Below, piece by piece: positions 1 to 64,000 of a stretch of DNA of 64,000 nt. The DNA is taken from contig CP070758.1 in NCBI GenBank assembly GCA_020348925.1, positions 2,183,688 through 2,247,687 of the forward strand, in the 5' to 3' direction. Source of the DNA: Gemmatimonadota bacterium. GTDB taxonomy: Bacteria > JBHIER01 > G020348925. A program made the translations under genes and the position numbers. Each line of letters opens with the position of its first letter. Within the stretch, counting starts at the first letter, position 1. The notes beneath the pieces were generated by a model. That model saw nothing but the letters and a program-made list of their open reading frames with translations. It was not told the DNA's origin and did no database searches.

Positions 1-1075
1 ACATGTACCCCCCTTCGGATAAAGAGAACGGTATCGTGGTGGCCGGATTGAAGGGGTTCGGGTAATTCTGTAAAAGTTGAAACGTTTCGGGCATCATCTC
101 GGAGGGCTGTGGATGAACGGAGGTCATCTGATGTTCATCGTAATCCCATTCGCTGTAAAAGTTCGGATCGACCTCTCCCCAGGCGAACCGAACCGTCACC
201 TCGGGCTGTGTATCACTGAGGTTCACCATGTGCAGCGCACCGGAACCGCCCTCATTGTCACCGCCGTTGATACTCATCTTGAAATAATGGCTGATGAGAT
301 ACTCGGTATTGTTTCCGGGATACGACAACCGGATCGTGTAGATGGAGTCTCCGGAAATCATATCGCCGTGAGACCCATCGTCATAGAGTCGAAAGGGGGA
401 AAGTTCGATCCGTCTCCAGAATTGCCACTTGCCGGTGGGCGTTCCGTTGATAAAGACACCCAAGCTGTCGATACGATCAGGGTCGGTGATAGGATCGATG
501 GGAAATTCTATCTCCCTGTTCACAAACTCTTTTCCCGCCGACAAGGCGTAATATGCCGGGCGCATATCGCACTCCCAGACAACGACCACGTCCTGGGAGA
601 GCGTATTCGGATTGGGAAAGAGGGGCATTCGGTGGGATGTGACGATGCTGGGCTCAAAATCCTCGACGAATACCTCTTCTCCGGCCAAAAGAGCCTTGCG
701 TTTGTATTTGGGCGAACGAAATTGAGACCCGTCATAATAGTCGAAGAAGTACTCCTCCTGCTCCTCATCATTAAAAGAGGTCACATAGCGATAGAACAGG
801 GTATCTCCGATAACCGCATCAATCCGGGCAGAACCTTGATACCGAGAGGTGAAGCCGGAGCGCACAAGTGGAATATCGTACTCCTGGGCGGCAGTGGAAT
901 CGTACCCGCACCGGACGTGAAGGGGCTGTCCGATGATGAAGGAATTATTTTCATTAGCCCGCTGCGTATCGACCTGGAAGGTGATGTCAATCGTATCACC
1001 GGAGCTTACGGGCAGCAGGCAGAATACAAGGACAAGACCTATGGAAATCATTTGAAGACTATGGGGAAGTTTCAT
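1..1075 (-). CDS. T9SS type-A CTD-containing secreted protein. The gene runs off the left edge of the window (start codon at 1075, stop outside). It has an N-terminal signal peptide MKLPHSLQMISIGLVLVFCLLPVSSG, and the C-terminal ...ETFQLLQNYPNPFNPATTIPFSL motif sits at the window edge.
   Basis: I translated the reverse complement of 1-1080 by hand. It is a continuous reading frame from ATG at 1075-1073 to position 1 with no stop. The ORF tracker missed it because the stop lies outside the window. The plus-strand ORF 77-1180 is its antisense shadow. Confidence 0.7.
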   Translation of the reverse strand, partial: MKLPHSLQMISIGLVLVFCLLPVSSGDTIDITFQVDTQRANENNSFIIGQPLHVRCGYDSTAAQEYDIPLVRSGFTSRYQGSARIDAVIGDTLFYRYVTSFNDEEQEEYFFDYYDGSQFRSPKYKRKALLAGEEVFVEDFEPSIVTSHRMPLFPNPNTLSQDVVVVWECDMRPAYYALSAGKEFVNREIEFPIDPITDPDRIDSLGVFINGTPTGKWQFWRRIELSPFRLYDDGSHGDMISGDSIYTIRLSYPGNNTEYLISHYFKMSINGGDNEGGSGALHMVNLSDTQPEVTVRFAWGEVDPNFYSEWDYDEHQMTSVHPQPSEMMPETFQLLQNYPNPFNPATTIPFSLSEGGYM

Positions 1076-1140
1076 CGTTCTCCTTACTCGTGTCTCGTGA
1101 GAGATGGTGACATGGTCCTTATCAGACTCGATCTCAAGAT

Positions 1141-2193
1141 TCAAAATCCTATTCCGAGAGAAAAAATATGCACGTCCTGAAGGACGTCGTAACTTGTGTA
1201 GGCGTAGTCCACGTTCAGGGACCAGCCCTGGGCTTTATCGTACAAAAAACCGGCGCCGAAGGTGAGACCCTCGTAGCTGTCCTGTCTGAAGAGTGATTTA
1301 TATCCTCCCCTGAGGAACAGAAGATCGTTGATGGCAAATTCGCCGCCGATGTTGAGGGTTTCGGAATTGTCCGTCGGCCTCAGTGCGTCCGCCGTTACGG
1401 TGAATCGACGATTTTCGAGATTGACGAGATCATAGGCCAGCCCCACCCGAAAGAGTAATGGAAGAGGCCACGAATCGGTCTTGAGCTTGGAGACAATCGT
1501 CTCATTGTGTCCTTGAGTCTCCGGGTCAAGGTCCACCCTCTGCAGCAGATCTTTACCATCGAGCTGCATGTCCGATCCAAAGTTGCAAATACTCATGCCC
1601 AACCTCATGTTATTGAAGTCAGTTATAAATAACAGACCGACGTCGAAGGCGATACCGCTGGCGGTTTCGTTCCAGACCCTCTGCTGTATAAATTTCCACG
1701 TACCGCCGATGGAGAAGGCGGATGTCAGATTTCTTGCGTAGGACAGGCCTACTGCCAGATCGTACGCCCCCCACTCTTCACCGGTGTCCTCCTCATAAAC
1801 ATAGGTAACGCGTTCTTGGCCGTAATCGAGCTGGGTGAAGCTGACCCCCATCGTGCCCAGATTTCCCATATTCAACATGAGGCCGGCCCAGTTAAAATCC
1901 GTCCCCAGGAACCATTCGGCATGAGACACCATGAATTGCGATCGTCCCACTTCGAACTGGGAGAGCCCCACTCTGGAGAGTGCCCCGGGGTTCCAGTAGA
2001 GACAGCTGGCGTCATAGTGGGCCGCCACGCCCGCCCCTCCCATGGCCGCCGCTCTCGGTCCGACACCGATACCCAAAAACGGCGCTGCCGTTGTCCCGAC
2101 TTTTTTCTGTGCCTGTGCGAAGCCGAAACAGAGAAGGAGACACAAAACCGCCGTAGATGCAACTGTTACTGCTCTCACTTTTCCAGTTTTCAT
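1141..2193 (-). CDS. PorV/PorQ-family (UPF0164-like) T9SS-associated outer-membrane beta-barrel protein
   Basis: Signal peptide, then the family N-terminal signature ...AAPFLGIGVGPRAAAMGGAGVAAHYDASCLYWNPGAL. It is 350 aa and ends in an aromatic residue (F). It lies directly downstream of the large T9SS-CTD protein. Confidence 0.75.
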   Translation of the reverse strand: MKTGKVRAVTVASTAVLCLLLCFGFAQAQKKVGTTAAPFLGIGVGPRAAAMGGAGVAAHYDASCLYWNPGALSRVGLSQFEVGRSQFMVSHAEWFLGTDFNWAGLMLNMGNLGTMGVSFTQLDYGQERVTYVYEEDTGEEWGAYDLAVGLSYARNLTSAFSIGGTWKFIQQRVWNETASGIAFDVGLLFITDFNNMRLGMSICNFGSDMQLDGKDLLQRVDLDPETQGHNETIVSKLKTDSWPLPLLFRVGLAYDLVNLENRRFTVTADALRPTDNSETLNIGGEFAINDLLFLRGGYKSLFRQDSYEGLTFGAGFLYDKAQGWSLNVDYAYTSYDVLQDVHIFSLGIGF

Positions 2194-2209
2194 AGGTCAC
2201 TCCGTTTTT

Positions 2210-5200
2210 TCACTTGATAATGGCAATTTTGCCCCTTTTGGTTCCTACTTTGGACTCCACGACGTAGAAGTAAACGCCATAGGCAATATCGAGATTTTCC
2301 TTTGTCTTGAGATCCCAAGAAACGGTCCCATCGTAGATATTATTATCATGATACAATGTTTTGACATGCTCTCCCCTGCTTGTAAAAATATAGATCGTCG
2401 CTCCTTTCGGGAGATGTCGAAACTCGATGAGCCGGGTTCCACGCCCGCTGGTGATCCCAGGAGGCAGCGGAGGCTCGTGAGAGGTCCCGACGACGTAAGG
2501 ATTCGGGACGACCCTGATGGCATCCAGCTCCTCTTGCGCCTCTTCTTCTTCATACGATGGCGTCTCTGTGGTAAATTCGAAAACATCGCCGCGTCGGAAG
2601 GGTTTCAACATGCTCAATGTATACGTGTCCCCATCCCCGTAGGTGTACGTTGTTCCCGCTCCACTGACAAAGGTTAGGTCCCATGTGAGTATGAGAGAAT
2701 CATTCGGTCCCGGCTCGACAAGGATGACCTCGTCTTGATGAGAGAGCATTTGATTCATATCGATCTCAACCAGGAGAAAATCGACATAGCGCTCATCGGT
2801 CATGTTGTACACTCTGAAGTTCACGGGGGTGGGCGGGGGGAGCCAATTGGGAGGGATGCCCCCAATTTCATTGGTGGTCGTATCGACGATATCGTCTGAG
2901 AACTGTATTTGATAGTCACTGGGGTGGCGCAGGCCTCGAATCAAACCCGAGGGAAACTCACCCTCCGCTACCGTGACATTCACCTGGTAGGCCCTCGTCG
3001 GATCCGACCACTTCGACAAGGTATCTCTCTTATCCACACTCCAATGGTTGTTGAAGTTGAGAGTGAGACCGTCGAATATGTCCGTATCCATGGTCTCATC
3101 GACATAAGGGCTGTTCTGAATGTTAGGGCTCTTGTAGATAGGATAGTATTGAAAGGAGATCGTGTAATTTTTCCTCTCAAACGGTTCTGGGAATATCCCC
3201 CTTTCATCTCCCCGAATTCTTCCTCTCTCGAGATCAATCCTGTAGTCCTGTTCCGGCACGACGTTTCCCTCATCGTCCCTCACCGTTATCGTACCCTCGA
3301 TAAGGTGTGCATGTTTGAGCCGGACGTAGTTCGTGTCATTCGGTACGAACGTTTCCGTTATGCCAGTGGAGTCTCGGACAGAATACGAGGTGGTTATGGG
3401 AACCAAGAACTCCTCCGCATCGCTCTCATCTAAGTTCGGTTCCCCGGCATCCGGCAGTCCGTTTCCCTGGGACCCGTCCTCATCGATGGTGCTCGCATCG
3501 CCGTCCCGGCCCACATCATCCGTCACGATATCCCAATCGCCGTCATTGTCGATCCCGTCGTTGGATGTGTCGAAGAAATCCAGGATGTACTTGTGGCCGG
3601 TCAGCAATGAGTCGTGGAGCACCTTGGAATAAACGTCACCCGTCCCCACGATTGATTGGGCCCTGAGCGTATCGGCTCCCGGAGGAGGAACATATCCGAT
3701 CACTTCGGCTCGGGGCACGACGACAGCCGTATTCTGAAAGGTCAATATCTCACCCGTAGACTTGAAATCGATCCGAAAATCGTTTTCAGCGGGCAAAATA
3801 TCCTTGCCTTCATCGCCCCGATCATAGGCAACGAGAGCGTAGTAGTATCTCCGACCGTTTTCCACCAACGAGTCGACGTAGCTGTGCTCGAGTCCGCTGT
3901 CATCGCCCAAAAAGTACGTGTAGCCCCTGGTCTGAGGATACAGTTCCTCACTTGCCCTGAAATAATCCCTTATGCCATTGTCGAGATCAAATTGGGCCAG
4001 GGGTGCATATCCTTGCAACGTCCCATCGGCATCGGTGATCTGAAAGACATCATTGAAGTTATGGTCAGTGGCCCGGTAGATTTTATATCCCTCGAAATCG
4101 TGAACCCTGAGCACCGGATCAAAGGAAGCCTCGGCTCTCCGATCCCAGTACAGGGTGACCTTTCCGTCGCCGGGCACAGCGGTCAGCGTCGGCTTTTCAG
4201 GGGCCGGTGGGAAACGATAATCACTGTTATAAATATCTTGAACAGTCTCCCGATTCTTCAGGAGATCATCGATATCAACCCCCGGACCGCCGCCCTCACC
4301 GTAAACAAGTGCCAGTGAAATTCGTTCCGTCTGCCCCGCTCTGAGGGGAAAGTATCCGGAGCCGTATATGAAATCACCATCCTCCCCGCGCTCCGGCTTG
4401 TTATTAATTATGGAGCTCGGGACTTCGAAAAAACCGGGTGCTAACCGATCCCACATCTCCTCGTCATTGCCCATGGCAAACTCTCCGGCCGGTGTAAAGT
4501 ACTCAAAACTCGTCAACCCGATCTGATCGGACTCATCCACGTCCGTCTGATCAAAGTTGGGTTCACCGGCTGTCGGAACGCCATCCCCCTCCCCGAAATC
4601 ACCCGAACCGATGAGACCGTCGGCGCCGACATCGTCGAATTCAAAATCCCAATCCCCGTCGTTATCAATACCGTCGTCGCGCCGCTCGTCAATAAGGTCA
4701 TCAAAGACGCCCAAGCCGGAGACATAATCGATATAATGTGTCGGCGTGAGCTTATCGATCAGGGTATTGCCCTCCTGATCCCTCCGGATCTGACGATAGT
4801 GCAGGAAAAAATTCTCGTCGATGAGGCCATCCAGGTCGTTGTCAATGCCGTCGTAAGCATTGGAATTGACATAATCCCTCCTTCTCCCCCCCTCTATCCG
4901 ATAGAGAACATTTCCTTCAGCCAGCTTGGTCAGCCCGGGGGAAACGAAAATATCCGCACCGCGCGTGTGAAAGGTGGTGTCGTTCGTGGAAACTGTGACC
5001 ACCGTTCTCTGAAACGCATCGTCGATAAGAACGATCTGATCCCCCGCATTGATGAGGGTTGAATCGAAGTCGGAGGCTTCAAAAAGCGGACCGGTGGCCG
5101 GTATGGTAGGATGTGAATCCGCATCACGGTCATTGTCAATACCATCGAAAGGATTGCCCGGACTCTCTAAAAAGGCGTACCCCACGACACCGACTTCGCC

Positions 5201-6127
5201 GGTCCACAACGGATTCCTGGAGGCGTTATCGTCAAAATCGGCCGTATACGTCAGATCGCGCTCAACGTCGAAGAAAGAGTAGTCGTCGTCATACTCGCTG
5301 TAATCCTCTGTGGAGGTCACCCCGACATAGGTCCCGACGAGCATTCCGAAAACCACCTTGCTGTAATCCGTCGTACTGGTGTTCGTGATCTCATAGAGCC
5401 AAAAGATACAATCCTGGGCCAGAAATTGCCGCCACTGCATGCCCCGAACCTTCACCTCAAGCCCCAAACCGTGTCGATTGGGATCGGTGGCATCGGGTTG
5501 AAACGCGACACCCCAGCGATTGTTGCCGGCGACGTTGAACTCGTCGTCATTGTTGTCGTCCATGACGAAATAACTCTCCTCCGAGGCCGTCGTCGTCTTC
5601 CCGAAATATCCGTTCCAGGAATCCACCCAGCCGGGATCTTCGGGATCGTTCCTCTTATCCGGCCACCCTCCCAATTCAGCCGGGGGCCAGGAGTCTGGAT
5701 CCGAATAGAGTGCGACACTGACTTCATTCGGATCGCGATTTGAATTGAAGTATCCCTCCACAGGTTCAAATCCCCACTGCTTACCCGTCGTTGATACCTC
5801 CGGCTGGCTGGTCGGCCGTTGCACCGGGCACACGACAACGGAATGAAAGACCTGGTCGCCCTCGACGATCTCCGCGCCCACCAGGGGGCTGACATCGCCC
5901 ACGTAACCGTTGTTTTCATAAATCCACGCCCCCCTACTCCCCGCCGACGTGGGTTGACCTATGACACCCCAGTTCCCGAAGACCGTCTTGACCAGGTTCC
6001 CTTTCATTATGGCCGAACTCCTATATTCCCTCCCGCTCCTTCCGGTCTGACCTGATACGAGTCCAGACGCAACCAACACAACAAGTGAGAGGCTGACAAT
6101 ATGAACCGTTGTTCCTATACGTCTCAT
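2210..6127 (-). CDS. Large secreted surface protein (1305 aa). It has a signal peptide, repeated EF-hand-like DxDxDG loops (GIDNDGDWD..., GIDNDLDGLIDE), an FN3-like module (KVTLYWD...GYKIYRA...YYYALVAYD) and a divergent T9SS type-A-like C-terminal domain (VVPNPYV...IYIFTSRGEHVKTL...SWDL...YGVYFYVVES...KIAIIK).
   Basis: Long ORF. Motifs were read from the translation. It is a paralog of the 29995-32523 protein, sharing the FN3 region and the C-terminal module. Confidence 0.8.
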   Translation of the reverse strand: MRRIGTTVHIVSLSLVVLVASGLVSGQTGRSGREYRSSAIMKGNLVKTVFGNWGVIGQPTSAGSRGAWIYENNGYVGDVSPLVGAEIVEGDQVFHSVVVCPVQRPTSQPEVSTTGKQWGFEPVEGYFNSNRDPNEVSVALYSDPDSWPPAELGGWPDKRNDPEDPGWVDSWNGYFGKTTTASEESYFVMDDNNDDEFNVAGNNRWGVAFQPDATDPNRHGLGLEVKVRGMQWRQFLAQDCIFWLYEITNTSTTDYSKVVFGMLVGTYVGVTSTEDYSEYDDDYSFFDVERDLTYTADFDDNASRNPLWTGEVGVVGYAFLESPGNPFDGIDNDRDADSHPTIPATGPLFEASDFDSTLINAGDQIVLIDDAFQRTVVTVSTNDTTFHTRGADIFVSPGLTKLAEGNVLYRIEGGRRRDYVNSNAYDGIDNDLDGLIDENFFLHYRQIRRDQEGNTLIDKLTPTHYIDYVSGLGVFDDLIDERRDDGIDNDGDWDFEFDDVGADGLIGSGDFGEGDGVPTAGEPNFDQTDVDESDQIGLTSFEYFTPAGEFAMGNDEEMWDRLAPGFFEVPSSIINNKPERGEDGDFIYGSGYFPLRAGQTERISLALVYGEGGGPGVDIDDLLKNRETVQDIYNSDYRFPPAPEKPTLTAVPGDGKVTLYWDRRAEASFDPVLRVHDFEGYKIYRATDHNFNDVFQITDADGTLQGYAPLAQFDLDNGIRDYFRASEELYPQTRGYTYFLGDDSGLEHSYVDSLVENGRRYYYALVAYDRGDEGKDILPAENDFRIDFKSTGEILTFQNTAVVVPRAEVIGYVPPPGADTLRAQSIVGTGDVYSKVLHDSLLTGHKYILDFFDTSNDGIDNDGDWDIVTDDVGRDGDASTIDEDGSQGNGLPDAGEPNLDESDAEEFLVPITTSYSVRDSTGITETFVPNDTNYVRLKHAHLIEGTITVRDDEGNVVPEQDYRIDLERGRIRGDERGIFPEPFERKNYTISFQYYPIYKSPNIQNSPYVDETMDTDIFDGLTLNFNNHWSVDKRDTLSKWSDPTRAYQVNVTVAEGEFPSGLIRGLRHPSDYQIQFSDDIVDTTTNEIGGIPPNWLPPPTPVNFRVYNMTDERYVDFLLVEIDMNQMLSHQDEVILVEPGPNDSLILTWDLTFVSGAGTTYTYGDGDTYTLSMLKPFRRGDVFEFTTETPSYEEEEAQEELDAIRVVPNPYVVGTSHEPPLPPGITSGRGTRLIEFRHLPKGATIYIFTSRGEHVKTLYHDNNIYDGTVSWDLKTKENLDIAYGVYFYVVESKVGTKRGKIAIIK

Positions 6128-6149
6128 GCGATTCTCCTTAATTTTATCA

Positions 6150-7091
6150 TTAAAAGGAATACACGAAACCCAATTCGATTCTTCTTGGTTCCGAGTAGTG
6201 GGTCGTATTCGTAAACCATTCGCCGACGCTATTCACCGTTTGAACGGGATTCGAGCTCTCAGCTGTCCGCTGTTGCAATGAGAAACCCGCCCTGCCCGTA
6301 TCATCGTATACGTTGATCTCATTGAGTCTGTCAAATATATTGTAAACCTTAAGAAAGAGGGTCAGTTTCGTAGGTCCAAAATTAAAATCCTTGTAAGCGC
6401 GGGCATCGACATTGAGGAAGTAGGGCTTCTTTTGACTGTTGGTCAATAAAGCCGTGATGTCTTTGGATCGGCGGGGGGTGTACGGCATTCCGCTTCCATA
6501 TTGTCCGATGACACTGAACCCCCATGCCGAGCCAGCATATGAAAAGGTCGAATTGACCGTGTGCGTTTGATCCCAATCCATGTGCGTCATTTGTATCTCC
6601 GGCAGAGCCCCACCGGCTCTGGCGTTGCGGGCAGCCTCTGGATCCGAGTTGGACGCTTTGGCGACCTGATAGGTGTAATCGACGGACGCGGAGTACCCAC
6701 CCACGAACCGCTTGCTCAAGGCCAGTACGACGCCCCTCACCAATCCAAAATCACTGTTTGAAATCTTACTGTATCTGTCCCGAATACTGAAGATCTCGAT
6801 ATCCTCCGCCGAGGTCCCGGCCAGATCTCGGATGTCTCTGAAGTAGGCCGTCACGTCGAGAAGAACGTCCTCGCTCAACTGCTGCTGCAATCCGATTTCA
6901 CCGCTCACGGTTTTTTCAGGTTTCAGATCTGCGTTTCCGATAACGCCTGTATGCGCTTCCGTATGATCCAGTTCAAACTCCGGATTTTGATAGAGTCGCT
7001 CGAAACGGGGGATTTGAATGAAGTGTCCGTAGGAGAAATGAATGACACCACCCTCCATAAAAGGGAACGCCGCTCCAAACCTCGGACTCAC
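6150..7091 (-). CDS. C-terminal beta-barrel fragment of a SusC-like TonB-dependent receptor. It is in frame with 7413-9332 across a single TAA, so it is probably one disrupted gene (see findings).
   Basis: It ends ...RRIELGFVYSF with the terminal aromatic typical of TBDR barrels. The frame is open upstream into TBDR-barrel-like sequence (GFRVDYF...). It is paralogous to the 32607-35786 protein. Confidence 0.65.
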   Translation of the reverse strand: MSPRFGAAFPFMEGGVIHFSYGHFIQIPRFERLYQNPEFELDHTEAHTGVIGNADLKPEKTVSGEIGLQQQLSEDVLLDVTAYFRDIRDLAGTSAEDIEIFSIRDRYSKISNSDFGLVRGVVLALSKRFVGGYSASVDYTYQVAKASNSDPEAARNARAGGALPEIQMTHMDWDQTHTVNSTFSYAGSAWGFSVIGQYGSGMPYTPRRSKDITALLTNSQKKPYFLNVDARAYKDFNFGPTKLTLFLKVYNIFDRLNEINVYDDTGRAGFSLQQRTAESSNPVQTVNSVGEWFTNTTHYSEPRRIELGFVYSF

Positions 7092-7412
7092 AAAAACTTT
7101 CGTGTCCGCATCTTTGTACCAATATGTTGCTCTGTCCTCGACACTCTTGGCACTATCCCCCTCATCCCCGTAAAACCCATTCCCGTTCGAATCCCAATAC
7201 TTATTCTCATCCTTGACCGGATGGTAAATTTCCGGATCGGTCTCATCGGTGAGGATGCGGGCATCCGGATCGAAGTAGTCAACGCGGAAGCCTATATTGA
7301 CTATAAAATTCTTGAATTCGATTTTATCCTGAATATATCCCGAGAACTCGATCGGATTGTATTCGTAACGACTCGTATGAATGGTCGTATCGGAATATAT
7401 CTGAGGATGAAT

Positions 7413-9332
7413 TTACGGATTTTCCCAAAAGAGATTTTTGTCGATCTCCAACGAGTCCGGTTGCACTGTTATATCCTCAAAAAACAAAGAATGATGGCGG
7501 ACTTCGGTACCCCATTTGAGTTGATGGATCCGTGTCACTTGGGCGGTCCAGTCGGTTTTTCCCAGCCACGTCTTGGTGTCACGCTTGAAGCGCTGATTAT
7601 TCGTGCCACCCGTATGGAAACTGTACGGGTCGAGATCTATCAACAAGTAGTCGTGCACATAGCTCGTATCATCCCGGTTATCGTAAACAGAATGCCAATA
7701 TCTCTTTAAGAAATACGACAGCGAGCTTTCATAAAACACTTTGGAGTTCAACGTATGGGTGAATTTTAGAATGTTAACGTAGCCCCGGCGGTGCCGCTCC
7801 ACATCCCCATCCGGGTTGTACTGATACATCCGTTCGTAATCCCGGTAGTCAACACCGTCATAGATGAAGTTGTACGAAAGCTGGGCCTGGGGTGTTATTT
7901 TATAGATCAACTTCGTCTGATTGTAAAGTTTCTCACTCCAGTTCATGGGCACGTATTCCCCGTCTCCCATTCCACCCTTGTGAACTTGGCGAAAATAGTC
8001 CACGATCTCTCCGGTATAAGCGGCAATCGTGTCAGGATTATTTCTATGTTCCGGGGGAATAATTGCGTCGAGGATTTCCTCATACATCCAATCATTAATG
8101 ACCAGATGTGAATCGATAACGGCGTTTGAGCCTAAAATATATTGCACCGACTGAAAATGACCTTCCGCGTCTGTCGCTCGACCAAGGGAAAGATACTCCG
8201 GCGCAAATGCTTCCAAATACCAGGTGGGCAGACCGTAAACCGGGAGGTCGTACACGACGGTATCAACACACTCGTCTTCTTCCCATATACACCGTACATA
8301 ATCTGAGCTATCTATTTCTTCCAAGTCCCAATACCATGAGGGAATACGTTCGACCGGGAAGCTATCCACCTCGGTATTCTCGAGTTCAAAAAGTGGTCCG
8401 GTCACCGCACTCGGATCATAGCGCCGCTGTCCGTACTGCCACCCGTCAAAATGGATACCCCGCCCGTTCACGAAAAAGAAAAGCTTGTCCTTGATAATGG
8501 CCCCACTCAGGTTCCCCTCAAAATTTCGAATGGCAAAGGGATCGACACGGCTGATGGCTCTGAAGATATGATCGTTATCGCTGGCATAGTCTCCGATATA
8601 CCCTGTTATCGAGCCACTGAATTCGTTGCTCCCCTGTTTGGTCGCAATGTTCACAATGCCGGACATGGCCTGACCGTATTCGGCATTGTACGCCCCGCTC
8701 ACAAGCTGCATCTCCTGCACCATGCCTTTGCCCACTTCAACCACTTGATTGCCGTCATAGACATCAGTCACAGGCACGCCGTCAATCCAGTAGGCGATCT
8801 CCCCGCTCCTCCCCCCTCTCAGGTGCAGACCGTCCCGATCCACAATGCCGGCCTGAAGCTGGAGAGCCTCACTGACCTCAGTAATGGGCAGGGCCTCCAT
8901 CTGCTTGGCCTCGACAATAGCCGTGGAGGCGGTCAGATCTTTCACCACCATTTGCCGCTCGGCCGTTACCGTAATGGCCTCACCAAGGGCGATCACCTGG
9001 GATTGGAGCTGAAAATCGACGGTTGTCGTCAGATCGAGAGAGACATTGATATTTTCGATCCGCATGGATTGATAGCCGATCATTGAAGCTCTGAGGGTAT
9101 ACGCGCCTGGGGGGATATTGAGCATCACGTAATACCCGTCAAAATCCGAAGCCGCTCCCATTGAGGTTCCCTCGACGATGACATTGGCGAAGGGGAGCGG
9201 TTCACCGCTCTCCGTATCGACGATCCTGCCGGCAATTTTCCCTGTTGTTCCCCACAATGAAACGCCCGCCCAGGAGAGTACGAGCAGAACTGTAAAAATG
9301 GAAAGACAAGAGAAAGCTCTTTTTTCTCGCAT
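7413..9332 (-). CDS. N-terminal part of a SusC-like TonB-dependent receptor: signal peptide, carboxypeptidase-regulatory-like domain, plug domain and the start of the barrel. It ends at an in-frame TAA.
   Basis: GKIAGRIVDTESGEPLPFANVIVEGTSMGAASDFDGYYVMLNIPPGAYTLRASMIGYQS matches the CarbopepD_reg-like domain. ...ITVTAERQMVVKD...LRGGRSGE... matches the plug. It is colinear with the 1081-aa paralog at 32607-35852. Confidence 0.75.
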   Translation of the reverse strand: MREKRAFSCLSIFTVLLVLSWAGVSLWGTTGKIAGRIVDTESGEPLPFANVIVEGTSMGAASDFDGYYVMLNIPPGAYTLRASMIGYQSMRIENINVSLDLTTTVDFQLQSQVIALGEAITVTAERQMVVKDLTASTAIVEAKQMEALPITEVSEALQLQAGIVDRDGLHLRGGRSGEIAYWIDGVPVTDVYDGNQVVEVGKGMVQEMQLVSGAYNAEYGQAMSGIVNIATKQGSNEFSGSITGYIGDYASDNDHIFRAISRVDPFAIRNFEGNLSGAIIKDKLFFFVNGRGIHFDGWQYGQRRYDPSAVTGPLFELENTEVDSFPVERIPSWYWDLEEIDSSDYVRCIWEEDECVDTVVYDLPVYGLPTWYLEAFAPEYLSLGRATDAEGHFQSVQYILGSNAVIDSHLVINDWMYEEILDAIIPPEHRNNPDTIAAYTGEIVDYFRQVHKGGMGDGEYVPMNWSEKLYNQTKLIYKITPQAQLSYNFIYDGVDYRDYERMYQYNPDGDVERHRRGYVNILKFTHTLNSKVFYESSLSYFLKRYWHSVYDNRDDTSYVHDYLLIDLDPYSFHTGGTNNQRFKRDTKTWLGKTDWTAQVTRIHQLKWGTEVRHHSLFFEDITVQPDSLEIDKNLFWENP

Positions 9333-9349
9333 CGTGATTTCCTTTGGTT

Positions 9350-10389
9350 CTAAGTGATTTGGTTATGGGATTGGTGTCTCAGGGCACCGCACGTATTTCT
9401 TACGATCAATGATGTATGAAAAACCTTTTTAAAACCATTTGTGACGACATCCGTAATGCATTCAACCAATCTGTCTACGGCCAGTTTCCCCATTTCGAAC
9501 ATCGGTTGTCGCATCGTCGTCAGGCCGATATATTGAGCCAATTCTATATCATCAAATCCCACAATAGCCATATCGTTGGGAACGTTTAAACCGTCCTCTT
9601 CAATGGCTTTCATGGCACCAATGGCCTGAATGTCACTCGACACGAACACAGCGGTGGGCCTATTGCTTCCAAGATGCAGCAACTGCTTCATGGCCTGGTA
9701 GCCCGCTTTTCTATTAAACCCGTCTTCACCGGTGACATAGTCGCTGATGACAAGATACTCCCGCCTGAAACCGATATCATGGTCTCGGAGTGCATTCTTA
9801 TATCCTTCGAGTCTTACTCGGGCCGGTGAGCTTTTCAGGTGCCCGTCGATCATACCTATTCTTGAATGACCCTGACGAATGAGATGCTGCGTGGCCACAT
9901 AGGCCCCCCGCCTGTTCTCAACCGTGACAGAATCCAAGTCAGGGTGATAACTGTCAACAAGAACGATGGGCAGGCGAGAGCGGCGAAGTTCCCACACTTC
10001 ATTATTGGTCATTTCAAGGGAGATGAGGAGCATCCCGTCCACTTTTCGCTCCTGCAGAACCTTCCTCAGAATCATCTCCTTCTTGTTTGTCTCATCGACA
10101 TTATAGAGAATTAAATCGTACTGAAATTTGGATACTTCCCCCTGAATACCCCTGAGCAATTCCACAAAAAAATAGCCCGTAAAAAACGGAACAACAACTC
10201 CGATCGTGTTCGTCCTTCTACGGGCCAATCCACGGGCCGAGGCGTGAGGCCGATAGCCCAATTCTTTCACAACAGCCAGGACTTTTTCCTTCGTCCTGGG
10301 AGCTATAGAGCCGCTATTGTTTATTGCTCGTGAAACCGTGCCAATCCCGACACCGGCTCTCTTGGCGACATCATAAATGGTGACTGACA
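9350..10389 (-). CDS. LacI-family transcriptional regulator. The likely true start is MSVTIYDVAKRAGVGIGTVSRAINN at 10389, preceded by an AAGGAGAG RBS.
   Basis: N-terminal HTH motif (DVAKRAGVSxxTVSR) and a C-terminal periplasmic-binding-protein-like sugar-binding fold (IVGFDD...). It sits only 17 bp upstream of the TBDR start. Confidence 0.85.
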
Positions 10390-10404
10390 TCAACATTCTC
10401 TCCT

Positions 10405-10422
10405 TTGTGGAAGCGCTTCCAC
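10405..10422. promoter_or_regulatory. Perfect 18-bp palindrome TGTGGAAGCGCTTCCACA, a lac-operator-like candidate LacI-family operator. It lies just upstream of the RBS of the LacI-family gene.
   Basis: The palindrome was read directly. Compare the symmetric lac operator core TGTGAGCGCTCACA. Confidence 0.5.
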
Positions 10423-10956
10423 ATTTGGAAGTATACAAAAAACCGTGTACCGTGTCAAGCACTTTTTTTAAAAAAATGAATTATTATTAAAAAAAAAGGT
10501 GATAGTATCATTACGGCGAGAACGACCTTCCTTTCAGATTATTTTATTAATAATCAGATAATTACGATTAACACAGGATTACCGATACGGATCCTGAAAA
10601 GATTTTGAGTGGCCGACAACTCAATACTCCGAGTCATTTCTTGTCCTTGTAGATACGGAGTTGGTGAAAGAATTCGTCGACGTAAGTCAAAAATTGAAAT
10701 TTACCGGATTTTCATGCAATGTTCATGTTGTTAGGAGTTGTACGATGTTCTGAAAAATACGCAGAACCCATGAGCTGAAACTCTTGACCACCCAGTATAT
10801 CTATCCCATTCCCTCCCCTGCCATGGCTTCGGCGAAGAACGGTTCGCAAAGTGAGGAGACTAAAAATGTTCTGCAAAAGGAAGATGCACTTACGAATTCG
10901 AATCCTACAAATCACTCGAGTACATGAACAAGCGGAACCTTTTCTAACACCCCCAT

Positions 10957-11835
10957 CTATTTAAGAAGATCGTAACTCCGGAGAACTGATTTCAGCTTTT
11001 CTCTGTTCTCCGGCAGCATGCGGACGAGGGGAAGACGCACATCGCCCACGTCCCAGCCTGTCATATTCATGGCCTCTTTGACCGGCATGGGATTGGTCTC
11101 GATAAACATGGCCTCACACAGAGGGAACAGCTTGTGATGCCACGTTGTCGCCTCGTGAATATCGCCGCGCTCAAAGGCCGTGATCATGGCCTTCATATCC
11201 TGGGGAACAATGTTGCCCACGACCGACACGACGCCTTTTCCGCCCACGGCCATGGCCGGGAGAGTCAACCCATCATCACCGGAGAGCATCGTCACTCTGT
11301 CACCGCACGTCAGCACCACGTCCGTCATCTGCGTCAGACTGCCGCTGGCCTCTTTCACGGCCGCTATGTTGTCGTGATCTGCCAGAGCTCCAAGTGTTTT
11401 GGGCAGCAGGTTCACACCGGTCCGACCGGGGACGTTATAGATCAACAGGGGTATATCCGTCGAGTCTGCAAGAGTGAGAAAGTGAGCCTTCAAGCCTTCC
11501 TGGGTCGGTTTGTTGTAATACGGCGTGATCGTCATAGCCCCGTCAGCGCCCAGGTCTTTGACCTTCTTCACATTTTCGATCGACTTCGTCGTGGAAAAGG
11601 TCCCGGCGTTGGCCACCACCTTCAGCTTCCCCTTGGCCTCATCGACCACGACCTCGACAACGCGAAAATGCTCCTCCCAGGTGAAGGTGGGATTCTCGCC
11701 GGTCGTGCCGCAGGGAACGAGGCCGTTGGTGCCATTTTCGATGTGAAAGCGAACCATCTCGCGTATCTTCTCTTCATTCACCTTTCCGTCTCTATCGAAA
11801 GGTGTCACCATGGCGACGTAGAGTCCTGTGAACAT
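10957..11835 (-). CDS. dapA: 4-hydroxy-tetrahydrodipicolinate synthase (dihydrodipicolinate synthase)
   Basis: 292 aa. Motifs GTTGE and ...AAVKEASG..., and overall DapA/NAL-family similarity. Confidence 0.85.
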   Translation of the reverse strand: MFTGLYVAMVTPFDRDGKVNEEKIREMVRFHIENGTNGLVPCGTTGENPTFTWEEHFRVVEVVVDEAKGKLKVVANAGTFSTTKSIENVKKVKDLGADGAMTITPYYNKPTQEGLKAHFLTLADSTDIPLLIYNVPGRTGVNLLPKTLGALADHDNIAAVKEASGSLTQMTDVVLTCGDRVTMLSGDDGLTLPAMAVGGKGVVSVVGNIVPQDMKAMITAFERGDIHEATTWHHKLFPLCEAMFIETNPMPVKEAMNMTGWDVGDVRLPLVRMLPENREKLKSVLRSYDLLK

Positions 11836-12364
11836 TTTACCTCCTTACTCCAGCAAAAGTGATTGGGAACTTTCCCATTTAAATAATTGCATTGACCTCC
11901 ACAAAATGGTTTTAAGGAACACGGGATTCATAATATAGTCTTTTTCGAAAAAGTCAAGGGTTTTTTGGAGAACGCACCGAAAATATTTCGTATATAGAAC
12001 TCAATTCACTTTTTTTTATTTGCTCCAGTGTCTCGGAGGCAAAGAATCCCAATTCGCCTTCGGCCTTCTCATCCCCTCGAAATCATAATAGTATGACACC
12101 AGGACGGATCGCAATAAAGTAAAGACGTGGGATAATAACCTTGCACATTTTTCTCAAATGTTTACATTAATAATTGTCAATTCATTATCAAAAAAAGGTC
12201 AACTTCGCAACCTCTATATTAGTAAAACACTATATTACAATTTCTTACAGAATATAAAGAAAAGCAAAAAAAAATATAAGAATATATCATACTGAATATA
12301 ATTAATTTAGAGATATCTATGCTGCTTATTATAAAAAAGATTTGCTAATATAATATTTTTTTAC

Positions 12365-12400
12365 TTGACATATTAACGGAGATGTACTAATATATTAGAA
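12365..12400 (+). promoter_or_regulatory. Sigma70-like promoter: TTGACA, 17-nt spacer, TAATAT. It sits in an extremely AT-rich stretch with no ORF downstream.
   Basis: ttgacatattaacggagatgtactaatatat was read directly. The next credible CDS on this strand is about 1.2 kb away. Confidence 0.35.
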
Positions 12401-12719
12401 GTCAGAGAATCCGTAAGAATCAGGTAGGCTTAAAACGGAGGGAGACGAACGTCATAAAATTTCTGTGTAATAAATTCCGTTTCGTTCTCGTTCAATGAGA
12501 GACGTTTTTCTCTGCTCCGGTTTGGAATCGGAACTGTGAGTGAGAGATCTTTTGTACATGAACAAGTGAAACACGTATGATCCGAAGGTTGTTTAGACAC
12601 AACCTTTGGACTGGAGGTCACGACGCCTCTACGATGTTTCCCCGATGTTCCACATTGAAGAAGAAAGGGGGTCCTTCACTTTTCAACAATTGAATAGGTT
12701 TGGTAATTAGGGCATGCAG

Positions 12720-12975
12720 CTTATAACCTGATTCATTCATGAAATGCTATTCCAACTGAAGCGAACCTATTGCAGACCGCTGCCACAAACAGATTTCTCC
12801 ACTCCGATCGAAACGACAGAATGTGTCATTCTGAGCGGAGCGTAGCGGAGTCGAAGAATCTGTATGGCAATATTTTGCAGAGTACGGGATGACAGCCTTG
12901 GTTTTCTTCATGAATAATTCAGGATAAAGACACCCAGGCCAAAAGCGTGTCGTAGAGCTGGTCACGACGCCTTCT
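12720..12975. repeat. Copy A of an approximately 230-bp non-coding direct repeat. Its core is GACAGAATGTGTCATTCTGAGCGGAGCGTAGCGGAGTCGAAGAATCT, flanked by TTCATGAAATGCTATTC... and ...GGTCACGACGCCT.
   Basis: Aligns with copy B at 13090-13335 over multiple blocks. Confidence 0.6.
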
Positions 12976-13089
12976 TTACGCTCGTTTGATATACTTCGGT
13001 TATTGTGTTATGGTACACTAATCGAAGTAGAATGAGTGAGGGGGCGTTTTTTATTTTTCAACCTTCTTCAATTTTGTCGGAGGTTATGT

Positions 13090-13335
13090 CTAACCCGATT
13101 AATTCATGAAATGCTATTCTGACCAAAGTATAGCCATTGCGAAACCGTTGCTGAAAAAAGGTGCCTTCACGGAGTCTGCTCCGGGCTTATCCTTGGGATT
13201 GAAATGACAGAATAGTCATTCTGAGTGGAGCGAAGCGTAGTCGAAGAATCTAAAGTGCAACAACCTCCAGTTTGCTGGAATGGCAAACCGCGTTCTGTTT
13301 GTGAATGATTCAGGCGAAAACACCACGAAAATCTT
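13090..13335. repeat. Copy B of the approximately 230-bp direct repeat (GACAGAATAGTCATTCTGAGTGGAGCGAAGCGTAGTCGAAGAATCT).
   Basis: Aligned by eye to copy A. Shared blocks: ATTCATGAAATGCTATTC, the core, and AATGATTCAGGCGAAAACACC versus AATAATTCAGGATAAAGACACC. Confidence 0.6.
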
Positions 13336-13606
13336 GAATATGAAGAAAGTTTGACGTTTTGAGATCGATGTGACGATGCTTCTTTTTCTTTGCTGGCCAA
13401 AGAAAAAGAAGCAAAAAGAAAATCCAGCCGCAAGCCTTCACCGGGACCATCGTCGGCTCGCTTCGCTGTTTTTCCGAAACTCGTCCCCGCTTATGCGGTG
13501 ACTCAGACAGCCGGAAAAACGACGCTTCGCTTGTCGGATGGTCCAGCGGTTCAGGCTTCAGGGCATCTGAGTTGCATTATATGCCATAGAGACTCGACCC
13601 CCTGGA

Positions 13607-14362
13607 TTGGCAATATCCAACGGAGGGGGTGACACAGAGAAAATGGTACGAAGGGATCATTGCAAAGGGAGCCGTTCTGGCAAGCGTGTTACTGGTGCCA
13701 ACCTGATCATTTTGGTAGCGGCATTAATGGGTAGTGCATATGTGCTGGCGATGGCCTTACGTTCGTCGGAGTATTGGTGGGTAGCCTGGATTTGCTTGCT
13801 ACCACTATTTTGGGCAATTCGTACTTTGAAGCCGATAGGAGCCTCTCTCTCAGGTGCCATCTGGGGCATCGGCTTTTTCCTCTTTTCAATTTTTGGCACA
13901 GAAGCTGTACTATCGTCAACCTCCATTTCCCTAACTCTCTTAGCAATAGTACCTGCTCTTTATTGCGGTCTCGGCTCATTGCTAACTCGACGAGTCGGCT
14001 TCAATCCACTGCTACTGGCACTCAGCTGGATCGGGGTGGAGTTCGCCTTCAAACCACTTGGACTACAAAACGGTCTTTTAGCCGAGACACAAGCTGATAG
14101 CACCCATTTTCATTGGATCGGTCGCTTACTCGGTTACATTTTCATAGCTTTCCTTGTCGCCTGCATAAACGCAACACTCCTCGCTGTTCTAAGTAATGTC
14201 CGTATATCTATTCCTCACGAGAAATCAATATTTAAGGGATTGTCTAATTCTGAAATATGCCCCGCAGTACTAACATTCCTGTTATGTCAACTTTCGACTC
14301 TTCATCAGATATATCCCCGTGCTCCTCCGATTCCGAATAGGATTAGGATCTGGCACATTTAA
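13607..14362 (+). CDS. Polytopic membrane protein of unknown function. An alternative start is at 13643 (MVRRDH...).
   Basis: At least 6 predicted hydrophobic helices. It is the first gene of the lower-GC plus-strand islet. Confidence 0.45.
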   Translation: MAISNGGGDTEKMVRRDHCKGSRSGKRVTGANLIILVAALMGSAYVLAMALRSSEYWWVAWICLLPLFWAIRTLKPIGASLSGAIWGIGFFLFSIFGTEAVLSSTSISLTLLAIVPALYCGLGSLLTRRVGFNPLLLALSWIGVEFAFKPLGLQNGLLAETQADSTHFHWIGRLLGYIFIAFLVACINATLLAVLSNVRISIPHEKSIFKGLSNSEICPAVLTFLLCQLSTLHQIYPRAPPIPNRIRIWHI

Positions 14363-14415
14363 GTTTTTTATAAATTGAAATCAAGAATAGATCAAACAAA
14401 GCGGAGGTGAGGAGA

Positions 14416-15276
14416 ATGAAATCAATGAAATTGGCCATTTCGTTGATTGGTGTAGTGTTCATAGTTGGAACCTTGCCAGAAAATGGCTTTACCCATATTA
14501 CAGGATGCCCTCATACACATACGGCTATTCGAACAAGAGTCGAATGTAATCCACGTTTTGGTGGACAAGCTTGCACTTGCCCTACATGTGGGGGGGCTGG
14601 AACTTGTAGAGAAGTGGTAGGCAATCTTTGGCGAGATTGTCTCTGTATTTGTTCTGGATATCCTCATAACAAGAAGAGTGCTGGGACGATAGTCTATGGA
14701 AGCAACGTTTCAATAACTATTCCAGGAACTTCTTACTTTGAATTGGATGAATTGTCCCAAGAAAATGAGATAGTAATATGGTTAGGTGATGACTATGAAA
14801 ATCCCATTTTAGATGTTACAGACGGGATTTCAGGCACTGTTACTCTTCAGTTTGGGGAAAGTGATGTTGCTACTCACATACCTGTTCAACTTCTCGACTT
14901 TACTTTTACTTTCCCGTCCTTTAAGGTACAAAAGAACGAAACAGGTGTAAATAGTGCTTACCTTGATCCAAATTTTGCCGCTATCTTAGTATATAACCGT
15001 GAAACAGGCGAACTTAGTACTGAAGAACCTTTGCATGTCGTAACAATTAATGATTTATACACCGATCTTAATCCACTGAAAGGTCTTGCCAGCATAAATG
15101 GCACTATAGACGAAGAGACCGGCGAACTGTTCGCTTTTATTTTTGAGGAAGCAACGATTACTTCAAGGCCTCCAGTACCCGCTCTCACCAAATGGTCCAT
15201 CTTAGTCTTGCTACTAATGCTTCTCATAGTTGCAGCTTGGTTCCTTTGGAGAAAGGAAAGAGTGGCTACGGCGTAA
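14416..15276 (+). CDS. Secreted Cys-rich protein with an exosortase-type C-terminal sorting signal: VPALTKWS motif, TM helix, then an RKER basic tail. This is IPTL-CTERM-like.
   Basis: Signal peptide, then 10 Cys within about 50 aa (CPHTHTAIRTRVECNPRFGGQACTCPTCGGAGTCREVVGNLWRDCLCICSG). The C-terminus is ...PPVPALTKWSILVLLLMLLIVAAWFLWRKERVATA. ATG at 14416 follows a GGAGGTGAGGAG RBS; the tracker start at 14407 is a GTG. Confidence 0.6.
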   Translation: MKSMKLAISLIGVVFIVGTLPENGFTHITGCPHTHTAIRTRVECNPRFGGQACTCPTCGGAGTCREVVGNLWRDCLCICSGYPHNKKSAGTIVYGSNVSITIPGTSYFELDELSQENEIVIWLGDDYENPILDVTDGISGTVTLQFGESDVATHIPVQLLDFTFTFPSFKVQKNETGVNSAYLDPNFAAILVYNRETGELSTEEPLHVVTINDLYTDLNPLKGLASINGTIDEETGELFAFIFEEATITSRPPVPALTKWSILVLLLMLLIVAAWFLWRKERVATA

Positions 15277-15960
15277 TCCATACAAGAAGCAAGATTTTTA
15301 GAGAAAAAGCCCTCGCTGTTCTTAGCGGTGGGGGCTTTCTCTACGTTTGGACTCTAACTTTTCGAAAATTATCTTGGCGTTTCAATGTATGGAAATAGAG
15401 GACAAATTTTTTATTGACTTTCAATTTCAATTTTACTATCATAACACAAATCAAAATTTAAGAAAAAAGCAGCTTTCGAGATATTAAAGGATGTAGATCG
15501 GATTTTGACGAAGATACCCTCCGTCATAGTGGTTTTGTTTTCGATCGTTAAATACGAAGATTGCCACGCTATGAACCATTACGGTTCATAGCTCGCAACG
15601 ACAGACAGAAAAGAATCCCTCTCAGCTCCTCCTTCGACTGAGTTTATCCCGAGCGAAGTCGAAGGGCTCAGGACAGGCTTTACAAAAGGGAGAAGGTTAC
15701 ACCTCTTGAAATCTCCACTTCATAGGGGAGACTTTTTCCCTCCTGTCCCAAAGAGAGGGATAGGGAGGTTGTTTGAGATAGAAAAGTAACGAGGTTTTAA
15801 TGGCGTTGACTTGAAAGCATTAATTGGCTCAAGCATTAGCCACTTATACAGTCCGGCGAGTAAAGCCCTTCGACGAAGTTTTAGATTGAACGAATTTAAA
15901 CTACTCAGCATAAACTCGTACATCACCGTAGGTTCGAATTAAAATTCTTCGCTATAGGAT

Positions 15961-16530
15961 ATGACAAAAAAAATCAAAAAAATTCCCTTAGCCGAGAGGA
16001 TCTCCAGTCTGCTGCGTATGCACAGAGAGATTGTGAAATTCTGCCTTCTCTTCACTTTATACATTGGTACCTTTTTCGGTCTCTTTATCCTCGCAACGGT
16101 GTATATGTTGAAACCACTCGTTGCCCTCAATGTATTCACTGCCAAATCCGTTCAGATTGCAGCGAAATTGCTTGGCATGCACGCATCAGCAAGCTCCAGC
16201 TACCTCACAGTGAAAGGCTTTTCAATCGAGGTTATTACCGAATGCACAGGGCTGTTCGCAGCTTTCGTCTTCCTGGCCTGCGTCCTGGCCTATCCTACAA
16301 AAATCATGAAAAAAGTTTTCGGCATAATCGCTGGTATCTTCGTCATTTATATTTTAAATATTATGAGAATGATCTGCCTGATCATGGTCGGCATTTGGAC
16401 GCCGCAGCACTTTGACTTCGTCCATGTCTACCTATGGGAAGGAGTCTTTATCATCGTCGTTCTCATGCTCTGGCTGGTGTGGCTCGATAAGGTGGTGAAA
16501 GATGTCAGAAAGGTTGCAGTTTCTGGGTAG
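15961..16530 (+). CDS. Short exosortase/archaeosortase-family membrane protein (candidate sorting transpeptidase for the upstream CTERM protein)
   Basis: 189 aa and polytopic. It has a candidate active-site Cys in ...ITECTGLFAAF..., then about 38 aa later an NxxR motif (ILNIMRMI), then H...G (QHFDFVHVYLWEGV). This is the Cys / Asn-Arg / His order and spacing seen in EpsH-family exosortases. Confidence 0.5.
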   Translation: MTKKIKKIPLAERISSLLRMHREIVKFCLLFTLYIGTFFGLFILATVYMLKPLVALNVFTAKSVQIAAKLLGMHASASSSYLTVKGFSIEVITECTGLFAAFVFLACVLAYPTKIMKKVFGIIAGIFVIYILNIMRMICLIMVGIWTPQHFDFVHVYLWEGVFIIVVLMLWLVWLDKVVKDVRKVAVSG

Positions 16531-17089
16531 ATTTCTCATATTTGTTTCAGTCATTTTTGTTCTCTTTTATTTCTTCGTTAATCCGTACTACCGTCAGATC
16601 TTCAACAAGATCGCCTGGCTGCTGTATAAATCCAAGACACCATACGGGGAATACGTGACCTTTCACGTCCGCTTTTTCAACATCATCCCCTTCCTGGCCC
16701 TCATGCTGGCAACTCCCAAAATAAAGATCCTCGAACGGCTCAAATTGATCGGTATGGGACTGGTCATTATCTTTATCATCCACTTCCTCTTCCTCCTCAT
16801 CGGGCATGCTTACACCCACCAGGCCCAAACTTTTCTGCAGCGGATGCTCTCATCGACCTCCAACGCCATCGGTCAGGTGGCCGTCCCTCTTCTGGTGTGG
16901 TTTGGGCTTGCACATAAATATATTATAAAAACCTTCAGGCCGAGAACGGTCCCCACACCTCCATCCAGTTCAACGGAACAAAAATGCCCCTTCTGCGGGA
17001 AGAAGAAAAAAGGATTGAAGGAACATATACGGTCGGTTCATGGGCAGGAGGACGGGAGCGAGAAGGCTATGAAGAGGTATGGGAGGTAA
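16502..17089 (+). CDS. Membrane protein with a C-terminal C2H2-like zinc-finger motif (CPFCGKKKKGLKEHIRSVH). It overlaps the preceding gene by 29 nt.
   Basis: N-terminal hydrophobic helices, then CxxC-x9-HxxxxH. The start overlaps the stop of the exosortase-like gene, suggesting translational coupling. Confidence 0.45.
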   Translation: MSERLQFLGRFLIFVSVIFVLFYFFVNPYYRQIFNKIAWLLYKSKTPYGEYVTFHVRFFNIIPFLALMLATPKIKILERLKLIGMGLVIIFIIHFLFLLIGHAYTHQAQTFLQRMLSSTSNAIGQVAVPLLVWFGLAHKYIIKTFRPRTVPTPPSSSTEQKCPFCGKKKKGLKEHIRSVHGQEDGSEKAMKRYGR

Positions 17090-17239
17090 TGTTGTAGCAA
17101 CCGGTTATTTCTATCAAGAAGATTCCGGCATGGAGTTTACCCCGTATTCAATTTCGGGGATCGGAATGACAAAAAGTGGAACTGTATGTCTTAAACAACG
17201 TCTCGACGGAGTCTCGCCCTCCCCCACTATAATGGGATC

Positions 17240-17350
17240 AATTCTGCTTAATTCATAGGCTGTCATTCCTGCGTATGCAGGAATCTCCTCGTTCAGGGTA
17301 ACCTGCTTTATTTCGAGGAGATTCCGGGATAAACCCGGAATGACAGGCTG
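17240..17350. repeat. Cluster of REP-like hairpins of the GTCATTCC...GGAATGAC family (CATTCCTGCGTATGCAGGAATC and ATTCCGGGATAAACCCGGAATGAC).
   Basis: Inverted repeats were read directly. Translation yields the classic spurious IPAYAGMT peptide (ORF 17114-17389). Confidence 0.6.
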
Positions 17351-17524
17351 GATGAAATTGTGAGCTTTTGAAACTGAGTTAAAAACCATTGATTATCGTA
17401 AGCTACATAACACTTAATTGTTACATATGATTCTGCAAAGTTCTATGAATAACCCAGGCAACAAAAAAGCCGCCGAGTAGAGAATACCCGGCGGCTGTTG
17501 ATACCGACTATTGATGAAAGCTCA

Positions 17525-20500
17525 CTACTTCATGAGCACCATGCTCTTGGTCGCCGACCATCGGCCGCGATCAACAGACAGCCGATAGAAATAGATTCCA
17601 CTGGAGACCTCGTTCCCCAGGCCGTCCCTGCCGTCCCATGTCACCGTGTAGTACCCCGGCTTCCTAAATTCATCCACCAGAGTCCGCACCTCCTGCCCCA
17701 AGACATTATAAATCTTCAGGGTCGTGTGGAGTGGGGATCCACCATCAACTATCTGATATCTAATATCTGTCGCAGGGTTGAAGGGATTGGGATAGTTCTG
17801 AGCGAGGGAGAACTCCTGAGGCACCTGGCCGCCCTCCACGTCCGAGGAGGTTTTCATCTCTTCGATTTGGAATGCTCTGCCGCTAACGTCGACCAGAATC
17901 AACTCGTCGAGCAAAACGTCACTGGATTCCGAAGATATGTCGTAGGGGACGGTAACCATCGGTTCGTCGCCTGGAGTCATGGCTCGACCATCGGTACTGT
18001 ATAAGACAAAGATCGTCCCGTCGTCCTTTCGATTCGAGGCTACGGTCATTCCTGGATTCCGGTGACTCCAGACGGGTTCTCCGACCGATACTCCATCTCC
18101 ATATTTGAGACGGAACTGGACACCGGCAATAGGCACGTCCGCCTGCACATACATCGCACACTCGCCTCGGGTGTCGCACGTCATCGGAGCAGTCCGAACC
18201 TCAACCCGGGCCGACGCCCGCCCCTCCGGTATGACCGCTTTGGGGTTGAGGATCCTGTTGACGATATTGATGGCGTCAATAATGTCCACCCCCCCGTCCT
18301 CATTGAAATCGGCCGCCCACTGCGCGTAGGCACTGGTCTCCACCCCCAGCACGACATTGACGGCACCAAGCACATCGATGATATCGATGTTGCCATCGCA
18401 ATTGACATCACCCCGCTCAACCTTGGACCAGATCATAATATCGTCGACCGTCCAGCCATCAGCCGTCCCGGCCTCATCGCTCACCACACGAAAGCGAATG
18501 CGGACCTCTTCATTGCCTGGGCCACAGAATCCCTCCAGGAGAGTGCACCGCTTCTTGACCGGATAACCGTCGAAGCCGGTAAAACTCTCCAAAGCCGTCC
18601 AGCTCTCACCGTCACTACTGGCCTCCACGTAACCGAAATCATTGCCATCCTCAAAGGAGTAAAAATGCCAGAATGTGAGGGCCGCTTCCGTACAGGAAGA
18701 GAGATCAAAGGCCTCCTGATACATCAGAGGGTTATCCTCATTGTCCTCGTAATCCCCTTGCGGGCTGTCGACAATGGATGTGGAGTTGTTGACACCGAAG
18801 CCACCCAGCCCCGACCCTGTTCCCAGATCCCATCCTCCAGTCCCGGTCTCAAAATCGCCCAAGACGAGATAGGGAATAAGTTCGAAAGCGAAGACGTCAG
18901 AAGTCGCCGTATTGTGGTTGCTGGACGCATCGACGACCTCAACATAGTAATTGACAATATCTCCGAATTGTCCGGACCATTCTAACGTCGCTCCGTATTC
19001 TTCGGGTATGCCTGTGCCCGTCATCAATACTCCAGTAAACGGCTCGTCATTGAGCTGATAATACAACGTCACCTCTCCAACCCCCAGATTGTCGGTCACT
19101 TTGGCGGTGACCTCTCTTTCCCCGGAGAGGAGATAGGTATCCGGCAACTGATCGACCCTCAAAATCTCAGGCGCAGTCACATCCGGTTGAACAGCGAAGG
19201 CATGGACCTTCGTGGGAGCTCCCAGAGGCGATTGCCATTCGTAATACGGATTTTCCGTGGTGACATAATATTGGATTGTGGTCTCGGTTCCGGGAGGAGG
19301 TATCGTCCCGGCGTACACTCCATCTCCCCGATGCGTCATGGTCACCGTGGAGAAGGACGGCGATGTTTCCTTCTTCCAGTAGAGCGTAACACCCGTGAGA
19401 TCGCTGATGTCACCGGTCACGGTCACCTCAACCGGATAGGAACTGCTCGGATCCTCACTATCTTTCAGCGGATCGTGCCAGATGAAGTTCACCCAGTTGA
19501 GGATCCTGGTCATCACTTCTGTCCTGACGGCCGATGGTTGTGACGGATCCAGTTCAGGCGTCGCATCAATAGCCTCAAAACCGAAACCGAAATATATGAC
19601 CCGGTGATCACCCTGGTATTTGATACCACCCTTGTGATGCAGGCCACCTGCATATTCAAAGACACCACTGGCCCCGGGGCCGGGCTCAATTTCGTCAGGG
19701 TACTGTTGATCAGCATCCCGACCAGGATGATAGATATCGAAACTGAGGCCGTCACCGATTTCGTCCCCGAGGATACCATCAACGCTCTGAATACCGCTGT
19801 TATCGGCATAATAGACGGCGTGCAAATAGTTTTCGTAGAAATCGACGAATCCGGAACGATCGCCCTCGTTGAAATCCCAGCCGACATCCTGGCCGGAGAT
19901 AAAGAGGTTTCCGCCGTTGTCCAAATAGTCCTCTACGGCGGCCATGTCTCCAACGTCCAGACTGGGGAAGGTCCACTCGCAGGCCCAGATGACGATGGGG
20001 ACATTGGAGAGAATAAACGGGGTCGGGCTTCCCAGGCTGGCGTGATCCCAGACCGCATACAACACGTTCAAGCCGTCCAGGATGTTGGTGTAGTACCCCT
20101 CAACGTTGTTCTCGCCATCGTCGTCATCGACCAGGAGAACGGGCATCTTGCCAAGAATAACCGCGAAAGTATCCGTACCGCTGATGCCACCATCAGCGAG
20201 AAACTGTAAGAAAAGCCTGGCCATGTGTGGCTCAGCATCCGGGGCTATGGAAAAGACCAAAGGATCCGAAGTCGCCTGAAAGGTGTCCGCAGGAAACGTT
20301 CCCACAAAGGAACTGCCATCGTCGATCGTCAGATCAGGATCGTCAGTGTCCAGAGAGACCTGAAAATTGGTCGCAGCCCCCAGCGAGTAATTTCGGTATT
20401 GGGCAGTGACGTTGATTGTCTCACCTCGCTCGAAAAGGCCGTCACCGTCACCGTTGACCGCATCGTCCGGTGTCACGTTAAAATTGAGAATCTTTGGCGG

Positions 20501-21955
20501 GACCTCCGTCAAGACCGTAGCAGTGACAGCATTGTACGCATTGACGCGCCCGCTGCCCAGAAGCCCCTCGAGACCGGGATTCTGCGCGTCGATATTGTCT
20601 GCCGTGAGAGCCACCTGTCTGACAATACGGTCGTTAGACCAGCCCGGATGCTGGGATTTCACCAGCCCGCACAGACCGGCCACGATGGGACAGGACATGG
20701 AGCTTCCGTTGGCGGAACCGTACGAGCCGCCAACGACAGGTATGGTCGTTAGCGTCTGCGTTCCGGGGGCACAGACGTCGATGGAAATACCGTACGTGGC
20801 TTCTCGCCTGTCCTGATTATTGATCCATCCCGCGCTGAGAACATTGACATAGCTGGAAGGATAGTGTAAAAGATCGGTATCGTCATTCCCCCCGGAGGCC
20901 ACGACAATACTGCCCAGGCCGTAAACATAATCGATCACATCCTGATTCGCCTGGGAATAACTGCCGAAGCCACCCCAACTGCAGCTGATGATATCCGCCC
21001 CATTTTCGGCCGCGTAAATGATTCCCTGATACCCGAAGGAGACGAAACGAGGACTGTCGTCGTAACTGCACTTGATGGCCATGACCCTGCAGTTCCACGA
21101 CACTCCGGCGACCCCTGTACCATTGTTCGTCACGGCGGCGGCCAGTCCGGAGGTTAAAGTACCGTGATCATAATAGCCCTGAGCATCCGGAGTGGGGTGT
21201 GTCGGATTGTTGTCCTCTTCAGCCAGGTCGTAGCCGATGAGATCGTACACATACGTCTCCGAATTGTTGTCCCAATCGTCATCGTCGACACCGTTGAGAT
21301 CGCCGGGGTCCAGGACCCAGCCGCCGTCCACCCACTCGAGAGTATGGCCGTCCCCGTCGGCATCCTCCCCCAAGTTCTGCCAGATGTTATCGAGCAGATC
21401 AGGATGCTCCCAATCAGGTCCGTTGTCAACTATGGCAATAACTATAGCATCGTCACCATGCTGGATGTCCCAGGCTTGGGCGGCCCGTATGCGGGTCATA
21501 AACGTCTGCTGACCGAACATCGGATCATCCGGTGTTTCTTCAATGACCGGCACGGAGATGGGCTCGGCGTACTCGACGTTCGGATCCTGCGCAAATGCAC
21601 GCGCCACCGATTCCGGATCAAGGTGCGGTGGAAACGAAAGAGAATAGATCCGAGACAGATCCGGCAGACCGGAGCCGTCAGGGATGGGCCTGTGTTGAAA
21701 CCGTTTTCTCACTTCCTGGACGGAGAACCGGTCCATCTTTTCGTCGAAAGAGCTCATTCCAGTGACGGTGAAACGCTCCGTCCCTTTGGCTACCACATGA
21801 GGTTTCAACTTCACGACCACCTTCCCGGGCTCGAGTGTGGCCGACGCTGGGCCCGACAGTGTATGGGACTTTGTATATTGACTTCCCACCCCCGGTATTG
21901 AAATACTTAGAATGAAAAAGCTGAAAATCATAGTACCGGCTATTATACGTCTCAT
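17525..21955 (-). CDS. Very large (1476 aa) secreted subtilisin-like serine protease (peptidase S8) with a T9SS type-A C-terminal sorting domain
   Basis: Signal peptide. S8 catalytic motifs: IAIVDNGPDWEHPDL (Asp), DHGTLTSG (His), GSSMSCPIVAG (Ser). The C-terminus is ...LAQNYPNPFNPATDIRYQI...KIYNVLGQEVRTL...WDGRD...SGIYFYRL...KSMVLMK. Confidence 0.85.
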   Translation of the reverse strand: MRRIIAGTMIFSFFILSISIPGVGSQYTKSHTLSGPASATLEPGKVVVKLKPHVVAKGTERFTVTGMSSFDEKMDRFSVQEVRKRFQHRPIPDGSGLPDLSRIYSLSFPPHLDPESVARAFAQDPNVEYAEPISVPVIEETPDDPMFGQQTFMTRIRAAQAWDIQHGDDAIVIAIVDNGPDWEHPDLLDNIWQNLGEDADGDGHTLEWVDGGWVLDPGDLNGVDDDDWDNNSETYVYDLIGYDLAEEDNNPTHPTPDAQGYYDHGTLTSGLAAAVTNNGTGVAGVSWNCRVMAIKCSYDDSPRFVSFGYQGIIYAAENGADIISCSWGGFGSYSQANQDVIDYVYGLGSIVVASGGNDDTDLLHYPSSYVNVLSAGWINNQDRREATYGISIDVCAPGTQTLTTIPVVGGSYGSANGSSMSCPIVAGLCGLVKSQHPGWSNDRIVRQVALTADNIDAQNPGLEGLLGSGRVNAYNAVTATVLTEVPPKILNFNVTPDDAVNGDGDGLFERGETINVTAQYRNYSLGAATNFQVSLDTDDPDLTIDDGSSFVGTFPADTFQATSDPLVFSIAPDAEPHMARLFLQFLADGGISGTDTFAVILGKMPVLLVDDDDGENNVEGYYTNILDGLNVLYAVWDHASLGSPTPFILSNVPIVIWACEWTFPSLDVGDMAAVEDYLDNGGNLFISGQDVGWDFNEGDRSGFVDFYENYLHAVYYADNSGIQSVDGILGDEIGDGLSFDIYHPGRDADQQYPDEIEPGPGASGVFEYAGGLHHKGGIKYQGDHRVIYFGFGFEAIDATPELDPSQPSAVRTEVMTRILNWVNFIWHDPLKDSEDPSSSYPVEVTVTGDISDLTGVTLYWKKETSPSFSTVTMTHRGDGVYAGTIPPPGTETTIQYYVTTENPYYEWQSPLGAPTKVHAFAVQPDVTAPEILRVDQLPDTYLLSGEREVTAKVTDNLGVGEVTLYYQLNDEPFTGVLMTGTGIPEEYGATLEWSGQFGDIVNYYVEVVDASSNHNTATSDVFAFELIPYLVLGDFETGTGGWDLGTGSGLGGFGVNNSTSIVDSPQGDYEDNEDNPLMYQEAFDLSSCTEAALTFWHFYSFEDGNDFGYVEASSDGESWTALESFTGFDGYPVKKRCTLLEGFCGPGNEEVRIRFRVVSDEAGTADGWTVDDIMIWSKVERGDVNCDGNIDIIDVLGAVNVVLGVETSAYAQWAADFNEDGGVDIIDAINIVNRILNPKAVIPEGRASARVEVRTAPMTCDTRGECAMYVQADVPIAGVQFRLKYGDGVSVGEPVWSHRNPGMTVASNRKDDGTIFVLYSTDGRAMTPGDEPMVTVPYDISSESSDVLLDELILVDVSGRAFQIEEMKTSSDVEGGQVPQEFSLAQNYPNPFNPATDIRYQIVDGGSPLHTTLKIYNVLGQEVRTLVDEFRKPGYYTVTWDGRDGLGNEVSSGIYFYRLSVDRGRWSATKSMVLMK

Positions 21956-22427
21956 TATACTCTTCTCCTTAAAATTCCCTCGATTTTAATGTCAGTGACA
22001 TGACATTCGGATTGACCGCGTGTCGCAGTCGGTTTCGTAATCCTCCCCCTAAACCGTCACACATGCTTCCCCTTTCACCCAACCCTCAATACTTCCATTG
22101 AACTGCAAAGGTTTCACGTTTCTATGGTGGCTCCCTCCTTTTTATGATTTTTTTAATTTGGTTGGTTTATCAGCATCATCGTCAGCATCTTCCCCGGCGT
22201 CGTCTTAATATATATCCTTTGAGCCATATGAAACAACCGCAACACAATCATAGGTATTGAATGATATACAATGACAGGACAATAATCCTTGACTTAAATC
22301 AAAACACTGAAAATGAGCCATACGGGTGACGTGTCCGGGTTGACTGCACCATAATGAGAAAAAAGCCACTGAGTCCTCTGGACCCAGTGGCTTTCCTCAT
22401 ATTCTGACCTTTCGATCAGAAGGTCGG

Positions 22428-24674
22428 CTATTTCATCAGAATCATCCGTTTCGTACTCGTGAAGGTGCTGGTTTCGAGACGATAGAAATAAACACCACTG
22501 GCCACATCCAGTCCGGCATCATCTCTACCATTCCAAAGAACGCTGTAGGTTCCAGCGACATGCTCACCGGCCTTCAGAGTCCGAACCTTCTGACCCAATA
22601 CGTTGTACACGGCCAACTCGACAAAGCCATCCTCGGCCAATTGATAGTCGATCCTGGTCTCCGGGTTGAAGGGATTGGGATAGTTCTGAGCCAAGTGATG
22701 ACTCTGCGGAATGGCGGCATCACCACGGGCGGGGTTCACACCAGTGCTTGTTTCGAACCACTCGAAGACCTTCTCGATCGTCTGCGTCAATCCCGCTCTC
22801 GGTAAGAGATCACCGTTCTCCAGAGAGTCAAAAGCAAAGAAGTCGGCCCACGGGAGAAAACACGTCTTGTATCCGCCCCCGTCCTTGCGCACACCGGCTC
22901 CAAAGCCCGTGCCCACAGCGGGATCAGGGTCATACTGAAATATCTGCTCGGCACCTTCCGTTATAGCGACGATCCAGTCCGGCCACAGGTCAAGCGCCGG
23001 GTCAGTCGGATCCCAGGCATCGGGCAGAAAGTTCACACGAATACCCTCGAAATCCCCCATTCCCACGGCCACACTGTCGTATCCACCGTCGTCGGCACCG
23101 TGGTTATCGCTGATGGCATGGGCGACACCGAAGTAGTCGTACATGAACTCACCCACATCATGCTCCTCGTCCCAGTCGCAGTCATACTCCTGGTCGTGTA
23201 TACAGTAATAGTCCTGGTCGATGTACAGCAGGTTATGGGGGTTCTCGCTCGTTCCTGCATCGAGCCAATCGACAAAGGGGTTACCGGCATAGCTCCCACC
23301 GCCGGGTAGGGTGTTCCCACAGCCCCACCCCGAGATGTAGATGGTGCTCCAGCCGTAGTTGAGGACGCTGGCATCGATGCCCTGCATCTCAGCGTTGTTC
23401 CACAATTCGTACTCGTACTGCGTCCCCAGACTGGCCATCAGATCGACGAAGAACGTATCAAGGTCCGGTGTCGATTCATAATCCCAAACGAGGAGAACAT
23501 CCGCACCGGGATGCTCTGGGGCAGTCCGAGCGAAGGTGATCCTGCTTGAGGCTCCCACGAGGCCGGGAGTATCCGTCGCCTCGAGCCAATACGAGACCAC
23601 ATCTCCAGGATTCAGGGCAGGGATCGTGGCCATGAAGGTGTCCGCTTCGCCCTCTTCCATCGGCAGCTCGTTGACGGTTCCGTTGAGATCGTACTTAAGT
23701 GTTGCCGAAACCACCCCGGCCCGAGTCGGATCCTCGGCATCCAGATCCTCAATGACCGCTTTGATGGGAAAAGGCCCTGCACCGTACGTATAGTTCTGCG
23801 CTTGAATATACGGATACGTGGGCGGAGTGTTTTCGTAGTATACGATCACGGCGTCGTACCACATGAAGTACTGCCGGATGAACCATCCATCGTGAGGACC
23901 GGGTCCTTCGCCCGCTGAGTAGAACTTGAAGAAGTTAAAGGGTGTTGTCCAGTCGTACTGGGAGTAGAAACCCCATCCAGCCGTCTGGTAGTAAACCATG
24001 CCAATGTAAAAGGGGTCACGGCCCAAATCGATCTCGCCCTGCAAACCATATGCGGCGGGAATCTCAATCCACACATCAGCATGATCCCTGGTCACGGTGA
24101 ACGGAAACGGTCCCCAGTAATGGTCGAGGTCGTCATCAACAGGATTGGTGATATCATCAAGAGCACTCAATCCGAGCGGGGAGTGACCAACAATATCACC
24201 CGGAATCCACCCGTTGGGATCCGTGATCGGCTCAAAAGTACCCCACCATCCACTGGCATCCGTGCTATCCGTGGAGTAGATGAGAGGATCGTAGTTTCTG
24301 GCATCCCAGATATCAACGAGCAAATTCCCCTCCCAGTTGATGGGTCGGAAACGAATGGCCAGCAGGCTGCAAGCGGCCGCCGGTTTCAGGTAAACAAGTG
24401 ATGAGTCGCCGGGATTGAGGAACCCGAAGTTCACCAGTGTCGAGGCACCCGGATTCCGCCACGTCAAGGTGTCGATGATACCCGTGGTTCCCAAAACCCC
24501 CGGTGTCCTGTGGGGTGTAGGCAGAGGTTTTTTCTGGTGTATGGATTTGAATGCTTTCACATCGTTGTCCTGCCCAGGCCTCAGAATGGCAATCTCACCC
24601 GCATACGCAGCCACCGTCAGACCGAAGAAAATTGCACACAGTAAAAGAAAAGCAGGTAATCTTCTCATCATCAT
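22428..24674 (-). CDS. Secreted protein (748 aa) of unknown function with a T9SS type-A C-terminal sorting domain
   Basis: Signal peptide MMMRRLPAFLLLCAIFFGLTVAAYAG. The C-terminus is ...LAQNYPNPFNPETRIDYQL...VYNVLGQKVRTL...WNGRDDAG...SGVYFYRL...KRMILMK. Confidence 0.8.
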   Translation of the reverse strand: MMMRRLPAFLLLCAIFFGLTVAAYAGEIAILRPGQDNDVKAFKSIHQKKPLPTPHRTPGVLGTTGIIDTLTWRNPGASTLVNFGFLNPGDSSLVYLKPAAACSLLAIRFRPINWEGNLLVDIWDARNYDPLIYSTDSTDASGWWGTFEPITDPNGWIPGDIVGHSPLGLSALDDITNPVDDDLDHYWGPFPFTVTRDHADVWIEIPAAYGLQGEIDLGRDPFYIGMVYYQTAGWGFYSQYDWTTPFNFFKFYSAGEGPGPHDGWFIRQYFMWYDAVIVYYENTPPTYPYIQAQNYTYGAGPFPIKAVIEDLDAEDPTRAGVVSATLKYDLNGTVNELPMEEGEADTFMATIPALNPGDVVSYWLEATDTPGLVGASSRITFARTAPEHPGADVLLVWDYESTPDLDTFFVDLMASLGTQYEYELWNNAEMQGIDASVLNYGWSTIYISGWGCGNTLPGGGSYAGNPFVDWLDAGTSENPHNLLYIDQDYYCIHDQEYDCDWDEEHDVGEFMYDYFGVAHAISDNHGADDGGYDSVAVGMGDFEGIRVNFLPDAWDPTDPALDLWPDWIVAITEGAEQIFQYDPDPAVGTGFGAGVRKDGGGYKTCFLPWADFFAFDSLENGDLLPRAGLTQTIEKVFEWFETSTGVNPARGDAAIPQSHHLAQNYPNPFNPETRIDYQLAEDGFVELAVYNVLGQKVRTLKAGEHVAGTYSVLWNGRDDAGLDVASGVYFYRLETSTFTSTKRMILMK

Positions 24675-24875
24675 TCTCCCTCATTAGTTTTTCATCTCAA
24701 TAAAATTTCACGTCGTGCTGAAACAAAGACTTTAGAATTTTCGGAAACGTCGCCTCACCTCCTTTCAATGAAAAGAAAACCTCACACACCAGCTGTAGGA
24801 ACAAAAAATCATCACCCCCTTTCTCAAATTGAAACAGATTTGTGCTACCCTCCTTCATGAACCATTGGTTTTCTC

Positions 24876-26027
24876 TCAGAAGAGTTCGTTAATCTTTTCC
24901 ATTAAGTTCAATACAAAGTAACCGAAATCATCGAAATATTTGTATTCTACGACGATCTCGTAATCGACCTCGCTAAAGAATTTCGTTCCTTTGACGAAGA
25001 TCCTGTTTCCGTCCTTCACCTGATCGACCGTCAGTGGGGTATGTGCCGCTGTCGTGGCGAACGTATACGTATCACCCAGACTAAAATCCGGTCTGCCGTC
25101 ACGAATCGTGAACGTCACCTTGCCACCATCAAACCTGCCCGTTTTGATATCATATATCCCCAACAGACCTGTTTCAGAACCCACCACACTAAATTTCCCG
25201 CCACTCTCCTCTGTTGTATCACAGGTGACCGTCCAGTACTCGGTCAGGGTTTCCTCGTCCGAAACCCCGATCTCCGAAATACTGCCTCCGCCGATGTTGC
25301 CGGTTTTTGAGGCGGGAACCGAAGCCACCGCAGCCGCGGACTCCACAGACAGGACTTCATTCACCCCCGTGTGCCGCATCTCTAAGATGGCCCATGTCGA
25401 ATCCGTTGACACCTCAGGCGACTCAACCGTCTCCGTGGCATCCTGCGTGCTGAACTGAGTTGACCAGTCATGGTTGGGAACCAGTTCGTCGACCTTTTCC
25501 ATGGCCTCTATATATCTTTTACTCTTAAAGGAAACTTGAGCAATCAAGACATGCAAGTCGTAGAATGTGATGGTCGAGTCGCCATAAAATTTCCAATCGG
25601 GGTCGAAATGAAGAGTCGAATCGGCCGCGTAGATGACGGCCAGGCTGTCATTTCCAGAGGCCGCATAATTTGTAGCCGTCCCGGCATTGACATGGAGTTT
25701 CCACAGAGACCAATCAGGTCGTGATCGGGTAAAGATGAAATTGTTCAAGGCCTTGTCGAAGGTCCCTGCCAATGTATAAGCCCAGCCTAATCCCACATAC
25801 GCTTCGGTGATCGTGGCATCTCGGTTCAGCACCTGCCTGAATTTGGTAATGGAGGAACTGAAATCCCCCCCTCGATAATCATCCCAGGCTTCTTTCATCA
25901 GAGAATTCGAAGTCGTTATCTTCGTCGGAATGTCATCACTCTCATGGGAGCACCCCCCTATCAGAATCATTGCTCCCACGCACAACATCAACCCAAAGCG
26001 TAAAAGATCCGCTCTTTTCGTCATCAT
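24876..26027 (-). CDS. Lipoprotein with a TPR-like region, function unknown (likely start MMTKRADLL...)
   Basis: Lipobox ILIGGC. A TPR-like helix pair (EAYVGLGWAYTLAGTFDKALNNF). Confidence 0.55.
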   Translation of the reverse strand: MMTKRADLLRFGLMLCVGAMILIGGCSHESDDIPTKITTSNSLMKEAWDDYRGGDFSSSITKFRQVLNRDATITEAYVGLGWAYTLAGTFDKALNNFIFTRSRPDWSLWKLHVNAGTATNYAASGNDSLAVIYAADSTLHFDPDWKFYGDSTITFYDLHVLIAQVSFKSKRYIEAMEKVDELVPNHDWSTQFSTQDATETVESPEVSTDSTWAILEMRHTGVNEVLSVESAAAVASVPASKTGNIGGGSISEIGVSDEETLTEYWTVTCDTTEESGGKFSVVGSETGLLGIYDIKTGRFDGGKVTFTIRDGRPDFSLGDTYTFATTAAHTPLTVDQVKDGNRIFVKGTKFFSEVDYEIVVEYKYFDDFGYFVLNLMEKINELF

Positions 26028-26083
26028 AGCCCGCTCCTTCGAAAGATTGAAAATGATACGATTTCTTGTCGCATACATTCGAT

Positions 26084-28732
26084 CTATTTTAGTAGAACCA
26101 TTCTCTTCGTTCGTTCAAATTGGCCGGTGTGAAGCCGGTAAAAATAGACGCCGCTGGAGACTTCGTTGCCCTCTTCATCTCTTCCGTCCCAGGTGACCGT
26201 GTAGTATCCCGGGGTCTTGGGTCCATCCACCAGCGTGCGGACCTCGTGACCCAAAATATTGTAGACCTTCAAGGTGGTCTTGACAGAGGATCTGATATTA
26301 GATATCTGATATCTGATATCCGTGCTCGGGTTGAACGGGTTGGGATAATTCTGCATGAGCGCATACGTCATCGGCAGCTCCGCTCCGGCGCTGACGCGCC
26401 CCACCTGAATCTGATACTGCCCGAGTCGATCAATCTCCACCGAAATCGTATTGCGAACTCGATCCACTGTGCCTCCAAGACACACCCACTCCGAACCTTC
26501 CAAGCGCCGGATGTCCAATTCCGATTCAGAAGCATCACTCAGTGCTTCCTCGTCGTACTTCAACGTCAACACGGCCTCCCGGTAAAGTCTCCGGCCGGCA
26601 GGTCCGAACTGGTATGCACGTCCCACCTCCTGACCGGACTCGCTTTTCGCGGATATCATCCCTATGCCATTGAAGAAACTCGCTTTGGCATGACTCACGA
26701 TACCTGGGGCGAGAGACGCTACCGGGAACAGGGTGACGTACGTTTGACGCGCAAAAGCTCCGGCCGGCAGCACCAGGCTGGCTGCTCCGTCCGAACTTGT
26801 CAGCGCTGCGCCTGTGCTTGTGTTCGCAATTTTTACCGAACCGCTGATCTCATCCGGGGGAGCCACGTTTCCCGCAATATCCCAACCGCCGGCCAAAATC
26901 TCGTACGTGCCCTCCCCTGAAAGCACCTGCTCCACGTGATATATGATCGTATTCTTCCACCATGTCGAGCCGTCCCCCAGAATCAGAGCATACTTCTCTA
27001 TATCCATCAGAGTGTCGATTTCACCCCCGACGGAGATGACCAACTCAGGACGCTGATCCTGATTATCGACGACATACAGCGACTCGTTGGACGCGACGTA
27101 AATATCAAGATACCTGTCCGCTAAAGGATTTTGCAGTACCCCGATGTGAAGCGGTTCGGGATCGGTCTCGTCATTATCTATGACGATCTGGGTCCTCGTA
27201 TTACTTCCGTCCTTGGCTTCCTTGTGAATGACGGTCAGGAACAACGTCGAATAGTCCTTGCCGCGTCCGTAGCCGGAGGCGTCGAAGACGGTCCGATTCC
27301 GATCATCCAAGGTTAAAAATTCGAGCGTCAAGGAATCGTACAGCACGGGATCCGGCGCAAAAGACATCAAATACATGGAATTCGTCTTTACGGCGATGAC
27401 CCGGAAATTGTGCTCGAGGCCTCCGTTGAAAACAATATTGGGGTTGTAACAGTCGCGGTTCTCGTTGCCGAGACAGGGAGCAGGCGGAATAATCGTTATG
27501 AAATCGGCCGACCATTGATTTCCCGGGTACTTGTAGGGCGCATTGTCCAGGGTCCCCCAATAGGTGAACGTCTTCCCATCCAGCAATGCCCCGGAGTTAT
27601 AATACTTGAACGAGTACTTCCCGTCGTAAAAGTCCTTCTGGGGCCAATCCATGAACCAGGCCAACTGCTCATCGATAAAGAGGCTGTCGAAGTCCACTTG
27701 ACCTTTTCCGTTTGCCGCCAGAGCGGCAGTCACTGCCTCAGTTCCAGCGTTCCTTGTGTCAGTGGCTATCGTTTGAATGACCTCGATCCCGTAGTGTTCG
27801 AAAATGTACTGGAAGAACATGGTTGTCTTGGCCTGATCCTGCACCTCAGGCTGCTCCCGACAATCCAAATTCGTGAGATGAGATTGGTAATAGAAGGTAA
27901 GTGGCATTCTCGAAAAAACATTCGGGTTGGCCAGTCCGTAACCGCATATGAACTGTGAAAAATACGTCAACCCTTCGTGTATCCAGCACTCCTCATCAGG
28001 ATCGTTGCCGTATTGCAGGAGATGCGTAAACTGCTGGGCCACACTCGCCAGACCATCGACAGAAGGATCAAAGGGATAACAATCGATGTAGATCACTTCG
28101 CGGTAATTGCTGAATTCGTTATCGACGGGAGTCAACTGATTGGCCGGATCGAAGTAGCCGATCATGGCCGCGGCACCGATGGCCTCCGTACAGTCTATTA
28201 AAAGGATATAAATTAGTGAATCGCCATCGACATCCGGAGGTTTCCCATAAACGCTCGTCAGTTTTTCGTAGATACCGGCCGTGCTGCTCAGAATGCCCTC
28301 GACCGTATCGTCGGCCGCCGGTGACGTCGTATCGAAGGCCGCAATAATGGCATGCACATCCTCCATGTCGATTCGTATCGAGTCGGGATTTACGATGACG
28401 TCGGTCGCCACGAAGGTCGTATCGATAACGTAGGTTGTATCGATACTGATATCGGTTGTATCGATAGTCATATCGACCGTATCGAGATCCGCTATCTCCA
28501 GAAATCGACCCTTGTCCCATTGAGAGTTCTGAGTCCATACATAGCAGTGTTCCCCGATTCCTCGCAGGGTCATAGGGGTCTTGTAATAATTGGTGAAGAA
28601 GTGGAAGTCATAGAAGTAAAAACTGGTCGTATCGCGCACGCTCCACTTCTGGGCCACTCCTATGTCGCATATTCCCAAGACTAAAGCTGCCACCACGACA
28701 GCCGCCAGAAGTACCTGTATCCTTCGCATCAT
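26084..28732 (-). CDS. Secreted protein (882 aa) with a T9SS type-A C-terminal sorting domain; possibly a hydrolase
   Basis: Signal peptide. The C-terminus is ...LMQNYPNPFNPSTDIRYQI...KVYNILGHEVRTL...WDGRDEEGNEV...SGVYFYRL...KRMVLLK. Confidence 0.8.
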   Translation of the reverse strand: MMRRIQVLLAAVVVAALVLGICDIGVAQKWSVRDTTSFYFYDFHFFTNYYKTPMTLRGIGEHCYVWTQNSQWDKGRFLEIADLDTVDMTIDTTDISIDTTYVIDTTFVATDVIVNPDSIRIDMEDVHAIIAAFDTTSPAADDTVEGILSSTAGIYEKLTSVYGKPPDVDGDSLIYILLIDCTEAIGAAAMIGYFDPANQLTPVDNEFSNYREVIYIDCYPFDPSVDGLASVAQQFTHLLQYGNDPDEECWIHEGLTYFSQFICGYGLANPNVFSRMPLTFYYQSHLTNLDCREQPEVQDQAKTTMFFQYIFEHYGIEVIQTIATDTRNAGTEAVTAALAANGKGQVDFDSLFIDEQLAWFMDWPQKDFYDGKYSFKYYNSGALLDGKTFTYWGTLDNAPYKYPGNQWSADFITIIPPAPCLGNENRDCYNPNIVFNGGLEHNFRVIAVKTNSMYLMSFAPDPVLYDSLTLEFLTLDDRNRTVFDASGYGRGKDYSTLFLTVIHKEAKDGSNTRTQIVIDNDETDPEPLHIGVLQNPLADRYLDIYVASNESLYVVDNQDQRPELVISVGGEIDTLMDIEKYALILGDGSTWWKNTIIYHVEQVLSGEGTYEILAGGWDIAGNVAPPDEISGSVKIANTSTGAALTSSDGAASLVLPAGAFARQTYVTLFPVASLAPGIVSHAKASFFNGIGMISAKSESGQEVGRAYQFGPAGRRLYREAVLTLKYDEEALSDASESELDIRRLEGSEWVCLGGTVDRVRNTISVEIDRLGQYQIQVGRVSAGAELPMTYALMQNYPNPFNPSTDIRYQISNIRSSVKTTLKVYNILGHEVRTLVDGPKTPGYYTVTWDGRDEEGNEVSSGVYFYRLHTGQFERTKRMVLLK

Positions 28733-28916
28733 AACCAGCCCCCCTTTTCTGATTGTGACAATCGGTCAGAGGAGATCGTAAACGTGCGGAGAATTCTCAA
28801 GAATTCCTGCTCTCGACAACACCCCCTGTCGTTGCCCGGTGTCTTTCTCCGTCCCTTCAATTCTCCTCCCTCTGCGTATATTGTATCGTAACTGTACTCT
28901 TTGAAGTTTATCTCTC

Positions 28917-29942
28917 TTAGAAGCCCACTCCCATTGAGAAGCGATGGACACCTTCCAAAATACCCAAATCGGAATAGGCGTAATCGATCCTCACATCGCC
29001 CAGATCGCTGATGTCAAACTTAAATCCAGCTCCAAAGCTGACTGTTTGGCTATCGTGCCGGGCCATGTAACCGGCCCGAAAGGCAATCAGGTCCATGAGC
29101 CAATATTCCGCTCCCATGTTGAGTCGCTCCATGTTGTCGTTGGGGTGATCGGCTTCGACACAGGCTGTCAGAAAATGCTCCTCCGTATCAAGTAAGTCCA
29201 TGGCCAATCCGACCCGAAAGGTTAACGGCATGTGGTACTTTCTGTATCCAGTCGCCTCTTCGGTGACAAATTCGCCCTCCCCTGGGTCAAACCCGAAAAA
29301 GTCCTCCACCTCTCCTGGAGGGGACAACTCCGGGCCAAAGTTCTGGATCGACATACCCATGCGCAGGGATTTGTACCCTGTGAAATAGAGTGTGCCGATG
29401 TCGACTCCCCACACGGATGTGGCCATCCTCTCGTCAGTGGCAGGGTTGTCCACTCCGAAATCCTCCCTGACGATTTTCACGTTCCCGCCGACGGCAAATT
29501 TGTCCGTCAGCCATCTGGCAAAGGAGACCCCCAGCATCAGATCGGAATAGCTGAACTTCTCACCCGTCCCTTGGGGTTGTTCGACGGTGGTCACATTCAT
29601 ATCGCCGGACCCCAGATAACAGAAACTCAAGCCGACTGTGCCAATCCCTTCCAGTGTTTTGGCGAAACCGGCGGCCTGGAGCCCGATATCGGCGACCCAT
29701 TCTGTGTGGGAGAGGTGTACATCGTTCTTCTCCACCAACACCAGACCGGCTGGATTCCAGAAGATGGCCGACGCATCATTGGCCACAGCAACGTATGCCT
29801 CCGACATAGCCACTGCTCTCGCCCCAATGCCTATTTTCAGGAACTGTGCTCCGGAAGTTCCCACTTTGGCAAATTCTTGGCCGGATACGGCCAGGGGGAG
29901 GCAGAGTCCAAGTACACTTATAAAAACGATCGCTTTTCTCAT
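28917..29942 (-). CDS. PorV/PorQ-family T9SS-associated outer-membrane beta-barrel protein (second copy)
   Basis: Signal peptide, then ...GAQFLKIGIGARAVAMSEAYVAVANDASAIFWNPAGL. 341 aa, ending ...SMGVGF. It is paralogous to 1141-2193. Confidence 0.75.
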   Translation of the reverse strand: MRKAIVFISVLGLCLPLAVSGQEFAKVGTSGAQFLKIGIGARAVAMSEAYVAVANDASAIFWNPAGLVLVEKNDVHLSHTEWVADIGLQAAGFAKTLEGIGTVGLSFCYLGSGDMNVTTVEQPQGTGEKFSYSDLMLGVSFARWLTDKFAVGGNVKIVREDFGVDNPATDERMATSVWGVDIGTLYFTGYKSLRMGMSIQNFGPELSPPGEVEDFFGFDPGEGEFVTEEATGYRKYHMPLTFRVGLAMDLLDTEEHFLTACVEADHPNDNMERLNMGAEYWLMDLIAFRAGYMARHDSQTVSFGAGFKFDISDLGDVRIDYAYSDLGILEGVHRFSMGVGF

Positions 29943-29994
29943 CTTAGCGCCCCTCCTTCTATGAATGCTTTGGTCTCTGGATATTTCATATGTC

Positions 29995-32523
29995 TTATTC
30001 GGCCATTAAGATGACAAACTTATCGATTCTTTTTTCGTTCGGAGTCTCGACGACGTACAGATAGAGACCGCTCACGACACTCTGGTCGTTACGAGAGATC
30101 AGATCCCATTCCTCACTGTCGGCACCGGCGAAACTACTGTTCTGATCGTGATAGATTTCATAGACCAAGTCTCCTGTCAGGGTAAAAATGGAGATTTTAC
30201 AGACAGGAGGCAGATTGATGAACATGATTTTATCGTGGTACTGCCTCTCCCACTTGGCCGTTCCCAAATACGGATTCGGAACGACCTTCACACTGTCAAC
30301 CGATGGTGTCGGATCTCCCTCCTCATAGTAAACGACCGGGACCACACCCGAAGGGCCTCCGGTTTCAGGATCTGTTTTGTAGTTTGAACGCGAACTCTCC
30401 TGAGGAGGAAGGAACACGCCGTGGACGTCCTGCTGCCGGCCGAAATCGTACGCAACGATAGAATAATAATATGGCAGTCCGTTCAGTGGAGGATTTATGG
30501 GGTTTCCCCACGGAGTGACGTACGTTTTGTTGCCATCAGCGTCCTCTATGGAGTCCAGACTCTCCGGATCGCAGAACTGGTGATCCGGTGGGATCGATGG
30601 CAGATCCACTAAAATGGGATTCCCCGTCTCGTCTTTCAAAGTGTCTCCCCCCGTGACCCAAACAGCCACCGAATCGTCAACATTATCGTAGGCGTAGATG
30701 AGCTCCCACCCTGCAGGCTTATACAGGCTTCGATAAATCTTATACCCCCTGAAATCGAGAAGGTTATCCTTCACATCAGGGGTTCCCTCGGCGACATTAT
30801 CCCAGACCAGGGTCACTTTGCGGTTGCCGGCACTGTAATTCAAAACAGGCACGAGAGGCGGAGCAGGAAGGACCCAATGGTTGTCACAGTCAAAACATGA
30901 GGGATGATACGGATCGCTGTGAGTGCTCCCTTCGTAGTACGCCAGGAGGGCGGTGTCGAGATGTTTCCGCACACCCTCAAGTCCGCGGCCGACAGCCACA
31001 GCGTAGACGAAAGACAGGGTGTCACCCTCATTGAAATCAAAGGGTCCGGTGGACTGAAGCCACCGATAATCGAAAACAGGAGCGTTGAAGTCGGAATGGT
31101 GGGGGTTGACCATGTACCGTTTCCCCTTCATGGCAACATGACGACCGTCCATATACTCCAGTTTCTCCGTATCACTTCCCGGATCGCTCTCCCAATTCCA
31201 CCAGCTGTGACAGTACGGCATCATAAGACTGTCCGAGAGCGTATAGACGGTGGAGTCCTCCTGAGTTGGAGGGCCGGAATAATTGTAATAGGCCGACAAT
31301 TTATCGCCGACAGGAAGCTTTTTCACCTCACTATTTGTTCCCGTATAAATCAATCTCCCTCCGATGTATCCATCGCAGGGATAGGGCACCTGTGCCCGTT
31401 CCTGAAAGTCGTTCTCCGGTGTCGTTTGATGATCACCATCGTAAATGTAGGACATGTTCCTCGGAACAGCGAATCCGTAGACGACGATTGAGTCCTGCAC
31501 GTCCGGGTGCTTGAAGGCAATTCGCTGCCCGCGTAACTGGGCCACACTATTTACAAAATCCTCCGCTAAGAGGAGCGTGTACTCGTCCGGAAATCCATCG
31601 GGTTCAACAAGCCCCTCGTCATAGTTGGGATTGTCAGGATCCCCGTACGGGACACCCCACTCATCGTATCCGGTGATCTTATCACCGTCCCAGTCGAAGG
31701 GATCGACGATGTCACCTCTGTTGAAAGGGAGACCTGGGGGAACTTCAGGAAGCTCGTCCGTTCTTGAGTCGTTCCTGTCTGTATACTGAGAACCGTCCCA
31801 GCCATCGAAATCGACGAGATCATCGATATGGGGGTCGGACACATCCAGCTGACAGTTGTCAGCATCGAAGATCCAGGCCGCGTAGAAATTTTCGTAGTCC
31901 TTCGTCCCTTCATTAATGATCTTCAATTCAAAAGCGATAATATCGTCGTAGTCGGGCATCGACCATGTCAGACCTCTCTGGAGGACGCGCACATTTAACG
32001 GAGTGTGACCTAAAATACTTTCCTTATCATCATACTCGACGTAGCTGTCGAGAATCCCTCTGGCTTGCGAACCGCTGATGTAGTTGACGGCAATGCGCTC
32101 CACACCGCTGGGGTCCGTGAACAGGGGACCGCTGTTGGCTACCGGATAGAACTCGTAGTTACCGTAATCGGCGTGGCTGACAACATCCTCACCATCAACT
32201 AAGGCACCACACCAGAAGCGACCCTCCCAATTGTATCCATTCTCTGACCCTCCGGGCCACTCGAAGTTCGGCCACTGAAAGTTGGCGTTTCCGTAGATCC
32301 CGTGATTGCTCACGCACGTCCAGAGGGCACCGATGTTATGTATCTGGCCGGTCTCACTGGCATACCACTGTAAACCCTGCTCACCGGTCGGTTTGGCCTG
32401 GGACATGGGGGAGGTCACAGAGCCCTTTGTCCGAGCTTCTGTTTCGCTCACAACACAGCCGAGAAGCAAAGAGAAACCGGCTAAGACACATAAGACGAAC
32501 AGTACCTTTGATTTAATCTTCAT
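29995..32523 (-). CDS. Large surface protein (842 aa) with a lipoprotein-type signal (LLLGC), acidic DxD-rich loops, an FN3-like module and a divergent T9SS-like C-terminal domain. It is a paralog of 2210-6127.
   Basis: The MKIKSKVLFVLCVLAGFSLLLGC lipobox. ...KVTLVWDNV...FRGYKIYRS...YYYSIVAYDFG (FN3-like). The C-terminus is VKVVPNPYL...KISIFTLTGDLVYEIYHD...EEWDL...SGLYLYVVET...KFVILMAE. Confidence 0.8.
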   Translation of the reverse strand: MKIKSKVLFVLCVLAGFSLLLGCVVSETEARTKGSVTSPMSQAKPTGEQGLQWYASETGQIHNIGALWTCVSNHGIYGNANFQWPNFEWPGGSENGYNWEGRFWCGALVDGEDVVSHADYGNYEFYPVANSGPLFTDPSGVERIAVNYISGSQARGILDSYVEYDDKESILGHTPLNVRVLQRGLTWSMPDYDDIIAFELKIINEGTKDYENFYAAWIFDADNCQLDVSDPHIDDLVDFDGWDGSQYTDRNDSRTDELPEVPPGLPFNRGDIVDPFDWDGDKITGYDEWGVPYGDPDNPNYDEGLVEPDGFPDEYTLLLAEDFVNSVAQLRGQRIAFKHPDVQDSIVVYGFAVPRNMSYIYDGDHQTTPENDFQERAQVPYPCDGYIGGRLIYTGTNSEVKKLPVGDKLSAYYNYSGPPTQEDSTVYTLSDSLMMPYCHSWWNWESDPGSDTEKLEYMDGRHVAMKGKRYMVNPHHSDFNAPVFDYRWLQSTGPFDFNEGDTLSFVYAVAVGRGLEGVRKHLDTALLAYYEGSTHSDPYHPSCFDCDNHWVLPAPPLVPVLNYSAGNRKVTLVWDNVAEGTPDVKDNLLDFRGYKIYRSLYKPAGWELIYAYDNVDDSVAVWVTGGDTLKDETGNPILVDLPSIPPDHQFCDPESLDSIEDADGNKTYVTPWGNPINPPLNGLPYYYSIVAYDFGRQQDVHGVFLPPQESSRSNYKTDPETGGPSGVVPVVYYEEGDPTPSVDSVKVVPNPYLGTAKWERQYHDKIMFINLPPVCKISIFTLTGDLVYEIYHDQNSSFAGADSEEWDLISRNDQSVVSGLYLYVVETPNEKRIDKFVILMAE

Positions 32524-32606
32524 CGCCTTTCACCTCCAGAAAAGTTCACCTCTCAAACAAGGGGAGCGGCTGTTGCGTCAACAGCCGCTCCCCTCCCCAT
32601 TGCATT

Positions 32607-35600
32607 TTAGAAAGAGAGCATAAGCCCGGCCCGGACGATTCGCCGCGGGTCCCAAACATATTTCGCCTCGTACTTTCCTTCGGGATCGTTATCGGGAACG
32701 CCGTCGTTATTACTGTCCTGGCTATCGTACCATCCCACTTCATCGATGTTCGACATGTTCTTTTTATTGAACAGGTTCTTGACTTCGAGGAAAAACATCG
32801 GCTTGAACCGGCCGAAGGCGAATCCTTTGTCAATTTTCATATCGGTCCTGTAAGTGGATGGCCTGCGCTCTGTGTTGTTCCGAATCTCTTTGGTCCTCTG
32901 CTCCTCCGTGTAGGGCAAACCGCTCCCGTACGTGAAGAAGAGGTTGATACCCGTATTGTTGAGAAAGGACAGGCCGAGGAAATCGTCATTTTCCGGAATT
33001 CGTAAGTCCAGGTTGAGGTTGAACGTATGGGGCTGGTCCCAATCGAGGGGCCATTCGACGGTCGGCTCGATGTTTTCCGCCCAGGCAATGAGATACCCCT
33101 GAAAAAATCCCGAGCTCTTTCCCCTGGCCAATTGATAGGTGTAGTTGACCGTACCGGAGACGTAATAGGTCGGCCGTTTCACCAGTGAGATTTCAAAGCC
33201 GCGGACATTCCCGTAATCGGTATTGATGGTCAGACCGTACCAGTTATCGGCCGTGTAAAAGACCGATCGCGTATCGGTTAACCCTATGATGTCCTTATAG
33301 AAACCCTTTACCGTCATCTTCAACGACTCGTCCAAATAAGGAAAGAGGTGCTCCACTCCCAGCTCGTAGGACGTGGTCCGTTCCGGTGTGAGATTCGGAT
33401 TGCCGATCAGGGGAAAGGCCCCCTGCAGGTTGTAATTGATGTTCCTGAAGAGATAGTCGAGCCTCGGAATCTGGAAATACCGGCCGTAGCTGAAGTAGAG
33501 TTTGTCCCGTTCCGTAATAGGATGGGACACACCCAATCTCGGGCTCCAGTAGTCCTTCGTCTTGACAGAGGTCGGGTTCTTTATAGAACCACCATCGATG
33601 GGATCAGGCGTCGGATCAGTGAGATCACTGGGGTAGTTGTTGTAATTGGCGTGGAAGAAATCGTAGCGCATTCCGGCATTGACAATCATGCCCTCGAATT
33701 CCATCTTGTCCTGAATGTAAATCGCCCCACCTCTCGGGTAGACTCTGAACCGTTCGTTGTAGGTGTTCCCGCCCGAAGCCATATCGATCTCAAAGTTGTA
33801 GATGTCGTACCACTGCATCTCCATTCCGGTCTTGAGCTGATGCCGCGTGTTCACCTGGCTCGTCACATCGAGGCTCACGGTGGTGACGGTCTTCTCGGAT
33901 TCCATCCACCGATCGCGATAATACGTGGTGCCGTCACCGTACTTGTAAAAGTCATCCACATCCCTCGAATTCCCGAAAGGCGTATTGGCATATTCTATCC
34001 AGTTGCTCTTCTCCTCGGATTCCGGTTCGGATTGTCTATCCCAGAAACCATCACCGTTGAGGTCCTCAAAAGGAGGAGGACCGATCTCGGAGGCATCGAT
34101 GTAATAGTTGTTGTTCTCATCTCGAAAGAGATCCGTACCGTAGGGATCGAACACACCATTCCCATTCAGATCCTCATTGGCATCCAGCCTTCCGTTCAGA
34201 TTGACATCCCACTCGTGAGCTCTCTCGTTGATCTGGCTCAAGAAGAACGTGTGGTAACGGTCTATTTTAAACTCATAAAAAGTGCTCGGACTCAGGGTGT
34301 GACTCCACGTGACGGCCAGCTGATCGGTGGTCCGTTCAGCCACTGGTATGTGGTCCAACATGTTATGACCGCCATGCAGGTTTCCGCCGGCGTCCCTGTA
34401 ACCGTTGAGCACTCCGTTGTGATCAAGATCCTCTGTATCCAAATAACCGTCACCGTCCAGATCCTCGTAATCCTGGACGCGTCCGTCCCCCTCGCCCTCA
34501 TCGCCAGTTCCAGGGATGCCATCGCGTCCGACATCCTCGGTATCAAGCTGTCCGTTGTCGAACCACGGGTTCCCATTTTGGTCCAAGAACACCCCATCAC
34601 GAGCCTGGGGAACAACCTCGACCCATTGGTTCGCGGTGGAGTCCCAGCCTGCTGGGTCGAAGTAGCCGTAATCCTCCAACAAATCCTCATAGGTCGTCCG
34701 CCGGTAGAGATTATACGTGTCCCCGAAGGGTCGAACCATGAAGGTGTTATAGTCGTCCCAGGATTTCAGACCGCTGACGGAGACCTTGTAAGCCGGGGCC
34801 GGCTTGTACGTCACCTTGCCTAAAATGTTCTTCTCCTTGTGGTCCGAATACGGAAATCGACCGTCGTAGTAATTGATATCTCCTGAAACAACGAAATTCA
34901 TCTTGCCGGGCAGGGATTTAAAGAGATAGGATGAGATCGGCTCCGGCCCTGAGAGGTTGAATTCCATCCGTCTCATTTTTTCGTGGCCCTCAACGTGTCC
35001 GGTCCCCGGAATTTTCATCTCATCTTTTCTGTAAAAATATTCGTTCTCATCGAGTTCATCCAAACCCCAATCGCTCGTTTTGAGGCGTACCTTTCCAGCC
35101 CACTTTGGGGTTCCCTCTTTGGCTACGAAGTTGACGATGCCCGACTGCGCATTGGCGTACTCGGCACCATATCCACCGGTCATGACCACCGTCTCCTCGA
35201 CGCCGAGCTCGGGCACATTCGAGTCGAAATTACCGGTATATGGATCCATGAGAGGACTCCCGTCGAGCATATAGACCGCCTCTCCCGTCCGACCGCCCCG
35301 AAAGTGACCATCGACGACACCTGCTTGATAGCTCACCAAATCCTCAACTTGATCTGTGGGTGTGCGCTCGATTGCCACGGCCGGAATAATCTCCGTACTG
35401 GACGTAATGTCCTTTTGGATCATGGGTCTTTCGGCCGTGACCGTGACCGCTTCGAACTCGATGATCGTTGGGTTCAATTCAAAATTGACCGTCGTCGTCA
35501 GATCGACACTCACGGCGACATTCGTCCACGACATGGAATTGTATCCGACCATGGACGCTTTTAAAACGTAAGTACCGGGTGGGACATTGAGGATAAAATA

Positions 35601-35786
35601 CTCTCCGTTCAGATTTGTCGCCGCACCCATTGTCGTTCCTTCAACGACAATATTGGCGCCGGGTAGGGGATCTCCAGAATCTTTATCCTTCACGACTCCG
35701 GCAATTTTGCCCGTCACCCCTCCGAACACAACACCCGGCATTAAGGCAAAGACCAAAAAAGATAAGAACAATTTGCCTATCTTCAT
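32607..35786 (-). CDS. SusC-like TonB-dependent receptor with an N-terminal carboxypeptidase-regulatory-like domain (about 1060 aa from MKIGKLFLSF...)
   Basis: AAGGAGG RBS, then ATG at 35786. GKIAGVVKDKDSGDPLPGANIVVEGTTMGAATNLNGEYFILNVPPGTYVLKASMVGYNS matches the CarbopepD_reg-like domain. Plug and barrel follow, ending ...GLMLSF. An extracellular segment carries multiple DxDxDG loops. Confidence 0.85.
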   Translation of the reverse strand: MKIGKLFLSFLVFALMPGVVFGGVTGKIAGVVKDKDSGDPLPGANIVVEGTTMGAATNLNGEYFILNVPPGTYVLKASMVGYNSMSWTNVAVSVDLTTTVNFELNPTIIEFEAVTVTAERPMIQKDITSSTEIIPAVAIERTPTDQVEDLVSYQAGVVDGHFRGGRTGEAVYMLDGSPLMDPYTGNFDSNVPELGVEETVVMTGGYGAEYANAQSGIVNFVAKEGTPKWAGKVRLKTSDWGLDELDENEYFYRKDEMKIPGTGHVEGHEKMRRMEFNLSGPEPISSYLFKSLPGKMNFVVSGDINYYDGRFPYSDHKEKNILGKVTYKPAPAYKVSVSGLKSWDDYNTFMVRPFGDTYNLYRRTTYEDLLEDYGYFDPAGWDSTANQWVEVVPQARDGVFLDQNGNPWFDNGQLDTEDVGRDGIPGTGDEGEGDGRVQDYEDLDGDGYLDTEDLDHNGVLNGYRDAGGNLHGGHNMLDHIPVAERTTDQLAVTWSHTLSPSTFYEFKIDRYHTFFLSQINERAHEWDVNLNGRLDANEDLNGNGVFDPYGTDLFRDENNNYYIDASEIGPPPFEDLNGDGFWDRQSEPESEEKSNWIEYANTPFGNSRDVDDFYKYGDGTTYYRDRWMESEKTVTTVSLDVTSQVNTRHQLKTGMEMQWYDIYNFEIDMASGGNTYNERFRVYPRGGAIYIQDKMEFEGMIVNAGMRYDFFHANYNNYPSDLTDPTPDPIDGGSIKNPTSVKTKDYWSPRLGVSHPITERDKLYFSYGRYFQIPRLDYLFRNINYNLQGAFPLIGNPNLTPERTTSYELGVEHLFPYLDESLKMTVKGFYKDIIGLTDTRSVFYTADNWYGLTINTDYGNVRGFEISLVKRPTYYVSGTVNYTYQLARGKSSGFFQGYLIAWAENIEPTVEWPLDWDQPHTFNLNLDLRIPENDDFLGLSFLNNTGINLFFTYGSGLPYTEEQRTKEIRNNTERRPSTYRTDMKIDKGFAFGRFKPMFFLEVKNLFNKKNMSNIDEVGWYDSQDSNNDGVPDNDPEGKYEAKYVWDPRRIVRAGLMLSF

Positions 35787-36404
35787 TTCAGGCACCTCCT
35801 TTCTCCGCTTAGGGCCCGACATCCTACTGTTACGAAAAGAACGAAAATCCATTGGCTTTGTTTGAACCCTCCTTCAAGTATAATTGTCTCGGCACCTCCT
35901 TGGCTTGGAATTCACGTCTTTTTCACGCAGTATCGTATCACCCCGCGTTCCTTCAAATACGTAACACACCCTATTCAGCTGCTCCCCTCCTTTCTTGATA
36001 AGATAAATGAAGACAAACGAAAACACATAAAGGTCATACTAAACCGTTTTAGAGGGGAGCAAATATTATGCCATAGGTAAATGTCCTTTCGCTTCTTCAG
36101 GAGTCAGGAATCACTCTAACAATAACTTTTTCCAAAGGTTAAAATAATATTCTTTTCATGGGCTCAACTTTAGATAGTCTGTTATGAACAGCGTCCTTAC
36201 AGACCTATAAATGTAGCACTTTTAGGGATTTTTGTCAACTCTTTTTTTCAGTTTTTTGGGAATTTCAAAAAAATCTTTGGAATCCCCCGGCAAAGGGGAA
36301 ATGATATCATCACTATTTTCATAATTATTATATAGTTAACAAATACATCAGTTTCAAAAATTTTCTCGCTCTTGTCTCAAATCGTGCAGTTGATCAACCG
36401 CAGA

Positions 36405-36448
36405 GGTGCAATTAGTTGCACGCATAGCCTGCAATTATTTGCACCCCA
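36405..36448. promoter_or_regulatory. Two adjacent 14-16-bp palindromes, GTGCAATTAGTTGCAC and TGCAATTATTTGCA: candidate regulator binding sites
   Basis: Read directly. They lie in the 680-bp intergenic region between the crotonase operon end and the TBDR operon start. Confidence 0.3.
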
Positions 36449-36533
36449 TCTCCGATATGTAACTCCTCGAGGCATCATAAGGTGAGAAAGGTTAAGCTTT
36501 TACTCTTTGAAAACGCATTCAATTTGGTTGAAG

Positions 36534-37307
36534 CTATCTGTTTTTCCAAACAGGTTTTCTCTTGTTCAGAAAGGCGCTTAATCCCTCATGAGCATCCTCC
36601 AAGCTCATGAGTTGATCAAGATAGACGGATTCAACATTCGAAATGGCTTCATCGACACTGGCATACAGCCCGATATCCACGGCCTTCTTCGTCAGCCTCA
36701 AGACAGGAGCGCTCAACGATTGCAGTTTGCTGACAAACTCTTCGGCTTTCTCCTGAAAATGTTCGTGAGGAAAAACTCTGTTTATCAACCCGATCCTCTC
36801 TGCTTCTCGGGCGCTTATAATTTCTCCGGTCAAGACCAACTCCAGGGCACGGTTTCTCCGGACGAGATGAGGAAATATTACGGCAGCAATAGGTGGGAGG
36901 ACACCGACCTTGATCTCGGGTTGGCCAAAGGTGGCCTCATCGGACGCGAGGACCATATCGCAAAACGTGGCCAGCTCGCAACCGCCCCCCAGGACCGCCC
37001 CGTGAACCACGGCCAGTGTCGGAGGCTCCAATGAATTGAGCAGTCGAAACATGCGGTGGAAGATTTCAATCATTTCGCTCACTTTCTCGGCCGTGTGTTC
37101 CTTGACGTCCACTCCCGCTGAAAAGGCCTTTCCCTCGCCGTTGAGGACCATCAACTTCACATCGGTCTTCGATTGAAGTTCCTCCAAGACCGTATTTATT
37201 TCCTTCATCATTTCAATGTTGAGGACATTCAGCGGCGGTCGGTTCAATATGATACGGGCCACACCATCTTTCTCCTCAAAAAGGATATGTTTCCAATGCT
37301 CCGGCAT
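36534..37307 (-). CDS. Enoyl-CoA hydratase/isomerase (crotonase) family protein; possibly dienoyl-CoA hydratase-like
   Basis: 257 aa. Crotonase fold motifs (...GEGKAFSAGVDVKE..., ...VHGAVLGGGCELA...). Confidence 0.8.
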   Translation of the reverse strand: MPEHWKHILFEEKDGVARIILNRPPLNVLNIEMMKEINTVLEELQSKTDVKLMVLNGEGKAFSAGVDVKEHTAEKVSEMIEIFHRMFRLLNSLEPPTLAVVHGAVLGGGCELATFCDMVLASDEATFGQPEIKVGVLPPIAAVIFPHLVRRNRALELVLTGEIISAREAERIGLINRVFPHEHFQEKAEEFVSKLQSLSAPVLRLTKKAVDIGLYASVDEAISNVESVYLDQLMSLEDAHEGLSAFLNKRKPVWKNR

Positions 37308-37420
37308 CTTGAGGTTCCTTTCGTTTATCTCTCTTGAATAGATTCACCCCTTGGGACAAAACAGGGACCCGAACATTCTTCCCGTTCCGAGTCCCTGTCG
37401 CCGTATCGCATCTTGCGCAT

Positions 37421-38608
37421 TTACGACTCGCGTTTTATTACTGTCGCCATGGTCACACCACCCCCACCGCAGATTCCCGCCACACCGTATTCACCGTCAT
37501 GGTGTTTCAACGCATAATAGAGTGTTACCAGGATCCTCGCCCCGCTGATACCCGTCGGATGGCCGAGGGCGATGGCCCCACCGTGGACGTTCACTTTTGA
37601 CCGGTCCCATTTGAGCACCTGTTCGTTGGCCAGCACCTGAACGGCGAAAGCCTCGTTGACCTCGATGAGATCCATAGTGTCCAAGGTCATGCCCGCCTTT
37701 TCCAAGGCCATGGGTATGGCTACACCGGGCCCCTCGCCCATGGTCGAAGCCTCAACGGCCGTGGAGGCATAGGAGACAATGGAGAAGAGTGGAGCAAGCC
37801 CCAGTGCTTTCGCCTTCTCCCGGGACATGACTACCATGGCAGTGGCCCCATCGGACATCTGACAGGCGTTACCGGCCGTGACCGAACCGTCTTTCTTGAA
37901 GACGGGTGGAAGCTTGGCCAGCTTCTCCACAGAGGTATCTTTGCGGATCGTCTCATCCTTGTCAAAAATGATCGGATCGCCCTTGCGTTGCGGCACCTCA
38001 ACAGGCACCAACTCTTCATCAAATCGCCCTTCATCCTGGGCCTTGGCCGCTTTCTGGTGGCTTTCAAAGGCAAACTGATCCTGATCCTCCCTGGAGATCT
38101 TATATTTTTCAACAAGGTTCTCGGCCGTCTGCCCCATACCCATGTCGTTCAAAGGATCGATGGAGTCGCTCCAGCCGTCCAAAATCTTCTTGTCCCCCAT
38201 CTTGAATCCCTGCCACCGGACATCTTTCAGCAGATAGGGAATGGTGCTCATGCTGTCCATCCCCCCGATGACTATGATCTCTCCGTCACCGAGGCGAATG
38301 GCCTGCGATGCCAGAGCTAAGGCCTTCATGGCTGAAGGACAGGCCTTGTTGATGGTATTGGTTGGAACCGACATCGGCACCCCGCCGCGCACGGAGGCGG
38401 TCCGTGAGGGATTGGGCCCGTTCCCCGCCTGGCGACAGTGGCCGAGGATCACCTCGTCAACCTGGTCCCCTTTGAGACTCGCCCTCTTCAGCGCTTCAGC
38501 AATGACTACTGCTCCGAGATCGTACGCGGGGATATCCTTCAACGTCCCCCCAAACCGTCCTGTCGGCGTCCGCACAGCGCTCACAACAACGACATCATTC
38601 AATTCCAT
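37421..38608 (-). CDS. Acetyl-CoA C-acyltransferase (thiolase); likely start MELNDVVVVSAVRTP
   Basis: Thiolase N-terminus ...RTPTGRFGG..., active-site Cys region, and C-terminus ...GICGGGG. Confidence 0.85.
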   Translation of the reverse strand: MELNDVVVVSAVRTPTGRFGGTLKDIPAYDLGAVVIAEALKRASLKGDQVDEVILGHCRQAGNGPNPSRTASVRGGVPMSVPTNTINKACPSAMKALALASQAIRLGDGEIIVIGGMDSMSTIPYLLKDVRWQGFKMGDKKILDGWSDSIDPLNDMGMGQTAENLVEKYKISREDQDQFAFESHQKAAKAQDEGRFDEELVPVEVPQRKGDPIIFDKDETIRKDTSVEKLAKLPPVFKKDGSVTAGNACQMSDGATAMVVMSREKAKALGLAPLFSIVSYASTAVEASTMGEGPGVAIPMALEKAGMTLDTMDLIEVNEAFAVQVLANEQVLKWDRSKVNVHGGAIALGHPTGISGARILVTLYYALKHHDGEYGVAGICGGGGVTMATVIKRES

Positions 38609-38709
38609 GAATTCCACCCTTTCTCTGAGATCGGAGTTACGCTTTTGCTGCTTCTTCAATGAGAACTGAAACCCATAAATGGGCAACTCCTAAAGAATGC
38701 ACCATACTT

Positions 38710-39453
38710 TTAAATATACTGCCCTCCATCCACCTTAATCACTTCACCCGTAATATGCCGGGCTTTCTCCGAACACAAAAATGTGACGACCGTGGCCACA
38801 TCTCCCGGAGTACCCAACCGTTTGAGAACGGTCTCGTCGAGAGACGTCTGCTTGGCCTCCTCCGGCATCTGGGCCATCATATCGGTCAGGATGAGGCCCG
38901 GGGCGACGGCATTGACGTTCACCCCTGATTTCCCCAGCTCTTTGGCCACCGTTTTCGTCAACCCGATAATGCCCGCCTTTGAGGCCGAATAGTTGGACTG
39001 ACCGAATTTCCCCCTGAGACCGTTGATCGAGGTCAGATTCACGATCTTTCCGGACTTCTGTTCCCGAAAGAGGGGTGCCACCAACCGGATGAAATTAAAA
39101 TAGCCCTTGAGATTTGTGTTGAGCACTGTATCCCACTGCTCCTCCGTCATCTTCCAGATGACCCCGTCCCAGTTGATGCCGGCGTTGTTCACCAGAATGT
39201 CGATTCGGCCAAACTCCTTGAGCGCTGTATTGACCATGGTTTCAGCATCTGAGAACTTCGCCACATCGGCCTGAACGGCCGTGGCCTTTCGACCCATGGC
39301 CCTTATTTTTTCCGCCGCCGCCTCAGCTTCATCGGGATGTTTCCGATAGCTCAGGGCAACGTTCGCGCCGTTGGCACCCAAGTCCAAGGCGACTGCCGTG
39401 CCTATTCCCAAACTCCCACCGGTCACGATGGCCGATTTTCCTTCAAGATCCAT
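38710..39453 (-). CDS. SDR-family oxidoreductase (3-oxoacyl reductase / 3-hydroxyacyl-CoA dehydrogenase-like); likely start MDLEGKSAIVTGG
   Basis: TGGSLGIG Rossmann motif, NNAG, and the catalytic YxxxK (YSASKAG). Confidence 0.85.
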   Translation of the reverse strand: MDLEGKSAIVTGGSLGIGTAVALDLGANGANVALSYRKHPDEAEAAAEKIRAMGRKATAVQADVAKFSDAETMVNTALKEFGRIDILVNNAGINWDGVIWKMTEEQWDTVLNTNLKGYFNFIRLVAPLFREQKSGKIVNLTSINGLRGKFGQSNYSASKAGIIGLTKTVAKELGKSGVNVNAVAPGLILTDMMAQMPEEAKQTSLDETVLKRLGTPGDVATVVTFLCSEKARHITGEVIKVDGGQYI

Positions 39454-39539
39454 AACGACCTCCTTTCTCACCATTCTCGAGACTTCTTTTCCAAACTCTC
39501 TCGATCGTTGTCAGCTAAAAATTTCCTCATGGACTAATG

Positions 39540-39650
39540 AGCCGCAACTATCAGGTTGTCGTTGCGAGGAGGGTTGTGCGGAGCCCAGCATGACGAAGCA
39601 ATCTCTTCATGGCATGAGATTGCTTCGCTCAGCTCGCAATGACAGATTAT
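39540..39650. repeat. REP-like element of the same GTCATT...AATC family (GTCATTGCGAGCTGAGCGAAGCAATC on the minus strand)
   Basis: Sequence similarity to the cores at 12816 and 13210. Confidence 0.45.
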
Positions 39651-39714
39651 TGGGTATGTTTAACCAAAAAACCATAGATGTGATTGCCACCACAGTAAGA
39701 GGTTCAAACGCAAC

Positions 39715-40863
39715 TCATTTTTTATTAACATGTTGTGGCTTCGGGAGAACTTCTTCCATAAGCTCATCGTCAACGGCTCGCCCCTCAGCTAAGAGCTGGC
39801 GATATTTGATAAAATCGATAACGTCCACGCCCGTCATCTTCTTTGTATTGAAGGCATGAAATCCCAAAAATGCCTCGGTTGCCATATTGGCGGCCAGCCA
39901 GTGGCGATTGGCCAGTTTCGTCTGATCCCAGAAGAACTTTTTCTTCATACGGATGCCATCGATCGATTTTATCAGACAACCCGGCATGAGGTTGGTGAAG
40001 GTCCACACGATTTTGTCGACCTCCTTGTCCAGAAGCTCAAAATCGGTAGCGGCGGTCTTCAGAAAGTCCCTGGCTTTTTTCCCCTCTTCTCCCGTCACAA
40101 AATCGCCGTAGACAATCTCACCGTCCTCAAGATATGTATCAGTGATCACGGCGGGATTTCTGATAAATTGGCCATCCTGCTTGATAACCGGAGCAACCTT
40201 GCTCACCAGGCCCAGTCGCTTCATCTTGTAGGCGCTCCACAGCTCGCAGGAGACGCAGTTCCACATGGCATCCTCAATACCCAGAAACCAGGGCAGAAAA
40301 TCCGTGGAGCCTCCGTCAGGGGCCGAACCGTGTCTCGGTCCGGCCTGACCGAATATGGCCGTATCCGCTGCAACGGCGAGGTCGCAGGCCATGCCGATCT
40401 CCTGCCCACCCGCCACCCTCATTCCATTAACACGACAGATGGTCGGCTTCTTGCACATCAGTATGGCATCGACCATGCCATTGAAGAGGTCCATATACTG
40501 CCCGTACTCTTCGGGCTTTTTTGAATAATACTCGGCGTACTCCTTCGTGTTTCCACCGGTGCAAAAGGCCCTGTCCCCGACAGCCGTGAAGACCACGGCG
40601 ACCACACGTCGGTCCACGGAAGCCCTGTGGAATCCGGCGATCACGCCTTTGACCATCTCCGTCGTATACGAATTATACTGCTTCGGATTGTTCAGCGTAA
40701 TCCAGGCCGTTTTCAAGACATCGATTTCGTTTCCTTTATTGTCAATGATCGGCCGCAGCTCGTACATCGTACACGGCGGCTCGGTCCCGAAATGTTCGTC
40801 TCCCCAGAGCGTATGATCTTTTATCTCATGATCGCGCGGCAACCAATCCAAGGCCATTCCCAT
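39715..40863 (-). CDS. bamA: 6-oxocyclohex-1-ene-1-carbonyl-CoA hydrolase-like ring-cleaving crotonase (BamA/Oah-type), 382 aa
   Basis: Crotonase superfamily at the unusual length of about 380 aa. It contains QYNSYTT and QEIGMA, the peptide motifs targeted by the commonly used bamA degenerate primers. Confidence 0.65.
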   Translation of the reverse strand: MGMALDWLPRDHEIKDHTLWGDEHFGTEPPCTMYELRPIIDNKGNEIDVLKTAWITLNNPKQYNSYTTEMVKGVIAGFHRASVDRRVVAVVFTAVGDRAFCTGGNTKEYAEYYSKKPEEYGQYMDLFNGMVDAILMCKKPTICRVNGMRVAGGQEIGMACDLAVAADTAIFGQAGPRHGSAPDGGSTDFLPWFLGIEDAMWNCVSCELWSAYKMKRLGLVSKVAPVIKQDGQFIRNPAVITDTYLEDGEIVYGDFVTGEEGKKARDFLKTAATDFELLDKEVDKIVWTFTNLMPGCLIKSIDGIRMKKKFFWDQTKLANRHWLAANMATEAFLGFHAFNTKKMTGVDVIDFIKYRQLLAEGRAVDDELMEEVLPKPQHVNKK

Positions 40864-40951
40864 CCTCCTTTCTCCTAAGTTTCAGAATGTTTACGGATCA
40901 TATTTTCAACCAGGGTATGTCGTGCATCTTTTAATCATCCATTCGTCGGAT

Positions 40952-41761
40952 TCAATGCATGAATTGCTGCAACACATTCGTATGGTTTCGACAGAACTCG
41001 TACGGAGATTCCAACTGGGCGTGAATCATCTCTTTTTGCCAGTGTGCGTTGTAGAGCCTGCAATTCGGATCGTCGCAGAAAGGATCTCCGGTCATGTGAT
41101 AGAAGACCGCTTGCATTATATAACCCTTCAGAATCTCCGTCATCCTTTCATCGTTGTGCTCGACAAACTCTCCTCGAAACTGTTCCTGGAGTTGATACGT
41201 GTCACTCGACCGACCGATGGCAGCGAACTGTTGCTTCAACAGATAAAACGCTTTCGGCCTGGCCGGTCCTTCAATGACTCCGGTCGTTGAGATAACACAA
41301 GGCATTCCAAAGATAGCCACCCTGGCGTGATAGCGTCTATCGTTTGCGTCGTAGGTTCCAAGCAGCTGGTTCGAAAGAACAATGTGAAGGTGATCATGAT
41401 TCCGCTCTTCGTCAGGTATCCACTCCCAAAGGATTCTTAGGAATGTGACCCCGTCGTACAAAATCCCAAAGGGTTTCGATTCCGGCCTTCGAAGAAACTT
41501 TCGTTCGTAGTCAACCTCTGCCGGCAATGGCTTAAAAACAACCTCAGGTTTTTCAAGGCTTCGCACCTTACATCGGGCCAATCGCTCCGCCACCTCATTC
41601 ATCTCATCATCCTCACCGCTCAGTTGATGCCCAAAGAACTCGCCCCGAAGTGTAACCGGAATCCCTCCCATCCTTTGCCCAACATAGTCGATCAACTCCG
41701 AAGTATGAAGGGTTCCGGCGCTGGGAGCGTCATAGAGATGAACATGTTTTAAAATGTGCAT
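40952..41761 (-). CDS. Hypothetical protein (269 aa), no recognisable family
   Basis: Long ORF with coding-like composition, sitting in an operon-like array. Confidence 0.45.
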   Translation of the reverse strand: MHILKHVHLYDAPSAGTLHTSELIDYVGQRMGGIPVTLRGEFFGHQLSGEDDEMNEVAERLARCKVRSLEKPEVVFKPLPAEVDYERKFLRRPESKPFGILYDGVTFLRILWEWIPDEERNHDHLHIVLSNQLLGTYDANDRRYHARVAIFGMPCVISTTGVIEGPARPKAFYLLKQQFAAIGRSSDTYQLQEQFRGEFVEHNDERMTEILKGYIMQAVFYHMTGDPFCDDPNCRLYNAHWQKEMIHAQLESPYEFCRNHTNVLQQFMH

Positions 41762-41808
41762 TTCGTTTCTATGACGCAGAAAACCTGAGATCGAAACCGC
41801 AGGATCCT

Positions 41809-42585
41809 CTACATTTTTTCTTCGATGACCTCAGCCACCCTCTTCCCCGAGAGCAGCATGGCTCCGAAGGTCGGCCCCATCCGCGGCAGTCCGTACACGG
41901 TTGAAACGGCCATTCCACCGACAACAAGGCCGGGATGGACTTCACCTGTGTGCTCGACGACCAAATCCTCCGATCGCTCCACCCACATGGCTCCGAAGCC
42001 CACTGTCTTGACGAGACCTCTCTCCTCAAGCTTGCTCACAACGCAGGCATCGTGGCCCGTGGCATCGACCACCATCTTACACTCGATGGCCACGGGATCG
42101 ACGCACGTGATCTCCCTGGGCATAGCCGATATCGGGGTCCAGTTGATGACCACACCCCCCAACCGATTCTCTTCCCTGAGGACGACGTCATCGAAGAGGG
42201 TCATGTTCGCAACCTTCACCCCCGCATCACAGGCGGCCCCGATGAGCTTGGAGCACGCGTGGGGACCATCGGCCACGTACAAACCCTCCACGGCTTTCTC
42301 ATAAGGAACACCCAGCTCATCCAGTACCTTCTGAGCCGGATCACGGACGGTGACTTTATTCATCAGGTATCCACCGATCCAGAAACCGCCTCCCAGATAG
42401 TTGTTCCGCTCGATGATCAGAACTTTTCTCCCCTTTGATGACAGCTCCCTGCCTGCCATGAGACCGCACGGCCCGGCCCCAACAATGATGACATCGCTCT
42501 CAGCATATTCTGAGAACTGCTTTAAAAAACCACCCACAATGGCGCGGGTGACCTCTTTCTCTCCGACAGGTTTAAAAATTGGCAT
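41809..42585 (-). CDS. thi4: Thi4-family thiazole synthase (sulfide-dependent type likely)
   Basis: [21 protein letters not shown]-binding motif, ...VVDATGHDA..., and C-terminal ...[21 protein letters not shown]. Confidence 0.75.
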
Positions 42586-42790
42586 AGCCTCACCACCCTC
42601 TTACGAAGTTTTGAATGAAAGATTGAAAAATCCAAAATTCAAAACTCAAAACGATTTTTGAATTACTTGTTTTATACCTCGACCCTCACGAGGGATTTTT
42701 CGGGCATCACTCTTTTTGGATAGTTACCCCTACTGAATAACCCCCCCATGTCACTTCTCGAAAAATTGAAACGGAATCCATGAGGCCGTA

Positions 42791-44002
42791 TTACAGTGCT
42801 TCCACCAGCAGCGCAATGCCCTGGCCGCCGCCGATACACATGGTCGAGATGCCGTAGCGCGCCTTTCTTCTGCGCAACTCCATAATGAGCTTGAAAGTCA
42901 AAATACAGCCTGTGGCTCCCAGCGGATGCCCCAGGGCAATAGCCCCGCCGTTGACGTTCACTTTGTTCCGGTCCAGCCCCAGTTCCCTTTCAACGGCCAC
43001 ATATTGAGGTGCAAAGGCTTCGTTGATCTCCCACAGATCGATGTCATCAATGGTCAGGCCGGCCTTCTCCAAGGCCATTCTCGAAGACGGGGCCGGACCG
43101 ATGCCCATGATCGTGGGATCGACAGCAGCTATTCCCCAGGAGACCAATCTGGCCAAAGGTGTCAGATTGTGCTCTTTTGCCTTCTCCATGGTCGTCACCA
43201 CAACCGCCGCCCCCCCATCGACAATACCGCTGGCGTTGCCCGCCGTAACGAGGCCACCTCTCCCGAAGGCCGGACGCAGCTTGGCCAACGCCTCGAGGGT
43301 TGTATCAGGTCGGCAATGGTCGTCCTCGTTTACGACGGTCACGTTGCCTTTGCGATCCGTAATCTCGACCGGGACCTTCTCCTCCTCAAACAGCCCTTTT
43401 TCAATAGCCGCGCTGCCCCTCTTCTGGGACTCTAAGGCGAACTGATCCGAATCCTCGCGGGTCACCCCGTATTTTCTCGCCAGCTTCTCGGCCGTCTGGG
43501 CCATAAACATACCGATGAGGGGATGGTTCAGGGATTGAAAGAGCACATCTTCCAACAAGACACCCGGCCCAAAACGCATGGGCGTTCCCCGAATACCGCG
43601 AACGGCATACGGCGTCTGGCTCATGGACTCCATACCACCGGCCAGCACAAAATCAGCTTCATCCAGCAAGATCATCTGAGTACCGGTGACGATCGCCTGC
43701 GCTCCTGACCCACAGATGCGATTCACAGTCAAAGCAGGCGTTTCAATTGGGATTCCCTCGATCCTCAAGCACACATCCCTGGCGCCGTAGAGTGCATCAA
43801 CGGCATCATGATTGGCATTCCCCATGACGACATGGTCGATCCATTCAGGCTTCACCTGAGACCGCTTAATCGCTGCCCTGCCTGCTATCGCACCCAGCTC
43901 GCACGCGCTGAAATCCTTCAATTTCCCGGCACCGGGGGTCCCGGCGTATTCGGCCATGGGTGTCCTGGCACCACCAACGATGACTATGTCTTTCTGGAGC
44001 AT
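42791..44002 (-). CDS. Acetyl-CoA C-acetyltransferase (thiolase); likely start MLQKDIVIVGGARTP after a GGAGGA RBS
   Basis: Thiolase N-terminus and C-terminal ...CIGGGQG... motif. Confidence 0.85.
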   Translation of the reverse strand: MLQKDIVIVGGARTPMAEYAGTPGAGKLKDFSACELGAIAGRAAIKRSQVKPEWIDHVVMGNANHDAVDALYGARDVCLRIEGIPIETPALTVNRICGSGAQAIVTGTQMILLDEADFVLAGGMESMSQTPYAVRGIRGTPMRFGPGVLLEDVLFQSLNHPLIGMFMAQTAEKLARKYGVTREDSDQFALESQKRGSAAIEKGLFEEEKVPVEITDRKGNVTVVNEDDHCRPDTTLEALAKLRPAFGRGGLVTAGNASGIVDGGAAVVVTTMEKAKEHNLTPLARLVSWGIAAVDPTIMGIGPAPSSRMALEKAGLTIDDIDLWEINEAFAPQYVAVERELGLDRNKVNVNGGAIALGHPLGATGCILTFKLIMELRRRKARYGISTMCIGGGQGIALLVEAL

Positions 44003-44028
44003 ACGTATTCCTCCTTGTCGTAATTTAT

Positions 44029-44301
44029 TCAAAACTTCCCAAAAAACATGGCAATCCCAATAATAACAAAAAGAACAGCCGCACCTTTGTGGACGTAAGC
44101 AACCGGAATAATTTTTGTGATCGTCTGACCGAAGGCGACGCCAATTGCTGTCACAATTGCCAAGGCAATAATGGCCCCGCAAAAGACAATGACAGGTCTT
44201 TGCGTCTTGGCCGTCATTGAAATAGCCACCAACTGCGTTTTGTCACCGAATTCGGCCAGTAGAAAAGCGACAAAAGTGGAGATAAGCACTTTCCAGTTCA
44301 T
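44029..44301 (-). CDS. UPF0016/GDT1-family small membrane protein (single-repeat form)
   Basis: E-x-G-D-K-T motif (LAEFGDKTQL) plus two further hydrophobic helices. Confidence 0.6.
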   Translation of the reverse strand: MNWKVLISTFVAFLLAEFGDKTQLVAISMTAKTQRPVIVFCGAIIALAIVTAIGVAFGQTITKIIPVAYVHKGAAVLFVIIGIAMFFGKF

Positions 44302-44376
44302 AAAAACCTCAGAATTGAAATGGTTCGACCCAAATTGGAAACGTTCGAAAATAACGTCCCGCATCCGTATGTCGGC

Positions 44377-45315
44377 CTAAGCCGGGATGGCTTCTCGCAC
44401 ATACGTCAGCCAGCCGTGTCGATCCTCCTTTTCACCGGATGTAATGGCAAAGAATTCTTCTTGAAGTTGCTTCGTAATAGTTCCGACCGATCCATCTCCG
44501 ACGGGAATTTTATCGATGTACCCGATGGGTGTAATCTCGGCCGCACTGCCTGTAAAAAAGACTTCGTCGGCGATATAGAGACCTTCTCTGGGGATAAGCT
44601 GCTCGACAACCTCGTATCCCAACTCTTTGGCAAGTGTTATAATCGAATCCCTGGTGATACCCGGTAGAACAGAGGCCCCAAGGGGTGGAGTGCACAGAAC
44701 GTCGTCGTTGACGATAAATATGTTTTCACCGCTCCCCTCACTGACATACCCATACACATCCAATGCGATCCCTTCCATGTAGCCATCCTTTACCGCTTCC
44801 ATTTTTATAAGTTGTGAATTCATGTAGTTGGCCCCGCATTTGGCCAAAGCCGGAAACGTATTCGGAGCCATCCGTGCCCAGGAGGACACCCTGACCGAAA
44901 CACCTTTGTCAAGTGCCCCCTCCCCCAAATATTGTCCCCATCCCCATACGGCGATGGTTACTTCCACAGGGCAATTGAAGGGATTGACCCCGACATCACC
45001 GTATCCTCTGTAAACGACAGGCCGGACGTAACACTCCTCCATCTTATTCACACGAATGGTCTCTAAACAAGCGTCAAGAATCTCCTGTTTCGCGTAGGGT
45101 ATCTCCATCCGATAAATCTTGCACGAATCATACAACCTATCAATGTGCTCTTGGAGGCGAAAACAGGCCGAACCTTTCTTCGTCTTGTAACAACGCAATC
45201 CCTCAAAAAGACTTGTTCCATAATGGATGACGTGGGATAGAATGTGGATGTTGGCATCATCCCAATTGACAAATTTCCCGCTCATCCAGATCTTTTCGGA
45301 CTTTTCAAACGGCAT
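44377..45315 (-). CDS. ilvE: Branched-chain amino acid aminotransferase (class IV aminotransferase)
   Basis: 312 aa. ...YGTSLFEGLRCY... and ...FFTGSAAEITPI... motifs. Confidence 0.85.
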   Translation of the reverse strand: MPFEKSEKIWMSGKFVNWDDANIHILSHVIHYGTSLFEGLRCYKTKKGSACFRLQEHIDRLYDSCKIYRMEIPYAKQEILDACLETIRVNKMEECYVRPVVYRGYGDVGVNPFNCPVEVTIAVWGWGQYLGEGALDKGVSVRVSSWARMAPNTFPALAKCGANYMNSQLIKMEAVKDGYMEGIALDVYGYVSEGSGENIFIVNDDVLCTPPLGASVLPGITRDSIITLAKELGYEVVEQLIPREGLYIADEVFFTGSAAEITPIGYIDKIPVGDGSVGTITKQLQEEFFAITSGEKEDRHGWLTYVREAIPA

Positions 45316-45356
45316 GAGCCTTCTCCTTTCCCAGAGGGTGAGAAACTCGTTTACGA

Positions 45357-46505
45357 CTATTTCAGAAGACTGGCAGCGATCACCATCCGCTGCACTTCAG
45401 AAGTGCCCTCATAAATCTCGGTAATCTTCGCATCCCTGAACAACCGCTCCACCGGATACTCTTTCATGTATCCGTATCCCCCATGGATTTGTATGGCCTT
45501 CGTTGTCGTCCTCATCGCCACTTCTGAAGCAAAAAGCTTGGCCATGGCCGCTTCCTTCGAATACCGTCCACCACTGTCCTTGGCCCGGGCCGCCTGGTGG
45601 ACCAGATGCCGGGCACCCTGAATCTCAGTCTCCATATCGGCCAGCATCCACTGAATAGCCTGAAATTCACAGATCGGCTTTCCGAACTGGGTGCGCTGTT
45701 TCGAATAGGCAATCGATTCATCAAGGGCGGCCTGGGCAATTCCCAGGGCCTGAGCAGCGATCCCAATTCTCCCTCCGTCGAGGGCATCCAGGGCGATCTT
45801 GAATCCCATTCCTTCTTCACCCAAGAGGTTCTCTTTGGGCACCTTGCAATCTTTGAAAACGAGCTCAGACGTATCACTGGCCCGAATACCGAGCTTGTTC
45901 TCCTTCTTTCCCACCTCGAAACCATCCCATTTCTTCTCAACGATGAAAGCATTGATGCCCTTGTACTTCTGTTCCTTGTCGGTCATGGCAAAAACCACCA
46001 CGGTATCCGACTTGCCCCCGTTGGTGACGAAGATCTTCGTACCATTAATAACGTAGTGATCTCCATCTCTAACGGCGGTGGTCTGCAGGTTCCCGGCATC
46101 GGAACCTGCGTCCGGCTCGGTTAAGGAAAAGGAACCCAGATGCGTTCCATTGGCCAAGGGAACGAGATATTTCTTCTTTTGCTCCTCGTTGCCGTATCTG
46201 AAAATCGGATGACACACGAGGGAGTTGTTTACCGACATGGTCACCCCACATGAAGCATCACCACGGGAAATCTCCTCCACGGCAATGACATAACTGACAG
46301 TGTCCATACCGGCACCGCCGTATTCCTCCGGGATCATCATGCCCATGAATCCCAATTCACCCATCTGTTTGACCTGTTTGGCCGGGAATTCCTCGGTTTC
46401 GTCTCGCTCTGCAGACTCCGGTTTTAACTCATTCTCAGCGAAATCTCTGGCAGTTTTTTTAATAAACTGCTGCTCCTCAGTCAGTCCAAATTCCAAAAGC
46501 CTCAC
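45357..46505 (-). CDS. Acyl-CoA dehydrogenase (short/branched-chain type)
   Basis: 382 aa. ACAD N/M/C domain motifs (...GSFSLTEPDAGSDAG..., ...YEGTSEVQRMVIA...). Confidence 0.9.
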   Translation of the reverse strand: MRLLEFGLTEEQQFIKKTARDFAENELKPESAERDETEEFPAKQVKQMGELGFMGMMIPEEYGGAGMDTVSYVIAVEEISRGDASCGVTMSVNNSLVCHPIFRYGNEEQKKKYLVPLANGTHLGSFSLTEPDAGSDAGNLQTTAVRDGDHYVINGTKIFVTNGGKSDTVVVFAMTDKEQKYKGINAFIVEKKWDGFEVGKKENKLGIRASDTSELVFKDCKVPKENLLGEEGMGFKIALDALDGGRIGIAAQALGIAQAALDESIAYSKQRTQFGKPICEFQAIQWMLADMETEIQGARHLVHQAARAKDSGGRYSKEAAMAKLFASEVAMRTTTKAIQIHGGYGYMKEYPVERLFRDAKITEIYEGTSEVQRMVIAASLLK

Positions 46506-46588
46506 CTCCTCATCGCTTCGATCATCATTGATCTTGTACTCATGACTTTGTTGCTTTTCGACTCTTCGACTTTTTTACATTTCGACTT

Positions 46589-47776
46589 TTAAACAATTTC
46601 AAGACTCATGGCTACGGCTCCGCCACCTCCAAGACACAGGGTGGCCAGACCTGTCTTGAGGCCGCGATCCTTCAAGGCATAAATCAACGTTGTCACCACC
46701 CGCGCCCCGCTGGCCCCGATGGGGTGGCCTAGAGCGATGGCTCCCCCGTGGACGTTGACCCGGTCCCAGTCCCAGCCGAGTCCTCTGCCGTCGGCCAGAC
46801 ACTGGGCAGCAAAGGCCTCGTTCGCCTCGATCAGATCGAAGTGGTTGATGTCCACACCCAGTTTTTCCATCAATTTCCCCACGGCCACAATAGGGGCAAA
46901 GAACACATCCTTGGGCTCCATGAAGCCGGAGGCATATCCCGTGATTTTGGCCATAGGCTGAATACCCAATGCCTCGGCTTTATCCGCTCCCATGACGACG
47001 ACGGCAGAGGCACCGTCGTTCAATCCAGGAGCATTTCCGGCCGTCACCATTCCGTCCTTTTGAAAGGCGGGCTTGAGTTTTGCCAATCCTTCGAGGGTCG
47101 TTTCCGCCCGCGGCGTCTCATCGGTGTCGATGACAAGAGGATCCCCTTTCCTCTGAGGAATCTCGACCGGCACGATTTCCTCTTTGAATTTCCCATCGCT
47201 CATCGCCTTGGCCGCCTTCATCTGGCTGTTGTAAGCGTACTCGTCAAGCTCCTCCCTCTTCAAGCCGGCCTTTTGAGCCGTATACTCCGCCAGATTTCCC
47301 ATGTGGACATTCTCGAAAGCGCACCACAAACCATCATAGATGAGGACATCGATCATCTTCTGATCGCCGAATTTCACTCCGTCCCGGATTTTCTTAACGA
47401 CGTACGGACACTGACTCATGGATTCCATACCACCACCAACGACGACGTCGGCCTCCCCAAGCTTGATCGCTTGGGCCCCGAAGACGATGGCCTTCAGGCC
47501 TGATCCACATACTTTGTTGATCGTGGTTGCAGGCACCTTCGCCGGCAGGCCACCTTTGAGTGTGGCCTGTCTGGCCGGTGACTGACCCAGACCGGCCTGA
47601 ACCACATTGCCCATGAACACCTCGTCGACCTGATCTGGCTCGATCCCGGATCTCACCACCGCCTCTTTGATGACAACACCGCCTAAATCTTGCGGCAAGA
47701 GTGACGAAAGACCGCCCAGGAACCGTCCGCTGGCTGTCCGACAACAACCGGTAATAACGACATCACGAGTCTCCAT
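46589..47776 (-). CDS. Acetyl-CoA C-acyltransferase (thiolase); likely start METRDVVITG after a GAGGAGGG RBS
   Basis: Thiolase motifs, with C-terminal ...CLGGGGAVAM. Confidence 0.85.
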   Translation of the reverse strand: METRDVVITGCCRTASGRFLGGLSSLLPQDLGGVVIKEAVVRSGIEPDQVDEVFMGNVVQAGLGQSPARQATLKGGLPAKVPATTINKVCGSGLKAIVFGAQAIKLGEADVVVGGGMESMSQCPYVVKKIRDGVKFGDQKMIDVLIYDGLWCAFENVHMGNLAEYTAQKAGLKREELDEYAYNSQMKAAKAMSDGKFKEEIVPVEIPQRKGDPLVIDTDETPRAETTLEGLAKLKPAFQKDGMVTAGNAPGLNDGASAVVVMGADKAEALGIQPMAKITGYASGFMEPKDVFFAPIVAVGKLMEKLGVDINHFDLIEANEAFAAQCLADGRGLGWDWDRVNVHGGAIALGHPIGASGARVVTTLIYALKDRGLKTGLATLCLGGGGAVAMSLEIV

Positions 47777-47813
47777 AAGCCCTCCTCGTTTTGGATTTTG
47801 GATTTTGGATAGT

Positions 47814-48665
47814 TTAATCATACTGAACCCTTTCCACCGTCTCGACAACCCACCTCCCTTCTCTCTCCCGCAGATACCCCATGCCAATCGCCGGAGAGTG
47901 GACGAAGACCAACAGCCACTCTTCTGCCAGGGCTTGATTGAGAATTCTTTCTTTTGCCTCTATTGTCTGCATCGGATACAGATCGTAGCTCATAATATAG
48001 GGAATTTTGATGTGTGAGGTCATGGGAACCAGATCTGCCAGAAAGAGGGCTGTTTTTCTATCAGATTCGATCTTCACGACCTGATGGCCCTCGGTGTGAC
48101 CGCCGGCGGGGATGACTCGGAGTCCATCGGTCACTTCTTCCTCTCCCTCAACGAGCCGAAGCAATCCATGTTCTTCCAAAGGAAGGAAATGCTCCCTTGA
48201 ATAATTGTTCTTCGTACGAATGTTGGGATGTAAGGCCGCCTCCCATTCAGCCCGCTGCAGAACATAGGTTGCCTTGGGGAAGGTCGGAATGAATCCCCCG
48301 CTGCCATCACCAACCGTATTCCAGCCGACGTGATCGAAATGGAGGTGGCTGCAAATAACAATATCGATGTCCTCAGGCTTCACACCGAGCATATGTAACC
48401 TATCCATGAGTGTCTTCGGCTGTACCACTCCGAAGATACCTTTTGACTTTGGCTCAAGCCTGTTCCCTATACCCGTTTCGATAAGAATGTTATTCTCTCC
48501 CGTACGAATCAATAAAGAATTCAGTCCCATAAGAATGCGATTGTTCTCATCAGGAGGATCGATTCTCTGCCACAGCATTTTCGGCACCACACCGTACATC
48601 GATCCCCCGTCCAACCGGAACGTCCCGTCGCTCAACAGATGGAGTTCGAATGTTCCAAGTTTCAT
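47814..48665 (-). CDS. MBL-fold metallo-hydrolase
   Basis: HxHxDH motif (SHLHFDHVGW). 283 aa. Confidence 0.8.
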   Translation of the reverse strand: MKLGTFELHLLSDGTFRLDGGSMYGVVPKMLWQRIDPPDENNRILMGLNSLLIRTGENNILIETGIGNRLEPKSKGIFGVVQPKTLMDRLHMLGVKPEDIDIVICSHLHFDHVGWNTVGDGSGGFIPTFPKATYVLQRAEWEAALHPNIRTKNNYSREHFLPLEEHGLLRLVEGEEEVTDGLRVIPAGGHTEGHQVVKIESDRKTALFLADLVPMTSHIKIPYIMSYDLYPMQTIEAKERILNQALAEEWLLVFVHSPAIGMGYLREREGRWVVETVERVQYD

Positions 48666-48668
48666 GAA

Positions 48669-49805
48669 TTAATCCCGTAGCAATTGTCGAGCTATTACCA
48701 ATCTCTGAATCTCCGACGTCCCTTCACCGATCTCCGTCAATTTGGCGTCGCGCATGAATCGCTGCACCGGATATTCTCTCATATAACCCCGGCCGCCGTG
48801 AATCTGGACCGCATGGATCGTCGACCGCATGGCCACCTCTCCGGCGTACAGCTTGCACATGGCCGCCTCTTTGGTGAAGCGCACCCCAGAGTCCTTCATC
48901 CGAGAGGCATGATAGACCAAATGGCGAGCCGCTTCAATCTCCGTGGCCATATCCGCAATCTTCCATTGAATGGCCTGCAAATTGGCTATCGGCTTTCCGA
49001 ACTGAATTCGCTCCTTGGCCCATTCGATACTGGCATCAAGGGCTCCCTGCGCAATGCCCAGAGCCATGGCACCAATACTGATCCTGCCACCGTCCAGGGT
49101 GATCATGAACTGTTTGAAGCCCTCGCCCTCTTTTCCCAAGATATTCTCTCTCGGAATCCGGCAGTTCTCGAATATCAGCTCACACGTGTCGGAGCCCCGA
49201 AGCCCCAGTTTATTCTCCTTTTTTCCGATTGTAAAACCGGGCGTTCCACGTTCAACGATAAAGGAGCTGATGCCTTTCGTCCCTTTGCTCTTGTCGGTCA
49301 TGGCCGTAAAAACCACCGTCTTGGCAATACTGGCATTGGTGATAAAGCACTTTGTTCCATTGATGACGTAGTCATCGCCGTCCAGAACCGCCGTCGTCTG
49401 CGTTCCGGCAGCATCGGAACCGGCGTTCGGTTCGGTCAGGCCGAAGGCCCCGATCTCCTCGCCCTGCGCCAGGGGGATAAGATATTTCTTCTTCTGCTCC
49501 TCCGTCCCAAAGGCGTAAATAGGAAACGATCCGAGAGAAATATGTGCTGCATACGTGATGCCCGTCGATCCGCACACCCGTGAGATCTCCTCCACGGCGA
49601 TGGTGTAATGCATCGTATCTTTCCCCGCCCCGCCATACGCTTTCGGAAAATTGATACCCATGATGTCCAGCCTTGCCATCTCCTTGACGGTGTCCCAGGA
49701 AAATTCTCCGGTCCTGTCGATCTCCTCTGCCTTGGGCTCAATGATCTCCTTGGCAAAGGTTCGCATTTTCTGTTGAAACGCAAACTCCTCCTGCGTCAGT
49801 TCCAT
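48669..49805 (-). CDS. Acyl-CoA dehydrogenase; likely start [11 protein letters not shown]
   Basis: ACAD motifs (...[16 protein letters not shown]..., ...[15 protein letters not shown]...). Confidence 0.9.
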
Positions 49806-49818
49806 TCTTCCTCCGATC

Positions 49819-50334
49819 TCAGTCAGCCGATCCCTCAAGAGGAGCAATCTCCACAAGAGGGACGCCCGCATCCACCAGATCACCATCGTTGTAATGTATT
49901 TTTTTCACCCGTCCATCTATGGGCGATCGCAGGGCATTTTCCATCTTCATCGACTCCACAATGATCAGGCTCTGATTTTTCTCCACGTGGTCGCCCTCAG
50001 TCACTTGAATTTTCACAACCGTCCCTGGCATGGGTGCGGCAAGGGACTGCTCCCCCGATGCAACCGAACCTCCCCTAACATATCCAGACCGAGCGGTCTC
50101 TTCAACCTCCTCCAGACAGAAATGATACCCATCGATATGGAGGTATCTTTTCTGTTCACTCGCAGCGATGGAGACCTTATATGATCGACCCTCGACCAAG
50201 AGGGACAGGCAATTTTCAGAAATAGGGCGAGCGTCAACAGGCACAGGGCCATCTCCAAAATCAATCGTGTAGTTTTCACCATCTGAGCGAACATCTATCT
50301 TGTATTGTTTTCCAGAAACTCCAAATTCGTATTC
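49819..50334 (-). CDS. Biotin carboxyl carrier protein domain protein (BCCP part of a split acyl-CoA carboxylase alpha subunit)
   Basis: C-terminal biotinyl domain with the ...[11 protein letters not shown]... (AMKM-type) biotinylation motif. Confidence 0.75.
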
Positions 50335-50347
50335 CATGAAAACTCCA

Positions 50348-51865
50348 TCAGCTCGAAGCGATCTCCCACTTGCCAACCGTGTGCCACGGAGTGACCACCG
50401 CCTCTCGAAAACGGTTCGTACTCTTTGAAGGGGAAGCCTCTTTCATTGAGGCAATGGCTGCCGCGGCCAAGGCGACGTTGAGGCTTTCCCCGTTTTGGCC
50501 CTCTCCCCAATCGGCCATATGTCTCTCGATAAAGCTGGTGTATGTCCGGCCCGCAGCAAACTCGGGATGGGCGATAACGTCCCGCAGAAACCCAACGGTC
50601 GTCCGAATGCCCAAAATGGTCAGTTCGGACAGGGCCGAAATCATCCGTTTACACGCAACATCCCTGTCCTCTCCCCAGACAATGAGCTTGGACAGAATGG
50701 GATCGTAATGGACCGGAACCGTCCAGCCTGAGTAAATGCCGCAGTCGTGCCGCACACCCGGGCCCGATGGCTCCTGCAGAAAGAGAATTTTTCCGGGAGA
50801 AGGCATGAAATTGTTCTCCGGATTCTCGGCATAAATTCGGCACTCGATGGCATGTCCCAGTTGGGTCACATCCTCCTGGCGAAGGGACAATGTATCGCCG
50901 GAGGCGACGCGGATCTGCTGATGAACGAGATCGATGCCTGTGACCAACTCCGTCACCGGATGCTCGACCTGAAGCCGGGCATTCACCTCAAGAAAGTAGA
51001 AATTTCCCTCCCGGTCGAGAAGGAACTCCACCGTGCCGGCGTTGGAATACTCCGAAGCTCTGACCACTTTGAGGGCGGTCTCTCCCATCTTTGTTCTCAG
51101 ATTATCGTCCAGGGCCGGCGATGGTGTTTCCTCGATAATCTTCTGATGGCGTCGCTGGATTGAACACTCCCGCTCGAAGAGATGAACCGCCTGACCGTGC
51201 TTATCGGCCAGGATCTGAAACTCAATATGGCGCGGTTCTTCGATATATTTTTCGATGTACACCGACGCATCCCCGAAGGCCGATTTGGCCTCTCTCATTC
51301 CCCCCTCAACGGCCTCTTGCAGTTCGTTCTCCGACCCGACCACCCGCATGCCCTTGCCCCCACCCCCGGCCGAGGCCTTGATCAATACTGGATAGCCAAT
51401 CTTTTCGGCCTCTTCAACAAAGTCATCGGTCCCGCCACCCTTGTGCATCATGCCTGGAATAATGGGCACCCCTGCAGCGATCATGGTCTCGCGGGAAGCA
51501 ACCTTATCACCCACCAGTTTCAACGCCTTTGAATCCGGGCCGATAAAGGTGATGTCCTCCTCCTCACACCGCTGGGCGAAGAGATGGTTCTCAGCCAGAA
51601 AACCGTAGCCCGGATGGATGGCGTCAGCCCCCGTGGCCTTGGCCGTATTGACGATTGTCTCAATATTGAGATAACTTTGAAGTGGGGCCGGTGGTCCGAT
51701 ACAGATCGCCTCGTCGGCAACCTGAACATGGAGTGACTCCCGATCCACCTCGGAATATACCGCCACCGTCGGGATTCCCAGCTCCCGGCATCCCCTAATT
51801 ATGCGAACCGCAATCTCCCCGCGGTTGGCTATTAAAATCTTTTTAATCACAAAATTATTCATCAA
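50348..51865 (-). CDS. accC: Biotin carboxylase subunit (acetyl/methylcrotonyl-CoA carboxylase)
   Basis: IKKILIANRGEIAVRIIR N-terminus and ATP-grasp motifs. 505 aa. Confidence 0.9.
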   Translation of the reverse strand: MMNNFVIKKILIANRGEIAVRIIRGCRELGIPTVAVYSEVDRESLHVQVADEAICIGPPAPLQSYLNIETIVNTAKATGADAIHPGYGFLAENHLFAQRCEEEDITFIGPDSKALKLVGDKVASRETMIAAGVPIIPGMMHKGGGTDDFVEEAEKIGYPVLIKASAGGGGKGMRVVGSENELQEAVEGGMREAKSAFGDASVYIEKYIEEPRHIEFQILADKHGQAVHLFERECSIQRRHQKIIEETPSPALDDNLRTKMGETALKVVRASEYSNAGTVEFLLDREGNFYFLEVNARLQVEHPVTELVTGIDLVHQQIRVASGDTLSLRQEDVTQLGHAIECRIYAENPENNFMPSPGKILFLQEPSGPGVRHDCGIYSGWTVPVHYDPILSKLIVWGEDRDVACKRMISALSELTILGIRTTVGFLRDVIAHPEFAAGRTYTSFIERHMADWGEGQNGESLNVALAAAAIASMKEASPSKSTNRFREAVVTPWHTVGKWEIASS

Positions 51866-51889
51866 AGGTCAGATGAAGGCTGAGATCGT

Positions 51890-52402
51890 TCACCCCGCAA
51901 CAGGCGGTATAGTTTCAATAATGCGGTACAGTAGAAGCTTCGATATGACCACAAGATCTTTCGCTTCGGCGAAGAAACCCTTCTTTGGATGCAATAGTTG
52001 TCTCGCCTCCTCTTCAAAAGCCTTGAAGTATGAAGCCAGGGAAAACTCCTTCTTCAGTTCCTCCAAATGGGAGATAAGTGTATCAAACTCCCCCTTATCA
52101 AGCCAAACTCCCTGGCATGTGGGGCAGATGTCAAGGGGAAGGTCCGCATACCCAGCGTAATTGATGACACTCATATTCTCATGACACTTCGGACAGGAAC
52201 GTTCGCCCTGTTCGGTCGAAAGTTTCTCTGTGTCCGCCCAGAGTGAAAAATCGAAGCCTTCGAGCTTTCGATCCTTTTCATTCTTGGCCCGCTCCAGCTC
52301 CCCCTTGTCGAACCACAATCCGTCGCACTGCTCGCAGTGGTCGAGAACAATACCTTTAAAGTCGTGACGTTTTAAATCAACCCGGCAGTTAGGACATTTC
52401 AT
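51890..52402 (-). CDS. Double zinc-ribbon protein of unknown function
   Basis: CPNC...CEQC and CPKC...CPTC pairs. Confidence 0.55.
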   Translation of the reverse strand: MKCPNCRVDLKRHDFKGIVLDHCEQCDGLWFDKGELERAKNEKDRKLEGFDFSLWADTEKLSTEQGERSCPKCHENMSVINYAGYADLPLDICPTCQGVWLDKGEFDTLISHLEELKKEFSLASYFKAFEEEARQLLHPKKGFFAEAKDLVVISKLLLYRIIETIPPVAG

Positions 52403-52418
52403 GGGACCGCTTCCACTG

Positions 52419-52847
52419 TTATTCAGCCCGGTAGATATCGGGCTGCATTTTCCCAGGACTCATCAATTCGATGACCGACGGCGTTATTTTCAGGACGACG
52501 AGATTCGGATCATCGGGTCCGGAGAAGTAGGCTTTTAATTGATCGGACCAGAACCTCTTTTTCGTCTCAGCATCATCCAACACCTCTGCCGCGGCAGCAA
52601 TATTCAGGTACGCGTGCTCCATATCGTTCGGATCGGCCCCAAGAATAACGTGGACATTGGGATCCGCCTTGATCTGGGCCACCTTGCGGGATTGAACAAA
52701 GGTGTTCACGTACAACGTCAGGTCGTCGGTCCCGTGGGTCATGACATAGCGAACCCACGGCCGATCATCCTTGATGGTGGCCAATGAGGCCAGGTGCGAA
52801 CCTTTCAAAACGTCCAGGATCTTCTGCTTCAGCTCAGTTTCTTCCAT
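52419..52847 (-). CDS. Pyridoxamine 5'-phosphate oxidase-like FMN-binding protein (general stress protein 26-like)
   Basis: 142 aa, PNPOx split-barrel-like sequence. Confidence 0.65.
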   Translation of the reverse strand: MEETELKQKILDVLKGSHLASLATIKDDRPWVRYVMTHGTDDLTLYVNTFVQSRKVAQIKADPNVHVILGADPNDMEHAYLNIAAAAEVLDDAETKKRFWSDQLKAYFSGPDDPNLVVLKITPSVIELMSPGKMQPDIYRAE

Positions 52848-52882
52848 TTCCTTCCCCCTTTTTCGTAAGTCTCCGCTCTCTG

Positions 52883-53680
52883 CTAATCAACGGACCACTT
52901 CGGTTTTCTTTTCTCAAAGAATGCGGACATCCCTTCCTGCGCCTCCGCCCCCTCCCTCAATTTGGCCAGGACGTCGGCCGTATAGGCCCTTGCCTCTTCA
53001 AAATCCAGTTGAGGAACCTGTTGCAGCAGCTGTTTGCAGACATGGAGGGCATAGGGTCCACTGGAGAGCAGTTGCTTGACTCTCTCTCCGACAGCTGCAT
53101 CGAGCTCCCCCTCGGGAACGACCTGATTCACAAGACCCGATTCCAAGGCTCTCTGGGCGGTGAGCCGCTCCCCGGTCAGAAAGAACTCCCGGCACCTGCT
53201 CTCGCCGACCCGACGGACCACGTAAGGAGAGATGCAGGCCGGGACGACACCGATCTTCACCTCGCTGAAACTGAAAACGGCGGATTCGGCGGCGATGGCC
53301 AGGTCACACACGGCTACAAAGCCTGTCCCCCCACCGATGGCAGGCCCGTTGATTCGAGCAATCGTAGGCTTCGGTGATGAATACATACTGTACATCAATT
53401 CCGCAAGTCTGAGGGTGTCCTCGAAATTTTCTTGATACGAGTATCCCTGTATCCTCTTCATCCAGTGAAGATCCGCACCAGCACAGTAACATGTCCCACG
53501 ACCCGTTAAAACAACGACTCTGACATCATCTCGCCCCGCAATATTGTCAAATACTTCCAGCAACTCTCCGATCATAACGTCATTGAACGCGTTGCGTATC
53601 TCTGGGCGGTTCAATGTCACCCTGGCAACCAGATCCTCAACAGTGTACAGGATGGTCTCGTATTCTTTTTTCTCAGCCAT
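52883..53680 (-). CDS. Enoyl-CoA hydratase; by context, likely methylglutaconyl-CoA hydratase
   Basis: Crotonase motifs (...GTCYCAGADL..., ...GPAIGGGTGF...). It lies between the MCC carboxyltransferase and the biotin carboxylase. Confidence 0.8.
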   Translation of the reverse strand: MAEKKEYETILYTVEDLVARVTLNRPEIRNAFNDVMIGELLEVFDNIAGRDDVRVVVLTGRGTCYCAGADLHWMKRIQGYSYQENFEDTLRLAELMYSMYSSPKPTIARINGPAIGGGTGFVAVCDLAIAAESAVFSFSEVKIGVVPACISPYVVRRVGESRCREFFLTGERLTAQRALESGLVNQVVPEGELDAAVGERVKQLLSSGPYALHVCKQLLQQVPQLDFEEARAYTADVLAKLREGAEAQEGMSAFFEKRKPKWSVD

Positions 53681-53712
53681 GTATTGTCCCCAGATAGTCT
53701 TTGAAACTACAG

Positions 53713-55320
53713 CTACATTCGAAAGACACCGAATCGGTGATCAGGAACTGGTGCATTCAGAGCCATGGATATGCCCAGTCCGAGGCATGTCCGCGTATCC
53801 AGGGGATCGATGATGCCGTCGTCCCACAGCCTCGCCGTGCTGTAATAGGGGCTCCCCTCCTCCTCATACTTTCTCAGCGTCGGCTCTTTGAACTTCTCCT
53901 GCTCCTTATCACTCATCGTCTTGCCTTCGGCCGCCAGCTGAGCGAGCTTAACGGTCAGAAGAACATTGGACGCCTGTTCGCCCCCCATGACGGAGATACG
54001 GGCGTTGGGCCACATCCACAGAATCCGCGGGAAATAGCCCCTCCCGCACATGGCATAATTTCCAGCTCCGTAGGAACCGCCGAAGATGACCGTGAAGCGG
54101 GGCACCTGGGCCGTGGCCACGGCGTGGACCATCTTCGCTCCGTCTTTGGCGATGCCTCCATGTTCGTACTGTTTGCCGACGATAAATCCGGTGATATTCT
54201 GCAAGAAGAGAAGGGGGATCTTTCGGACGGCACACATGGAGACAAAATGAGCCCCCTTTTGGGCGCTCTCCGAGAAGAGGACGCCGTTATTGGCCACAAT
54301 GCCCACCGGATACCCCATGATGCGGGCATAGCCGGTAACGAGGGTCGTTCCGTACCGCTCCTTGAATTCGTGAAAGCGGCTGCCGTCAACGATCCGGGCG
54401 ATAACCTCCCGACTGTCGAACGGTCTTCTCAAATCTTTGGGAACGATGCCGTATATCTCCTCCGGATCGTAGTAGGGGTCCTCCGGTTCATCCCGCTCCA
54501 AGTCGAACTTCCGGGGGATCGGGATATTCTCAACGACGTTGCGGCACAATTCGATGGCATGCTCGTCATTCAGGGCAAAATGATCGGAGACACCGGATAT
54601 TCTCGTGTGAACATCGCCCCCACCCAGCTCCTCGGGCGTCACATCGACCCCGGTGGCCGCTTTCACCAGCGGGGGTCCGCCGATGAAGATGGTGCCCTGT
54701 TCTTTGACGATGATGGTCTCATCACTCATAGCCGGCACGTAGGCCCCGCCGGCCGTACACGATCCCATGACAACCGAAATCTGCGGGATACCGAGGGCTG
54801 AAAGCCGGGCCTGGTTGTAAAAGATTCGACCAAAATGCTCCTTGTCCGGAAAGACTCCGGCCTGCAAGGGCAGAAAGACACCCCCCGAGTCCACCAGATA
54901 GATGCACGGCAGTCGGTTCTCGAGAGCCACTTCCTGGGCCCGGACATGTTTTCTGACCGTCTCGGGGAAGTAGGTCCCACCTTTCACAGTGGCATCATTG
55001 GCCACAATGAGGACCTCTTTTCCATGAACCACTCCAATGCCGGTGACAATACCGGCGCAGGGAGCCTCATTGTGGTACAAACCATATGCGCACAGGGGAC
55101 TCAACTCCAAGAACGGTGTATTCTTATCCAGTAAACGGTCAAGGCGTTCCCGAACGGTCAATTTTCCTCTGGCCTTGTGTTTCTCAACGGCCTTGGCCGG
55201 TCCACCCTTCTTCACTTCGGCCAATCGTTCTTGAAGCTCGGACACGACCCGACGCATGTGCTCCCGATTTTCCTGGAACTCAGGGCTGGCTGTGTCTATA
55301 TGAGATTCGATTCGATACAT
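53713..55320 (-). CDS. Methylcrotonyl-CoA carboxylase carboxyltransferase (beta) subunit
   Basis: 535 aa acyl-CoA carboxyltransferase. The C-terminal ...[15 protein letters not shown]... is typical of the MCCase beta chain. Confidence 0.85.
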
Positions 55321-55356
55321 GTGGATGCTTCGCTTTTCGGTGGAACTTAAAAAGGA

Positions 55357-55749
55357 TCACACCGGAACACATTTGTATCCGTAACAGAGGATGCCCGCTT
55401 CACCCACAGTCTGGATCCGACGAAATTCGACCTTCACCTTCTGGCCGATCTCCAGATGCTCCACGTCGCAGTCAACGACCTGAGCTGTCAGTCGCACGCC
55501 GTCATTCAATTCGACGATCCCGATCGCATAGGGCGCTTCATCGACAAATTGGCTCGGGGCCACGCGAATGACGGTGAACGTCTGCAACGTCCCCTCATCC
55601 TTCAGACGGACGATCTCGAATTCCCTGGCCCCGCACGCACAGACCAACCTCGGAGGGAAATAGGTCTTCCCGCAGCGGGTACATTTGCCCGCCTCCAGTC
55701 TGTACCTTTGAGGAATTTCACGCCAGTATCTCGCTGGTGTCACCATCAC
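55357..55749 (-). CDS. DUF35 Zn-ribbon/OB-fold protein (partner of SCP-x-type thiolase / HMG-CoA synthase)
   Basis: [18 protein letters not shown] zinc ribbon followed by an OB fold. It overlaps the upstream thiolase gene by 4 nt. Confidence 0.8.
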
Positions 55750-56903
55750 TGCACCTCCAATATATGCACAAGGGTGCTGCCACCACTGCCGCCCATATTC
55801 TGCGTCAATCCAACCCGGGCACCCTCAACTTGTCGTTTGTCCGCCTCTCCGCGAAGCTGTTTCACAATCTCAACAACCTGGGCCACACCTGTGGCTCCCA
55901 CAGGATGGCCCTTGGCCTTGAGGCCCCCGCTGGCATTCACCGGTATCTTTCCCCCCAGAGCCGTCAGTCCGCTCTCGGCCGCCGTCCCCCCTTTGCCCTT
56001 CTCAATGAACCCCAAAGCCTCAATGACACAAATCTCCGCTATGGTGAAACAGTCATGCACTTCGGCCAAATCGATATCCTCGGGCTTCTTACCGGCCATC
56101 TGATAGGCAGCTTCCCCTGCCTTGGCCGTAGCGTTCAAGGTCGTAACATCGTCACGGCTGTGGAGGGCTATGGTATCTGTGGCATGACCGACCCCGGTTA
56201 TTTTCACGACCGGCTTATCCGTTAGGGTCTTAGCCATATCAAGGGGACACAGGATAACGGCAGCGGCCCCGTCTGTGATGGGCGAGCAATCGAGGATCCT
56301 GAGCGGGTCCGCCACCATGACAGAGCTCAGGACACCCTCAACCGTCACCTCGAACGGATACTGAGCCAACGGATTCAAGGCTCCGTGCCGATGATTCTTG
56401 ACCGCGACATGAGCCAGTTGTTCTCGTGTCGTTCCATAGGTGTGCATATGGGCCCGGGCCATCATCGCATAGAGACCCGGAAAGGTAACTCCATGAAATC
56501 CTTCATATTCTTGATCGGCCGCCGTGGAAAGGGCGTAAGTGGCCTGATCCCCACCGACGTCGGTCATTTTTTCCACACCGGAGACGAGAACGATATCGCT
56601 GAAGCCCGCGGCCACTTCGAGAAAACCCTGCTTGACGGCCAGACCACCGGAAGCACACGCCGATTCGACTCTTGCCGCGGGAATAGGGCCCATGCCCAGG
56701 TAATCGGCCAGCTGGGAGGCCAGATGTTCCTGCCCGACAAAGAGTGCGCTGGTCATGCATCCCACATACATCGAATCGATGTGATCGACGCCGGCATCAT
56801 CGATGGCCAAGAGGGCTGTCTCCACAAAGATATCCCTGAGGGCTTTGTCCCACAGCTCCCCCCATTTCGTCATACCGATTCCAATGACTGCTACATCCCT
56901 CAT
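55746..56903 (-). CDS. Thiolase-domain protein of the SCP-x/archaeal acetoacetyl-CoA thiolase type; likely start [15 protein letters not shown]
   Basis: ...[15 protein letters not shown]..., ...ESACASG..., and C-terminal ...[16 protein letters not shown], then ATG at 56903. Confidence 0.85.
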
Positions 56904-56913
56904 TATCCTTCTC

Positions 56914-57963
56914 CTATTCAGTAATCTTGTTGATTTTGCCTCGAAATTTCGCGTAGGTCCCGTATTCAAGATAATTCTTGTTGCTGTCCAGCATCACCCT
57001 CGTCTTCGGTGCCATATCACGCACCTCTTCGATTCGGTCAGTGACGGTGAAGATGAACCCATCGCTGCCAGCCCCGGAACCATAGGAGCACATCAGAATT
57101 TTGTCTCCCGGAACGGCGATATCCAACGTGGCCGTCAAGCCCATGGGCGATGAACCGGAATAGGTGTTGCCCAGCTTCGGAACCAGCCAGCCCGGCTCAA
57201 TCTGTTCCCGCTTGAAGCCCAGCATCTTGCCGACCCTCATGGGAAACTTTCCGTTGGGCTGATGGAATATGGCGTAGGCGAAATCCTCGGGCTTCATTTG
57301 GGCCTTCTCCATGATGCCCCTGGCACATCCGGTGATGTGTTTGAAATAGGCCGGCTCACCTGTGAATCGGCTGGCATGCCGGGGATAATACTGATACTCC
57401 CGTCGCCAGAAATCGGGCGTATCGGTCATAAAGGCGTAAGTCAGATCGACGGAGGCAACAATATTCTGCTTCCCGAAGATGAAGGCCGCTGCTCCCGCCG
57501 AGGCTGCATATTCTAAGGCGTCACCCGGGGCTCCCTGGGACGTATCCGCACCGATGGCCAGACCGTAAGAGATGTGTCCTGCCTCAACCTGACTGAGAAC
57601 GACGTACATACCCTCCGAGCCGGCCTTACAGGCAAACTCAAAATCGGCCGTATGGACCTCCGGCGTCGCTCCCAGAGCTTCGGCCACTACTGTTCCGCTC
57701 GGTTTCACGGCATACGGATGGGATTCCGAACCGATATAGACAGCTCCGATCTCTTGGGGATCGATCCCCGCTCGCCGTAATGCATGTTTCGAAGCCTCAA
57801 CCGACATCGTGATCGTATCCTGATCCGGGGATGGTACGGACTTCTCTTCCAACATCAATCCTCTCTTGTAGCTCGGTGCATCTGCGCCCCACACCTTGGC
57901 AATCTCTTCCACTCGAATTCTATTTCTCGGCATGTAGGCACCATAGCCAACAATTCCAACCAC
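56914..57963 (-). CDS. Hydroxymethylglutaryl-CoA synthase (archaeal-type, about 350 aa)
   Basis: [12 protein letters not shown]..., ...[13 protein letters not shown]..., ...FHQPNGKFP... Confidence 0.85.
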
Positions 57964-58006
57964 ATTTGCCTCCTTTTTGATGCTGTGTTTCTCCAGACAT
58001 TAGAAG

Positions 58007-59716
58007 TTACTTCAAATCACGAATCCTTAATTGAAAATTGGCATTCCCCTCCCATTCGTTCTTCTCCAAAACATAGGCCATATCAAGATTCGGCTCACCT
58101 GGTGCGATGCGGTACAGGAGGTTCCCCATGCCGAAGCCTATTGCCTCGAAAATTCTCATATTTTGTCGAACTTTGAATTTCAAATGATTGTTGCCCACAA
58201 TACGTGGCGTCCCAACAACTTCAACATTTCGGGAAACGAATATCGGTTTCATATTCTGGGGACCAAAAGGGGCGAAGAGGTTGAGCAGACGGTAGAGTCT
58301 ATCATCAATCTCCGACAGTGAAATTTCCCCATCAATCCTCAGAATCGGAGCCAACTGTTCCTGTGTCAGCATTTTTTTCGTTATCCGGTCAAAGCACATC
58401 CGGAATTGCTCCAATTTGTCACGCTCGATCTTCAGTCCGGCCGCATATTTATGTCCCCCAAAACCGATAAGGCAATCCTTACATTCCTGGAGGGCATCAT
58501 AGAGATCGAAGCCTTGAATGCTCCTGGCCGAACCCTTTCCAACTGGTCCATCATAGGAGATGAGGATCGTCGGGCGATAGAATCTCTCGATAATGCGTGA
58601 GGCAACAATCCCGATCACGCCCGGATGCCAGTGCGAAGAGGCCAGAACGATGGTCCATGTATTGTCAAGATCAATATTCCGATCGATCATTTCCAAAGCC
58701 TCTTCAAAGGTTCGATCGTCAATCTCTCTCCGCTTCCTGTTCTCCTCTTCGAGAACCTGAGCCAAGTCCTTTGCCTCTGAGAGGTCCTCAGTCGTGAGCA
58801 ATCTCACTCCTCTTCGGGCATCTCCCATCCTTCCTCCGGCATTCAACCTTGGGGCTAAAATGAAAACCACCTGTCCGGTTCCCAGTTCCTTGCCTTTCAA
58901 TCCCACCATTTCAATCAAAGCCTGAATACCCAAATTATTACTGCTGGTGATCCTCTGAAGCCCGTACTTGACGAGGATGCGATTTTCCCCCCAGAGAGGT
59001 ACAATATCCGCGGTACTTCCCAAGGCTACGAGGTCTAAATACTCCAAAGGATCTTCCTCCTGACGCCCCAACCTCAGCGAAACCCCCTGTATGAGCTTAT
59101 ATGCAACGCCTACTCCGGCCAATTCCTTAAAAGGATATTCGCAATCTGGCCGTTTGGGATCGAGGACTGCCAGAGCGCGGGGTAGATCGGCCCCCGTTTC
59201 GTGGTGATCGGTCACTATCATATCGATACCCAGATCCAGGGCCAAGGCGACTTCATCAAAAGCCTTGATACCGCAGTCAACCGAAATGATAAGATTGACC
59301 CCTGCCTGTTTTGCCTGCTGGATGCCTGTATTCGAGATCCCATATCCCTCGCTGAGACGATCGGGTATGTAAAAAGTTGTTTCGACTCCACAAGTTTTCA
59401 AGAACCGCATCAGCATGGCGACTGCCGTGACACCATCGACATCGTAGTCCCCATAGACCATGACTTTCTCTTTCCCCTCAATTGCCTGACAAATCCGATC
59501 CACCGCTCTGCCCATATCCCTCATAGCGAATGGATCGCAGAGATCGTCCAACGATGGGCGCAGGAACGTTCGCGATTCTTCAAAGGTCGAAATACCGCGA
59601 TTCAAGAGAATCCGAGCAACAATTGGGGGGACCTTCAGCTTCCCCGCCAACGTTTTCATCCGCTCATGATCGGCGGCGTCGGGGAAAAGCCAGCGCATCC
59701 CTGACATTTTTCGTTC
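58007..59716 (-). CDS. recJ: Single-stranded-DNA-specific exonuclease RecJ (start probably MERKMSGMRW at 59716; the tracker ORF is extended to 59788)
   Basis: DHH motifs (...DYDVDGVTA..., ...VTDHHE...) and a DHHA1 domain. The upstream ORF extension would overlap rnpB. Confidence 0.85.
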   Translation of the reverse strand, partial: ERKMSGMRWLFPDAADHERMKTLAGKLKVPPIVARILLNRGISTFEESRTFLRPSLDDLCDPFAMRDMGRAVDRICQAIEGKEKVMVYGDYDVDGVTAVAMLMRFLKTCGVETTFYIPDRLSEGYGISNTGIQQAKQAGVNLIISVDCGIKAFDEVALALDLGIDMIVTDHHETGADLPRALAVLDPKRPDCEYPFKELAGVGVAYKLIQGVSLRLGRQEEDPLEYLDLVALGSTADIVPLWGENRILVKYGLQRITSSNNLGIQALIEMVGLKGKELGTGQVVFILAPRLNAGGRMGDARRGVRLLTTEDLSEAKDLAQVLEEENRKRREIDDRTFEEALEMIDRNIDLDNTWTIVLASSHWHPGVIGIVASRIIERFYRPTILISYDGPVGKGSARSIQGFDLYDALQECKDCLIGFGGHKYAAGLKIERDKLEQFRMCFDRITKKMLTQEQLAPILRIDGEISLSEIDDRLYRLLNLFAPFGPQNMKPIFVSRNVEVVGTPRIVGNNHLKFKVRQNMRIFEAIGFGMGNLLYRIAPGEPNLDMAYVLEKNEWEGNANFQLRIRDLK

Positions 59717-59745
59717 CATGCAGTTGTTGAGCATTGGTTTCAGGA

Positions 59746-60153
59746 GGCCAAAGCAGACCGTAAGCCGAGTTCTGTATGTGATGACCATCTATCTCGTTCT
59801 GACGTTGCCGTCAGAATCAAGCGACCGACCCGAGAGTTGTGGCCTAACGGGCCGTTAGGCTTCGTCGAAAATACTTTCGGCGAATCCTCTCCTATTTGGT
59901 CTTGCACCGAGTGGGGTTTACCAAGCTCCCGATGTCACCAGCGGGACTGGTGAGCTCTTACCTCACCTTTTCACCCTTACCCCGTGAGATGGTGATGTCA
60001 CCTCTCCCCTGGGGCGGTTTCCTTTCTGTGGCACTTTCCTTATCCCGACCAACCGAGACACTCTGTGTTACGGAGCACCCTGCCCTGCGGTGTTCGGACT
60101 TTCCTCCCTTCCAATCTCAATGGCCATCGAGATTGGAAGAGCGATCATCTGTT
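59746..60153 (-). ncRNA. rnpB: RNase P RNA, bacterial type A
   Basis: Minus-strand sequence contains GGGAGGAAAGTCCGAACACCGCAGGGCAGGGTGCTCCGTAACA, ACAGAAAGGAAACCGCC, GTAAGAGCTCACCAG, GGTAAACCCCACTCGGTGCAAGACCAAATAGG and 3' ACAGAACTCGGCTTA. P1 is predicted from GGCCAGAGCAGAAC (5') pairing with GGTCTGCTTTGGCC (3'). The ends are approximate to about +/-10 nt. Confidence 0.75.
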
Positions 60154-60912
60154 CTGCTCTGGCCCCTCCTTTCTGTTTTTTTCATTTCGAAGGGTGTTCA
60201 GAAACCCTTCCTCGTCCCAGATCAAAATGCAGCCACAATTTTCACAGAAAATCAGTTCCTCTTTCCGGCGAATTTCGTTGATGCGCTGTGGAGGCAAGCG
60301 CTCGAAACAACCACCGCAAGCCTCCTTTAGAACAGGCACAACACCCAACCCTCTGTTTCTCTTTCTCACTTTTTCATACGTTCGCAACAATCTGTCCCCA
60401 ATGCCTGCGATCAGCGTCTCTCGTGCACGCTGCTGAACCGTTAATTCTTCCTCGACGGAGGCCAATTCTCCCTTCAATTTTTGTATGGTGCGGGACGCCT
60501 CCTCTTTTTGTTGAGCGAAGGCACCTTCGAATTTTTTCATCTGGTCAGAGACATCGTCAAGAGCTGTCATGTGCTCCAATATCTGCCCCTCGAATTCTTC
60601 AATCTTCGTCTTCTGTGCCTCAATTTCTTTGAGCAGCGCCTGATACTCTTTATTTGTCTTTACCTCGAATAAACGTTTCTGATGCTTGTCAAGTTCAAAA
60701 TTTACATTCTGCAGTTCCCGCTCGAAATGTCGCTGCTCCTTCTCCAGCTCGTTTCGCTCTTCCTGTCTCACTTTCAAATCCTGTTCAGCCGACGCCACCT
60801 CACTTTCGAGTATGGTCATTTGGTCAGGATATTTCTCCTTCCGCCTCGTTAATGAATCGATGGTGCTATCAATACGCTGCAATCGGACCAGCATATCCAG
60901 ATTTTGATCCAT
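60145..60912 (-). CDS. Zinc-ribbon coiled-coil protein (DUF164 / COG1579-like)
   Basis: Long heptad-rich coiled coil, then a C-terminal CGGC...CENCGC zinc ribbon. Confidence 0.65.
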   Translation of the reverse strand: MDQNLDMLVRLQRIDSTIDSLTRRKEKYPDQMTILESEVASAEQDLKVRQEERNELEKEQRHFERELQNVNFELDKHQKRLFEVKTNKEYQALLKEIEAQKTKIEEFEGQILEHMTALDDVSDQMKKFEGAFAQQKEEASRTIQKLKGELASVEEELTVQQRARETLIAGIGDRLLRTYEKVRKRNRGLGVVPVLKEACGGCFERLPPQRINEIRRKEELIFCENCGCILIWDEEGFLNTLRNEKNRKEGPEQNR

Positions 60913-60943
60913 TGGTAAAACTCCGTTTTCTCAAGAGAAATAA

Positions 60944-60974
60944 AAAAGTGCACCTTTTAAGAAGGTGCACTTTT
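60944..60974 (-). terminator. Rho-independent terminator hairpin (AAGTGCACCTT-TTAAG-AAGGTGCACTT) with a U-run on the minus-strand side; downstream of tRNA-Val
   Basis: Perfect 11-bp stem read directly. On the minus strand it is followed by UUUUUUAUUUCUC. Confidence 0.5.
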
Positions 60975-61138
60975 CACTGGCGTGTCTTGAATTCACCGCG
61001 AACAATTCTATGTCTCTTCTATTAAGTAATCGAAAGGCTGTCATAAGACTCCTTTGATTCCCTGGGAAGGCTGTCTTGTATACTATTGGCGTTCACCCGC
61101 AGTACCTTCCATGAATACGACTCTGTAACACACGACAA

Positions 61139-61215
61139 TGGTGGGCGATACTGGATTCGAACCAGTGATCTCTGCGATGTGAGCGCAGCGCTCTAACCAA
61201 CTGAGCCAATCGCCC
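61139..61215 (-). tRNA. tRNA-Val (anticodon CAC), with encoded CCA
   Basis: Minus strand reads GGGCGATTGGCTCAGTTGGTTAGAGCGCTGCGCTCACATCGCAGAGATCACTGGTTCGAATCCAGTATCGCCCACCA. Acceptor stem 7 bp, anticodon loop CUCACAU, T-loop GGTTCGAATCC. Confidence 0.85.
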
Positions 61216-61602
61216 TTACCTTATTAAAATCAACAAGTAAAGTGTGAATTTCTCTCCGAGAATGGCCCCCTATCCATCCCCATGAACTACCATGCAATCC
61301 CATTCTCGCCGGCATTCTGTATCCCCTTACTTGAACCTTAAAATATAATTTCGCTTCCAAAATTTGTCAAGAATAAATTTTCTCAGTCAACGCCAGGCTC
61401 ACTGAGAAAAAAACCGATGATCGTCGACTTTCCTCATATTCAGCAAAAGGACCGAATGAAAGAGCCCTTCACACTCCGGATTGCAACAATTCATCAAGTT
61501 TTTTTGACCGTTCATTCTTTTTGAAGCAACTTTCCTTCATTCGAATACGTCGTAAGGGATACGAGGACTTCTGATAGGGGACATATCGAAAGGAGGTGAG
61601 CA

Positions 61603-62001
61603 ATGATGTTTTATTCAGCTCAAAAGGCCCGCACGGTCGTTATCGCACTAGTGTCGGTCTGCATCCTTCTCGGCATGTTTTCCCTTTCGTATGCCGATGC
61701 CAAAAACGCTGATCTGATCGAAATGCTCAGTAGTGAAAACAGGGGATGGCGATACAGCGCTGCCCAGCTCTTGGGAGAGCGTAAAGTGGCAGAAGCTGTG
61801 GAGCCGCTGATCGAACGGTTGAAAGTGGAAAAAGACTCTTCGCTGCGGCTCGTTGTGCTGCAGGCTCTTCACAAAATCGGGGATCCGAAAGCCATCCCGG
61901 CATTAAAGAAGGTTGCGAATTCGGATCGAAACAGAACCGTAAGACACATGGCGGCTGTGCTTGCGACGAACATGGAGAAATATGCTTATGCTCCACAGTA
62001 G
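61603..62001 (+). CDS. HEAT-repeat (PBS-lyase-like) protein with an N-terminal signal/anchor
   Basis: Repeated ...AAQLLGE...EAVEPLIERL...LVVLQALHKIGDPKAIPAL... units. Confidence 0.55.
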   Translation: MMFYSAQKARTVVIALVSVCILLGMFSLSYADAKNADLIEMLSSENRGWRYSAAQLLGERKVAEAVEPLIERLKVEKDSSLRLVVLQALHKIGDPKAIPALKKVANSDRNRTVRHMAAVLATNMEKYAYAPQ

Positions 62002-62050
62002 GTGATTCTTCCATCATGAACAATCTGCAATGGCCTACCCCCCATTGAGA

Positions 62051-62099
62051 AAAAACGCCTTTCCCTTTTTCCAGAGCCAATAAAGGAAAGGCGTTTTTT
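62051..62099 (+). terminator. Rho-independent terminator (AAAACGCCTTTCC...GGAAAGGCGTTTTTTC)
   Basis: 13-bp stem, then a T6 run immediately after the HEAT-repeat gene stop. Confidence 0.6.
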
Positions 62100-62165
62100 C
62101 TACCACATGCCTATCTTGAATACACCCTGTTTCTATGGTAATACTTTAAAAAAGTGTTGCCATTT

Positions 62166-62200
62166 GGTGTGCAGCGCACTATATTAGTGTGCAACGCACA
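62166..62200 (+). promoter_or_regulatory. Tandem imperfect palindromes GTGTGCAGCGCAC and GTGTGCAACGCAC flanking TATATTAGT. This is a candidate operator and -10 region for the PhaR-like gene.
   Basis: Read directly. It lies 16 bp upstream of the AAGGAGG RBS and ATG at 62216. Confidence 0.4.
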
Positions 62201-62215
62201 AAAGGAGGTGTATCT

Positions 62216-62788
62216 ATGACACGTATCATCAAACGGTACGTCAACAGAAGGCTCTACGATACGGAGCAGAAGAAGCAGATCACGCTTCAGGATCTGGCGG
62301 AACTGGTCAAGGACGACGTCGAGATTCAGGTGATCGACAACAAGACGGGTGAGGACATTACAGCCGATATGTTGGTACAAGTCGTCCGGCGCGAGTCAAA
62401 GGGTTGGAAAGATGCGGTCGGCTCCACCAAGGTTTTAGCCGATATGGTAAAGAAAGGAGGGGGTACGATGGCTGATGTTCTCCGAAAGGGTCTCCTGGCA
62501 AGTATCGGGGTCTTCTCCCTGACCAAAGAGCGAGCGGAGGAACTGGTCGACGAACTGGTCAAGCGGGGGGAAGTCTCAAAGGAGGAGAAAGCTAAGGTGG
62601 TCAAAGAACTCGTCGATAAGGCCGAAGCGAGATCGAAGGAATTGGCCAAAAAGATCGATGTTCAGGTCAAAAATACTATGGCCAAAATGAAAACGACAAA
62701 AGACGAGGAGATTCAATCTCTTAAAGAGAAAATCGATCACCTCACTGCTCAGGTGGAGACACTCCAAAAAAAGATGAAAACAAAATAG
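62216..62788 (+). CDS. PhaR-like polyhydroxyalkanoate-synthesis regulator fused or related to a phasin-like coiled-coil C-terminus
   Basis: N-terminal IIKRYVNRRLYDTEQKKQITLQDLAELVK...IDNKTGEDITADMLVQVV matches the PhaR DNA-binding signature. The C-terminal half is a Lys/Glu-rich coiled coil. Confidence 0.6.
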   Translation: MTRIIKRYVNRRLYDTEQKKQITLQDLAELVKDDVEIQVIDNKTGEDITADMLVQVVRRESKGWKDAVGSTKVLADMVKKGGGTMADVLRKGLLASIGVFSLTKERAEELVDELVKRGEVSKEEKAKVVKELVDKAEARSKELAKKIDVQVKNTMAKMKTTKDEEIQSLKEKIDHLTAQVETLQKKMKTK

Positions 62789-62876
62789 ACTCTTTCGGCC
62801 TGTCCGTCGGAAGCTCTATGATTGGGCTGCAGGCCGATTGAGAAAAAGAGGAGTCTCTGGTCTGAGCCCCTTCTCA

Positions 62877-63380
62877 TCAAGGCCGTATTGTAATTTTTCC
62901 CGATCCCGATGAGACAGGGATCGTCTGTGCGTCTTGAGTGGCCAGCATGGCTTTTGTTAGGTCAAGGCTGATCGTCCCGGATGCGTTTTGAGCCACATTT
63001 ACCGGCAGCATGAGAATCGGACCGCTCCCCGGAGAGATGGTTTTGCCACTCATATCATACAACATGAGCAGCAACTCTCTCTCCTTTATATTGTGCATGA
63101 CCATCATGTCGGCTGTGCGGCTTGTCGTCCTCGGAGCATCAACGGTCACAGCATTAGAATCGAATTGAATATTTAACTGAACCCCTGCTATGTCAACATG
63201 ACTTTCCAAGGAGATGGGCACTTCGACGTTTCCCCCTGGTCTGGCCACAACACTTCCAACAGTAATAGCAGAGTCCTTCGTCCCGACGTTTTCCTCAACT
63301 TCGGATTTCGACCCACAATTTGCCAAGACAGCAACTGCCGTAATGAACACCGCAACATACAATGGAGATATTTTTTTCAT
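62877..63380 (-). CDS. Lipoprotein with a cohesin-like beta-sandwich domain (likely start MKKISPLYVAVF..., lipobox LANC)
   Basis: GGAGGG RBS, then ATG at 63380. ...ITVGSVVARPGGNVEVPISLESHVDIAGVQLNIQFDSNAVTV... resembles a cohesin domain. Confidence 0.5.
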   Translation of the reverse strand: MKKISPLYVAVFITAVAVLANCGSKSEVEENVGTKDSAITVGSVVARPGGNVEVPISLESHVDIAGVQLNIQFDSNAVTVDAPRTTSRTADMMVMHNIKERELLLMLYDMSGKTISPGSGPILMLPVNVAQNASGTISLDLTKAMLATQDAQTIPVSSGSGKITIRP

Positions 63381-63498
63381 AGAACCCTCCCTGTTTTGAA
63401 TGTGGATCCGATCAATCACGCTCATGACCGGTACAAACTTAGCTGATAGGCGAATGAATGTCAAGCAATTTCTCACAATCCAGAACTGTCAGGTGAAA

Positions 63499-64000
63499 TC
63501 ATTCCGACCGTATCATCGTCCTTATACTCGTCCGCTCACCATTCGTCCGTATGATAATTGCCCCGTCTTCATCAGTCCGATATATTCGAGCTCCACACTG
63601 CTCGTATCGTCGTACCACTGCATCCGCCGGGTGCCCGAAGCGGTTGCCCTCTGAAACTGAGATGACGGCCACACACGGCTGAATCGCTTCAACCAACCTT
63701 CGTGAGCTTCCTGTAATACTCCCCTGATGAGGCACCTTGACGACGGTTGCTTTCAGAAAACCCTTCCGTTTCAAAAGCGCCCGATCCGCTTCGGCTTCGA
63801 CATCCCCCAAAAAGAGAAAACTCACCCTCCCGTAATCCAATCGCGCTGTTATGGATCCATTGTTGAGACCATACGGGGCCCATCCGTCAGGTGAGACGAA
63901 TGAATCAGTCGGATGAAGAATCATGATTCGCAGGGGATGAAACTCATCAATCCTATCCCCAGCCCTCATGATTCGCCTCGGGATTCCCCTCTCCTCAATC
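63499..64000 (-). CDS. ComEC/Rec2-like competence protein, C-terminal MBL-fold region. It is 5'-partial: the ORF stays open upstream to the window edge.
   Basis: ...VKVPHQGSITGSS...AVISVSEGNRFGHP...RTDEDGAIIIRT matches the ComEC C-terminus. There is no stop between 63970 and 64000 in frame. Confidence 0.5.
   Translation of the reverse strand, partial: IEERGIPRRIMRAGDRIDEFHPLRIMILHPTDSFVSPDGWAPYGLNNGSITARLDYGRVSFLFLGDVEAEADRALLKRKGFLKATVVKVPHQGSITGSSRRLVEAIQPCVAVISVSEGNRFGHPADAVVRRYEQCGARIYRTDEDGAIIIRTNGERTSIRTMIRSE

Follow-up and report, generated by a model that had tools for sequence, protein, structure and literature searches.

A candidate α-glucan uptake operon combining a TonB-dependent receptor, a large T9SS-type surface protein and a PorV/PorQ-family barrel

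The analysis of a 64,000-nucleotide stretch of contig CP070758.1 (hereafter, the window) leads us to favour, on balance, the view that its first cassette is a LacI-repressed operon for the capture and uptake of α-glucan, in which a large secreted protein, here called BIG1, is held by an outer-membrane barrel and acts as the partner of the adjacent TonB-dependent receptor (TBDR1), and that cassette 2 is a paralogue of it. According to this proposal, neighbouring T9SS-secreted amylases and CBM20 proteins would release oligosaccharides, and TBDR1 would import them, the presumed α-glucan being starch or maltooligosaccharide; BIG1 would retain its C-terminal domain (CTD), and the PorV/PorQ-family barrel, the product of the next gene downstream, would keep it at the surface, where, once tethered, it would bind substrate outside the cell as a co-receptor or lid for TBDR1. 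The locus is best read as a PUL-like uptake module in which the T9SS delivers the surface partner and a cognate PorV-like barrel holds it. The central claim, a functional PUL-like nutrient-capture module with a T9SS-type surface protein and its own PorV-like barrel next to the TBDR, has good comparative support from synteny, co-segregation, the α-glucan context and the family membership of the barrel.

The first-pass annotation had described a T9SS-coupled, PUL-like module in which the surface protein occupies the SusD slot of a Bacteroidota-type locus. Position, synteny and context bear this out, and its Bacteroidota framing and the membership of the receptor in SusC have to be given up. The MAG is labelled Gemmatimonadota at NCBI and its nearest homologues are from KSB1, so the host belongs to the FCB superphylum but not to Bacteroidota, and the expectation that SusC canonically pairs with SusD is the wrong null for it. 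As far as the literature could be searched, no description of the three-gene module was found.

Operon organization and regulatory region

All genes of cassette 1 are located on the minus strand in the order previously annotated: LacI regulator, TBDR1, BIG1, PorV/PorQ-family barrel and T9SS type A cargo protein (Table 1). The spacings of 17 bp between the LacI gene and TBDR1 and of 65 bp between the barrel and the cargo gene also agree with that annotation, while those between TBDR1 and BIG1 and between BIG1 and the barrel are 22 and 16 bp instead of 23 and 17.

The annotated LacI-family regulator and its operator were both recovered. The NCBIfam matches of the repressor are CcpA/RbsR-like, every one of them under the equivalog cutoff, and the operator is the palindrome TGTGGAAGCGCTTCCACA, which occurs once in the window against 0.02 occurrences expected by chance and lies downstream of the -10 box and ahead of the ribosome-binding site of LacI. 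The promoter, read from 10458 to 10430, is the top-scoring promoter-like site within positions 1-11000. The operator core GGAAGCGCTTCC is found again in orthologous loci, among them those of Ignavibacteriota, just 5' of the LacI gene, and the operator is conserved across phyla. A LacI gene is present beside the triad in only about one third of the loci, which we counted against the preferred explanation.

At its distal end, the operon runs past the window start. An independent assembly from the same population (L004) reaches 2451 nt beyond it, and there the cargo protein is complete and matches Por_Secre_tail with 31.4 bits (GA 27), in accordance with the T9SS-CTD protein annotated at this place. 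The gene that follows, two genes downstream of the triad, encodes CBM_20 and Dockerin_1.

Table 1. Coordinates of the features of both cassettes in the window.
Feature	Position	Strand	Basis or remarks
T9SS type A cargo protein (417 aa), N-terminal 358 codons	1..1075	-	runs past window start
PorV/PorQ-family outer-membrane β-barrel, 350 aa	1141..2193	-	NF033709; proposed BIG1 anchor or shuttle
BIG-type CTD, putative divergent T9SS C-terminal β-sandwich signal	2210..2539	-	VVPNPY…IFT..G..V…YHD…WDL…GVYFYVVES…GKIAIIK
BIG1, secreted protein, 1305 aa	2210..6127	-	Sec signal peptide, no lipobox
TonB-dependent receptor TBDR1, 1060 codons	6150..9332	-	Pfam CarbopepD_reg_2, Plug, TonB_dep_Rec_b-barrel
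In-frame TAA, codon 640 of TBDR1	7413..7415	-	one base off TAT of independent assembly
LacI-family transcriptional repressor, first gene of the operon	9350..10390	-	Pfam LacI, Peripla_BP_1, Peripla_BP_3
LacI-family operator, perfect 18-bp palindrome	10406..10423	.	sole match in window
Sigma-70-like promoter TTGACA-17 nt-TATACT, upstream of LacI gene	10430..10458	-	11/12 consensus positions
Genes downstream of cassette 2	17525..28732	-	Pfam scan
S8 subtilase with dockerin and type A CTD	17525-21955	-	Pfam scan; downstream of cassette 2
Type A CTD protein	22428-24674	-	Pfam scan; downstream of cassette 2
400-aa protein	24876-26078	-	Pfam scan, no family match; downstream of cassette 2
Type A CTD protein	26084-28732	-	Pfam scan; downstream of cassette 2
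Cassette 2 PorV/PorQ-family barrel, 341 aa	28917..29942	-	NF033709, 233 bits (cutoff 90)
BIG2, cassette 2 surface protein, 842 aa	29995..32523	-	supersandwich, FN3-like and BIG-type CTD
TBDR2, cassette 2 receptor, 1081 aa, intact	32607..35852	-	Pfam CarbopepD_reg_2, Plug, TonB_dep_Rec_b-barrel

The TonB-dependent receptor

The layout of TBDR1 comprises a signal peptide, a CarboxypepD_reg N-terminal extension, a plug and a 22-strand-type barrel, with EAITVTAER as the candidate TonB box. It had been annotated as a SusC-like receptor of roughly 1060 amino acids; the number of codons is correct, and the likeness to SusC is limited to the N-terminal CarboxypepD_reg and plug part, since by HMM the protein falls outside SusC/RagA (61 bits with TIGR04056, whose cutoff is 368). 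The Oar subclass fits its domain architecture equally well. In the window, an in-frame TAA splits the reading frame into two ORFs, a premature stop that we also counted against the preferred explanation.

The surface proteins and their C-terminal domain

At its N terminus BIG1 has a galactose-mutarotase-like β-supersandwich, in which D/N-rich Ca-loop motifs are invariant; FN3-like and additional β-sandwich domains follow, and a T9SS-type CTD forms the C terminus. Among the DxDxDG Ca-loops reported earlier, one is canonical (DNDLDG from residue 431, within a regex match at 429), the other three being DGIDND-type variants read from the translation and not matched by the regex. The FN3 module is visible solely at the level of predicted structure. 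BIG1 has no Pfam or NCBIfam match at E<0.01. Both BIG models are nearly all β-strand with short helices only, a predicted all-β fold unrelated to that of SusD; beyond the mere gene position, BIG1 may also take SusD's functional role. The supersandwich is a generic fold, shared with YidC and mutarotases, so carbohydrate binding by BIG proteins is not proven by it. A lipobox is not conserved in the two BIG families (7/120 and 3/67 members). Across phyla, BIG1 keeps at least 48% identity and more than 150 invariant positions, which is unusually high for a glycan-binding protein and could reflect a structural or enzymatic role instead; this conservation and the generic fold were likewise counted against the preferred explanation.

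The type-A-like CTD assigned to BIG1 was recovered in part. Neither T9SS CTD model reaches its curated threshold on it, and with the last 109 residues alone the only HMM match is to the type B signal, CHU_C (21.3 bits, GA 27), a result that we entered on the negative side of the preferred explanation. In the profile-profile comparison (hhalign), it matches the cassette 2 CTD with 99.6% probability, and it can be aligned with the CTDs of the canonical type A cargo of its own genome, which have QNYPNPFNP…SGVYFYRL…K.MvLmK in common. Judged by sequence, the CTDs of BIG1 and BIG2 form a distinct subclass, apart from the canonical type A of this genome. The BIG CTD profile has 1686 representatives at E<=1e-10. 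For four proteins chosen by this profile, two of them truncated BIG1 orthologues, a PorV-family gene is next downstream in every case, and a TBDR precedes both of those that have upstream sequence; a paralogue with the BIG2 supersandwich and a canonical type A CTD is solitary, with no TBDR or barrel beside it. The BIG-type CTD subclass tracks the triad. In contrast to ordinary type A cargo, which is cleaved and becomes linked to LPS, BIG1, whose export would depend on the T9SS, is proposed to keep its CTD.

The PorV/PorQ-family barrel

The cassette 1 barrel matches NF033709 over the full model length with 205 bits (cutoff 90) and ends in a β-signal, …GIGF. In the HMM searches it is below the PorV, PorQ and PorV2 equivalog cutoffs and has no PorP/SprF match. 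Its sequence identifies it, in agreement with the earlier annotation, as a bona fide PorV/PorQ-family member and not a generic porin. The retention of uncleaved CTDs by cognate barrels has precedent (PMC10202324, PMC9143113): PorQ holds PorZ, PorV holds PorU, and PorP/SprF holds type B cargo. The barrel probably retains the CTD of BIG1 in the same manner.

Conservation across genomes and gene context

Synteny was surveyed in 80 species-representative genomes from KSB1, Marinimicrobia, Ignavibacteriota, Calditrichota, Cloacimonetes and Fidelibacterota, and the family is carried by more than 540 species with these labels. A TBDR is directly upstream of BIG on the same strand in 76 of the 80 loci, and a PorV-family gene is directly downstream, also on the same strand, in 76 of the 80; the missing genes are cut off by contig ends, and every locus with room contains the triad, whose co-conservation in relatives had been predicted. 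The projected median gaps are about 0 nt between TBDR and BIG and about 5 nt between BIG and barrel, with start/stop overlaps in several loci. Type-1 loci combine TBDR1-, BIG1- and PORV1-like genes and type-2 loci combine TBDR2-, BIG2- and PORV2-like genes, so that all three parts co-segregate by cassette type. A physical association between BIG and TBDR is plausible, adjacency and co-inheritance not in themselves establishing contact.

The genes around the orthologous loci encode α-amylases with CTDs, pullulanase, GH77, GH97, CBM20 proteins and an SSF symporter. This α-glucan context of cassette 1 is consistent across phyla, and the ligand would be an α-glucan. The first-pass annotation had staked its reading on an HMM-detectable CTD in BIG1, on the identity of the barrel and on the co-conservation of the triad; the last two came out clearly, the first only below threshold.

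Alternative explanations

It is possible, if rather doubtful, that BIG and the PorV-like barrel form a surface display pair beside a TBDR that imports products alone. BIG would then be a polymer-binding or scaffold protein, comparable to SusE/F and other surface glycan-binding proteins, or an organiser of dockerin enzymes, and would concentrate substrate or enzymes near the cell. Its large, multi-domain, all-β build with FN3-like spacers is typical of such proteins, neighbouring enzymes carry dockerin-type modules (the CBM20-plus-dockerin protein and the S8 subtilase), and the BIG2 supersandwich is also found in T9SS or dockerin proteins that stand alone, with no TBDR. Proteobacterial TBDT sugar loci, such as the CUT loci of Xanthomonas and Caulobacter, function without lids, which we counted on the same side. 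However, the invariant gene order, with TBDR and BIG genes often overlapping, and the co-segregation of TBDR type with BIG type suggest a tighter, stoichiometric relation between the two; accessory binding proteins in PULs are usually variable and poorly conserved. That the TBDR is instead an exporter like Oar of Myxococcus, helping BIG or a neighbour to cross or insert at the outer membrane, with the PorV-like barrel as receiver, is highly improbable. The receptors do have the Oar-subclass architecture (CarboxypepD_reg extension, plug and barrel), their orthologues match PF25183 (OMP_b-brl_4), and by HMM they are outside SusC/RagA, but BIG and its neighbours already bear T9SS-type CTDs, and thus their own export route, and a catabolic locus with glycoside hydrolases, a sugar symporter and a LacI repressor needs an importer. 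To our knowledge, Oar is the sole TBDT linked to secretion, against many importers.

The 350-aa barrel might also be a small-molecule channel of the FadL/PorV fold, or a general T9SS component present here by chance, with BIG as ordinary cargo that has no cognate barrel and, after cleavage, is anchored to LPS or released. The cassette 2 barrel weakly matches Toluene_X (FadL) and UPF0164, the NF033709 family is broad, and both barrels are short of the PorV and PorQ equivalog cutoffs. We consider this improbable: barrel type follows BIG type across genomes, a barrel gene lies immediately downstream of every tested BIG-type-CTD protein, often overlapping it, while the canonical type A paralogue is without one, and many canonical type A cargo genes in the window lack a dedicated barrel. 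Finally, the TAA, in frame in the window sequence, could be a real nonsense mutation in a decaying copy, making cassette 1 inactive in this genome. This is decidedly improbable, as the TAA is the sole disruption in 3183 nt, the flanking genes are all intact, and L004, 99.8% identical over 10.3 kb, has TAT (Tyr) at codon 640, where the gene caller gives an intact 1060-aa product; the TAA is no less likely to be a consensus error or a minority variant.

Cassette 2 and a third class

Positions 28917-35852 had been described as an exact duplication of cassette 1. The three-gene architecture is the same, but the copy is divergent, with 36% identity between the barrels and 30-41% between the TBDRs, and BIG1 and BIG2 can be aligned by BLAST only at the CTD and the start of FN3. 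Cassette 2 is an ancient paralogue of this three-part module and probably serves a substrate derived from protein or peptide. It is surrounded by T9SS proteases and amino-acid catabolism genes, and in the orthologous loci L005 and L006 the genes next after those of the CTD proteins encode a C25 peptidase or, by a faint match, an InhA-like MAM-domain protein. A third BIG class, of 1476-1592 aa, is found elsewhere, flanked by a CarboxypepD_reg TBDR and by a barrel of the PorV family.

A co-inherited three-gene module

A TonB-dependent receptor (TBDR1 in cassette 1, TBDR2 in cassette 2), a large secreted surface protein (BIG1, BIG2) and a PorV/PorQ-family barrel (PORV1, PORV2) are the products of a co-inherited three-gene module that lies in catabolic loci and is referred to here as the triad. 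In cassette 1, the coordinates confirm the minus-strand order proposed by the first-pass annotation (LacI-family gene, TBDR1, BIG1, barrel and a further protein with a T9SS-type C-terminal domain, or CTD), as well as the LacI operator and the intergenic distances of 17 and 65 bp, while the distances given as 23 and 17 bp are actually 22 and 16 bp. The further CTD protein, also anticipated, is complete in L004, an independent assembly of the same population that extends past the window start; there, the 417-aa product matches Por_Secre_tail above threshold, and the gene that follows it (L004:10590-12758) encodes CBM20 and dockerin domains.

Features of the two cassettes and the neighboring genes (window positions).
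Feature	Position	Strand	Description
Sigma70-like promoter	10458-10430	minus	TTGACA-17-TATACT; best such site of the region
Operator TGTGGAAGCGCTTCCACA	10406-10423		Perfect 18-bp palindrome, central GCGC; between promoter and LacI ribosome-binding site
LacI-family gene	9350-10390	minus	PF00356, PF00532, PF13377
TBDR1	6150-9332	minus	1060 codons; starts 17 bp downstream of LacI
BIG1	2210-6127	minus	1305-aa ORF; 22 bp after TBDR1
Barrel (PORV1)	1141-2193	minus	350-aa ORF; 16 bp after BIG1
Next gene	runs off window	minus	65 bp past barrel; complete in L004 (417 aa)
S8 subtilase	17525-21955	minus	1476 aa; Fervidolysin-like prodomain, InhA-like MAM, type I dockerin, canonical type A CTD
Cassette-2 barrel (PORV2)	28917-29942	minus	
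BIG2	29995-32523	minus	
TBDR2	32607-35852	minus	
Leucine/branched-chain amino-acid catabolism run	36534-57000	minus	Directly upstream of cassette 2

More than 3400 homologues of BIG1 are detectable, and the best 120 have full-length identities of 52-100% to it; the database names listed for the family all read "hypothetical protein". When one genome per GTDB species is considered, at least 540 species representatives carry BIG1; the best 80 of them are labelled as KSB1, Marinimicrobia/Neomarinimicrobiota, Fidelibacterota, Ignavibacteriota, Calditrichota and Cloacimonetes, together with mislabelled "Bacteroidetes" MAGs. Among these best 80 loci, a TBDR1-like gene is located directly upstream on the same strand in 76 and a PORV1-like gene directly downstream in 76, the exceptions being contigs that end too early, which bears out the co-conservation expected by the first-pass annotation. 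The projected median gaps are ~0 nt between TBDR and BIG and ~5 nt between BIG and barrel, with overlaps of 4 or 11 nt in several loci, and the proteins of the module are 48-73% identical across phyla. The triad arrangement is more than a product of chance.

Cassette 2 (28917-35852) repeats the three-gene plan, as had been noted, although the duplication is not "exact" but involves two anciently diverged types. The gene order is unchanged in the cassette-2 orthologues of candidate division LCP-89 and of a further MAG. The three parts co-segregate by type (TBDR1-, BIG1- and PORV1-like genes in type-1 loci; TBDR2-, BIG2- and PORV2-like genes in type-2 loci), which argues that the triad was duplicated as a unit long ago and then inherited as a unit.

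A 62-aa ORF of conserved length is present just 5' of the TBDR gene in the cassette-2 orthologues (L005:5715-5903 and L006:6574-6762); the 680-bp gap 5' of TBDR2 (35853-36533) has no obvious equivalent, its sole candidate being a 50-aa GTG ORF at 35874-36026. A third class of loci (L088:249-8846 and L090:3215-11503) comprises a CarboxypepD_reg TBDR, a protein of 1476-1592 aa with faint Reg_prop (β-propeller) matches and a BIG-type CTD, and a PorV-family barrel; its neighbors include FG-GAP CTD proteins and, in L088 only, a GDSL lipase.

Regulation of cassette 1

The product of the first gene has the makeup of a LacI/GalR repressor, with an N-terminal LacI HTH and a periplasmic-binding-protein-like effector domain, and its operator is a CG-centred palindrome. 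The palindrome TGTGGAAGCGCTTCCACA matches once in the window, compared to 0.02 matches expected by chance, and is followed by an AAGGAG ribosome-binding site and the LacI-family gene. The operator core GGAAGCGCTTCC is kept upstream of LacI in at least 10 loci from different phyla, and LacI is present beside the triad in only about one-third of the loci. In the orthologous locus L014, this core occurs twice, at L014:2661 and L014:3852, one copy being 5' of LacI and the other between LacI and TBDR; this doubling suggests that, in some lineages, the structural genes are controlled on their own. A scan for terminators yielded 12, against 10.6 in shuffled sequence, and hence no excess.

The TonB-dependent receptors and the barrels

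Pfam resolves TBDR1 into an N-terminal CarboxypepD_reg extension, the plug and the barrel, with PF07715 and PF00593 both above GA; in TBDR2, PF00593 exceeds GA and Plug reaches 19.4 bits against a GA of 23.9. TonB-box-like motifs, read from the sequence, precede the plug (EAITVTAER in TBDR1, EAVTVTAER in TBDR2). By these features both proteins are TonB-dependent receptors in the generic sense, and TBDR1 is, judging from its domains, a genuine one. The designation "SusC-like", in contrast, has to be restricted to the N-terminal part (CarboxypepD_reg and plug): against TIGR04056 (SusC/RagA; cutoff 368 bits, 981 positions) TBDR1 scores 61 bits and TBDR2 67 bits, and the matches are limited to the N-terminus (model positions 2-207 and 2-117 of 981, respectively), leaving the barrel uncovered. 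A PDB sequence search with TBDR2 returned carboxypeptidase-domain chains only, and no SusC chain at E<=0.001. The architecture of TBDR1 fits the Oar subclass equally well (PMC6434023).

The length of ~1060 aa assigned to TBDR1 stands, at 1060 codons, but an in-frame TAA at window positions 7413-7415 (minus strand; L004:2893-2895) had been overlooked. Since L004 has TAT (Tyr) at this codon and its gene caller predicts an intact 1060-aa product, the stop is a single-base variant or a consensus error and not old decay; the window and L004, a Logan assembly, differ by 18 mismatches in 10,307 nt. A recoded stop or programmed readthrough was ruled out because there is a single TAA, which is TAT in the independent assembly. 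TBDR2 contains long D/N/G-rich inserts at residues ~440-620 and 1046-1060 (for example, EDLDGDGYLDTEDLD and EDLNGDGFWD), which resemble the Ca-loop motifs of BIG and are presumably sited in extracellular loops.

With NF033709 (cutoff 90 bits), the 350-aa barrel scores 205 bits along the entire model (positions 1-326 of 326), so that its earlier assignment to the PorV/PorQ family is upheld by a full-length match, and the 341-aa barrel of cassette 2 scores 233 bits. Scores for PorV proper (NF033710, cutoff 250) are 73-102 bits and for PorQ proper (NF033711, cutoff 220) 90-93 bits, in both cases over the N-terminal halves only, and the 350-aa barrel is also below the PorV2 equivalog cutoff. Neither barrel matches PorP/SprF in NCBIfam or Pfam at E<=0.01.

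The BIG proteins

BIG is secreted and non-lipidated, has an all-β fold and ends in a divergent CTD of the T9SS type. The search of BIG1 against Pfam and NCBIfam returned nothing at E<0.01, so that no curated HMM covers it, and its family profile found nothing significant among PDB sequences (best E-value 0.25). AlphaFold2 models made from the family alignments were judged usable (pLDDT 84.1 and pTM 0.76 for BIG1 residues 30-1200; 79.7 and 0.79 for full-length BIG2) and are almost wholly β-strand, with short helices only. Foldseek against PDB gave weak FN3 tandem matches for BIG1, to which no further domain could be assigned. A TPR fold like that of SusD is absent from both models, as is any catalytic domain that can be recognised, and the SusD-family Pfam search of BIG1 and BIG2 gave no match. 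The idea that BIG is a glycoside hydrolase was rejected, as neither model contains an (α/α)6 or TIM-barrel catalytic domain; an enzyme of unfamiliar β-fold is formally possible. Enzymes to be named beside these models are bacterial glucoamylase, glucodextranase, dextran dextrinase, and GH94 and GH65 phosphorylases.

The BIG proteins have a Sec signal peptide in which the lipobox is not conserved, and their identification as lipoproteins was rejected because lipobox-like motifs occur in just 7 of 120 and 3 of 67 family members. The signal peptide of BIG2 ends in the lipobox-like LLGC, which would imply a lipoprotein and a CTD protein at once; since only those 3 of 67 family members have the motif, it is probably incidental. 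D/N-rich motifs of the DGIDND type are invariant across the BIG1 family, although the DxDxDG Ca-loops previously described for BIG1 are reduced to one canonical loop.

The type A models do not match BIG1 (TIGR04183, cutoff 23 bits; PF18962 Por_Secre_tail, cutoff 27 bits), and BIG2 is below both cutoffs, with 18.1 and 16.4 bits; NCBI nonetheless names BIG2 for a type A sorting domain. CHU_C, the type B model (PF13585; GA 27), matches the last 109 residues of BIG1 with 21.3 bits (E 2.9e-4) and the BIG2 CTD with 24.1 bits (E 3.9e-5), both below GA, and 3 of the 120 listed BIG1 homologues have precomputed PF13585 matches. The window and its immediate surroundings encode at least four proteins with canonical type A CTDs, an indirect pointer to T9SS cargo in this organism. 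As the BIG1 tail aligns motif for motif with four such CTDs and hhalign relates it to the cassette-2 CTD with a probability of 99.6%, we consider it a T9SS-type CTD. The earlier description of this tail as type-A-like survives as to its T9SS type, but the type A cutoffs are missed and the best match, itself below GA, is to the type B model. BIG1 and BIG2 share the subclass pattern VVPNPY…F.(H/N)LP…I.IFT..G..V…YHD…WDL…G(V/L)Y.YVVE, from which ordinary cargo tails of the same genome differ (QNYPNPFNP…SGVYFYRL…K.MvLmK).

A profile built from the two window CTDs, searched against a 50%-identity library, retrieved 1686 representatives at E<=1e-10, with lengths of ~660-1600 aa. Four of these proteins were looked up, two being shortened BIG1 orthologues and two members of the third class (1476-1592 aa): a PorV-family gene comes next in all four, and a CarboxypepD_reg TBDR precedes both of those with upstream sequence. 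A paralogue (L087) in which the BIG2 supersandwich is joined to a canonical type A CTD has no TBDR and no barrel beside it, and from this one example it seems that the special CTD, rather than the cargo domain, goes with the barrel. The supersandwich of BIG2 (residues 45-550, window ~30874-32391) recurs at 63-67% identity with other C-termini in P0125, P0126, P0128, P0129 and L087, some copies ending in a dockerin and others in a canonical type A CTD; P0129 (JSV84_05935), with a dockerin end, is from the same MAG as the window.

Substrate context

In the orthologous type-1 loci, α-glucan genes surround the triad. In one KSB1 genome, LacI and the triad share the locus with an amylase, a CTD-amylase, a further CTD protein, GH77 and an SSF symporter, and the locus of another such genome contains a pullulanase, a CBM20-CTD protein and a CTD-amylase; elsewhere, Marinimicrobia loci include GH97, those of Ignavibacteriota GH77, and those of Calditrichota CBM20-CTD and SSF proteins. 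The T9SS cargo encoded after cassette 2 includes the S8 subtilase in the window and, in relatives, a C25 peptidase or an InhA-like MAM-domain protein (a faint match). The catabolic run upstream of cassette 2 encodes a class IV aminotransferase, two acyl-CoA dehydrogenases, enoyl-CoA hydratases, three thiolases, an SDR, and a biotin carboxylase and carboxyltransferase that are methylcrotonyl-CoA carboxylase-like. This setting suggests a proteinaceous substrate for cassette 2, a weaker link than that of cassette 1 to α-glucans. The dockerins on the S8 subtilase and the CBM20 protein hint that surface proteins of this organism may assemble in a cohesin-dockerin-like manner.

The strict (PULDB) definition of a PUL is an adjacent susC/susD pair. 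The present locus lacks a SusD homologue, and its TBDR is outside the SusC family; a SusD-family domain is likewise absent among the called genes of L001, L002, L005, L006, L088 and L090. Its PUL-like character lies in function and context only.

Comparison with known systems

The Sus system (SusC/SusD with SusE/F/G) resembles the triad loci in being a substrate-regulated operon for α-glucan use, in its TonB-dependent transporter with a CarboxypepD_reg-type N-terminal extension, in having the surface-protein gene immediately 3' of the transporter gene, and in the surface amylases and starch-binding modules encoded nearby; RagAB, which serves peptides, is paralleled by the second paralogous set, which adjoins proteases. 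However, SusD is a TPR lipoprotein, whereas BIG is an all-β, non-lipidated protein of 842-1305 aa with a T9SS-type CTD, and Sus has no counterpart of the third obligatory component, the PorV-family barrel. The regulator is of LacI type instead of SusR or a hybrid two-component system, and the triad is carried by KSB1, Marinimicrobia, Ignavibacteriota and their relatives instead of Bacteroidota, to which SusC/SusD pairs are nearly confined (10.1101/2023.03.17.533168).

The PorZ-PorQ, PorU-PorV, SprB-SprF and PG1035-PorP pairs likewise place a T9SS cargo gene beside that of a dedicated PorV-like β-barrel; in these pairs the CTD stays uncleaved and the cargo is fixed to the cell surface by the barrel (PMC10202324; PMC9143113). 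A further resemblance is to the type B pairs, through the sub-threshold CHU_C match that is the best of the BIG CTD, but they use PorP/SprF, whereas the triad barrel is of the PorV/PorQ family (NF033709). The pairs described so far act for the secretion machinery itself or for gliding adhesins in Bacteroidota; that of the triad is tied to a TonB-dependent transporter in catabolic loci outside this phylum.

The non-SusD lids of Bacteroides (BtuG, XusB, DUF4876 and others) are found beside non-SusC TBDTs, which they are proposed to cap or feed (bioRxiv 10.1101/2023.03.17.533168), but they are lipoproteins that follow Bacteroidota lipoprotein export, handle small substrates (cobamides, siderophores) and require no dedicated barrel, whereas BIG is non-lipidated. 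The Slam/DUF560 type XI loci (TbpA-TbpB-Slam, HrpA-HrpB-HrpC) are similar in grouping the genes of a receptor, a co-receptor and a dedicated barrel that brings the surface or secreted co-receptor to the surface (PMC8406197). Their families are unrelated (DUF560 barrel and TbpBBD cargo, as opposed to PorV-like barrel and T9SS CTD cargo), their substrates are metals or haem, and their hosts are Proteobacteria.

Proposed mechanism and alternatives

We propose that the T9SS would export BIG, that its CTD would stay uncleaved and bound by the cognate barrel, and that BIG anchored in this way would act as the substrate-binding partner of the adjacent transporter. The anchoring step has direct precedent, since the PorZ CTD is retained and PorQ-bound, the PorU CTD is bound by PorV, and type B cargo is held by PorP/SprF proteins encoded by adjoining genes (PMC10202324; PMC9143113). 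A possible, still tentative generalization, to which we give somewhat less than even chances, is that the FCB phyla other than Bacteroidota (KSB1, Marinimicrobia, Ignavibacteriota, Calditrichota, Cloacimonetes) have a third type of utilisome composed of T9SS cargo, PorV-like barrel and TBDT, which would differ both from lipoprotein lids of the SusD type and from the co-receptors of Slam/T11SS loci. The dedicated barrel would capture the cargo via its uncleaved specialised CTD, and the captured cargo would cap the cognate TonB-dependent transporter and bind substrate, giving a three-protein complex with at least three substrate classes (α-glucan, protease-associated and β-propeller).

The core of the nutrient-capture module suggested by the first-pass annotation is retained on the basis of synteny and co-segregation, without its Bacteroidota/SusC framing. 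A rival to be set beside this reading is that BIG is a binding or scaffold protein with no physical coupling to the TBDR. The transporter could also work in export rather than import, in the manner of Oar of Myxococcus xanthus, which has the same architecture of CarboxypepD_reg extension, plug and barrel in ~1000-1080 aa and is implicated in protein export (PMC6434023); Oar, however, is not encoded in a sugar-catabolic operon, and an exporter fits the comparative data poorly. The same data are a poor fit to a barrel with a general, non-cognate role. Under the proposed capture of BIG by its own barrel, a new role is suggested for PorV paralogues and the T9SS, namely the assembly of transporter co-receptors; if true, uptake machinery would be assembled by way of the T9SS, with the PorV paralogues as modular surface anchors.

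Novelty and distribution

TBDT-based PUL-like loci, T9SS CTDs and cognate PorV-like anchors are all familiar, both as components and as principles. A full-text literature search did not find a description of the triad, and SusC and SusD both go unmentioned in the Caldithrix genome paper.

SusCD systems account for glycan uptake in Bacteroidota. Among the abundant environmental relatives of this phylum, Marinimicrobia inhabit the ocean, and KSB1, Ignavibacteriota and Calditrichota inhabit sediments and reactors; to our knowledge, their import of polymers has not been worked out. The triad, widespread in these ecologically important and little-studied phyla, is a strong candidate for the missing uptake machinery. 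Its BIG-type CTD subclass is recognisable and predicts the gene neighborhood, and the three-gene signature lets annotators call PUL-like loci outside Bacteroidota.

The source MAG has the NCBI label "Gemmatimonadota bacterium" and the locus tags JSV84_*; given that the closest named homologues of BIG1 and BIG2 are mostly from candidate division KSB1, this label looks doubtful.

Follow-up and report, generated by a model that had tools for sequence, protein, structure and literature searches.

The gene block at positions 13607-17089 of the window (the whole 64-kb stretch of DNA that was analysed) can be described with high confidence as a three-component exosortase H / archaeosortase B sorting locus, in which a native sortase-partner pair is accompanied by a variable, compositionally foreign cargo cassette and by an unrelated lnt remnant. 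The system is a known one, and the locus represents it in an ordinary form. According to GenBank the DNA belongs to a Gemmatimonadota MAG, and the source is a diderm bacterium with many T9SS genes. The block consists of four plus-strand genes, ORF1 to ORF4, all found at the positions given for them in an earlier note made from the sequence (Table 1).

Table 1. Features of the sorting locus and its flanks (positions in the window)
Feature	Position	Strand	Remarks
Left-flank local duplication, noncoding	12724..13279	.	two copies
ORF1, LNT_N membrane domain	13607..14362	+	251 aa; Pfam LNT_N 53.6 bits, full domain
ORF2, cargo gene, secreted Cys-rich protein	14407..15276	+	289 aa from GTG start
Tripartite sorting signal of cargo	15175..15273	+	residues 257-289, read directly from the sequence
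Noncoding spacer, cargo to sortase	15277..15960	+	684 nt, GC 40%
ORF3, exosortase H-type minimal sortase	15961..16530	+	189 aa from first ATG
ORF4, partner membrane protein	16502..17089	+	195 aa; GenBank UCE20261.1, 'hypothetical'
C2H2-type zinc-finger motif of partner	16985..17041	+	C162-x2-C165-x9-H175-x4-H180
Right-flank palindromic element	about 17251..17347	.	about 95 nt

The sortase

The assignment of the 189-aa protein to the exosortase family, as an enzyme of the XrtH type, is supported by profile matches. It passes TIGR04177 (XrtH; 97.4 bits, cutoff 86, E 8.3e-28, profile positions 1-153 of 158), and its membership in the superfamily is evidenced by TIGR04178 (59.6 bits, cutoff 23) and PF09721 (36.8 bits, cutoff 25.7). 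The highest raw score of any HMM, 106.5 bits, came from TIGR04144 (ArtB), whose cutoff of 150 is not reached. In GenBank a shorter model of the same gene (UCE20260.1, 165 aa from a GTG at 16033) bears the name "exosortase H". Cys95 / Asn133-x-x-Arg136 / His155 follow one another in the exosortase motif order, and all four residues are invariant among 30 homologs. Four transmembrane (TM) helices are predicted, and in the resulting topology the putative catalytic Cys95, Arg136 (in NxxR) and His155 would be located on the outer face of the membrane. Because the protein passes these HMMs and the C-terminal motif of the cargo has relatives in related loci, the exosortase claim of the earlier note survives.

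The cargo and its C-terminal signal

The product of ORF2 is a credible sortase substrate, judging by its tripartite C-terminal signal related to IPTL-CTERM. GenBank starts the same protein at the ATG at 14416 (UCE20259.1, 286 aa). Its N-terminus carries a signal-type helix, residues 34-82 contain 9 Cys, and the tail is composed of RPPVPALTKWS, a 19-aa hydrophobic helix (ILVLLLMLLIVAAWFLW) and the basic stretch RKERVATA. The IPTL-CTERM architecture, an extreme C-terminal tripartite tail combined with an N-terminal signal peptide, is therefore present as had been proposed, but the expected match to TIGR04174 did not appear: neither this model nor PF18203 matches the tail at E<=10. Weak matches were noticed to midcut-by-XrtH (18.9 bits, cutoff 45) and VPAMP-CTERM (14.3 bits, cutoff 32), and none of the curated sorting-signal models is reached. 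One tail of this type occurs in the 64-kb window of the 5.04-Mb genome. Outside the tail no relatives of the protein were found among 5.8 billion clusters, which makes it an orphan, and nothing can be learned from its AF2 model (pLDDT 40).

Comparison with other loci helps to place the signal. In a syntenic relative (L003) two differing cargo genes occupy the corresponding position; the tail of one, LPTLSEWG-TM-RKRGVTTA, passes both TIGR04174 (33.9 bits, cutoff 20.5) and PF18203 (29 bits, cutoff 20.8), and that of the other reads PMLSDLG-TM-RRRRTVTA. Tails of the form VPVLSP, VPALSP, VPLFSP and VPAVSQWG adjoin the sortase in archaeal and bacterial loci. In its motif the cargo tail combines features of VPXXXP-type and IPTL-type signals, lying between the VPxLSP tails of archaea and the canonical LPTLSEWG tail that stands beside the 69%-identical syntenic sortase.

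Right behind the cargo stop codon there is a hairpin with a T-run (about 15309-15345, recognised by eye and not reported by the hairpin scan), and the spacer further contains a promoter-like site at 15414-15442, so the cargo gene and the sortase-partner pair are probably separate transcription units. Partial decay of the region is evident from this junk-rich spacer of 684 nt and from the lnt remnant nearby, so it is not certain that the cargo is expressed.

The partner protein

The start of ORF4 overlaps the end of the sortase gene by 29 nt. Of 27 related loci from bacteria and archaea, about 21 have a partner gene that directly follows the sortase gene or overlaps it; this count includes one locus (L009) added by eye from sequence motifs, and most of the remaining loci end too early. 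In a search of 1.84 billion proteins 109 family representatives were found, nine of which are fusions of sortase and partner; all five of the fusions scanned (P0016, P0026, P0048, P0080 and P0094) are matched by NCBIfam sortase models. With overlapping genes, a frameshift or an assembly error could have produced some of these fusions. By gene order the partner is a conserved component, translationally coupled to the sortase, and the overlapping TM protein with a C2H2-like tail of the earlier note is thereby confirmed.

Remote homology links the partner to the NCBIfam family "exosortase H-associated membrane protein" (NF041730). Aligned by hhalign with the XrtH_assoc-like (NF041730-like) group, the partner family reached 99.8% probability (E 4.5e-30). 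NF041730 (cutoff 35) gives no match at E<=1 on ORF4 itself; P0071, a member of the NF041730-like group that the ORF4 profile retrieves (E 9.5e-6), scores above this cutoff with 35.3 bits, and in total 27 of 103 partner family members match the model.

The partner is probably also a paralog of the sortase, and a catalytically dead one. Deep profiles of the two families align in hhalign with 95.1% probability (E 3.3e-8) over 136 collinear columns, with controls (the reversed profile and 30 column-permuted ones) reaching at most a score of 17.6 and 1.1%. The families matched by non-fusion partners are XrtH_assoc (27), pacearchaeosortase (12), ArtE (2), ArtD (2) and XrtG (1); XrtH_assoc being the partners' own family, the matches aside from it are mainly to sortase families. 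Motifs correspond in sequence and position (FLALxLATPxIK of the partner to FLACVLAYPTK of the sortase, P..LW to LWxxW), and the partner has a predicted four-TM layout collinear with that of the sortase, without the catalytic triad.

The zinc-finger motif at its C-terminus is kept from bacterial to archaeal partners. In the AF2 model the tail forms a beta-beta-alpha element (pLDDT 73-78); Pfam zf models stay under their cutoffs there (12.5 and 13.9 bits), and similarity to PDB C2H2 fingers is weak (E about 0.04). The tail is basic (net charge +9) and predicted to be cytoplasmic.

The upstream membrane gene, flanks and neighbourhood

ORF1 is probably a remnant of lnt, an N-terminal fragment of apolipoprotein N-acyltransferase, and lies outside the sorting system. 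On the full-length Lnt model TIGR00546 it reaches 21.2 bits (cutoff 132.9). The CN-hydrolase domain is absent, and there is no space for it since the next gene begins after 44 nt. Its GC content is flat across codon positions (0.50/0.46/0.44), no homolog occurs at the 27 related loci, and the protein itself is absent from a 15-billion-protein collection, with five starts tried. As an LNT_N fragment absent from all related loci, ORF1 can no longer be counted as a member of the system, where the earlier note had put it.

Repeats are present in both flanks. The left-flank copies are spaced about 370-390 nt apart and share a core of about 210 bp (about 78% identity) with the box GTCATTCTGAGCGGAGCG-AGCG-AGTCGAAGAATC, and a perfect 16-bp hairpin is located at 13377-13413; the right-flank element consists of CTGTCATTCC...GGAATGACAG with two internal hairpins. 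The two flanks have nothing in common, and no tRNA, integrase or transposase was found, so the repeats had to be rejected as island boundaries.

Among the Pfam-matching ORFs checked elsewhere in the window all are on the minus strand. The other long plus-strand ORFs overlap longer minus-strand ones; that at 77-1180, for example, has no Pfam match and lies opposite T9SS-CTD-coding sequence. Within the ORFs checked the block is the only one on the plus strand, as had been claimed for the first 61 kb. Its neighbours encode PorV-like proteins, T9SS cargo, TonB receptors, LacI and DapA, and the gene next to the sortase-partner pair encodes an S8 protease. It was rightly observed that exopolysaccharide (EPS) genes are missing, as none lies within about 15 kb, but it is not atypical: the related loci that were examined include no EPS locus, and the lack of one is not anomalous for this clade.

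Origin of the locus and alternative explanations

The GC content of the block is 43.8%, against 51.3% in the whole window. The estimate of about 40% by eye was somewhat too low, nevertheless the compositional shift is real: the block belongs to the lowest 4.5% of windows of equal size, and its tetranucleotide distance is the largest in the window. The trough extends in full from 11836 to 17524, with the minimum (40.4%) in the noncoding left flank. This zone, with the lowest GC and the largest tetranucleotide distance of the window, the strand of the block, the far-off third-position GC (GC3) of the cargo and the repeats and hairpins on both sides would suit the idea that all four genes are a recently acquired mobile module, enclosed by repeats and made up of a single sortase with its single substrate. 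Such an origin is quite unlikely, and for ORF3 and ORF4 it is largely refuted. GC3 is 0.58 in the sortase and 0.63 in the partner gene, within the host range of 0.62 +/- 0.045, and their low overall GC is due to codon position 2, i.e. to the hydrophobic residues of membrane proteins. The order sortase-partner-S8 protease is shared with the relative (identity 69% in amino acids and 73% in DNA), and dN/dS of the sortase against this relative is about 0.19, comparable with 0.13 of the adjoining protease; the unrelated flank repeats and the lack of integrase, transposase and tRNA speak against mobility as well. Purifying selection, synteny and host-like GC3 thus indicate that the sortase and its partner belong to the host and have been passed on vertically, and only the cargo gene, ORF1 and the noncoding DNA are compositionally atypical. 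Foreign origin may still apply to the cargo gene, perhaps together with the lnt fragment, as a cassette acquired horizontally or rapidly replaced beside the resident pair. This is rather probable, and it adds to the preferred explanation instead of competing with it. GC3 is 0.32 in the cargo gene (about 6.6 SD under host genes) and 0.44 in ORF1, the cargo is an orphan, DNA similarity to the syntenic relative is absent left of the sortase gene, and the two cargo genes of that relative are unrelated and have a lowered GC3 too (0.48-0.50). On the other hand the low GC3 could reflect low expression or relaxed selection, a donor was not identified and mobility genes are lacking.

It could also be argued that ORF4 is an unrelated small membrane scaffold, whose profile likeness to the sortase arises from convergent TM-helix composition while the two proteins still cooperate. 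An initial comparison of shallow profiles gave a probability of 6%, ORF4 alone matches no sortase model, its AF2 model has pLDDT 54, and no PDB relatives were found. This explanation is nonetheless unlikely in view of the deep profiles, which align collinearly far above the reversed and permuted controls, the motifs agreeing in sequence and position, and 16-17 non-fusion partners that independently match curated sortase models. It is very unlikely that the whole locus is a decaying, non-functional relic in which no sorting takes place today. The truncated ORF1, devoid of a codon-position signal, and two noncoding stretches rich in repeats (1.8 kb and 0.7 kb) would suit such a relic, but the sortase and the partner are intact, keep all conserved residues and are under purifying selection, and ORF2 is an intact frame of 289 codons that encodes a signal peptide and the full tail and shows clear codon periodicity (GC 0.49/0.43/0.32).

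Proposed mechanism

To our knowledge archaeosortase A (ArtA) of Haloferax volcanii is the only member of the superfamily with an experimental study, and we know of no exosortase of the H subtype that has been studied by experiment so far; every enzymatic step is therefore proposed by analogy. The cargo would be exported by Sec via its N-terminal signal peptide and kept in the inner membrane by the C-terminal helix, with VPALTKWS at the outer face and RKERVATA in the cytoplasm. Cys95 of the sortase, with the help of Arg136 and His155, would then cut at the motif so that the helix is removed, and the new C-terminus might be transferred by transpeptidation to a lipid or another acceptor, as suggested by archaeosortase A. 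The partner, made by coupled translation, most likely pairs with the sortase as the non-catalytic subunit of a heterodimer; it may serve in docking of the substrate or acceptor and would expose its basic zinc-finger tail to the cytoplasm.

Comparison with known systems

The XrtH system (TIGR04177) is closest in plan. The sortase passes its cutoff and has its minimal size (about 160-190 aa), a membrane partner follows directly downstream, and the cargo tail repeats the hydrophobic-Pro-x-Leu-Ser/Thr-x-Trp signature, TM helix and basic tail of XrtH substrates; the cargo of the syntenic relative even passes both IPTL-CTERM models. In contrast, the cargo tail (VPALTKWS) and the partner of the window are both under the curated models, the NF041730-like group is devoid of the C2H2 zinc-finger tail, the sortase scores higher, in raw terms, on archaeosortase B, and a single cargo is seen locally.

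The likeness to ArtB (TIGR04144) goes beyond this best raw score, under cutoff as it is. The closest non-bacterial relatives of the sortase are archaeal (Thermoplasmatota/Euryarchaeota MAGs, about 40% identity) and possess an overlapping zinc-finger partner and adjoining VPxLSP-type cargo tails, and one close bacterial homolog is labelled ArtB by JGI. The window differs from ArtB / VPXXXP-CTERM in its bacterial host and in VPALTK, which lacks the second Pro of V-P-x-x-x-P; the archaeal relatives do have it (VPVLSP, VPALSP and VPLFSP).

With ArtA / PGF-CTERM of Haloferax volcanii the superfamily signature, the Cys/Arg/His triad and the tripartite substrate logic are shared. The putative catalytic triad of the superfamily was defined in 10.1101/2023.06.07.544157, and ArtA removes the C-terminal helix of tripartite signals and is needed for lipid attachment (PMC6098224; 10.1101/2023.06.07.544157). 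ArtA is much larger (the TIGR04125 profile has 271 positions and gives the window's sortase only 35 bits) and recognises PGF, unlike VPALTKWS here. In the literature searched a dead-paralog partner is not documented for ArtA, whereas the sortase of the window has a candidate one.

Pairs of an active enzyme and an inactive paralog exist in membrane proteolysis, for example rhomboid/iRhom. The likeness lies in a dead paralog kept beside, or fused with, the active enzyme; there is no homology to the pair of the window, and the role of a dead subunit would hold here by analogy. It can be said that the partner is the under-described component of an otherwise ordinary member of a known system.

Composition and gene content of the block

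The four plus-strand open reading frames (ORFs) described in the earlier note at 13607-17089 are real and encode a 251-aa LNT_N fragment (ORF1), a 289-aa cargo protein (ORF2), a 189-aa sortase (ORF3) and a 195-aa partner protein (ORF4). The block lies on the plus strand, as had been noticed, the remaining window being essentially minus-strand coding. Its neighbours are DapA, a LacI-type regulator, pieces of a TonB-dependent receptor, two PorV-like proteins and several large proteins with a T9SS C-terminal domain (CTD); there are no EPS genes among them, and the reported absence of an EPS locus holds. The compositional shift is equally genuine, with a GC content of 43.8% for the block vs 51.3% for the window, a value within the lowest 4.5% of equal-sized windows of the 64 kb, and the block is the strongest tetranucleotide outlier in the window. 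The deepest part of the GC trough is the noncoding left flank. GC3 of ORF3 (0.58) and ORF4 (0.63) is within the range of the 31 minus-strand genes used as host reference (0.623 +/- 0.045, minimum 0.534); the low overall GC of these two genes stems from codon position 2 (0.32 and 0.34 respectively), as expected with hydrophobic proteins. Truly atypical are ORF2, with a GC3 of 0.32, and ORF1, with a GC3 of 0.44 and no periodicity.

ORF1 holds a complete LNT_N domain (53.6 bits) without a CN-hydrolase domain and scores 21 bits on the Lnt equivalog model vs a cutoff of 133. No homolog was found across 27 related loci and no match in PDB, and it is absent, with five possible starts searched, from a 15-billion-protein collection where ORF2-4 were found. 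A role as a functional lipid-handling accessory was considered and rejected due to the lack of conservation in related loci, of a catalytic domain and of coding-type GC periodicity. ORF1 most likely represents the remnant of a gene and has no relation to the sorting system.

Coordinates of the features of the block and its surroundings
Feature	Position	Strand	Remarks
ORF1	13607-14362	+	ORF confirmed
ORF2, cargo	14407-15276	+	ORF confirmed
ORF3, sortase	15961-16530	+	ORF confirmed
ORF4, partner	16502-17089	+	ORF confirmed
GC trough	11836-17524
Left-flank duplication	12724-13279		two-copy local duplication; core ~210 bp, ~78% identity, spacing ~370-390 nt; the left flank also has a perfect hairpin
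Cargo-sortase spacer	15277-15960		684 nt; many hairpin-like boxes
Spacer box	~15560-15603		GATTGCCACGCTATGAACCATTACGGTTCATAGCTCGCAACGAC
Spacer box	~15640-15680		...CCCGAGCGAAGTCGAAGGGCTCAGGACAGGC
Palindromic element	17251-17347		~95 nt; between ORF4 and converging S8 protease gene; CTGTCATTCC-hairpin-spacer-hairpin-GGAATGACAG
Terminator of S8 protease gene	17496-17468	-	strong; belongs to the protease gene itself
T9SS neighbourhood	17525-32523 and 1-6127	-	dense
CTD-coding DNA repeat	17580-17800 vs 26133-26353
PorV-like proteins (two)	1141-2193 and 28917-29942	-
TonB-dependent receptor, apparently split	6150-9332	-
TonB receptor part	7413-9332	-	CarboxypepD_reg, Plug and start-of-barrel domains
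TonB receptor part	6150-7091	-	C-terminal barrel part only
Bacterial RNase P RNA class A	59746-60160	-	274 bits
tRNA-Val(CAC)	61139-61215	-

The T9SS neighbourhood includes an S8 protease of 1476 aa that carries dockerin and T9SS C-terminal domains, and at least three further large CTD proteins, whose CTD-coding segments appear as DNA repeats with 35-nt NPFNP-coding boxes. The two parts of the TonB-dependent receptor are separated by a gap of ~320 nt with a local GC dip to 46%, and may represent a disrupted gene or an insertion.

The sortase

Exosortases are widespread; nevertheless, to our knowledge no bacterial exosortase has been biochemically characterised, and we know of no established acceptor chemistry for these enzymes. 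The 189-aa protein had been proposed to be exosortase-like, and it passes the curated cutoffs of NCBIfam exosortase H (XrtH; TIGR04177, 97.4 bits, cutoff 86), of the exo/archaeosortase signature (TIGR04178, 59.6 bits, cutoff 23) and of Pfam Exosortase_EpsH (36.8 bits, cutoff 25.7). Its top raw score belongs to the archaeosortase B (ArtB) model, 106.5 bits, which is under the cutoff of 150. Cys95 (in ECTG), Asn133-x-x-Arg136 and His155 are invariant across 30 homologs, and the catalytic triad of the family is taken to consist of these Cys/Arg/His residues (10.1101/2023.06.07.544157, PMC6098224). An identical protein is held in GenBank as UCE20260.1, "MAG: exosortase H [Gemmatimonadota bacterium]", on a 5.04-Mb contig; ORF2-4 are UCE20259-UCE20261 (JSV84_07960-07970) in this record. 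The exosortase claim is therefore correct and already present in public annotation, and due to this existing label the locus contributes little as one more XrtH system. Judged by the curated sequence models, it is of the XrtH kind, placed at the ArtB/XrtH border.

The partner as a probable paralog of the sortase

The overlapping transmembrane (TM) protein with a C2H2-like tail was borne out as well. The overlap of ORF3 and ORF4 is 29 nt, with a Shine-Dalgarno-like AAGGTGGTGA upstream of ORF4; it is the same in the related locus L003 and 4 nt in archaeal loci. A sortase gene followed by a partner gene is found in ~21 of the 27 related loci (L009 being counted by eye from sequence motifs), most of the others ending too early for the presence of the partner to be judged.

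ORF4 alone matched no curated model. Its family aligns at 99.8% probability (E 4.5e-30) to a group of ~190-aa proteins, one of which (P0071) passes NCBIfam NF041730, "exosortase H-associated membrane protein". A first, shallow hhalign comparison of partner and sortase had given 6%; with the deeper profiles that came after, the probability rose to 95.1% (E 3.3e-8), the ORF4 and sortase families aligning collinearly along 136 columns, while the reversed and 30 column-permuted controls scored 17.6 or less at a probability of at most 1.1%. Independently of this, twelve non-fusion partners matched the pacearchaeosortase model, and others matched ArtE, ArtD and XrtG. At the column of sortase Cys95 the partner has a variable residue; there is no equivalent of Arg136, and the position of Asn133 is taken by His or Asp. 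Taken together, the alignments identify ORF4 as a probable paralog of the sortase that is catalytically dead. The topology suggested by the positive-inside rule and by collinearity has the N-terminus inside, four TM helices and a cytoplasmic zinc-finger tail (the tail of ORF4 has a net charge of +9), with the sortase triad at the outer face. A PDB sequence search with sortase and partner profiles returned nothing meaningful, and the AF2 model of ORF4 (4-sequence alignment, pLDDT 54) was too poor for use.

An exhaustive HMM search of 1.84 billion proteins gave 109 partner-family representatives. Nine of them are putative natural single-chain fusions of a sortase domain followed by a partner domain (P0016, P0026, P0048, P0080, P0094, P0109, P0053, P0023 and P0083); three of the nine have the zinc-finger tail too, and in the first five the sortase half is matched by NCBIfam models. 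The C2H2 tail is present in 39 representatives, and in two (P0044 and P0088) it is replaced by a SecA-like SEC-C zinc-binding motif (CxCGSGKKxKxCCG), which indicates that a small basic cytoplasmic zinc-binding tail was acquired at least two times by the partner family. This "hypothetical" protein stands for a family common to bacteria and archaea, with overlapping genes and fusions as its ties to the sortase. In a literature search of limited reach, neither the partner as a sortase paralog nor its zinc-finger tail was found described. A few members of the family, ORF4 included, give weak matches to the HpsJ and 'HpsJ-like protein, cyanoexosortase A-associated' models, so that the family may be related to the accessory membrane proteins that accompany other exosortase subtypes.

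The cargo and its sorting signal

At its N-terminus ORF2 has a signal-type helix; nine Cys lie between residues 34 and 82, and the protein ends in RPPVPALTKWS-ILVLLLMLLIVAAWFLW-RKERVATA. Apart from this tail the protein is an orphan among 5.8 billion clusters searched. Its AF2 model (pLDDT 40) was too poor for use. A lipobox (ITGC at Cys34) was considered on reading by eye and rejected, since the His at -4 and the length of the spacer that follows the hydrophobic stretch misfit the usual pattern.

The earlier reading of the tail as IPTL-CTERM-like stands in part: related tails adjoin related sortases, but the IPTL-CTERM models are not reached, and the matches obtained, midcut-by-XrtH at 18.9 bits and VPAMP-CTERM at 14.3 bits, are weak. 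A syntenic relative (L002/L003), 69% identical and with the same S8 protease downstream, has two different small proteins at the cargo position. One of them ends in ...LPTLSEWG-TM-RKRGVTTA and passes both IPTL-CTERM models, and the second ends in ...PMLSDLG-TM-RRRRTVTA. Directly beside the sortase in related loci VPVLSP, VPALSP, VPLFSP and VPAVSQWG tails are found. As the tails of relatives span VPXXXP to IPTL, VPALTKWS can be seen as an intermediate in a continuum, and this intermediate motif parallels the intermediate HMM scores of the sortase. VPXXXP-CTERM signals grade into IPTL-CTERM signals, and ArtB into XrtH enzymes, as a single continuum whose intermediates are missed by curated models; by the sequence comparisons, both the cargo signal and the partner diverge enough to evade them. 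In archaeal UBA202-type loci (L008/L013/L014, 1-3888) a large protein upstream of the ArtB-like sortase has a PGF-CTERM-type tail (GGIPGFELL...YRRK), the signal of another archaeosortase (ArtA), so adjacency alone cannot define a substrate.

Origin of the block

The block had been read as a horizontally acquired islet flanked by repeat elements. Repeats are present on both sides, but the left and right elements are unrelated to each other. The left-flank duplication contains a GTCATTCTGAGCGGAGCG(T/A)AGCG(G/T)AGTCGAAGAATC box and has no further copies elsewhere in the 64-kb window; in many genomes of environmental bacteria, boxes of this kind are found as small elements dispersed over the sequence. 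The boxes of the cargo-sortase spacer look like decayed miniature repeat elements, and the spacer has no Rfam or Pfam match. No tRNA, integrase or transposase remnant was found around the block, and an Rfam scan of the noncoding flanks gave nothing at gathering thresholds or permissive E-values. Six-frame fragments of the flanks had zero Pfam matches, hence neither mobility-gene remnants nor traces of the Lnt hydrolase domain were found there.

DNA similarity between the window and L002 amounts to 73% for sortase and partner and 71% for the S8 protease, and ends left of the sortase gene. The sortase has a dN/dS of ~0.19 and the protease one of ~0.13; in the partner, pS is saturated and pN is 0.30. 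The sortase-partner pair is resident and constrained, and the cargo side varies and has a foreign composition. For the enzyme pair the islet reading is therefore rejected, given its host-like GC3, synteny and constraint, and acquisition is kept only as a possible history of the cargo cassette. The site that the cargo gene occupies next to the stable sortase pair behaves like a replaceable cassette.

Proposed mechanism and comparison with known systems

The steps of sorting are inferred on the precedent of ArtA, where cleavage is linked to lipid attachment (PMC6098224). The cargo would be exported by Sec and stay anchored in the membrane through its C-terminal helix, the sortase-partner complex would recognise the motif, helix and basic tail, and Cys95 would attack at the motif, upon which the helix would be released and the new C-terminus passed to an acceptor or hydrolysed. 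In practical terms, reconstitution will probably require co-expression, the pair suits complex prediction, and two proteins of ~190 aa each with one adjacent substrate would make a convenient minimal experimental system. It is conceivable, albeit rather doubtful, that minimal XrtH/ArtB-type sortases are obligate active/dead heterodimers, sometimes fused, with a cytoplasmic zinc-binding reader tail, C2H2 in this clade and SEC-C in others. On this reading the tail might recognise the conserved R-K/R-x-R-V-T/A-T-A end that the cargo exposes to the cytoplasm, or it might link sorting with translocation. If true, such an obligate heterodimer would for the first time define an accessory-subunit architecture among exosortases and archaeosortases.

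Follow-up and report, generated by a model that had tools for sequence, protein, structure and literature searches.

A conserved operon linking a TonB-dependent receptor, a surface protein with a distinct type IX C-terminal domain and a PorV/PorQ-family barrel: a possible outer-membrane uptake system

PorV proper is needed for the export of cargo with type-A C-terminal domains (CTDs) through the T9SS (type IX secretion system) and binds the lateral opening of SprA/Sov. PorQ anchors PorZ independently of PorV, and the CTDs of PorZ and PorU are uncleaved (PMC10947112); the PorP/SprF barrels hold type-B cargo at the surface, also in a PorV-independent manner (PMC9143113, PMC10994853). A cargo-specific carrier, which the initial annotation of the locus described here had placed outside the T9SS model, has thus been known in principle from PorQ-PorZ and from PorP/SprF with type-B cargo. 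The precedents for a receptor with a surface partner are RagAB, which imports peptides made by T9SS-secreted proteases (10.1101/755678), and BtuBG, in which BtuG caps BtuB (PMC10404256).

The window, i.e., the whole stretch of 64,000 nucleotides that was analysed, contains three minus-strand open reading frames (ORFs) at 28917-29942, 29995-32523 and 32607-35852, denoted cassette 2, whose coordinates, gene order and strand were borne out by the ORF check. The cassette does not end at 28917, as had been supposed: the operon runs on to 22428 and probably to 17525, and the three genes are the first half of a longer six- to seven-gene operon, given here in its gene order.

32607 to 35786, minus strand: TBDR2, TonB-dependent receptor, 1059 aa (Pfam matches, conserved gene position)
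29995 to 32523, minus strand: X2, surface protein with an X-type CTD, 842 aa (ORF, profiles, AF2 model)
28917 to 29942, minus strand: PorVl2, PorV/PorQ-family outer-membrane barrel, 341 aa (NF033709, PF19572, AF2/Foldseek)
26084 to 28732, minus strand: fourth gene, T9SS type-A CTD protein with an inactivated M30-like metalloprotease domain, 882 aa (profile and CTD matches)
24876 to 26078, minus strand: fifth gene, TPR-containing protein, 400 aa (weak TPR matches)
22428 to 24674, minus strand: sixth gene, second type-A CTD protein, 748 aa (TIGR04183, 37.9 bits)
17525 to 21955, minus strand: probable seventh gene, S8 subtilase with dockerin and type-A CTD, 1476 aa (Peptidase_S8 2e-40, Dockerin_1 1.6e-7)

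The best promoter-like site of cassette 2 is found at 36238-36210, and the sole strong terminator-like hairpin at 17496-17468, just past the S8 protease gene. The Rfam search of the whole window returned the RNase P RNA and one tRNA only, with no riboswitch upstream of either receptor. A second receptor-X-barrel set, cassette 1, spans 1141-9332 and is flanked by two further genes.

1 to 1080, minus strand: cassette-1 fourth gene, type-A CTD protein, cut by the window edge (hhalign)
1141 to 2193, minus strand: PorVl1, PorV/PorQ-family barrel, 350 aa (NF033709, 205 bits)
2210 to 6127, minus strand: X1, 1305 aa (profile-profile comparison and CTD HMM against X2)
6150 to 9332, minus strand: TBDR1, TonB-dependent receptor, frame broken by a TAA
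9350 to 10462, minus strand: LacI-family regulator directly upstream of TBDR1 (LacI 1.7e-17, Peripla_BP_3 3e-31)

As the initial annotation had claimed, all three genes of cassette 2 are true paralogs of their cassette-1 counterparts, with pairwise BLAST and profile similarity far above chance. PorVl1 and PorVl2 are 36% identical from end to end (E 1e-60); for the two receptors the identity is 41% in their N-terminal portions (E 1e-66) and 32% in their C-terminal ones (E 5e-36). BLAST aligned X1 with X2 in two blocks only, an FN3-like stretch of 50 aa (44% identity, E 2e-7) and the last 107 aa (33%, E 3e-10), and the profile-profile comparison of the two families gave a probability of 99.8% (E 8e-30, residues 481-694). 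Of the domains of X2, X1 has the last part of the supersandwich, the FN3-like domain and a CTD of the X type, and it also contains acidic DVG[RA]DG repeats.

The ORF of the cassette-2 receptor is open to 35852, and its conserved start, M23, puts the likely beginning of the gene at 35786 and the length of the product at 1059 aa rather than the 1060 aa counted at first. TBDR2 is composed of a signal peptide, a carboxypeptidase-regulatory-like N-terminal domain (CarbopepD_reg_2, 2e-20), the TonB-box-like motif VTVTAE, situated between this domain and the plug, the plug itself (Plug, 1.5e-3, compared with 1e-7 in TBDR1) and a 22-strand-type barrel with an acidic loop insert (TonB_dep_Rec_b-barrel, 3e-24). 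By its plug, barrel and TonB box it has the features of the TonB-dependent receptor superfamily, and TonB dependence is predicted; the ExbB/ExbD/TonB genes adjoin or interrupt the cassette-2-type operon in 13-14 of 80 loci. The label "SusC-like" could not be retained. The model of the SusC/RagA family, TIGR04056, was matched at 67.5 bits versus a cutoff of 368 and in the N-terminal domain only (residues 27-150), while the gene after TBDR2 encodes no SusD-like domain and a fold that differs from SusD; this score and the lack of an adjacent SusD/RagB homolog rule out membership in SusC/RagA. The receptor profile matched, among the PDB sequences, carboxypeptidase-D-like N-terminal domains only. 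In layout, nevertheless, the locus is similar to SusCD, RagAB and BtuBG, with the receptor gene coming first, the gene of an extracellular partner next and those of further surface binding proteins or enzymes after it, and with regulator-linked paralogous loci. Unlike SusD, RagB and BtuG, X is not a lipoprotein and is unrelated to them in fold; unlike these systems, it has a T9SS CTD and a dedicated barrel, its receptor lies outside the SusC/RagA model, and the complex is predicted from the genes.

The partner X2 consists of a signal peptide, a beta-supersandwich of ~490 aa, an FN3-like domain and a family-specific CTD (residues ~738-842). The supersandwich is galactose-mutarotase/glucoamylase-N-like, a fold typical of carbohydrate-binding domains in glycoside hydrolases and phosphorylases. 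The FN3 domain announced by the initial annotation was confirmed in part, as an FN3-like sandwich visible in the AF2 model only, with Pfam fn3 undetected at E<0.01. The X family profile found no match among the PDB sequences. The CTD is highly conserved in the ortholog alignment, with many invariant residues, and the earlier impression of a shared divergent C-terminal module was borne out as both real and distinctive. An HMM of this module separated the X types from type-A cargo, with at least 88 bits for X orthologs, 54-66 bits for the X1 type and at most 25 bits for ordinary type-A cargo. X2 itself scored 18.1 bits on the type-A model TIGR04183 (cutoff 23), with PF18962 not reported, and 19.8 bits on the type-B model CHU_C (PF13585, cutoff 27), with no match to TIGR04131. 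The X CTD is most similar to that of PorZ, whose model is matched by 38 of 40 orthologs. Thus, judged by sequence, the X-type CTD forms a distinct class, nearest to the CTDs that stay uncleaved in PorZ and PorU, and the boundary of this class is not sharp because weak type-A matches occur in 23 of the 40 orthologs and the NCBI name for X2 is "T9SS type A sorting domain-containing protein". Four additional genes with an X-type CTD were found in the examined loci, and the next gene downstream was of the PorV family in all four. X was ruled out as a PorU-type sortase, with no invariant Cys among the orthologs, and, in general, as a lipoprotein, with a lipobox-like motif in 3 of 40 orthologs only.

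PorQ-PorZ, a subcomplex within the T9SS attachment complex of Porphyromonas gingivalis, is a known pair that resembles X and its barrel in several respects: a barrel of the PorV/PorQ family is paired with one particular surface protein, and the CTD of the partner does not fit type A or type B clearly, being uncleaved in PorZ (PMC10947112) and, by analogy, possibly retained in X. PorQ has been proposed to collect PorZ at the translocon and to anchor it (PMC10947112), and PorVl2 may act on X in the same way. Unlike PorZ, which has two beta-propellers and delivers A-LPS to PorU, X has the supersandwich and the FN3-like domain; unlike PorQ-PorZ, the X-barrel pair is always co-encoded, together with a TonB-dependent receptor, and exists as several paralogous pairs, one lineage of them tied to LacI and CBM20, with PorVl2 below the PorQ cutoff. 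The type-B pairs SprB-SprF and PG1035-PorP are similar in that the gene of the cognate outer-membrane barrel adjoins that of the CTD partner, and an anchoring role here would follow this analogy. In contrast to the type-B systems, the barrel adjoining X2 is a PorV/PorQ-family member rather than a PorP/SprF protein, the X CTD is under the CHU_C cutoff, and X is receptor-linked, whereas the known type-B partners are adhesins without such a link.

PorVl2 and PorVl1 belong to the PorV/PorQ family by full-length matches above the curated cutoff of NF033709, PorVl2 with 233 bits (cutoff 90; model positions 1-326 of 326) and, in addition, with 55.5 bits on Pfam PorV (PF19572, cutoff 27). Neither is PorV proper by the equivalog NF033710 (PorVl2 102 and PorVl1 73 bits, cutoff 250) or PorQ proper by NF033711 (90 and 93 bits, respectively, cutoff 220), and PorVl2 scored 85 bits on the PorV2 equivalog (cutoff 325). 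In the KSB1-type locus L010, another gene reached 202 bits on the PorQ equivalog (cutoff 220), and, when used as the query, it gave 147 matches, this genome being absent among the 120 listed. The AF2 model of PorVl2 (pLDDT 87) has 14 barrel strands, and its best Foldseek matches were the PorV chains 8gl6_F and 6h3i_F (TM 0.70-0.71), with FadL at ~0.55 and BamG at 0.44; F. johnsoniae PorV was the sole match in the PDB sequence search (E 4e-13). PorVl2 is, therefore, predicted to be a 14-strand FadL-type barrel like solved PorV. With PorV of F. johnsoniae and P. gingivalis it also shares a conserved N-terminal motif, and it differs from this general type-A carrier in its equivalog score, in its length (341 versus about 390-400 aa) and in having one specific partner co-encoded. 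The barrel fold and the carbohydrate-type fold of X also bring to mind the BAM complex of Bacteroidota, where BamG is a 14-strand FadL-family barrel anchoring a surface protein, BamH is a surface protein with a carbohydrate-binding fold, and BamG/H are reported from most FCB phyla (PMC12578637, PMC12611786). It is, however, highly improbable that the barrel and X are BAM accessory parts analogous to BamG and BamH: PorVl1 matched BamG (NF053685) weakly (E 2e-7, 30 bits), far under the cutoff of 250, and PorVl2 had no match, the Foldseek TM was 0.44 to BamG versus 0.70 to PorV, X bears a T9SS CTD whereas BamH is a lipoprotein, and no BamA or BamD gene is nearby; the BamG score and the Foldseek TM disfavour the analogy.

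In the second half of the operon, the fourth-gene family profile matches lugdulysin (7bb9/7bb8, E 3e-31; M30, lugdulysin/hyicolysin-like), and the domain is homologous to M30 metallopeptidases but lacks an intact HExxH zinc site: the motif reads QQFTH here and is degenerate in 24 of 24 orthologs, none of which retains both histidines. Its CTD was detected with FlgD_ig (1e-9) and TIGR04183 (34.6 bits, cutoff 23), and type-A CTDs were found in all three downstream CTD genes (fourth, sixth and S8). The passengers of the fourth- and sixth-gene families matched nothing in Pfam besides the CTD. The Ig-like domain of the sixth gene resembles the one at the C-terminus of P. gingivalis peptidylarginine deiminase (profile versus 5ak8, E 4e-5). 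Homologs of the fourth gene were found at the same position in 54 of 69 loci by a single-sequence search and those of the fifth gene in 49 of 56, and the sixth gene is also conserved in position across loci. The S8 subtilase gene is the probable seventh gene of the operon, and in the WOR-3 loci L069, L070 and L073 the operon is followed by an S8 homolog (360-405 bits). A protein whose record matches this genome, P0129, has the M30-like passenger (58% identity) fused to the X N-domain (63% identity), which suggests that the M30-like protein and X act together.

For the conservation analysis, 80 species-level loci of the cassette-2 type were examined out of at least 566 relatives, and for X1, with relatives in at least 545 metagenome stretches, 80 loci with 32-60% identity over the full length were kept. 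The core gene order of cassette 2 was kept in essentially all 80 species-level loci: a PorV-like gene directly follows X in 76 of 76 (median gap 16 bp), and an ortholog of TBDR2 lies upstream of X in all 69 loci that have room for it. For the cassette-1 type, 62 of 64 metagenome loci have a PorV-like gene adjoining X1 (after it in 60, before it in 2), and a receptor is upstream of X1 in 44 of 45. The tie of a PorV-family gene to the neighbouring CTD protein, initially noted from the two cassettes of the window, was thereby upheld, while their co-occurrence loses the character of a local oddity, as each cassette represents an ancient and widely conserved lineage by these same counts. The cassette-2-type order was found in KSB1, LCP-89, Calditrichota, Neomarinimicrobiota/Fidelibacterota, WOR-3, Fermentibacterota and others. 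The operon of cassette 2 is ancient and common to hundreds of uncultured bacterial species, and cassettes 1 and 2 represent two old lineages of a single architecture, each conserved separately, and not recent local duplicates. No description of the operon was found in the searched literature on T9SS/PorV in these phyla, on PorV-like paralogs and on TonB/T9SS/SusD in FCB phyla, and the Caldithrix genome paper makes no mention of it.

Cassette 1 is most likely a sister system of the same design serving alpha-glucan uptake, because a LacI regulator and CBM20 starch-binding proteins are linked to it in other organisms: 8 of 39 cassette-1-type loci with room have a LacI homolog upstream, and CBM20, CBM48 or X25 modules are present in the fourth gene of 13 of 20 loci. 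The fourth gene in the window belongs to this family (hhalign E 8e-40), which carries CBM20 in other organisms, and is itself short, with no CBM20 match and no Pfam match. In having such CBM-bearing surface proteins, the cassette-1 type is comparable to the starch utilisation system. The absence of CBM20 from the window's own fourth gene and the single in-frame TAA of TBDR1 (7413-7415) speak against this reading.

On balance, cassette 2 is judged, with slightly better than even confidence, to be the core of an outer-membrane uptake machine similar to SusCD/RagAB/BtuBG, which is built without surface lipoproteins. The TonB-dependent receptor would import the substrate with the energy of ExbBD-TonB, and X would be its constant extracellular partner, exported by Sec and then by the T9SS, the family-specific CTD of which would stay on. 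The neighbouring PorV/PorQ-family barrel would collect X at the translocon and then hold it on the surface, as PorQ does with PorZ, and the later genes would supply type-A CTD surface parts, which are the inactivated M30-like protease, the second CTD protein and, in this genome, the S8 protease, in addition to the TPR protein that is also encoded in the operon. Peptides or protein are the leading guess for the substrate. The clues to it conflict, the fold of X being of the carbohydrate type and the partner proteins protease-like.

According to the initial annotation, the barrels are cargo-specific shuttles only, which release or hand over the neighbour protein, and the receptor linkage would reflect co-regulation with no physical complex. 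This departs from the uptake machine solely in the fate of X after export, and agrees with the strict adjacency of the X-type-CTD and PorV-family genes and with the current model, in which a cognate carrier recognises each substrate at the translocon (PMC10994853). It is considered distinctly improbable, since two separate lineages have preserved the receptor-X-barrel order across very large evolutionary distances, which is hard to explain by co-regulation alone, and the highly conserved CTD of X is similar to those retained in PorZ and PorU. The view of the surface protein as PorV cargo stands as far as its pairing with the barrel is concerned, but X resembles a fixed partner of the receptor more than a secreted product.

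An assignment to the secretion machinery itself is also unlikely, though somewhat less so; PorVl2 would then be the general type-A carrier PorV, the receptor a PorF-like T9SS barrel, X a subunit of the attachment complex like PorZ or PorU, and cassette 1 a specialised offshoot. The operon exists in one conserved version, no genome being represented twice among the 80 loci; directly downstream are two or three genes of type-A cargo, which need a carrier; PorV is the best structural match of PorVl2; the X CTD is similar to those of PorZ and PorU; and in Cytophaga hutchinsonii PorV co-purifies with SprA and with a TonB-dependent receptor related to the P. gingivalis T9SS component PorF (PMC8564354). 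Core T9SS neighbours are also found, SprA upstream in the KSB1 locus L003 and a PorU-like C25 peptidase gene with a CTD downstream in the LCP-89 locus L007, but such adjacency was seen in these two lineages only. The scores of PorVl2 are far under the PorV and PorQ equivalog cutoffs, and the receptor has a plug and a repeated ExbBD-TonB linkage, whereas PorF is reported to be without a plug (PMC8564354). Moreover, X has neither the invariant cysteine of a sortase nor, by fold comparison, the beta-propellers of PorZ, and the sister cassette of the same three-gene design has links to LacI and to starch-binding modules. That conservation is universal, without a duplicate genome among the examined loci, runs against uptake, being more typical of a housekeeping machine.

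New with respect to the known systems are the use of the PorV/PorQ family as a dedicated carrier or anchor for a non-type-A CTD and the link to a TonB-dependent receptor. We put forward tentatively, at somewhat under even confidence, that in many uncultured phyla related to Bacteroidota (KSB1, Calditrichota, Marinimicrobia/Fidelibacterota, WOR-3, Fermentibacterota, this "Gemmatimonadota" MAG and others) the main outer-membrane uptake complexes would be built in a so far undescribed manner, as T9SS-assembled "utilisomes" replacing surface lipoproteins, in which the lid or binding subunit of the TonB transporter would be delivered by the T9SS and permanently held by a barrel via a third, uncleaved class of CTD, with substrate-specific paralogous sets for alpha-glucan and for peptide or unknown substrates. 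If true, the PorV/PorQ-family barrels would serve, beyond cargo shuttling, as dedicated membrane anchors for the partners of nutrient transporters, which would have a bearing on the diversification of the T9SS carrier proteins and on the origins of SusCD-like systems. About six families that are "hypothetical" or generically named in hundreds of species would obtain a function, and surface capture and import would be accounted for in abundant uncultured heterotrophs that have no SusD-type lipoprotein beside these receptors.

The initial annotation placed three open reading frames on the minus strand as cassette 2, and ORF calling recovered them at the same coordinates. They encode a TonB-dependent receptor (TBDR2), the protein X2 lying between receptor and barrel, and a PorV/PorQ-family barrel (PorVl2):

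32607-35786, minus: TBDR2, 1059 aa; carboxypeptidase-regulatory-like N-terminal domain, plug and barrel
29995-32523, minus: X2, 842 aa; no Pfam family above cutoff
28917-29942, minus: PorVl2, 341 aa; Pfam PorV at 55.5 bits, NCBIfam NF033709 'PorV/PorQ family' at 233 bits (cutoff 90)

The current names of these families are generic ('PorV/PorQ family protein', 'T9SS type A sorting domain-containing protein' and 'hypothetical protein'), and the C-terminus of X2 is matched weakly by CHU_C (19.8 bits), TIGR04183 (18.1 bits) and, in their C-terminal parts, the PorZ and PorU models. Full-length relatives of X2 at 40-50% identity occur across many candidate phyla; dozens of W, D, G and P residues are invariant in their alignment, and no cysteine is. 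A scan with a single genome for each GTDB species detected at least 566 stretches that encode a relative. For comparison, 80 cassette-2-type loci were kept, all from uncultured MAGs, among them KSB1, LCP-89, Calditrichota, Neomarinimicrobiota/Fidelibacterota, WOR-3/Hydrothermales, Fermentibacteraceae/Aegiribacteria/Sabulitectum, Tariuqbacter and Electryonea. The ORFs called in these loci were searched with the proteins of the window and follow one order on one strand in nearly all 80: receptor, X, PorV-like barrel, large type-A CTD protein, TPR protein and a second type-A CTD protein. The three genes of cassette 2 make up one half of this conserved operon, and its genes 4 to 6 have homologs at the same places in the related loci:

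26084-28732: operon gene 4, large type-A CTD protein
24876-26078: operon gene 5, TPR protein
22428-24674: operon gene 6, second type-A CTD protein
17525-21955: S8 subtilase with dockerin and CTD, next after gene 6 in the window

The PorV-like gene lies immediately 3' of X in 76 of 76 loci with room for it (median gap 16 bp) and the receptor upstream of X in 69 of 69 (median gap 48 bp), while the fourth gene was detected in 54 of 69 loci and the TPR gene in 49 of 56. Homologs of the S8 protease stand downstream of the operon in three WOR-3 loci, and in the window the best promoter-like site lies ahead of the receptor gene (36238-36210) and the only strong terminator-like hairpin after the S8 gene (17496-17468), so that the two, both of them consensus matches only, bracket seven genes.

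Homologs of ExbB, ExbD and TonB were found beside or inside the operon in 13-14 loci. The four loci in which receptor and X stand far apart are of the Fermentibacterota type, with ExbB-ExbD-ExbD-TonB in between. This insertion marks a variant operon of the Aegiribacteria/Fermentibacterota type (L005/L006, L081, L084, L085, L087), and in L005/L006 and L087, the loci where they were identified, two genes for GWxTD-domain proteins stand between the PorV-like gene and the CTD and TPR genes. The KSB1 locus L003 reads SprA, M28 peptidase, ExbB, ExbD, TonB and then the operon, and the LCP-89 locus L007 carries a PorU-like C25 peptidase with CTD downstream. Such adjacency of a SprA or PorU-like gene in two lineages favours the main rival explanation, by which the operon would serve as a housekeeping T9SS module with PorVl2 as general PorV, as do the type-A cargo genes within the same operon, the existence of one conserved operon version (no genome gave two of the 80 loci examined) and the co-purification of PorV with a PorF-like TonB-dependent receptor in Cytophaga hutchinsonii (PMC8564354); the plug domain of the receptor and the TonB linkage, however, argue against it.

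The barrel itself bears on the same question. The predicted model of PorVl2 (pLDDT 87, 14 barrel strands) retrieves Flavobacterium johnsoniae PorV first in Foldseek (8gl6_F, E 5e-17, TM 0.70; 6h3i_F, TM 0.71), with FadL and TodX (TM about 0.55) and BamG (TM 0.44) lower, and PorV is its only PDB sequence match (E 4e-13). Yet PorVl2 fails the curated equivalog tests for PorV (102 against a cutoff of 250 bits), PorQ (90 against 220) and PorV2 (85 against 325), which speaks against a general PorV. A BamG/BamH-like role (PMC12578637, PMC12611786) was rejected on scores and fold. In the KSB1-type MAG L010, a separate PorV-family gene (4992-5936, minus) reaches 202 bits with the equivalog model for PorQ (cutoff 220), so that this lineage, at least, has a more PorQ-like protein besides the operon-type barrel. 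That gene is divergent from the operon, about 725 bp upstream of the receptor gene, and neighbours the LPS genes for an LpxL-type acyltransferase and heptosyltransferase II; its subfamily is small (147 matches in a search seeded with it), and among the 120 matches listed of these 147 none lay on the contig of the Gemmatimonadota MAG.

The HMM of the X-type CTD, built from X residues 738-842, gives at least 88 bits for the 80 X orthologs, with the exception of the divergent WOR-3 ortholog L079 (60 bits), 54-66 bits for the X1 protein of cassette 1 in the window and three X1-like proteins (L025, L033, L056), each with a PorV-family gene directly after its own, and at most 25 bits for ordinary type-A cargo. 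PorZ and PorU are T9SS proteins with uncleaved CTDs, and PorQ has been proposed as the collector of PorZ at the translocon and its anchor, without need of PorV or PorU (PMC10947112); type-B cargo is served by cognate PorP/SprF carriers, which afterwards act as anchors (PMC9143113, PMC10994853). In the proposed mechanism, X would be exported by the T9SS and held by its dedicated PorV/PorQ-family barrel as the fixed extracellular partner of a TonB-dependent transporter. The reading of the initial annotation, that the barrels are shuttles only, differs from this fixed-partner model solely in the fate after export.

The second lineage is represented in the window by cassette 1 and its flanks:

1141-9332, minus: cassette 1, with gene order and strand as in cassette 2
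9350-10462: LacI-family regulator, preceding cassette 1
running off the window start: cassette-1 fourth gene, matching the C-terminal part of a CBM20-type CTD family (E 8e-40)

The paralogy claimed earlier for the two cassettes holds for all three gene pairs, with robust alignments: the barrels share 36% identity (E 1e-60), the receptors align in two parts (41%, E 1e-66; 32%, E 5e-36), and X1 (1305 aa) and X2 share two blocks by BLAST and match in profile-profile comparison over residues 481-694 (E 8e-30). TBDR1, the cassette-1 receptor, is one reading frame interrupted by a single in-frame TAA at 7413-7415 (minus), which yields ORFs 7413-9332 and 6150-7091 with the frame unchanged on both sides; the stop could reflect decay to a pseudogene, an error in the sequence or variation between strains. 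Between the cassettes, at 12000-16000, lies a possibly foreign or degraded segment of low GC (0.41-0.43 against about 0.52 elsewhere); its plus-strand ORFs include one with an apolipoprotein N-acyltransferase N-terminal-like domain (13607-14362) and another with an exosortase EpsH-like fragment (15961-16530).

A metagenome scan with the X1-type protein alignment gave at least 545 relatives, of which 80 loci were kept at 32-60% identity across the full 1305 aa. The PorV-like gene follows X1 in 60 of 64 loci and precedes it in 2 more, the receptor lies upstream in 44 of 45, and a LacI homolog upstream in 8 of 39; cassette 1 is a second lineage, as old as that of cassette 2. That the triads largely diverged as units follows from the scores: barrels of cassette-2-type loci score best against PorVl2 and those of cassette-1-type loci against PorVl1, the barrel of cassette 1 (apart from a truncated ORF in L140), and most receptors sort likewise, with five cassette-1-type loci having a receptor that scores best against TBDR2. 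Two cassette-1-type triads stand in tandem on a single contig (L159:4699-18767), and in L133 and L134 the PorV-like gene comes between receptor and X1 instead of after X1. The gene after the triad encodes a type-A CTD protein with CBM20 starch-binding modules in 13 of 20 loci, to which some add CBM48, AMPK1_CBM, X25 or CBM53; the window's own copy, cut by the window start, gave no CBM20 match. The likely substrate of the cassette-1 type is an alpha-glucan, and this carbohydrate link of the sister cassette is a further point against the housekeeping T9SS module. The acidic motif DVG[RA]DG...G.GD.GEGDG, typical of X1 proteins, occurs in X1 (2210-6127) at residues ~499 and ~871, with DVG.DG present in 70 of 80 orthologs, and recurs in a loop of the window's TBDR2 (residues ~440-480, 1081-aa ORF numbering), but in only 6 of 80 TBDR2 orthologs; proteins of both cassettes may thus share a calcium-binding insert.

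In the fourth-gene family of cassette 2, one domain is homologous to the M30 neutral metalloprotease lugdulysin (7bb9/7bb8, E 3e-31). Its HExxH motif is degenerate (QQFTH in the window; HEFTK, HQLLR, DNFQR and similar in orthologs), and the W..EG[LI] motif C-terminal to it is largely kept; the gene product is most likely a pseudo-protease that is inactive and of the binding type. The sixth-gene family has an Ig-like domain similar to the C-terminal one of Porphyromonas gingivalis peptidylarginine deiminase (E 4e-5). Outside the window, the same genome encodes P0129 (JSV84_05935; 1132 aa), in which an M30-like passenger (58% identity to residues 7-521 of the 882-aa fourth-gene protein) is fused to an X N-domain (63% identity to residues 65-550 of X2) and the C-terminus is a dockerin, not a CTD; the fusion suggests that the two domains act together. 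Type I dockerin modules in the T9SS-secreted S8 protease and P0129 hint that this organism may carry a surface assembly of the cohesin-dockerin type.

The long minus-strand run at 36534-57963 resembles leucine/branched-chain amino-acid and fatty-acid catabolism, with enoyl-CoA hydratases, four thiolases, an SDR, two acyl-CoA dehydrogenases, a class IV aminotransferase, biotin carboxylase and carboxyltransferase, a DUF6775 putative metallopeptidase and a Thi4 homolog. Beyond it lie, also on the minus strand, a class A bacterial RNase P RNA (59746-60160, 274 bits), the 3' end of which overlaps the annotated start of a RecJ-like ORF (58007-59788) by about 40 bases, and tRNA-Val(CAC) at 61139-61215. 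As to what the cassette-2 type would import, the catabolic genes next to it (36.5-57 kb) point, like the pseudo-protease and the S8 protease, to peptides or protein, and the X fold points to glycans.

Taken together, the data point to a single design of transporter, T9SS-exported partner and anchoring barrel: the three-gene unit has stayed the same in two old lineages and is linked to TonB system genes, X has a PorZ-like CTD, the barrel fold is PorV-like, and the cassette-1 lineage is tied to a LacI regulator and starch-binding modules; the steps beyond gene content, conservation and fold we infer. No published description of the operon or of receptor-linked PorV-family barrels was found in the literature, searched largely without subscription journals. 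The design would be a functional parallel to SusCD, RagAB (10.1101/755678) and BtuBG (PMC10404256), but one without lipoproteins and with unrelated folds, and a variant on T9SS carrier-cargo pairs and on TonB-dependent transporters with surface partners, both already known.
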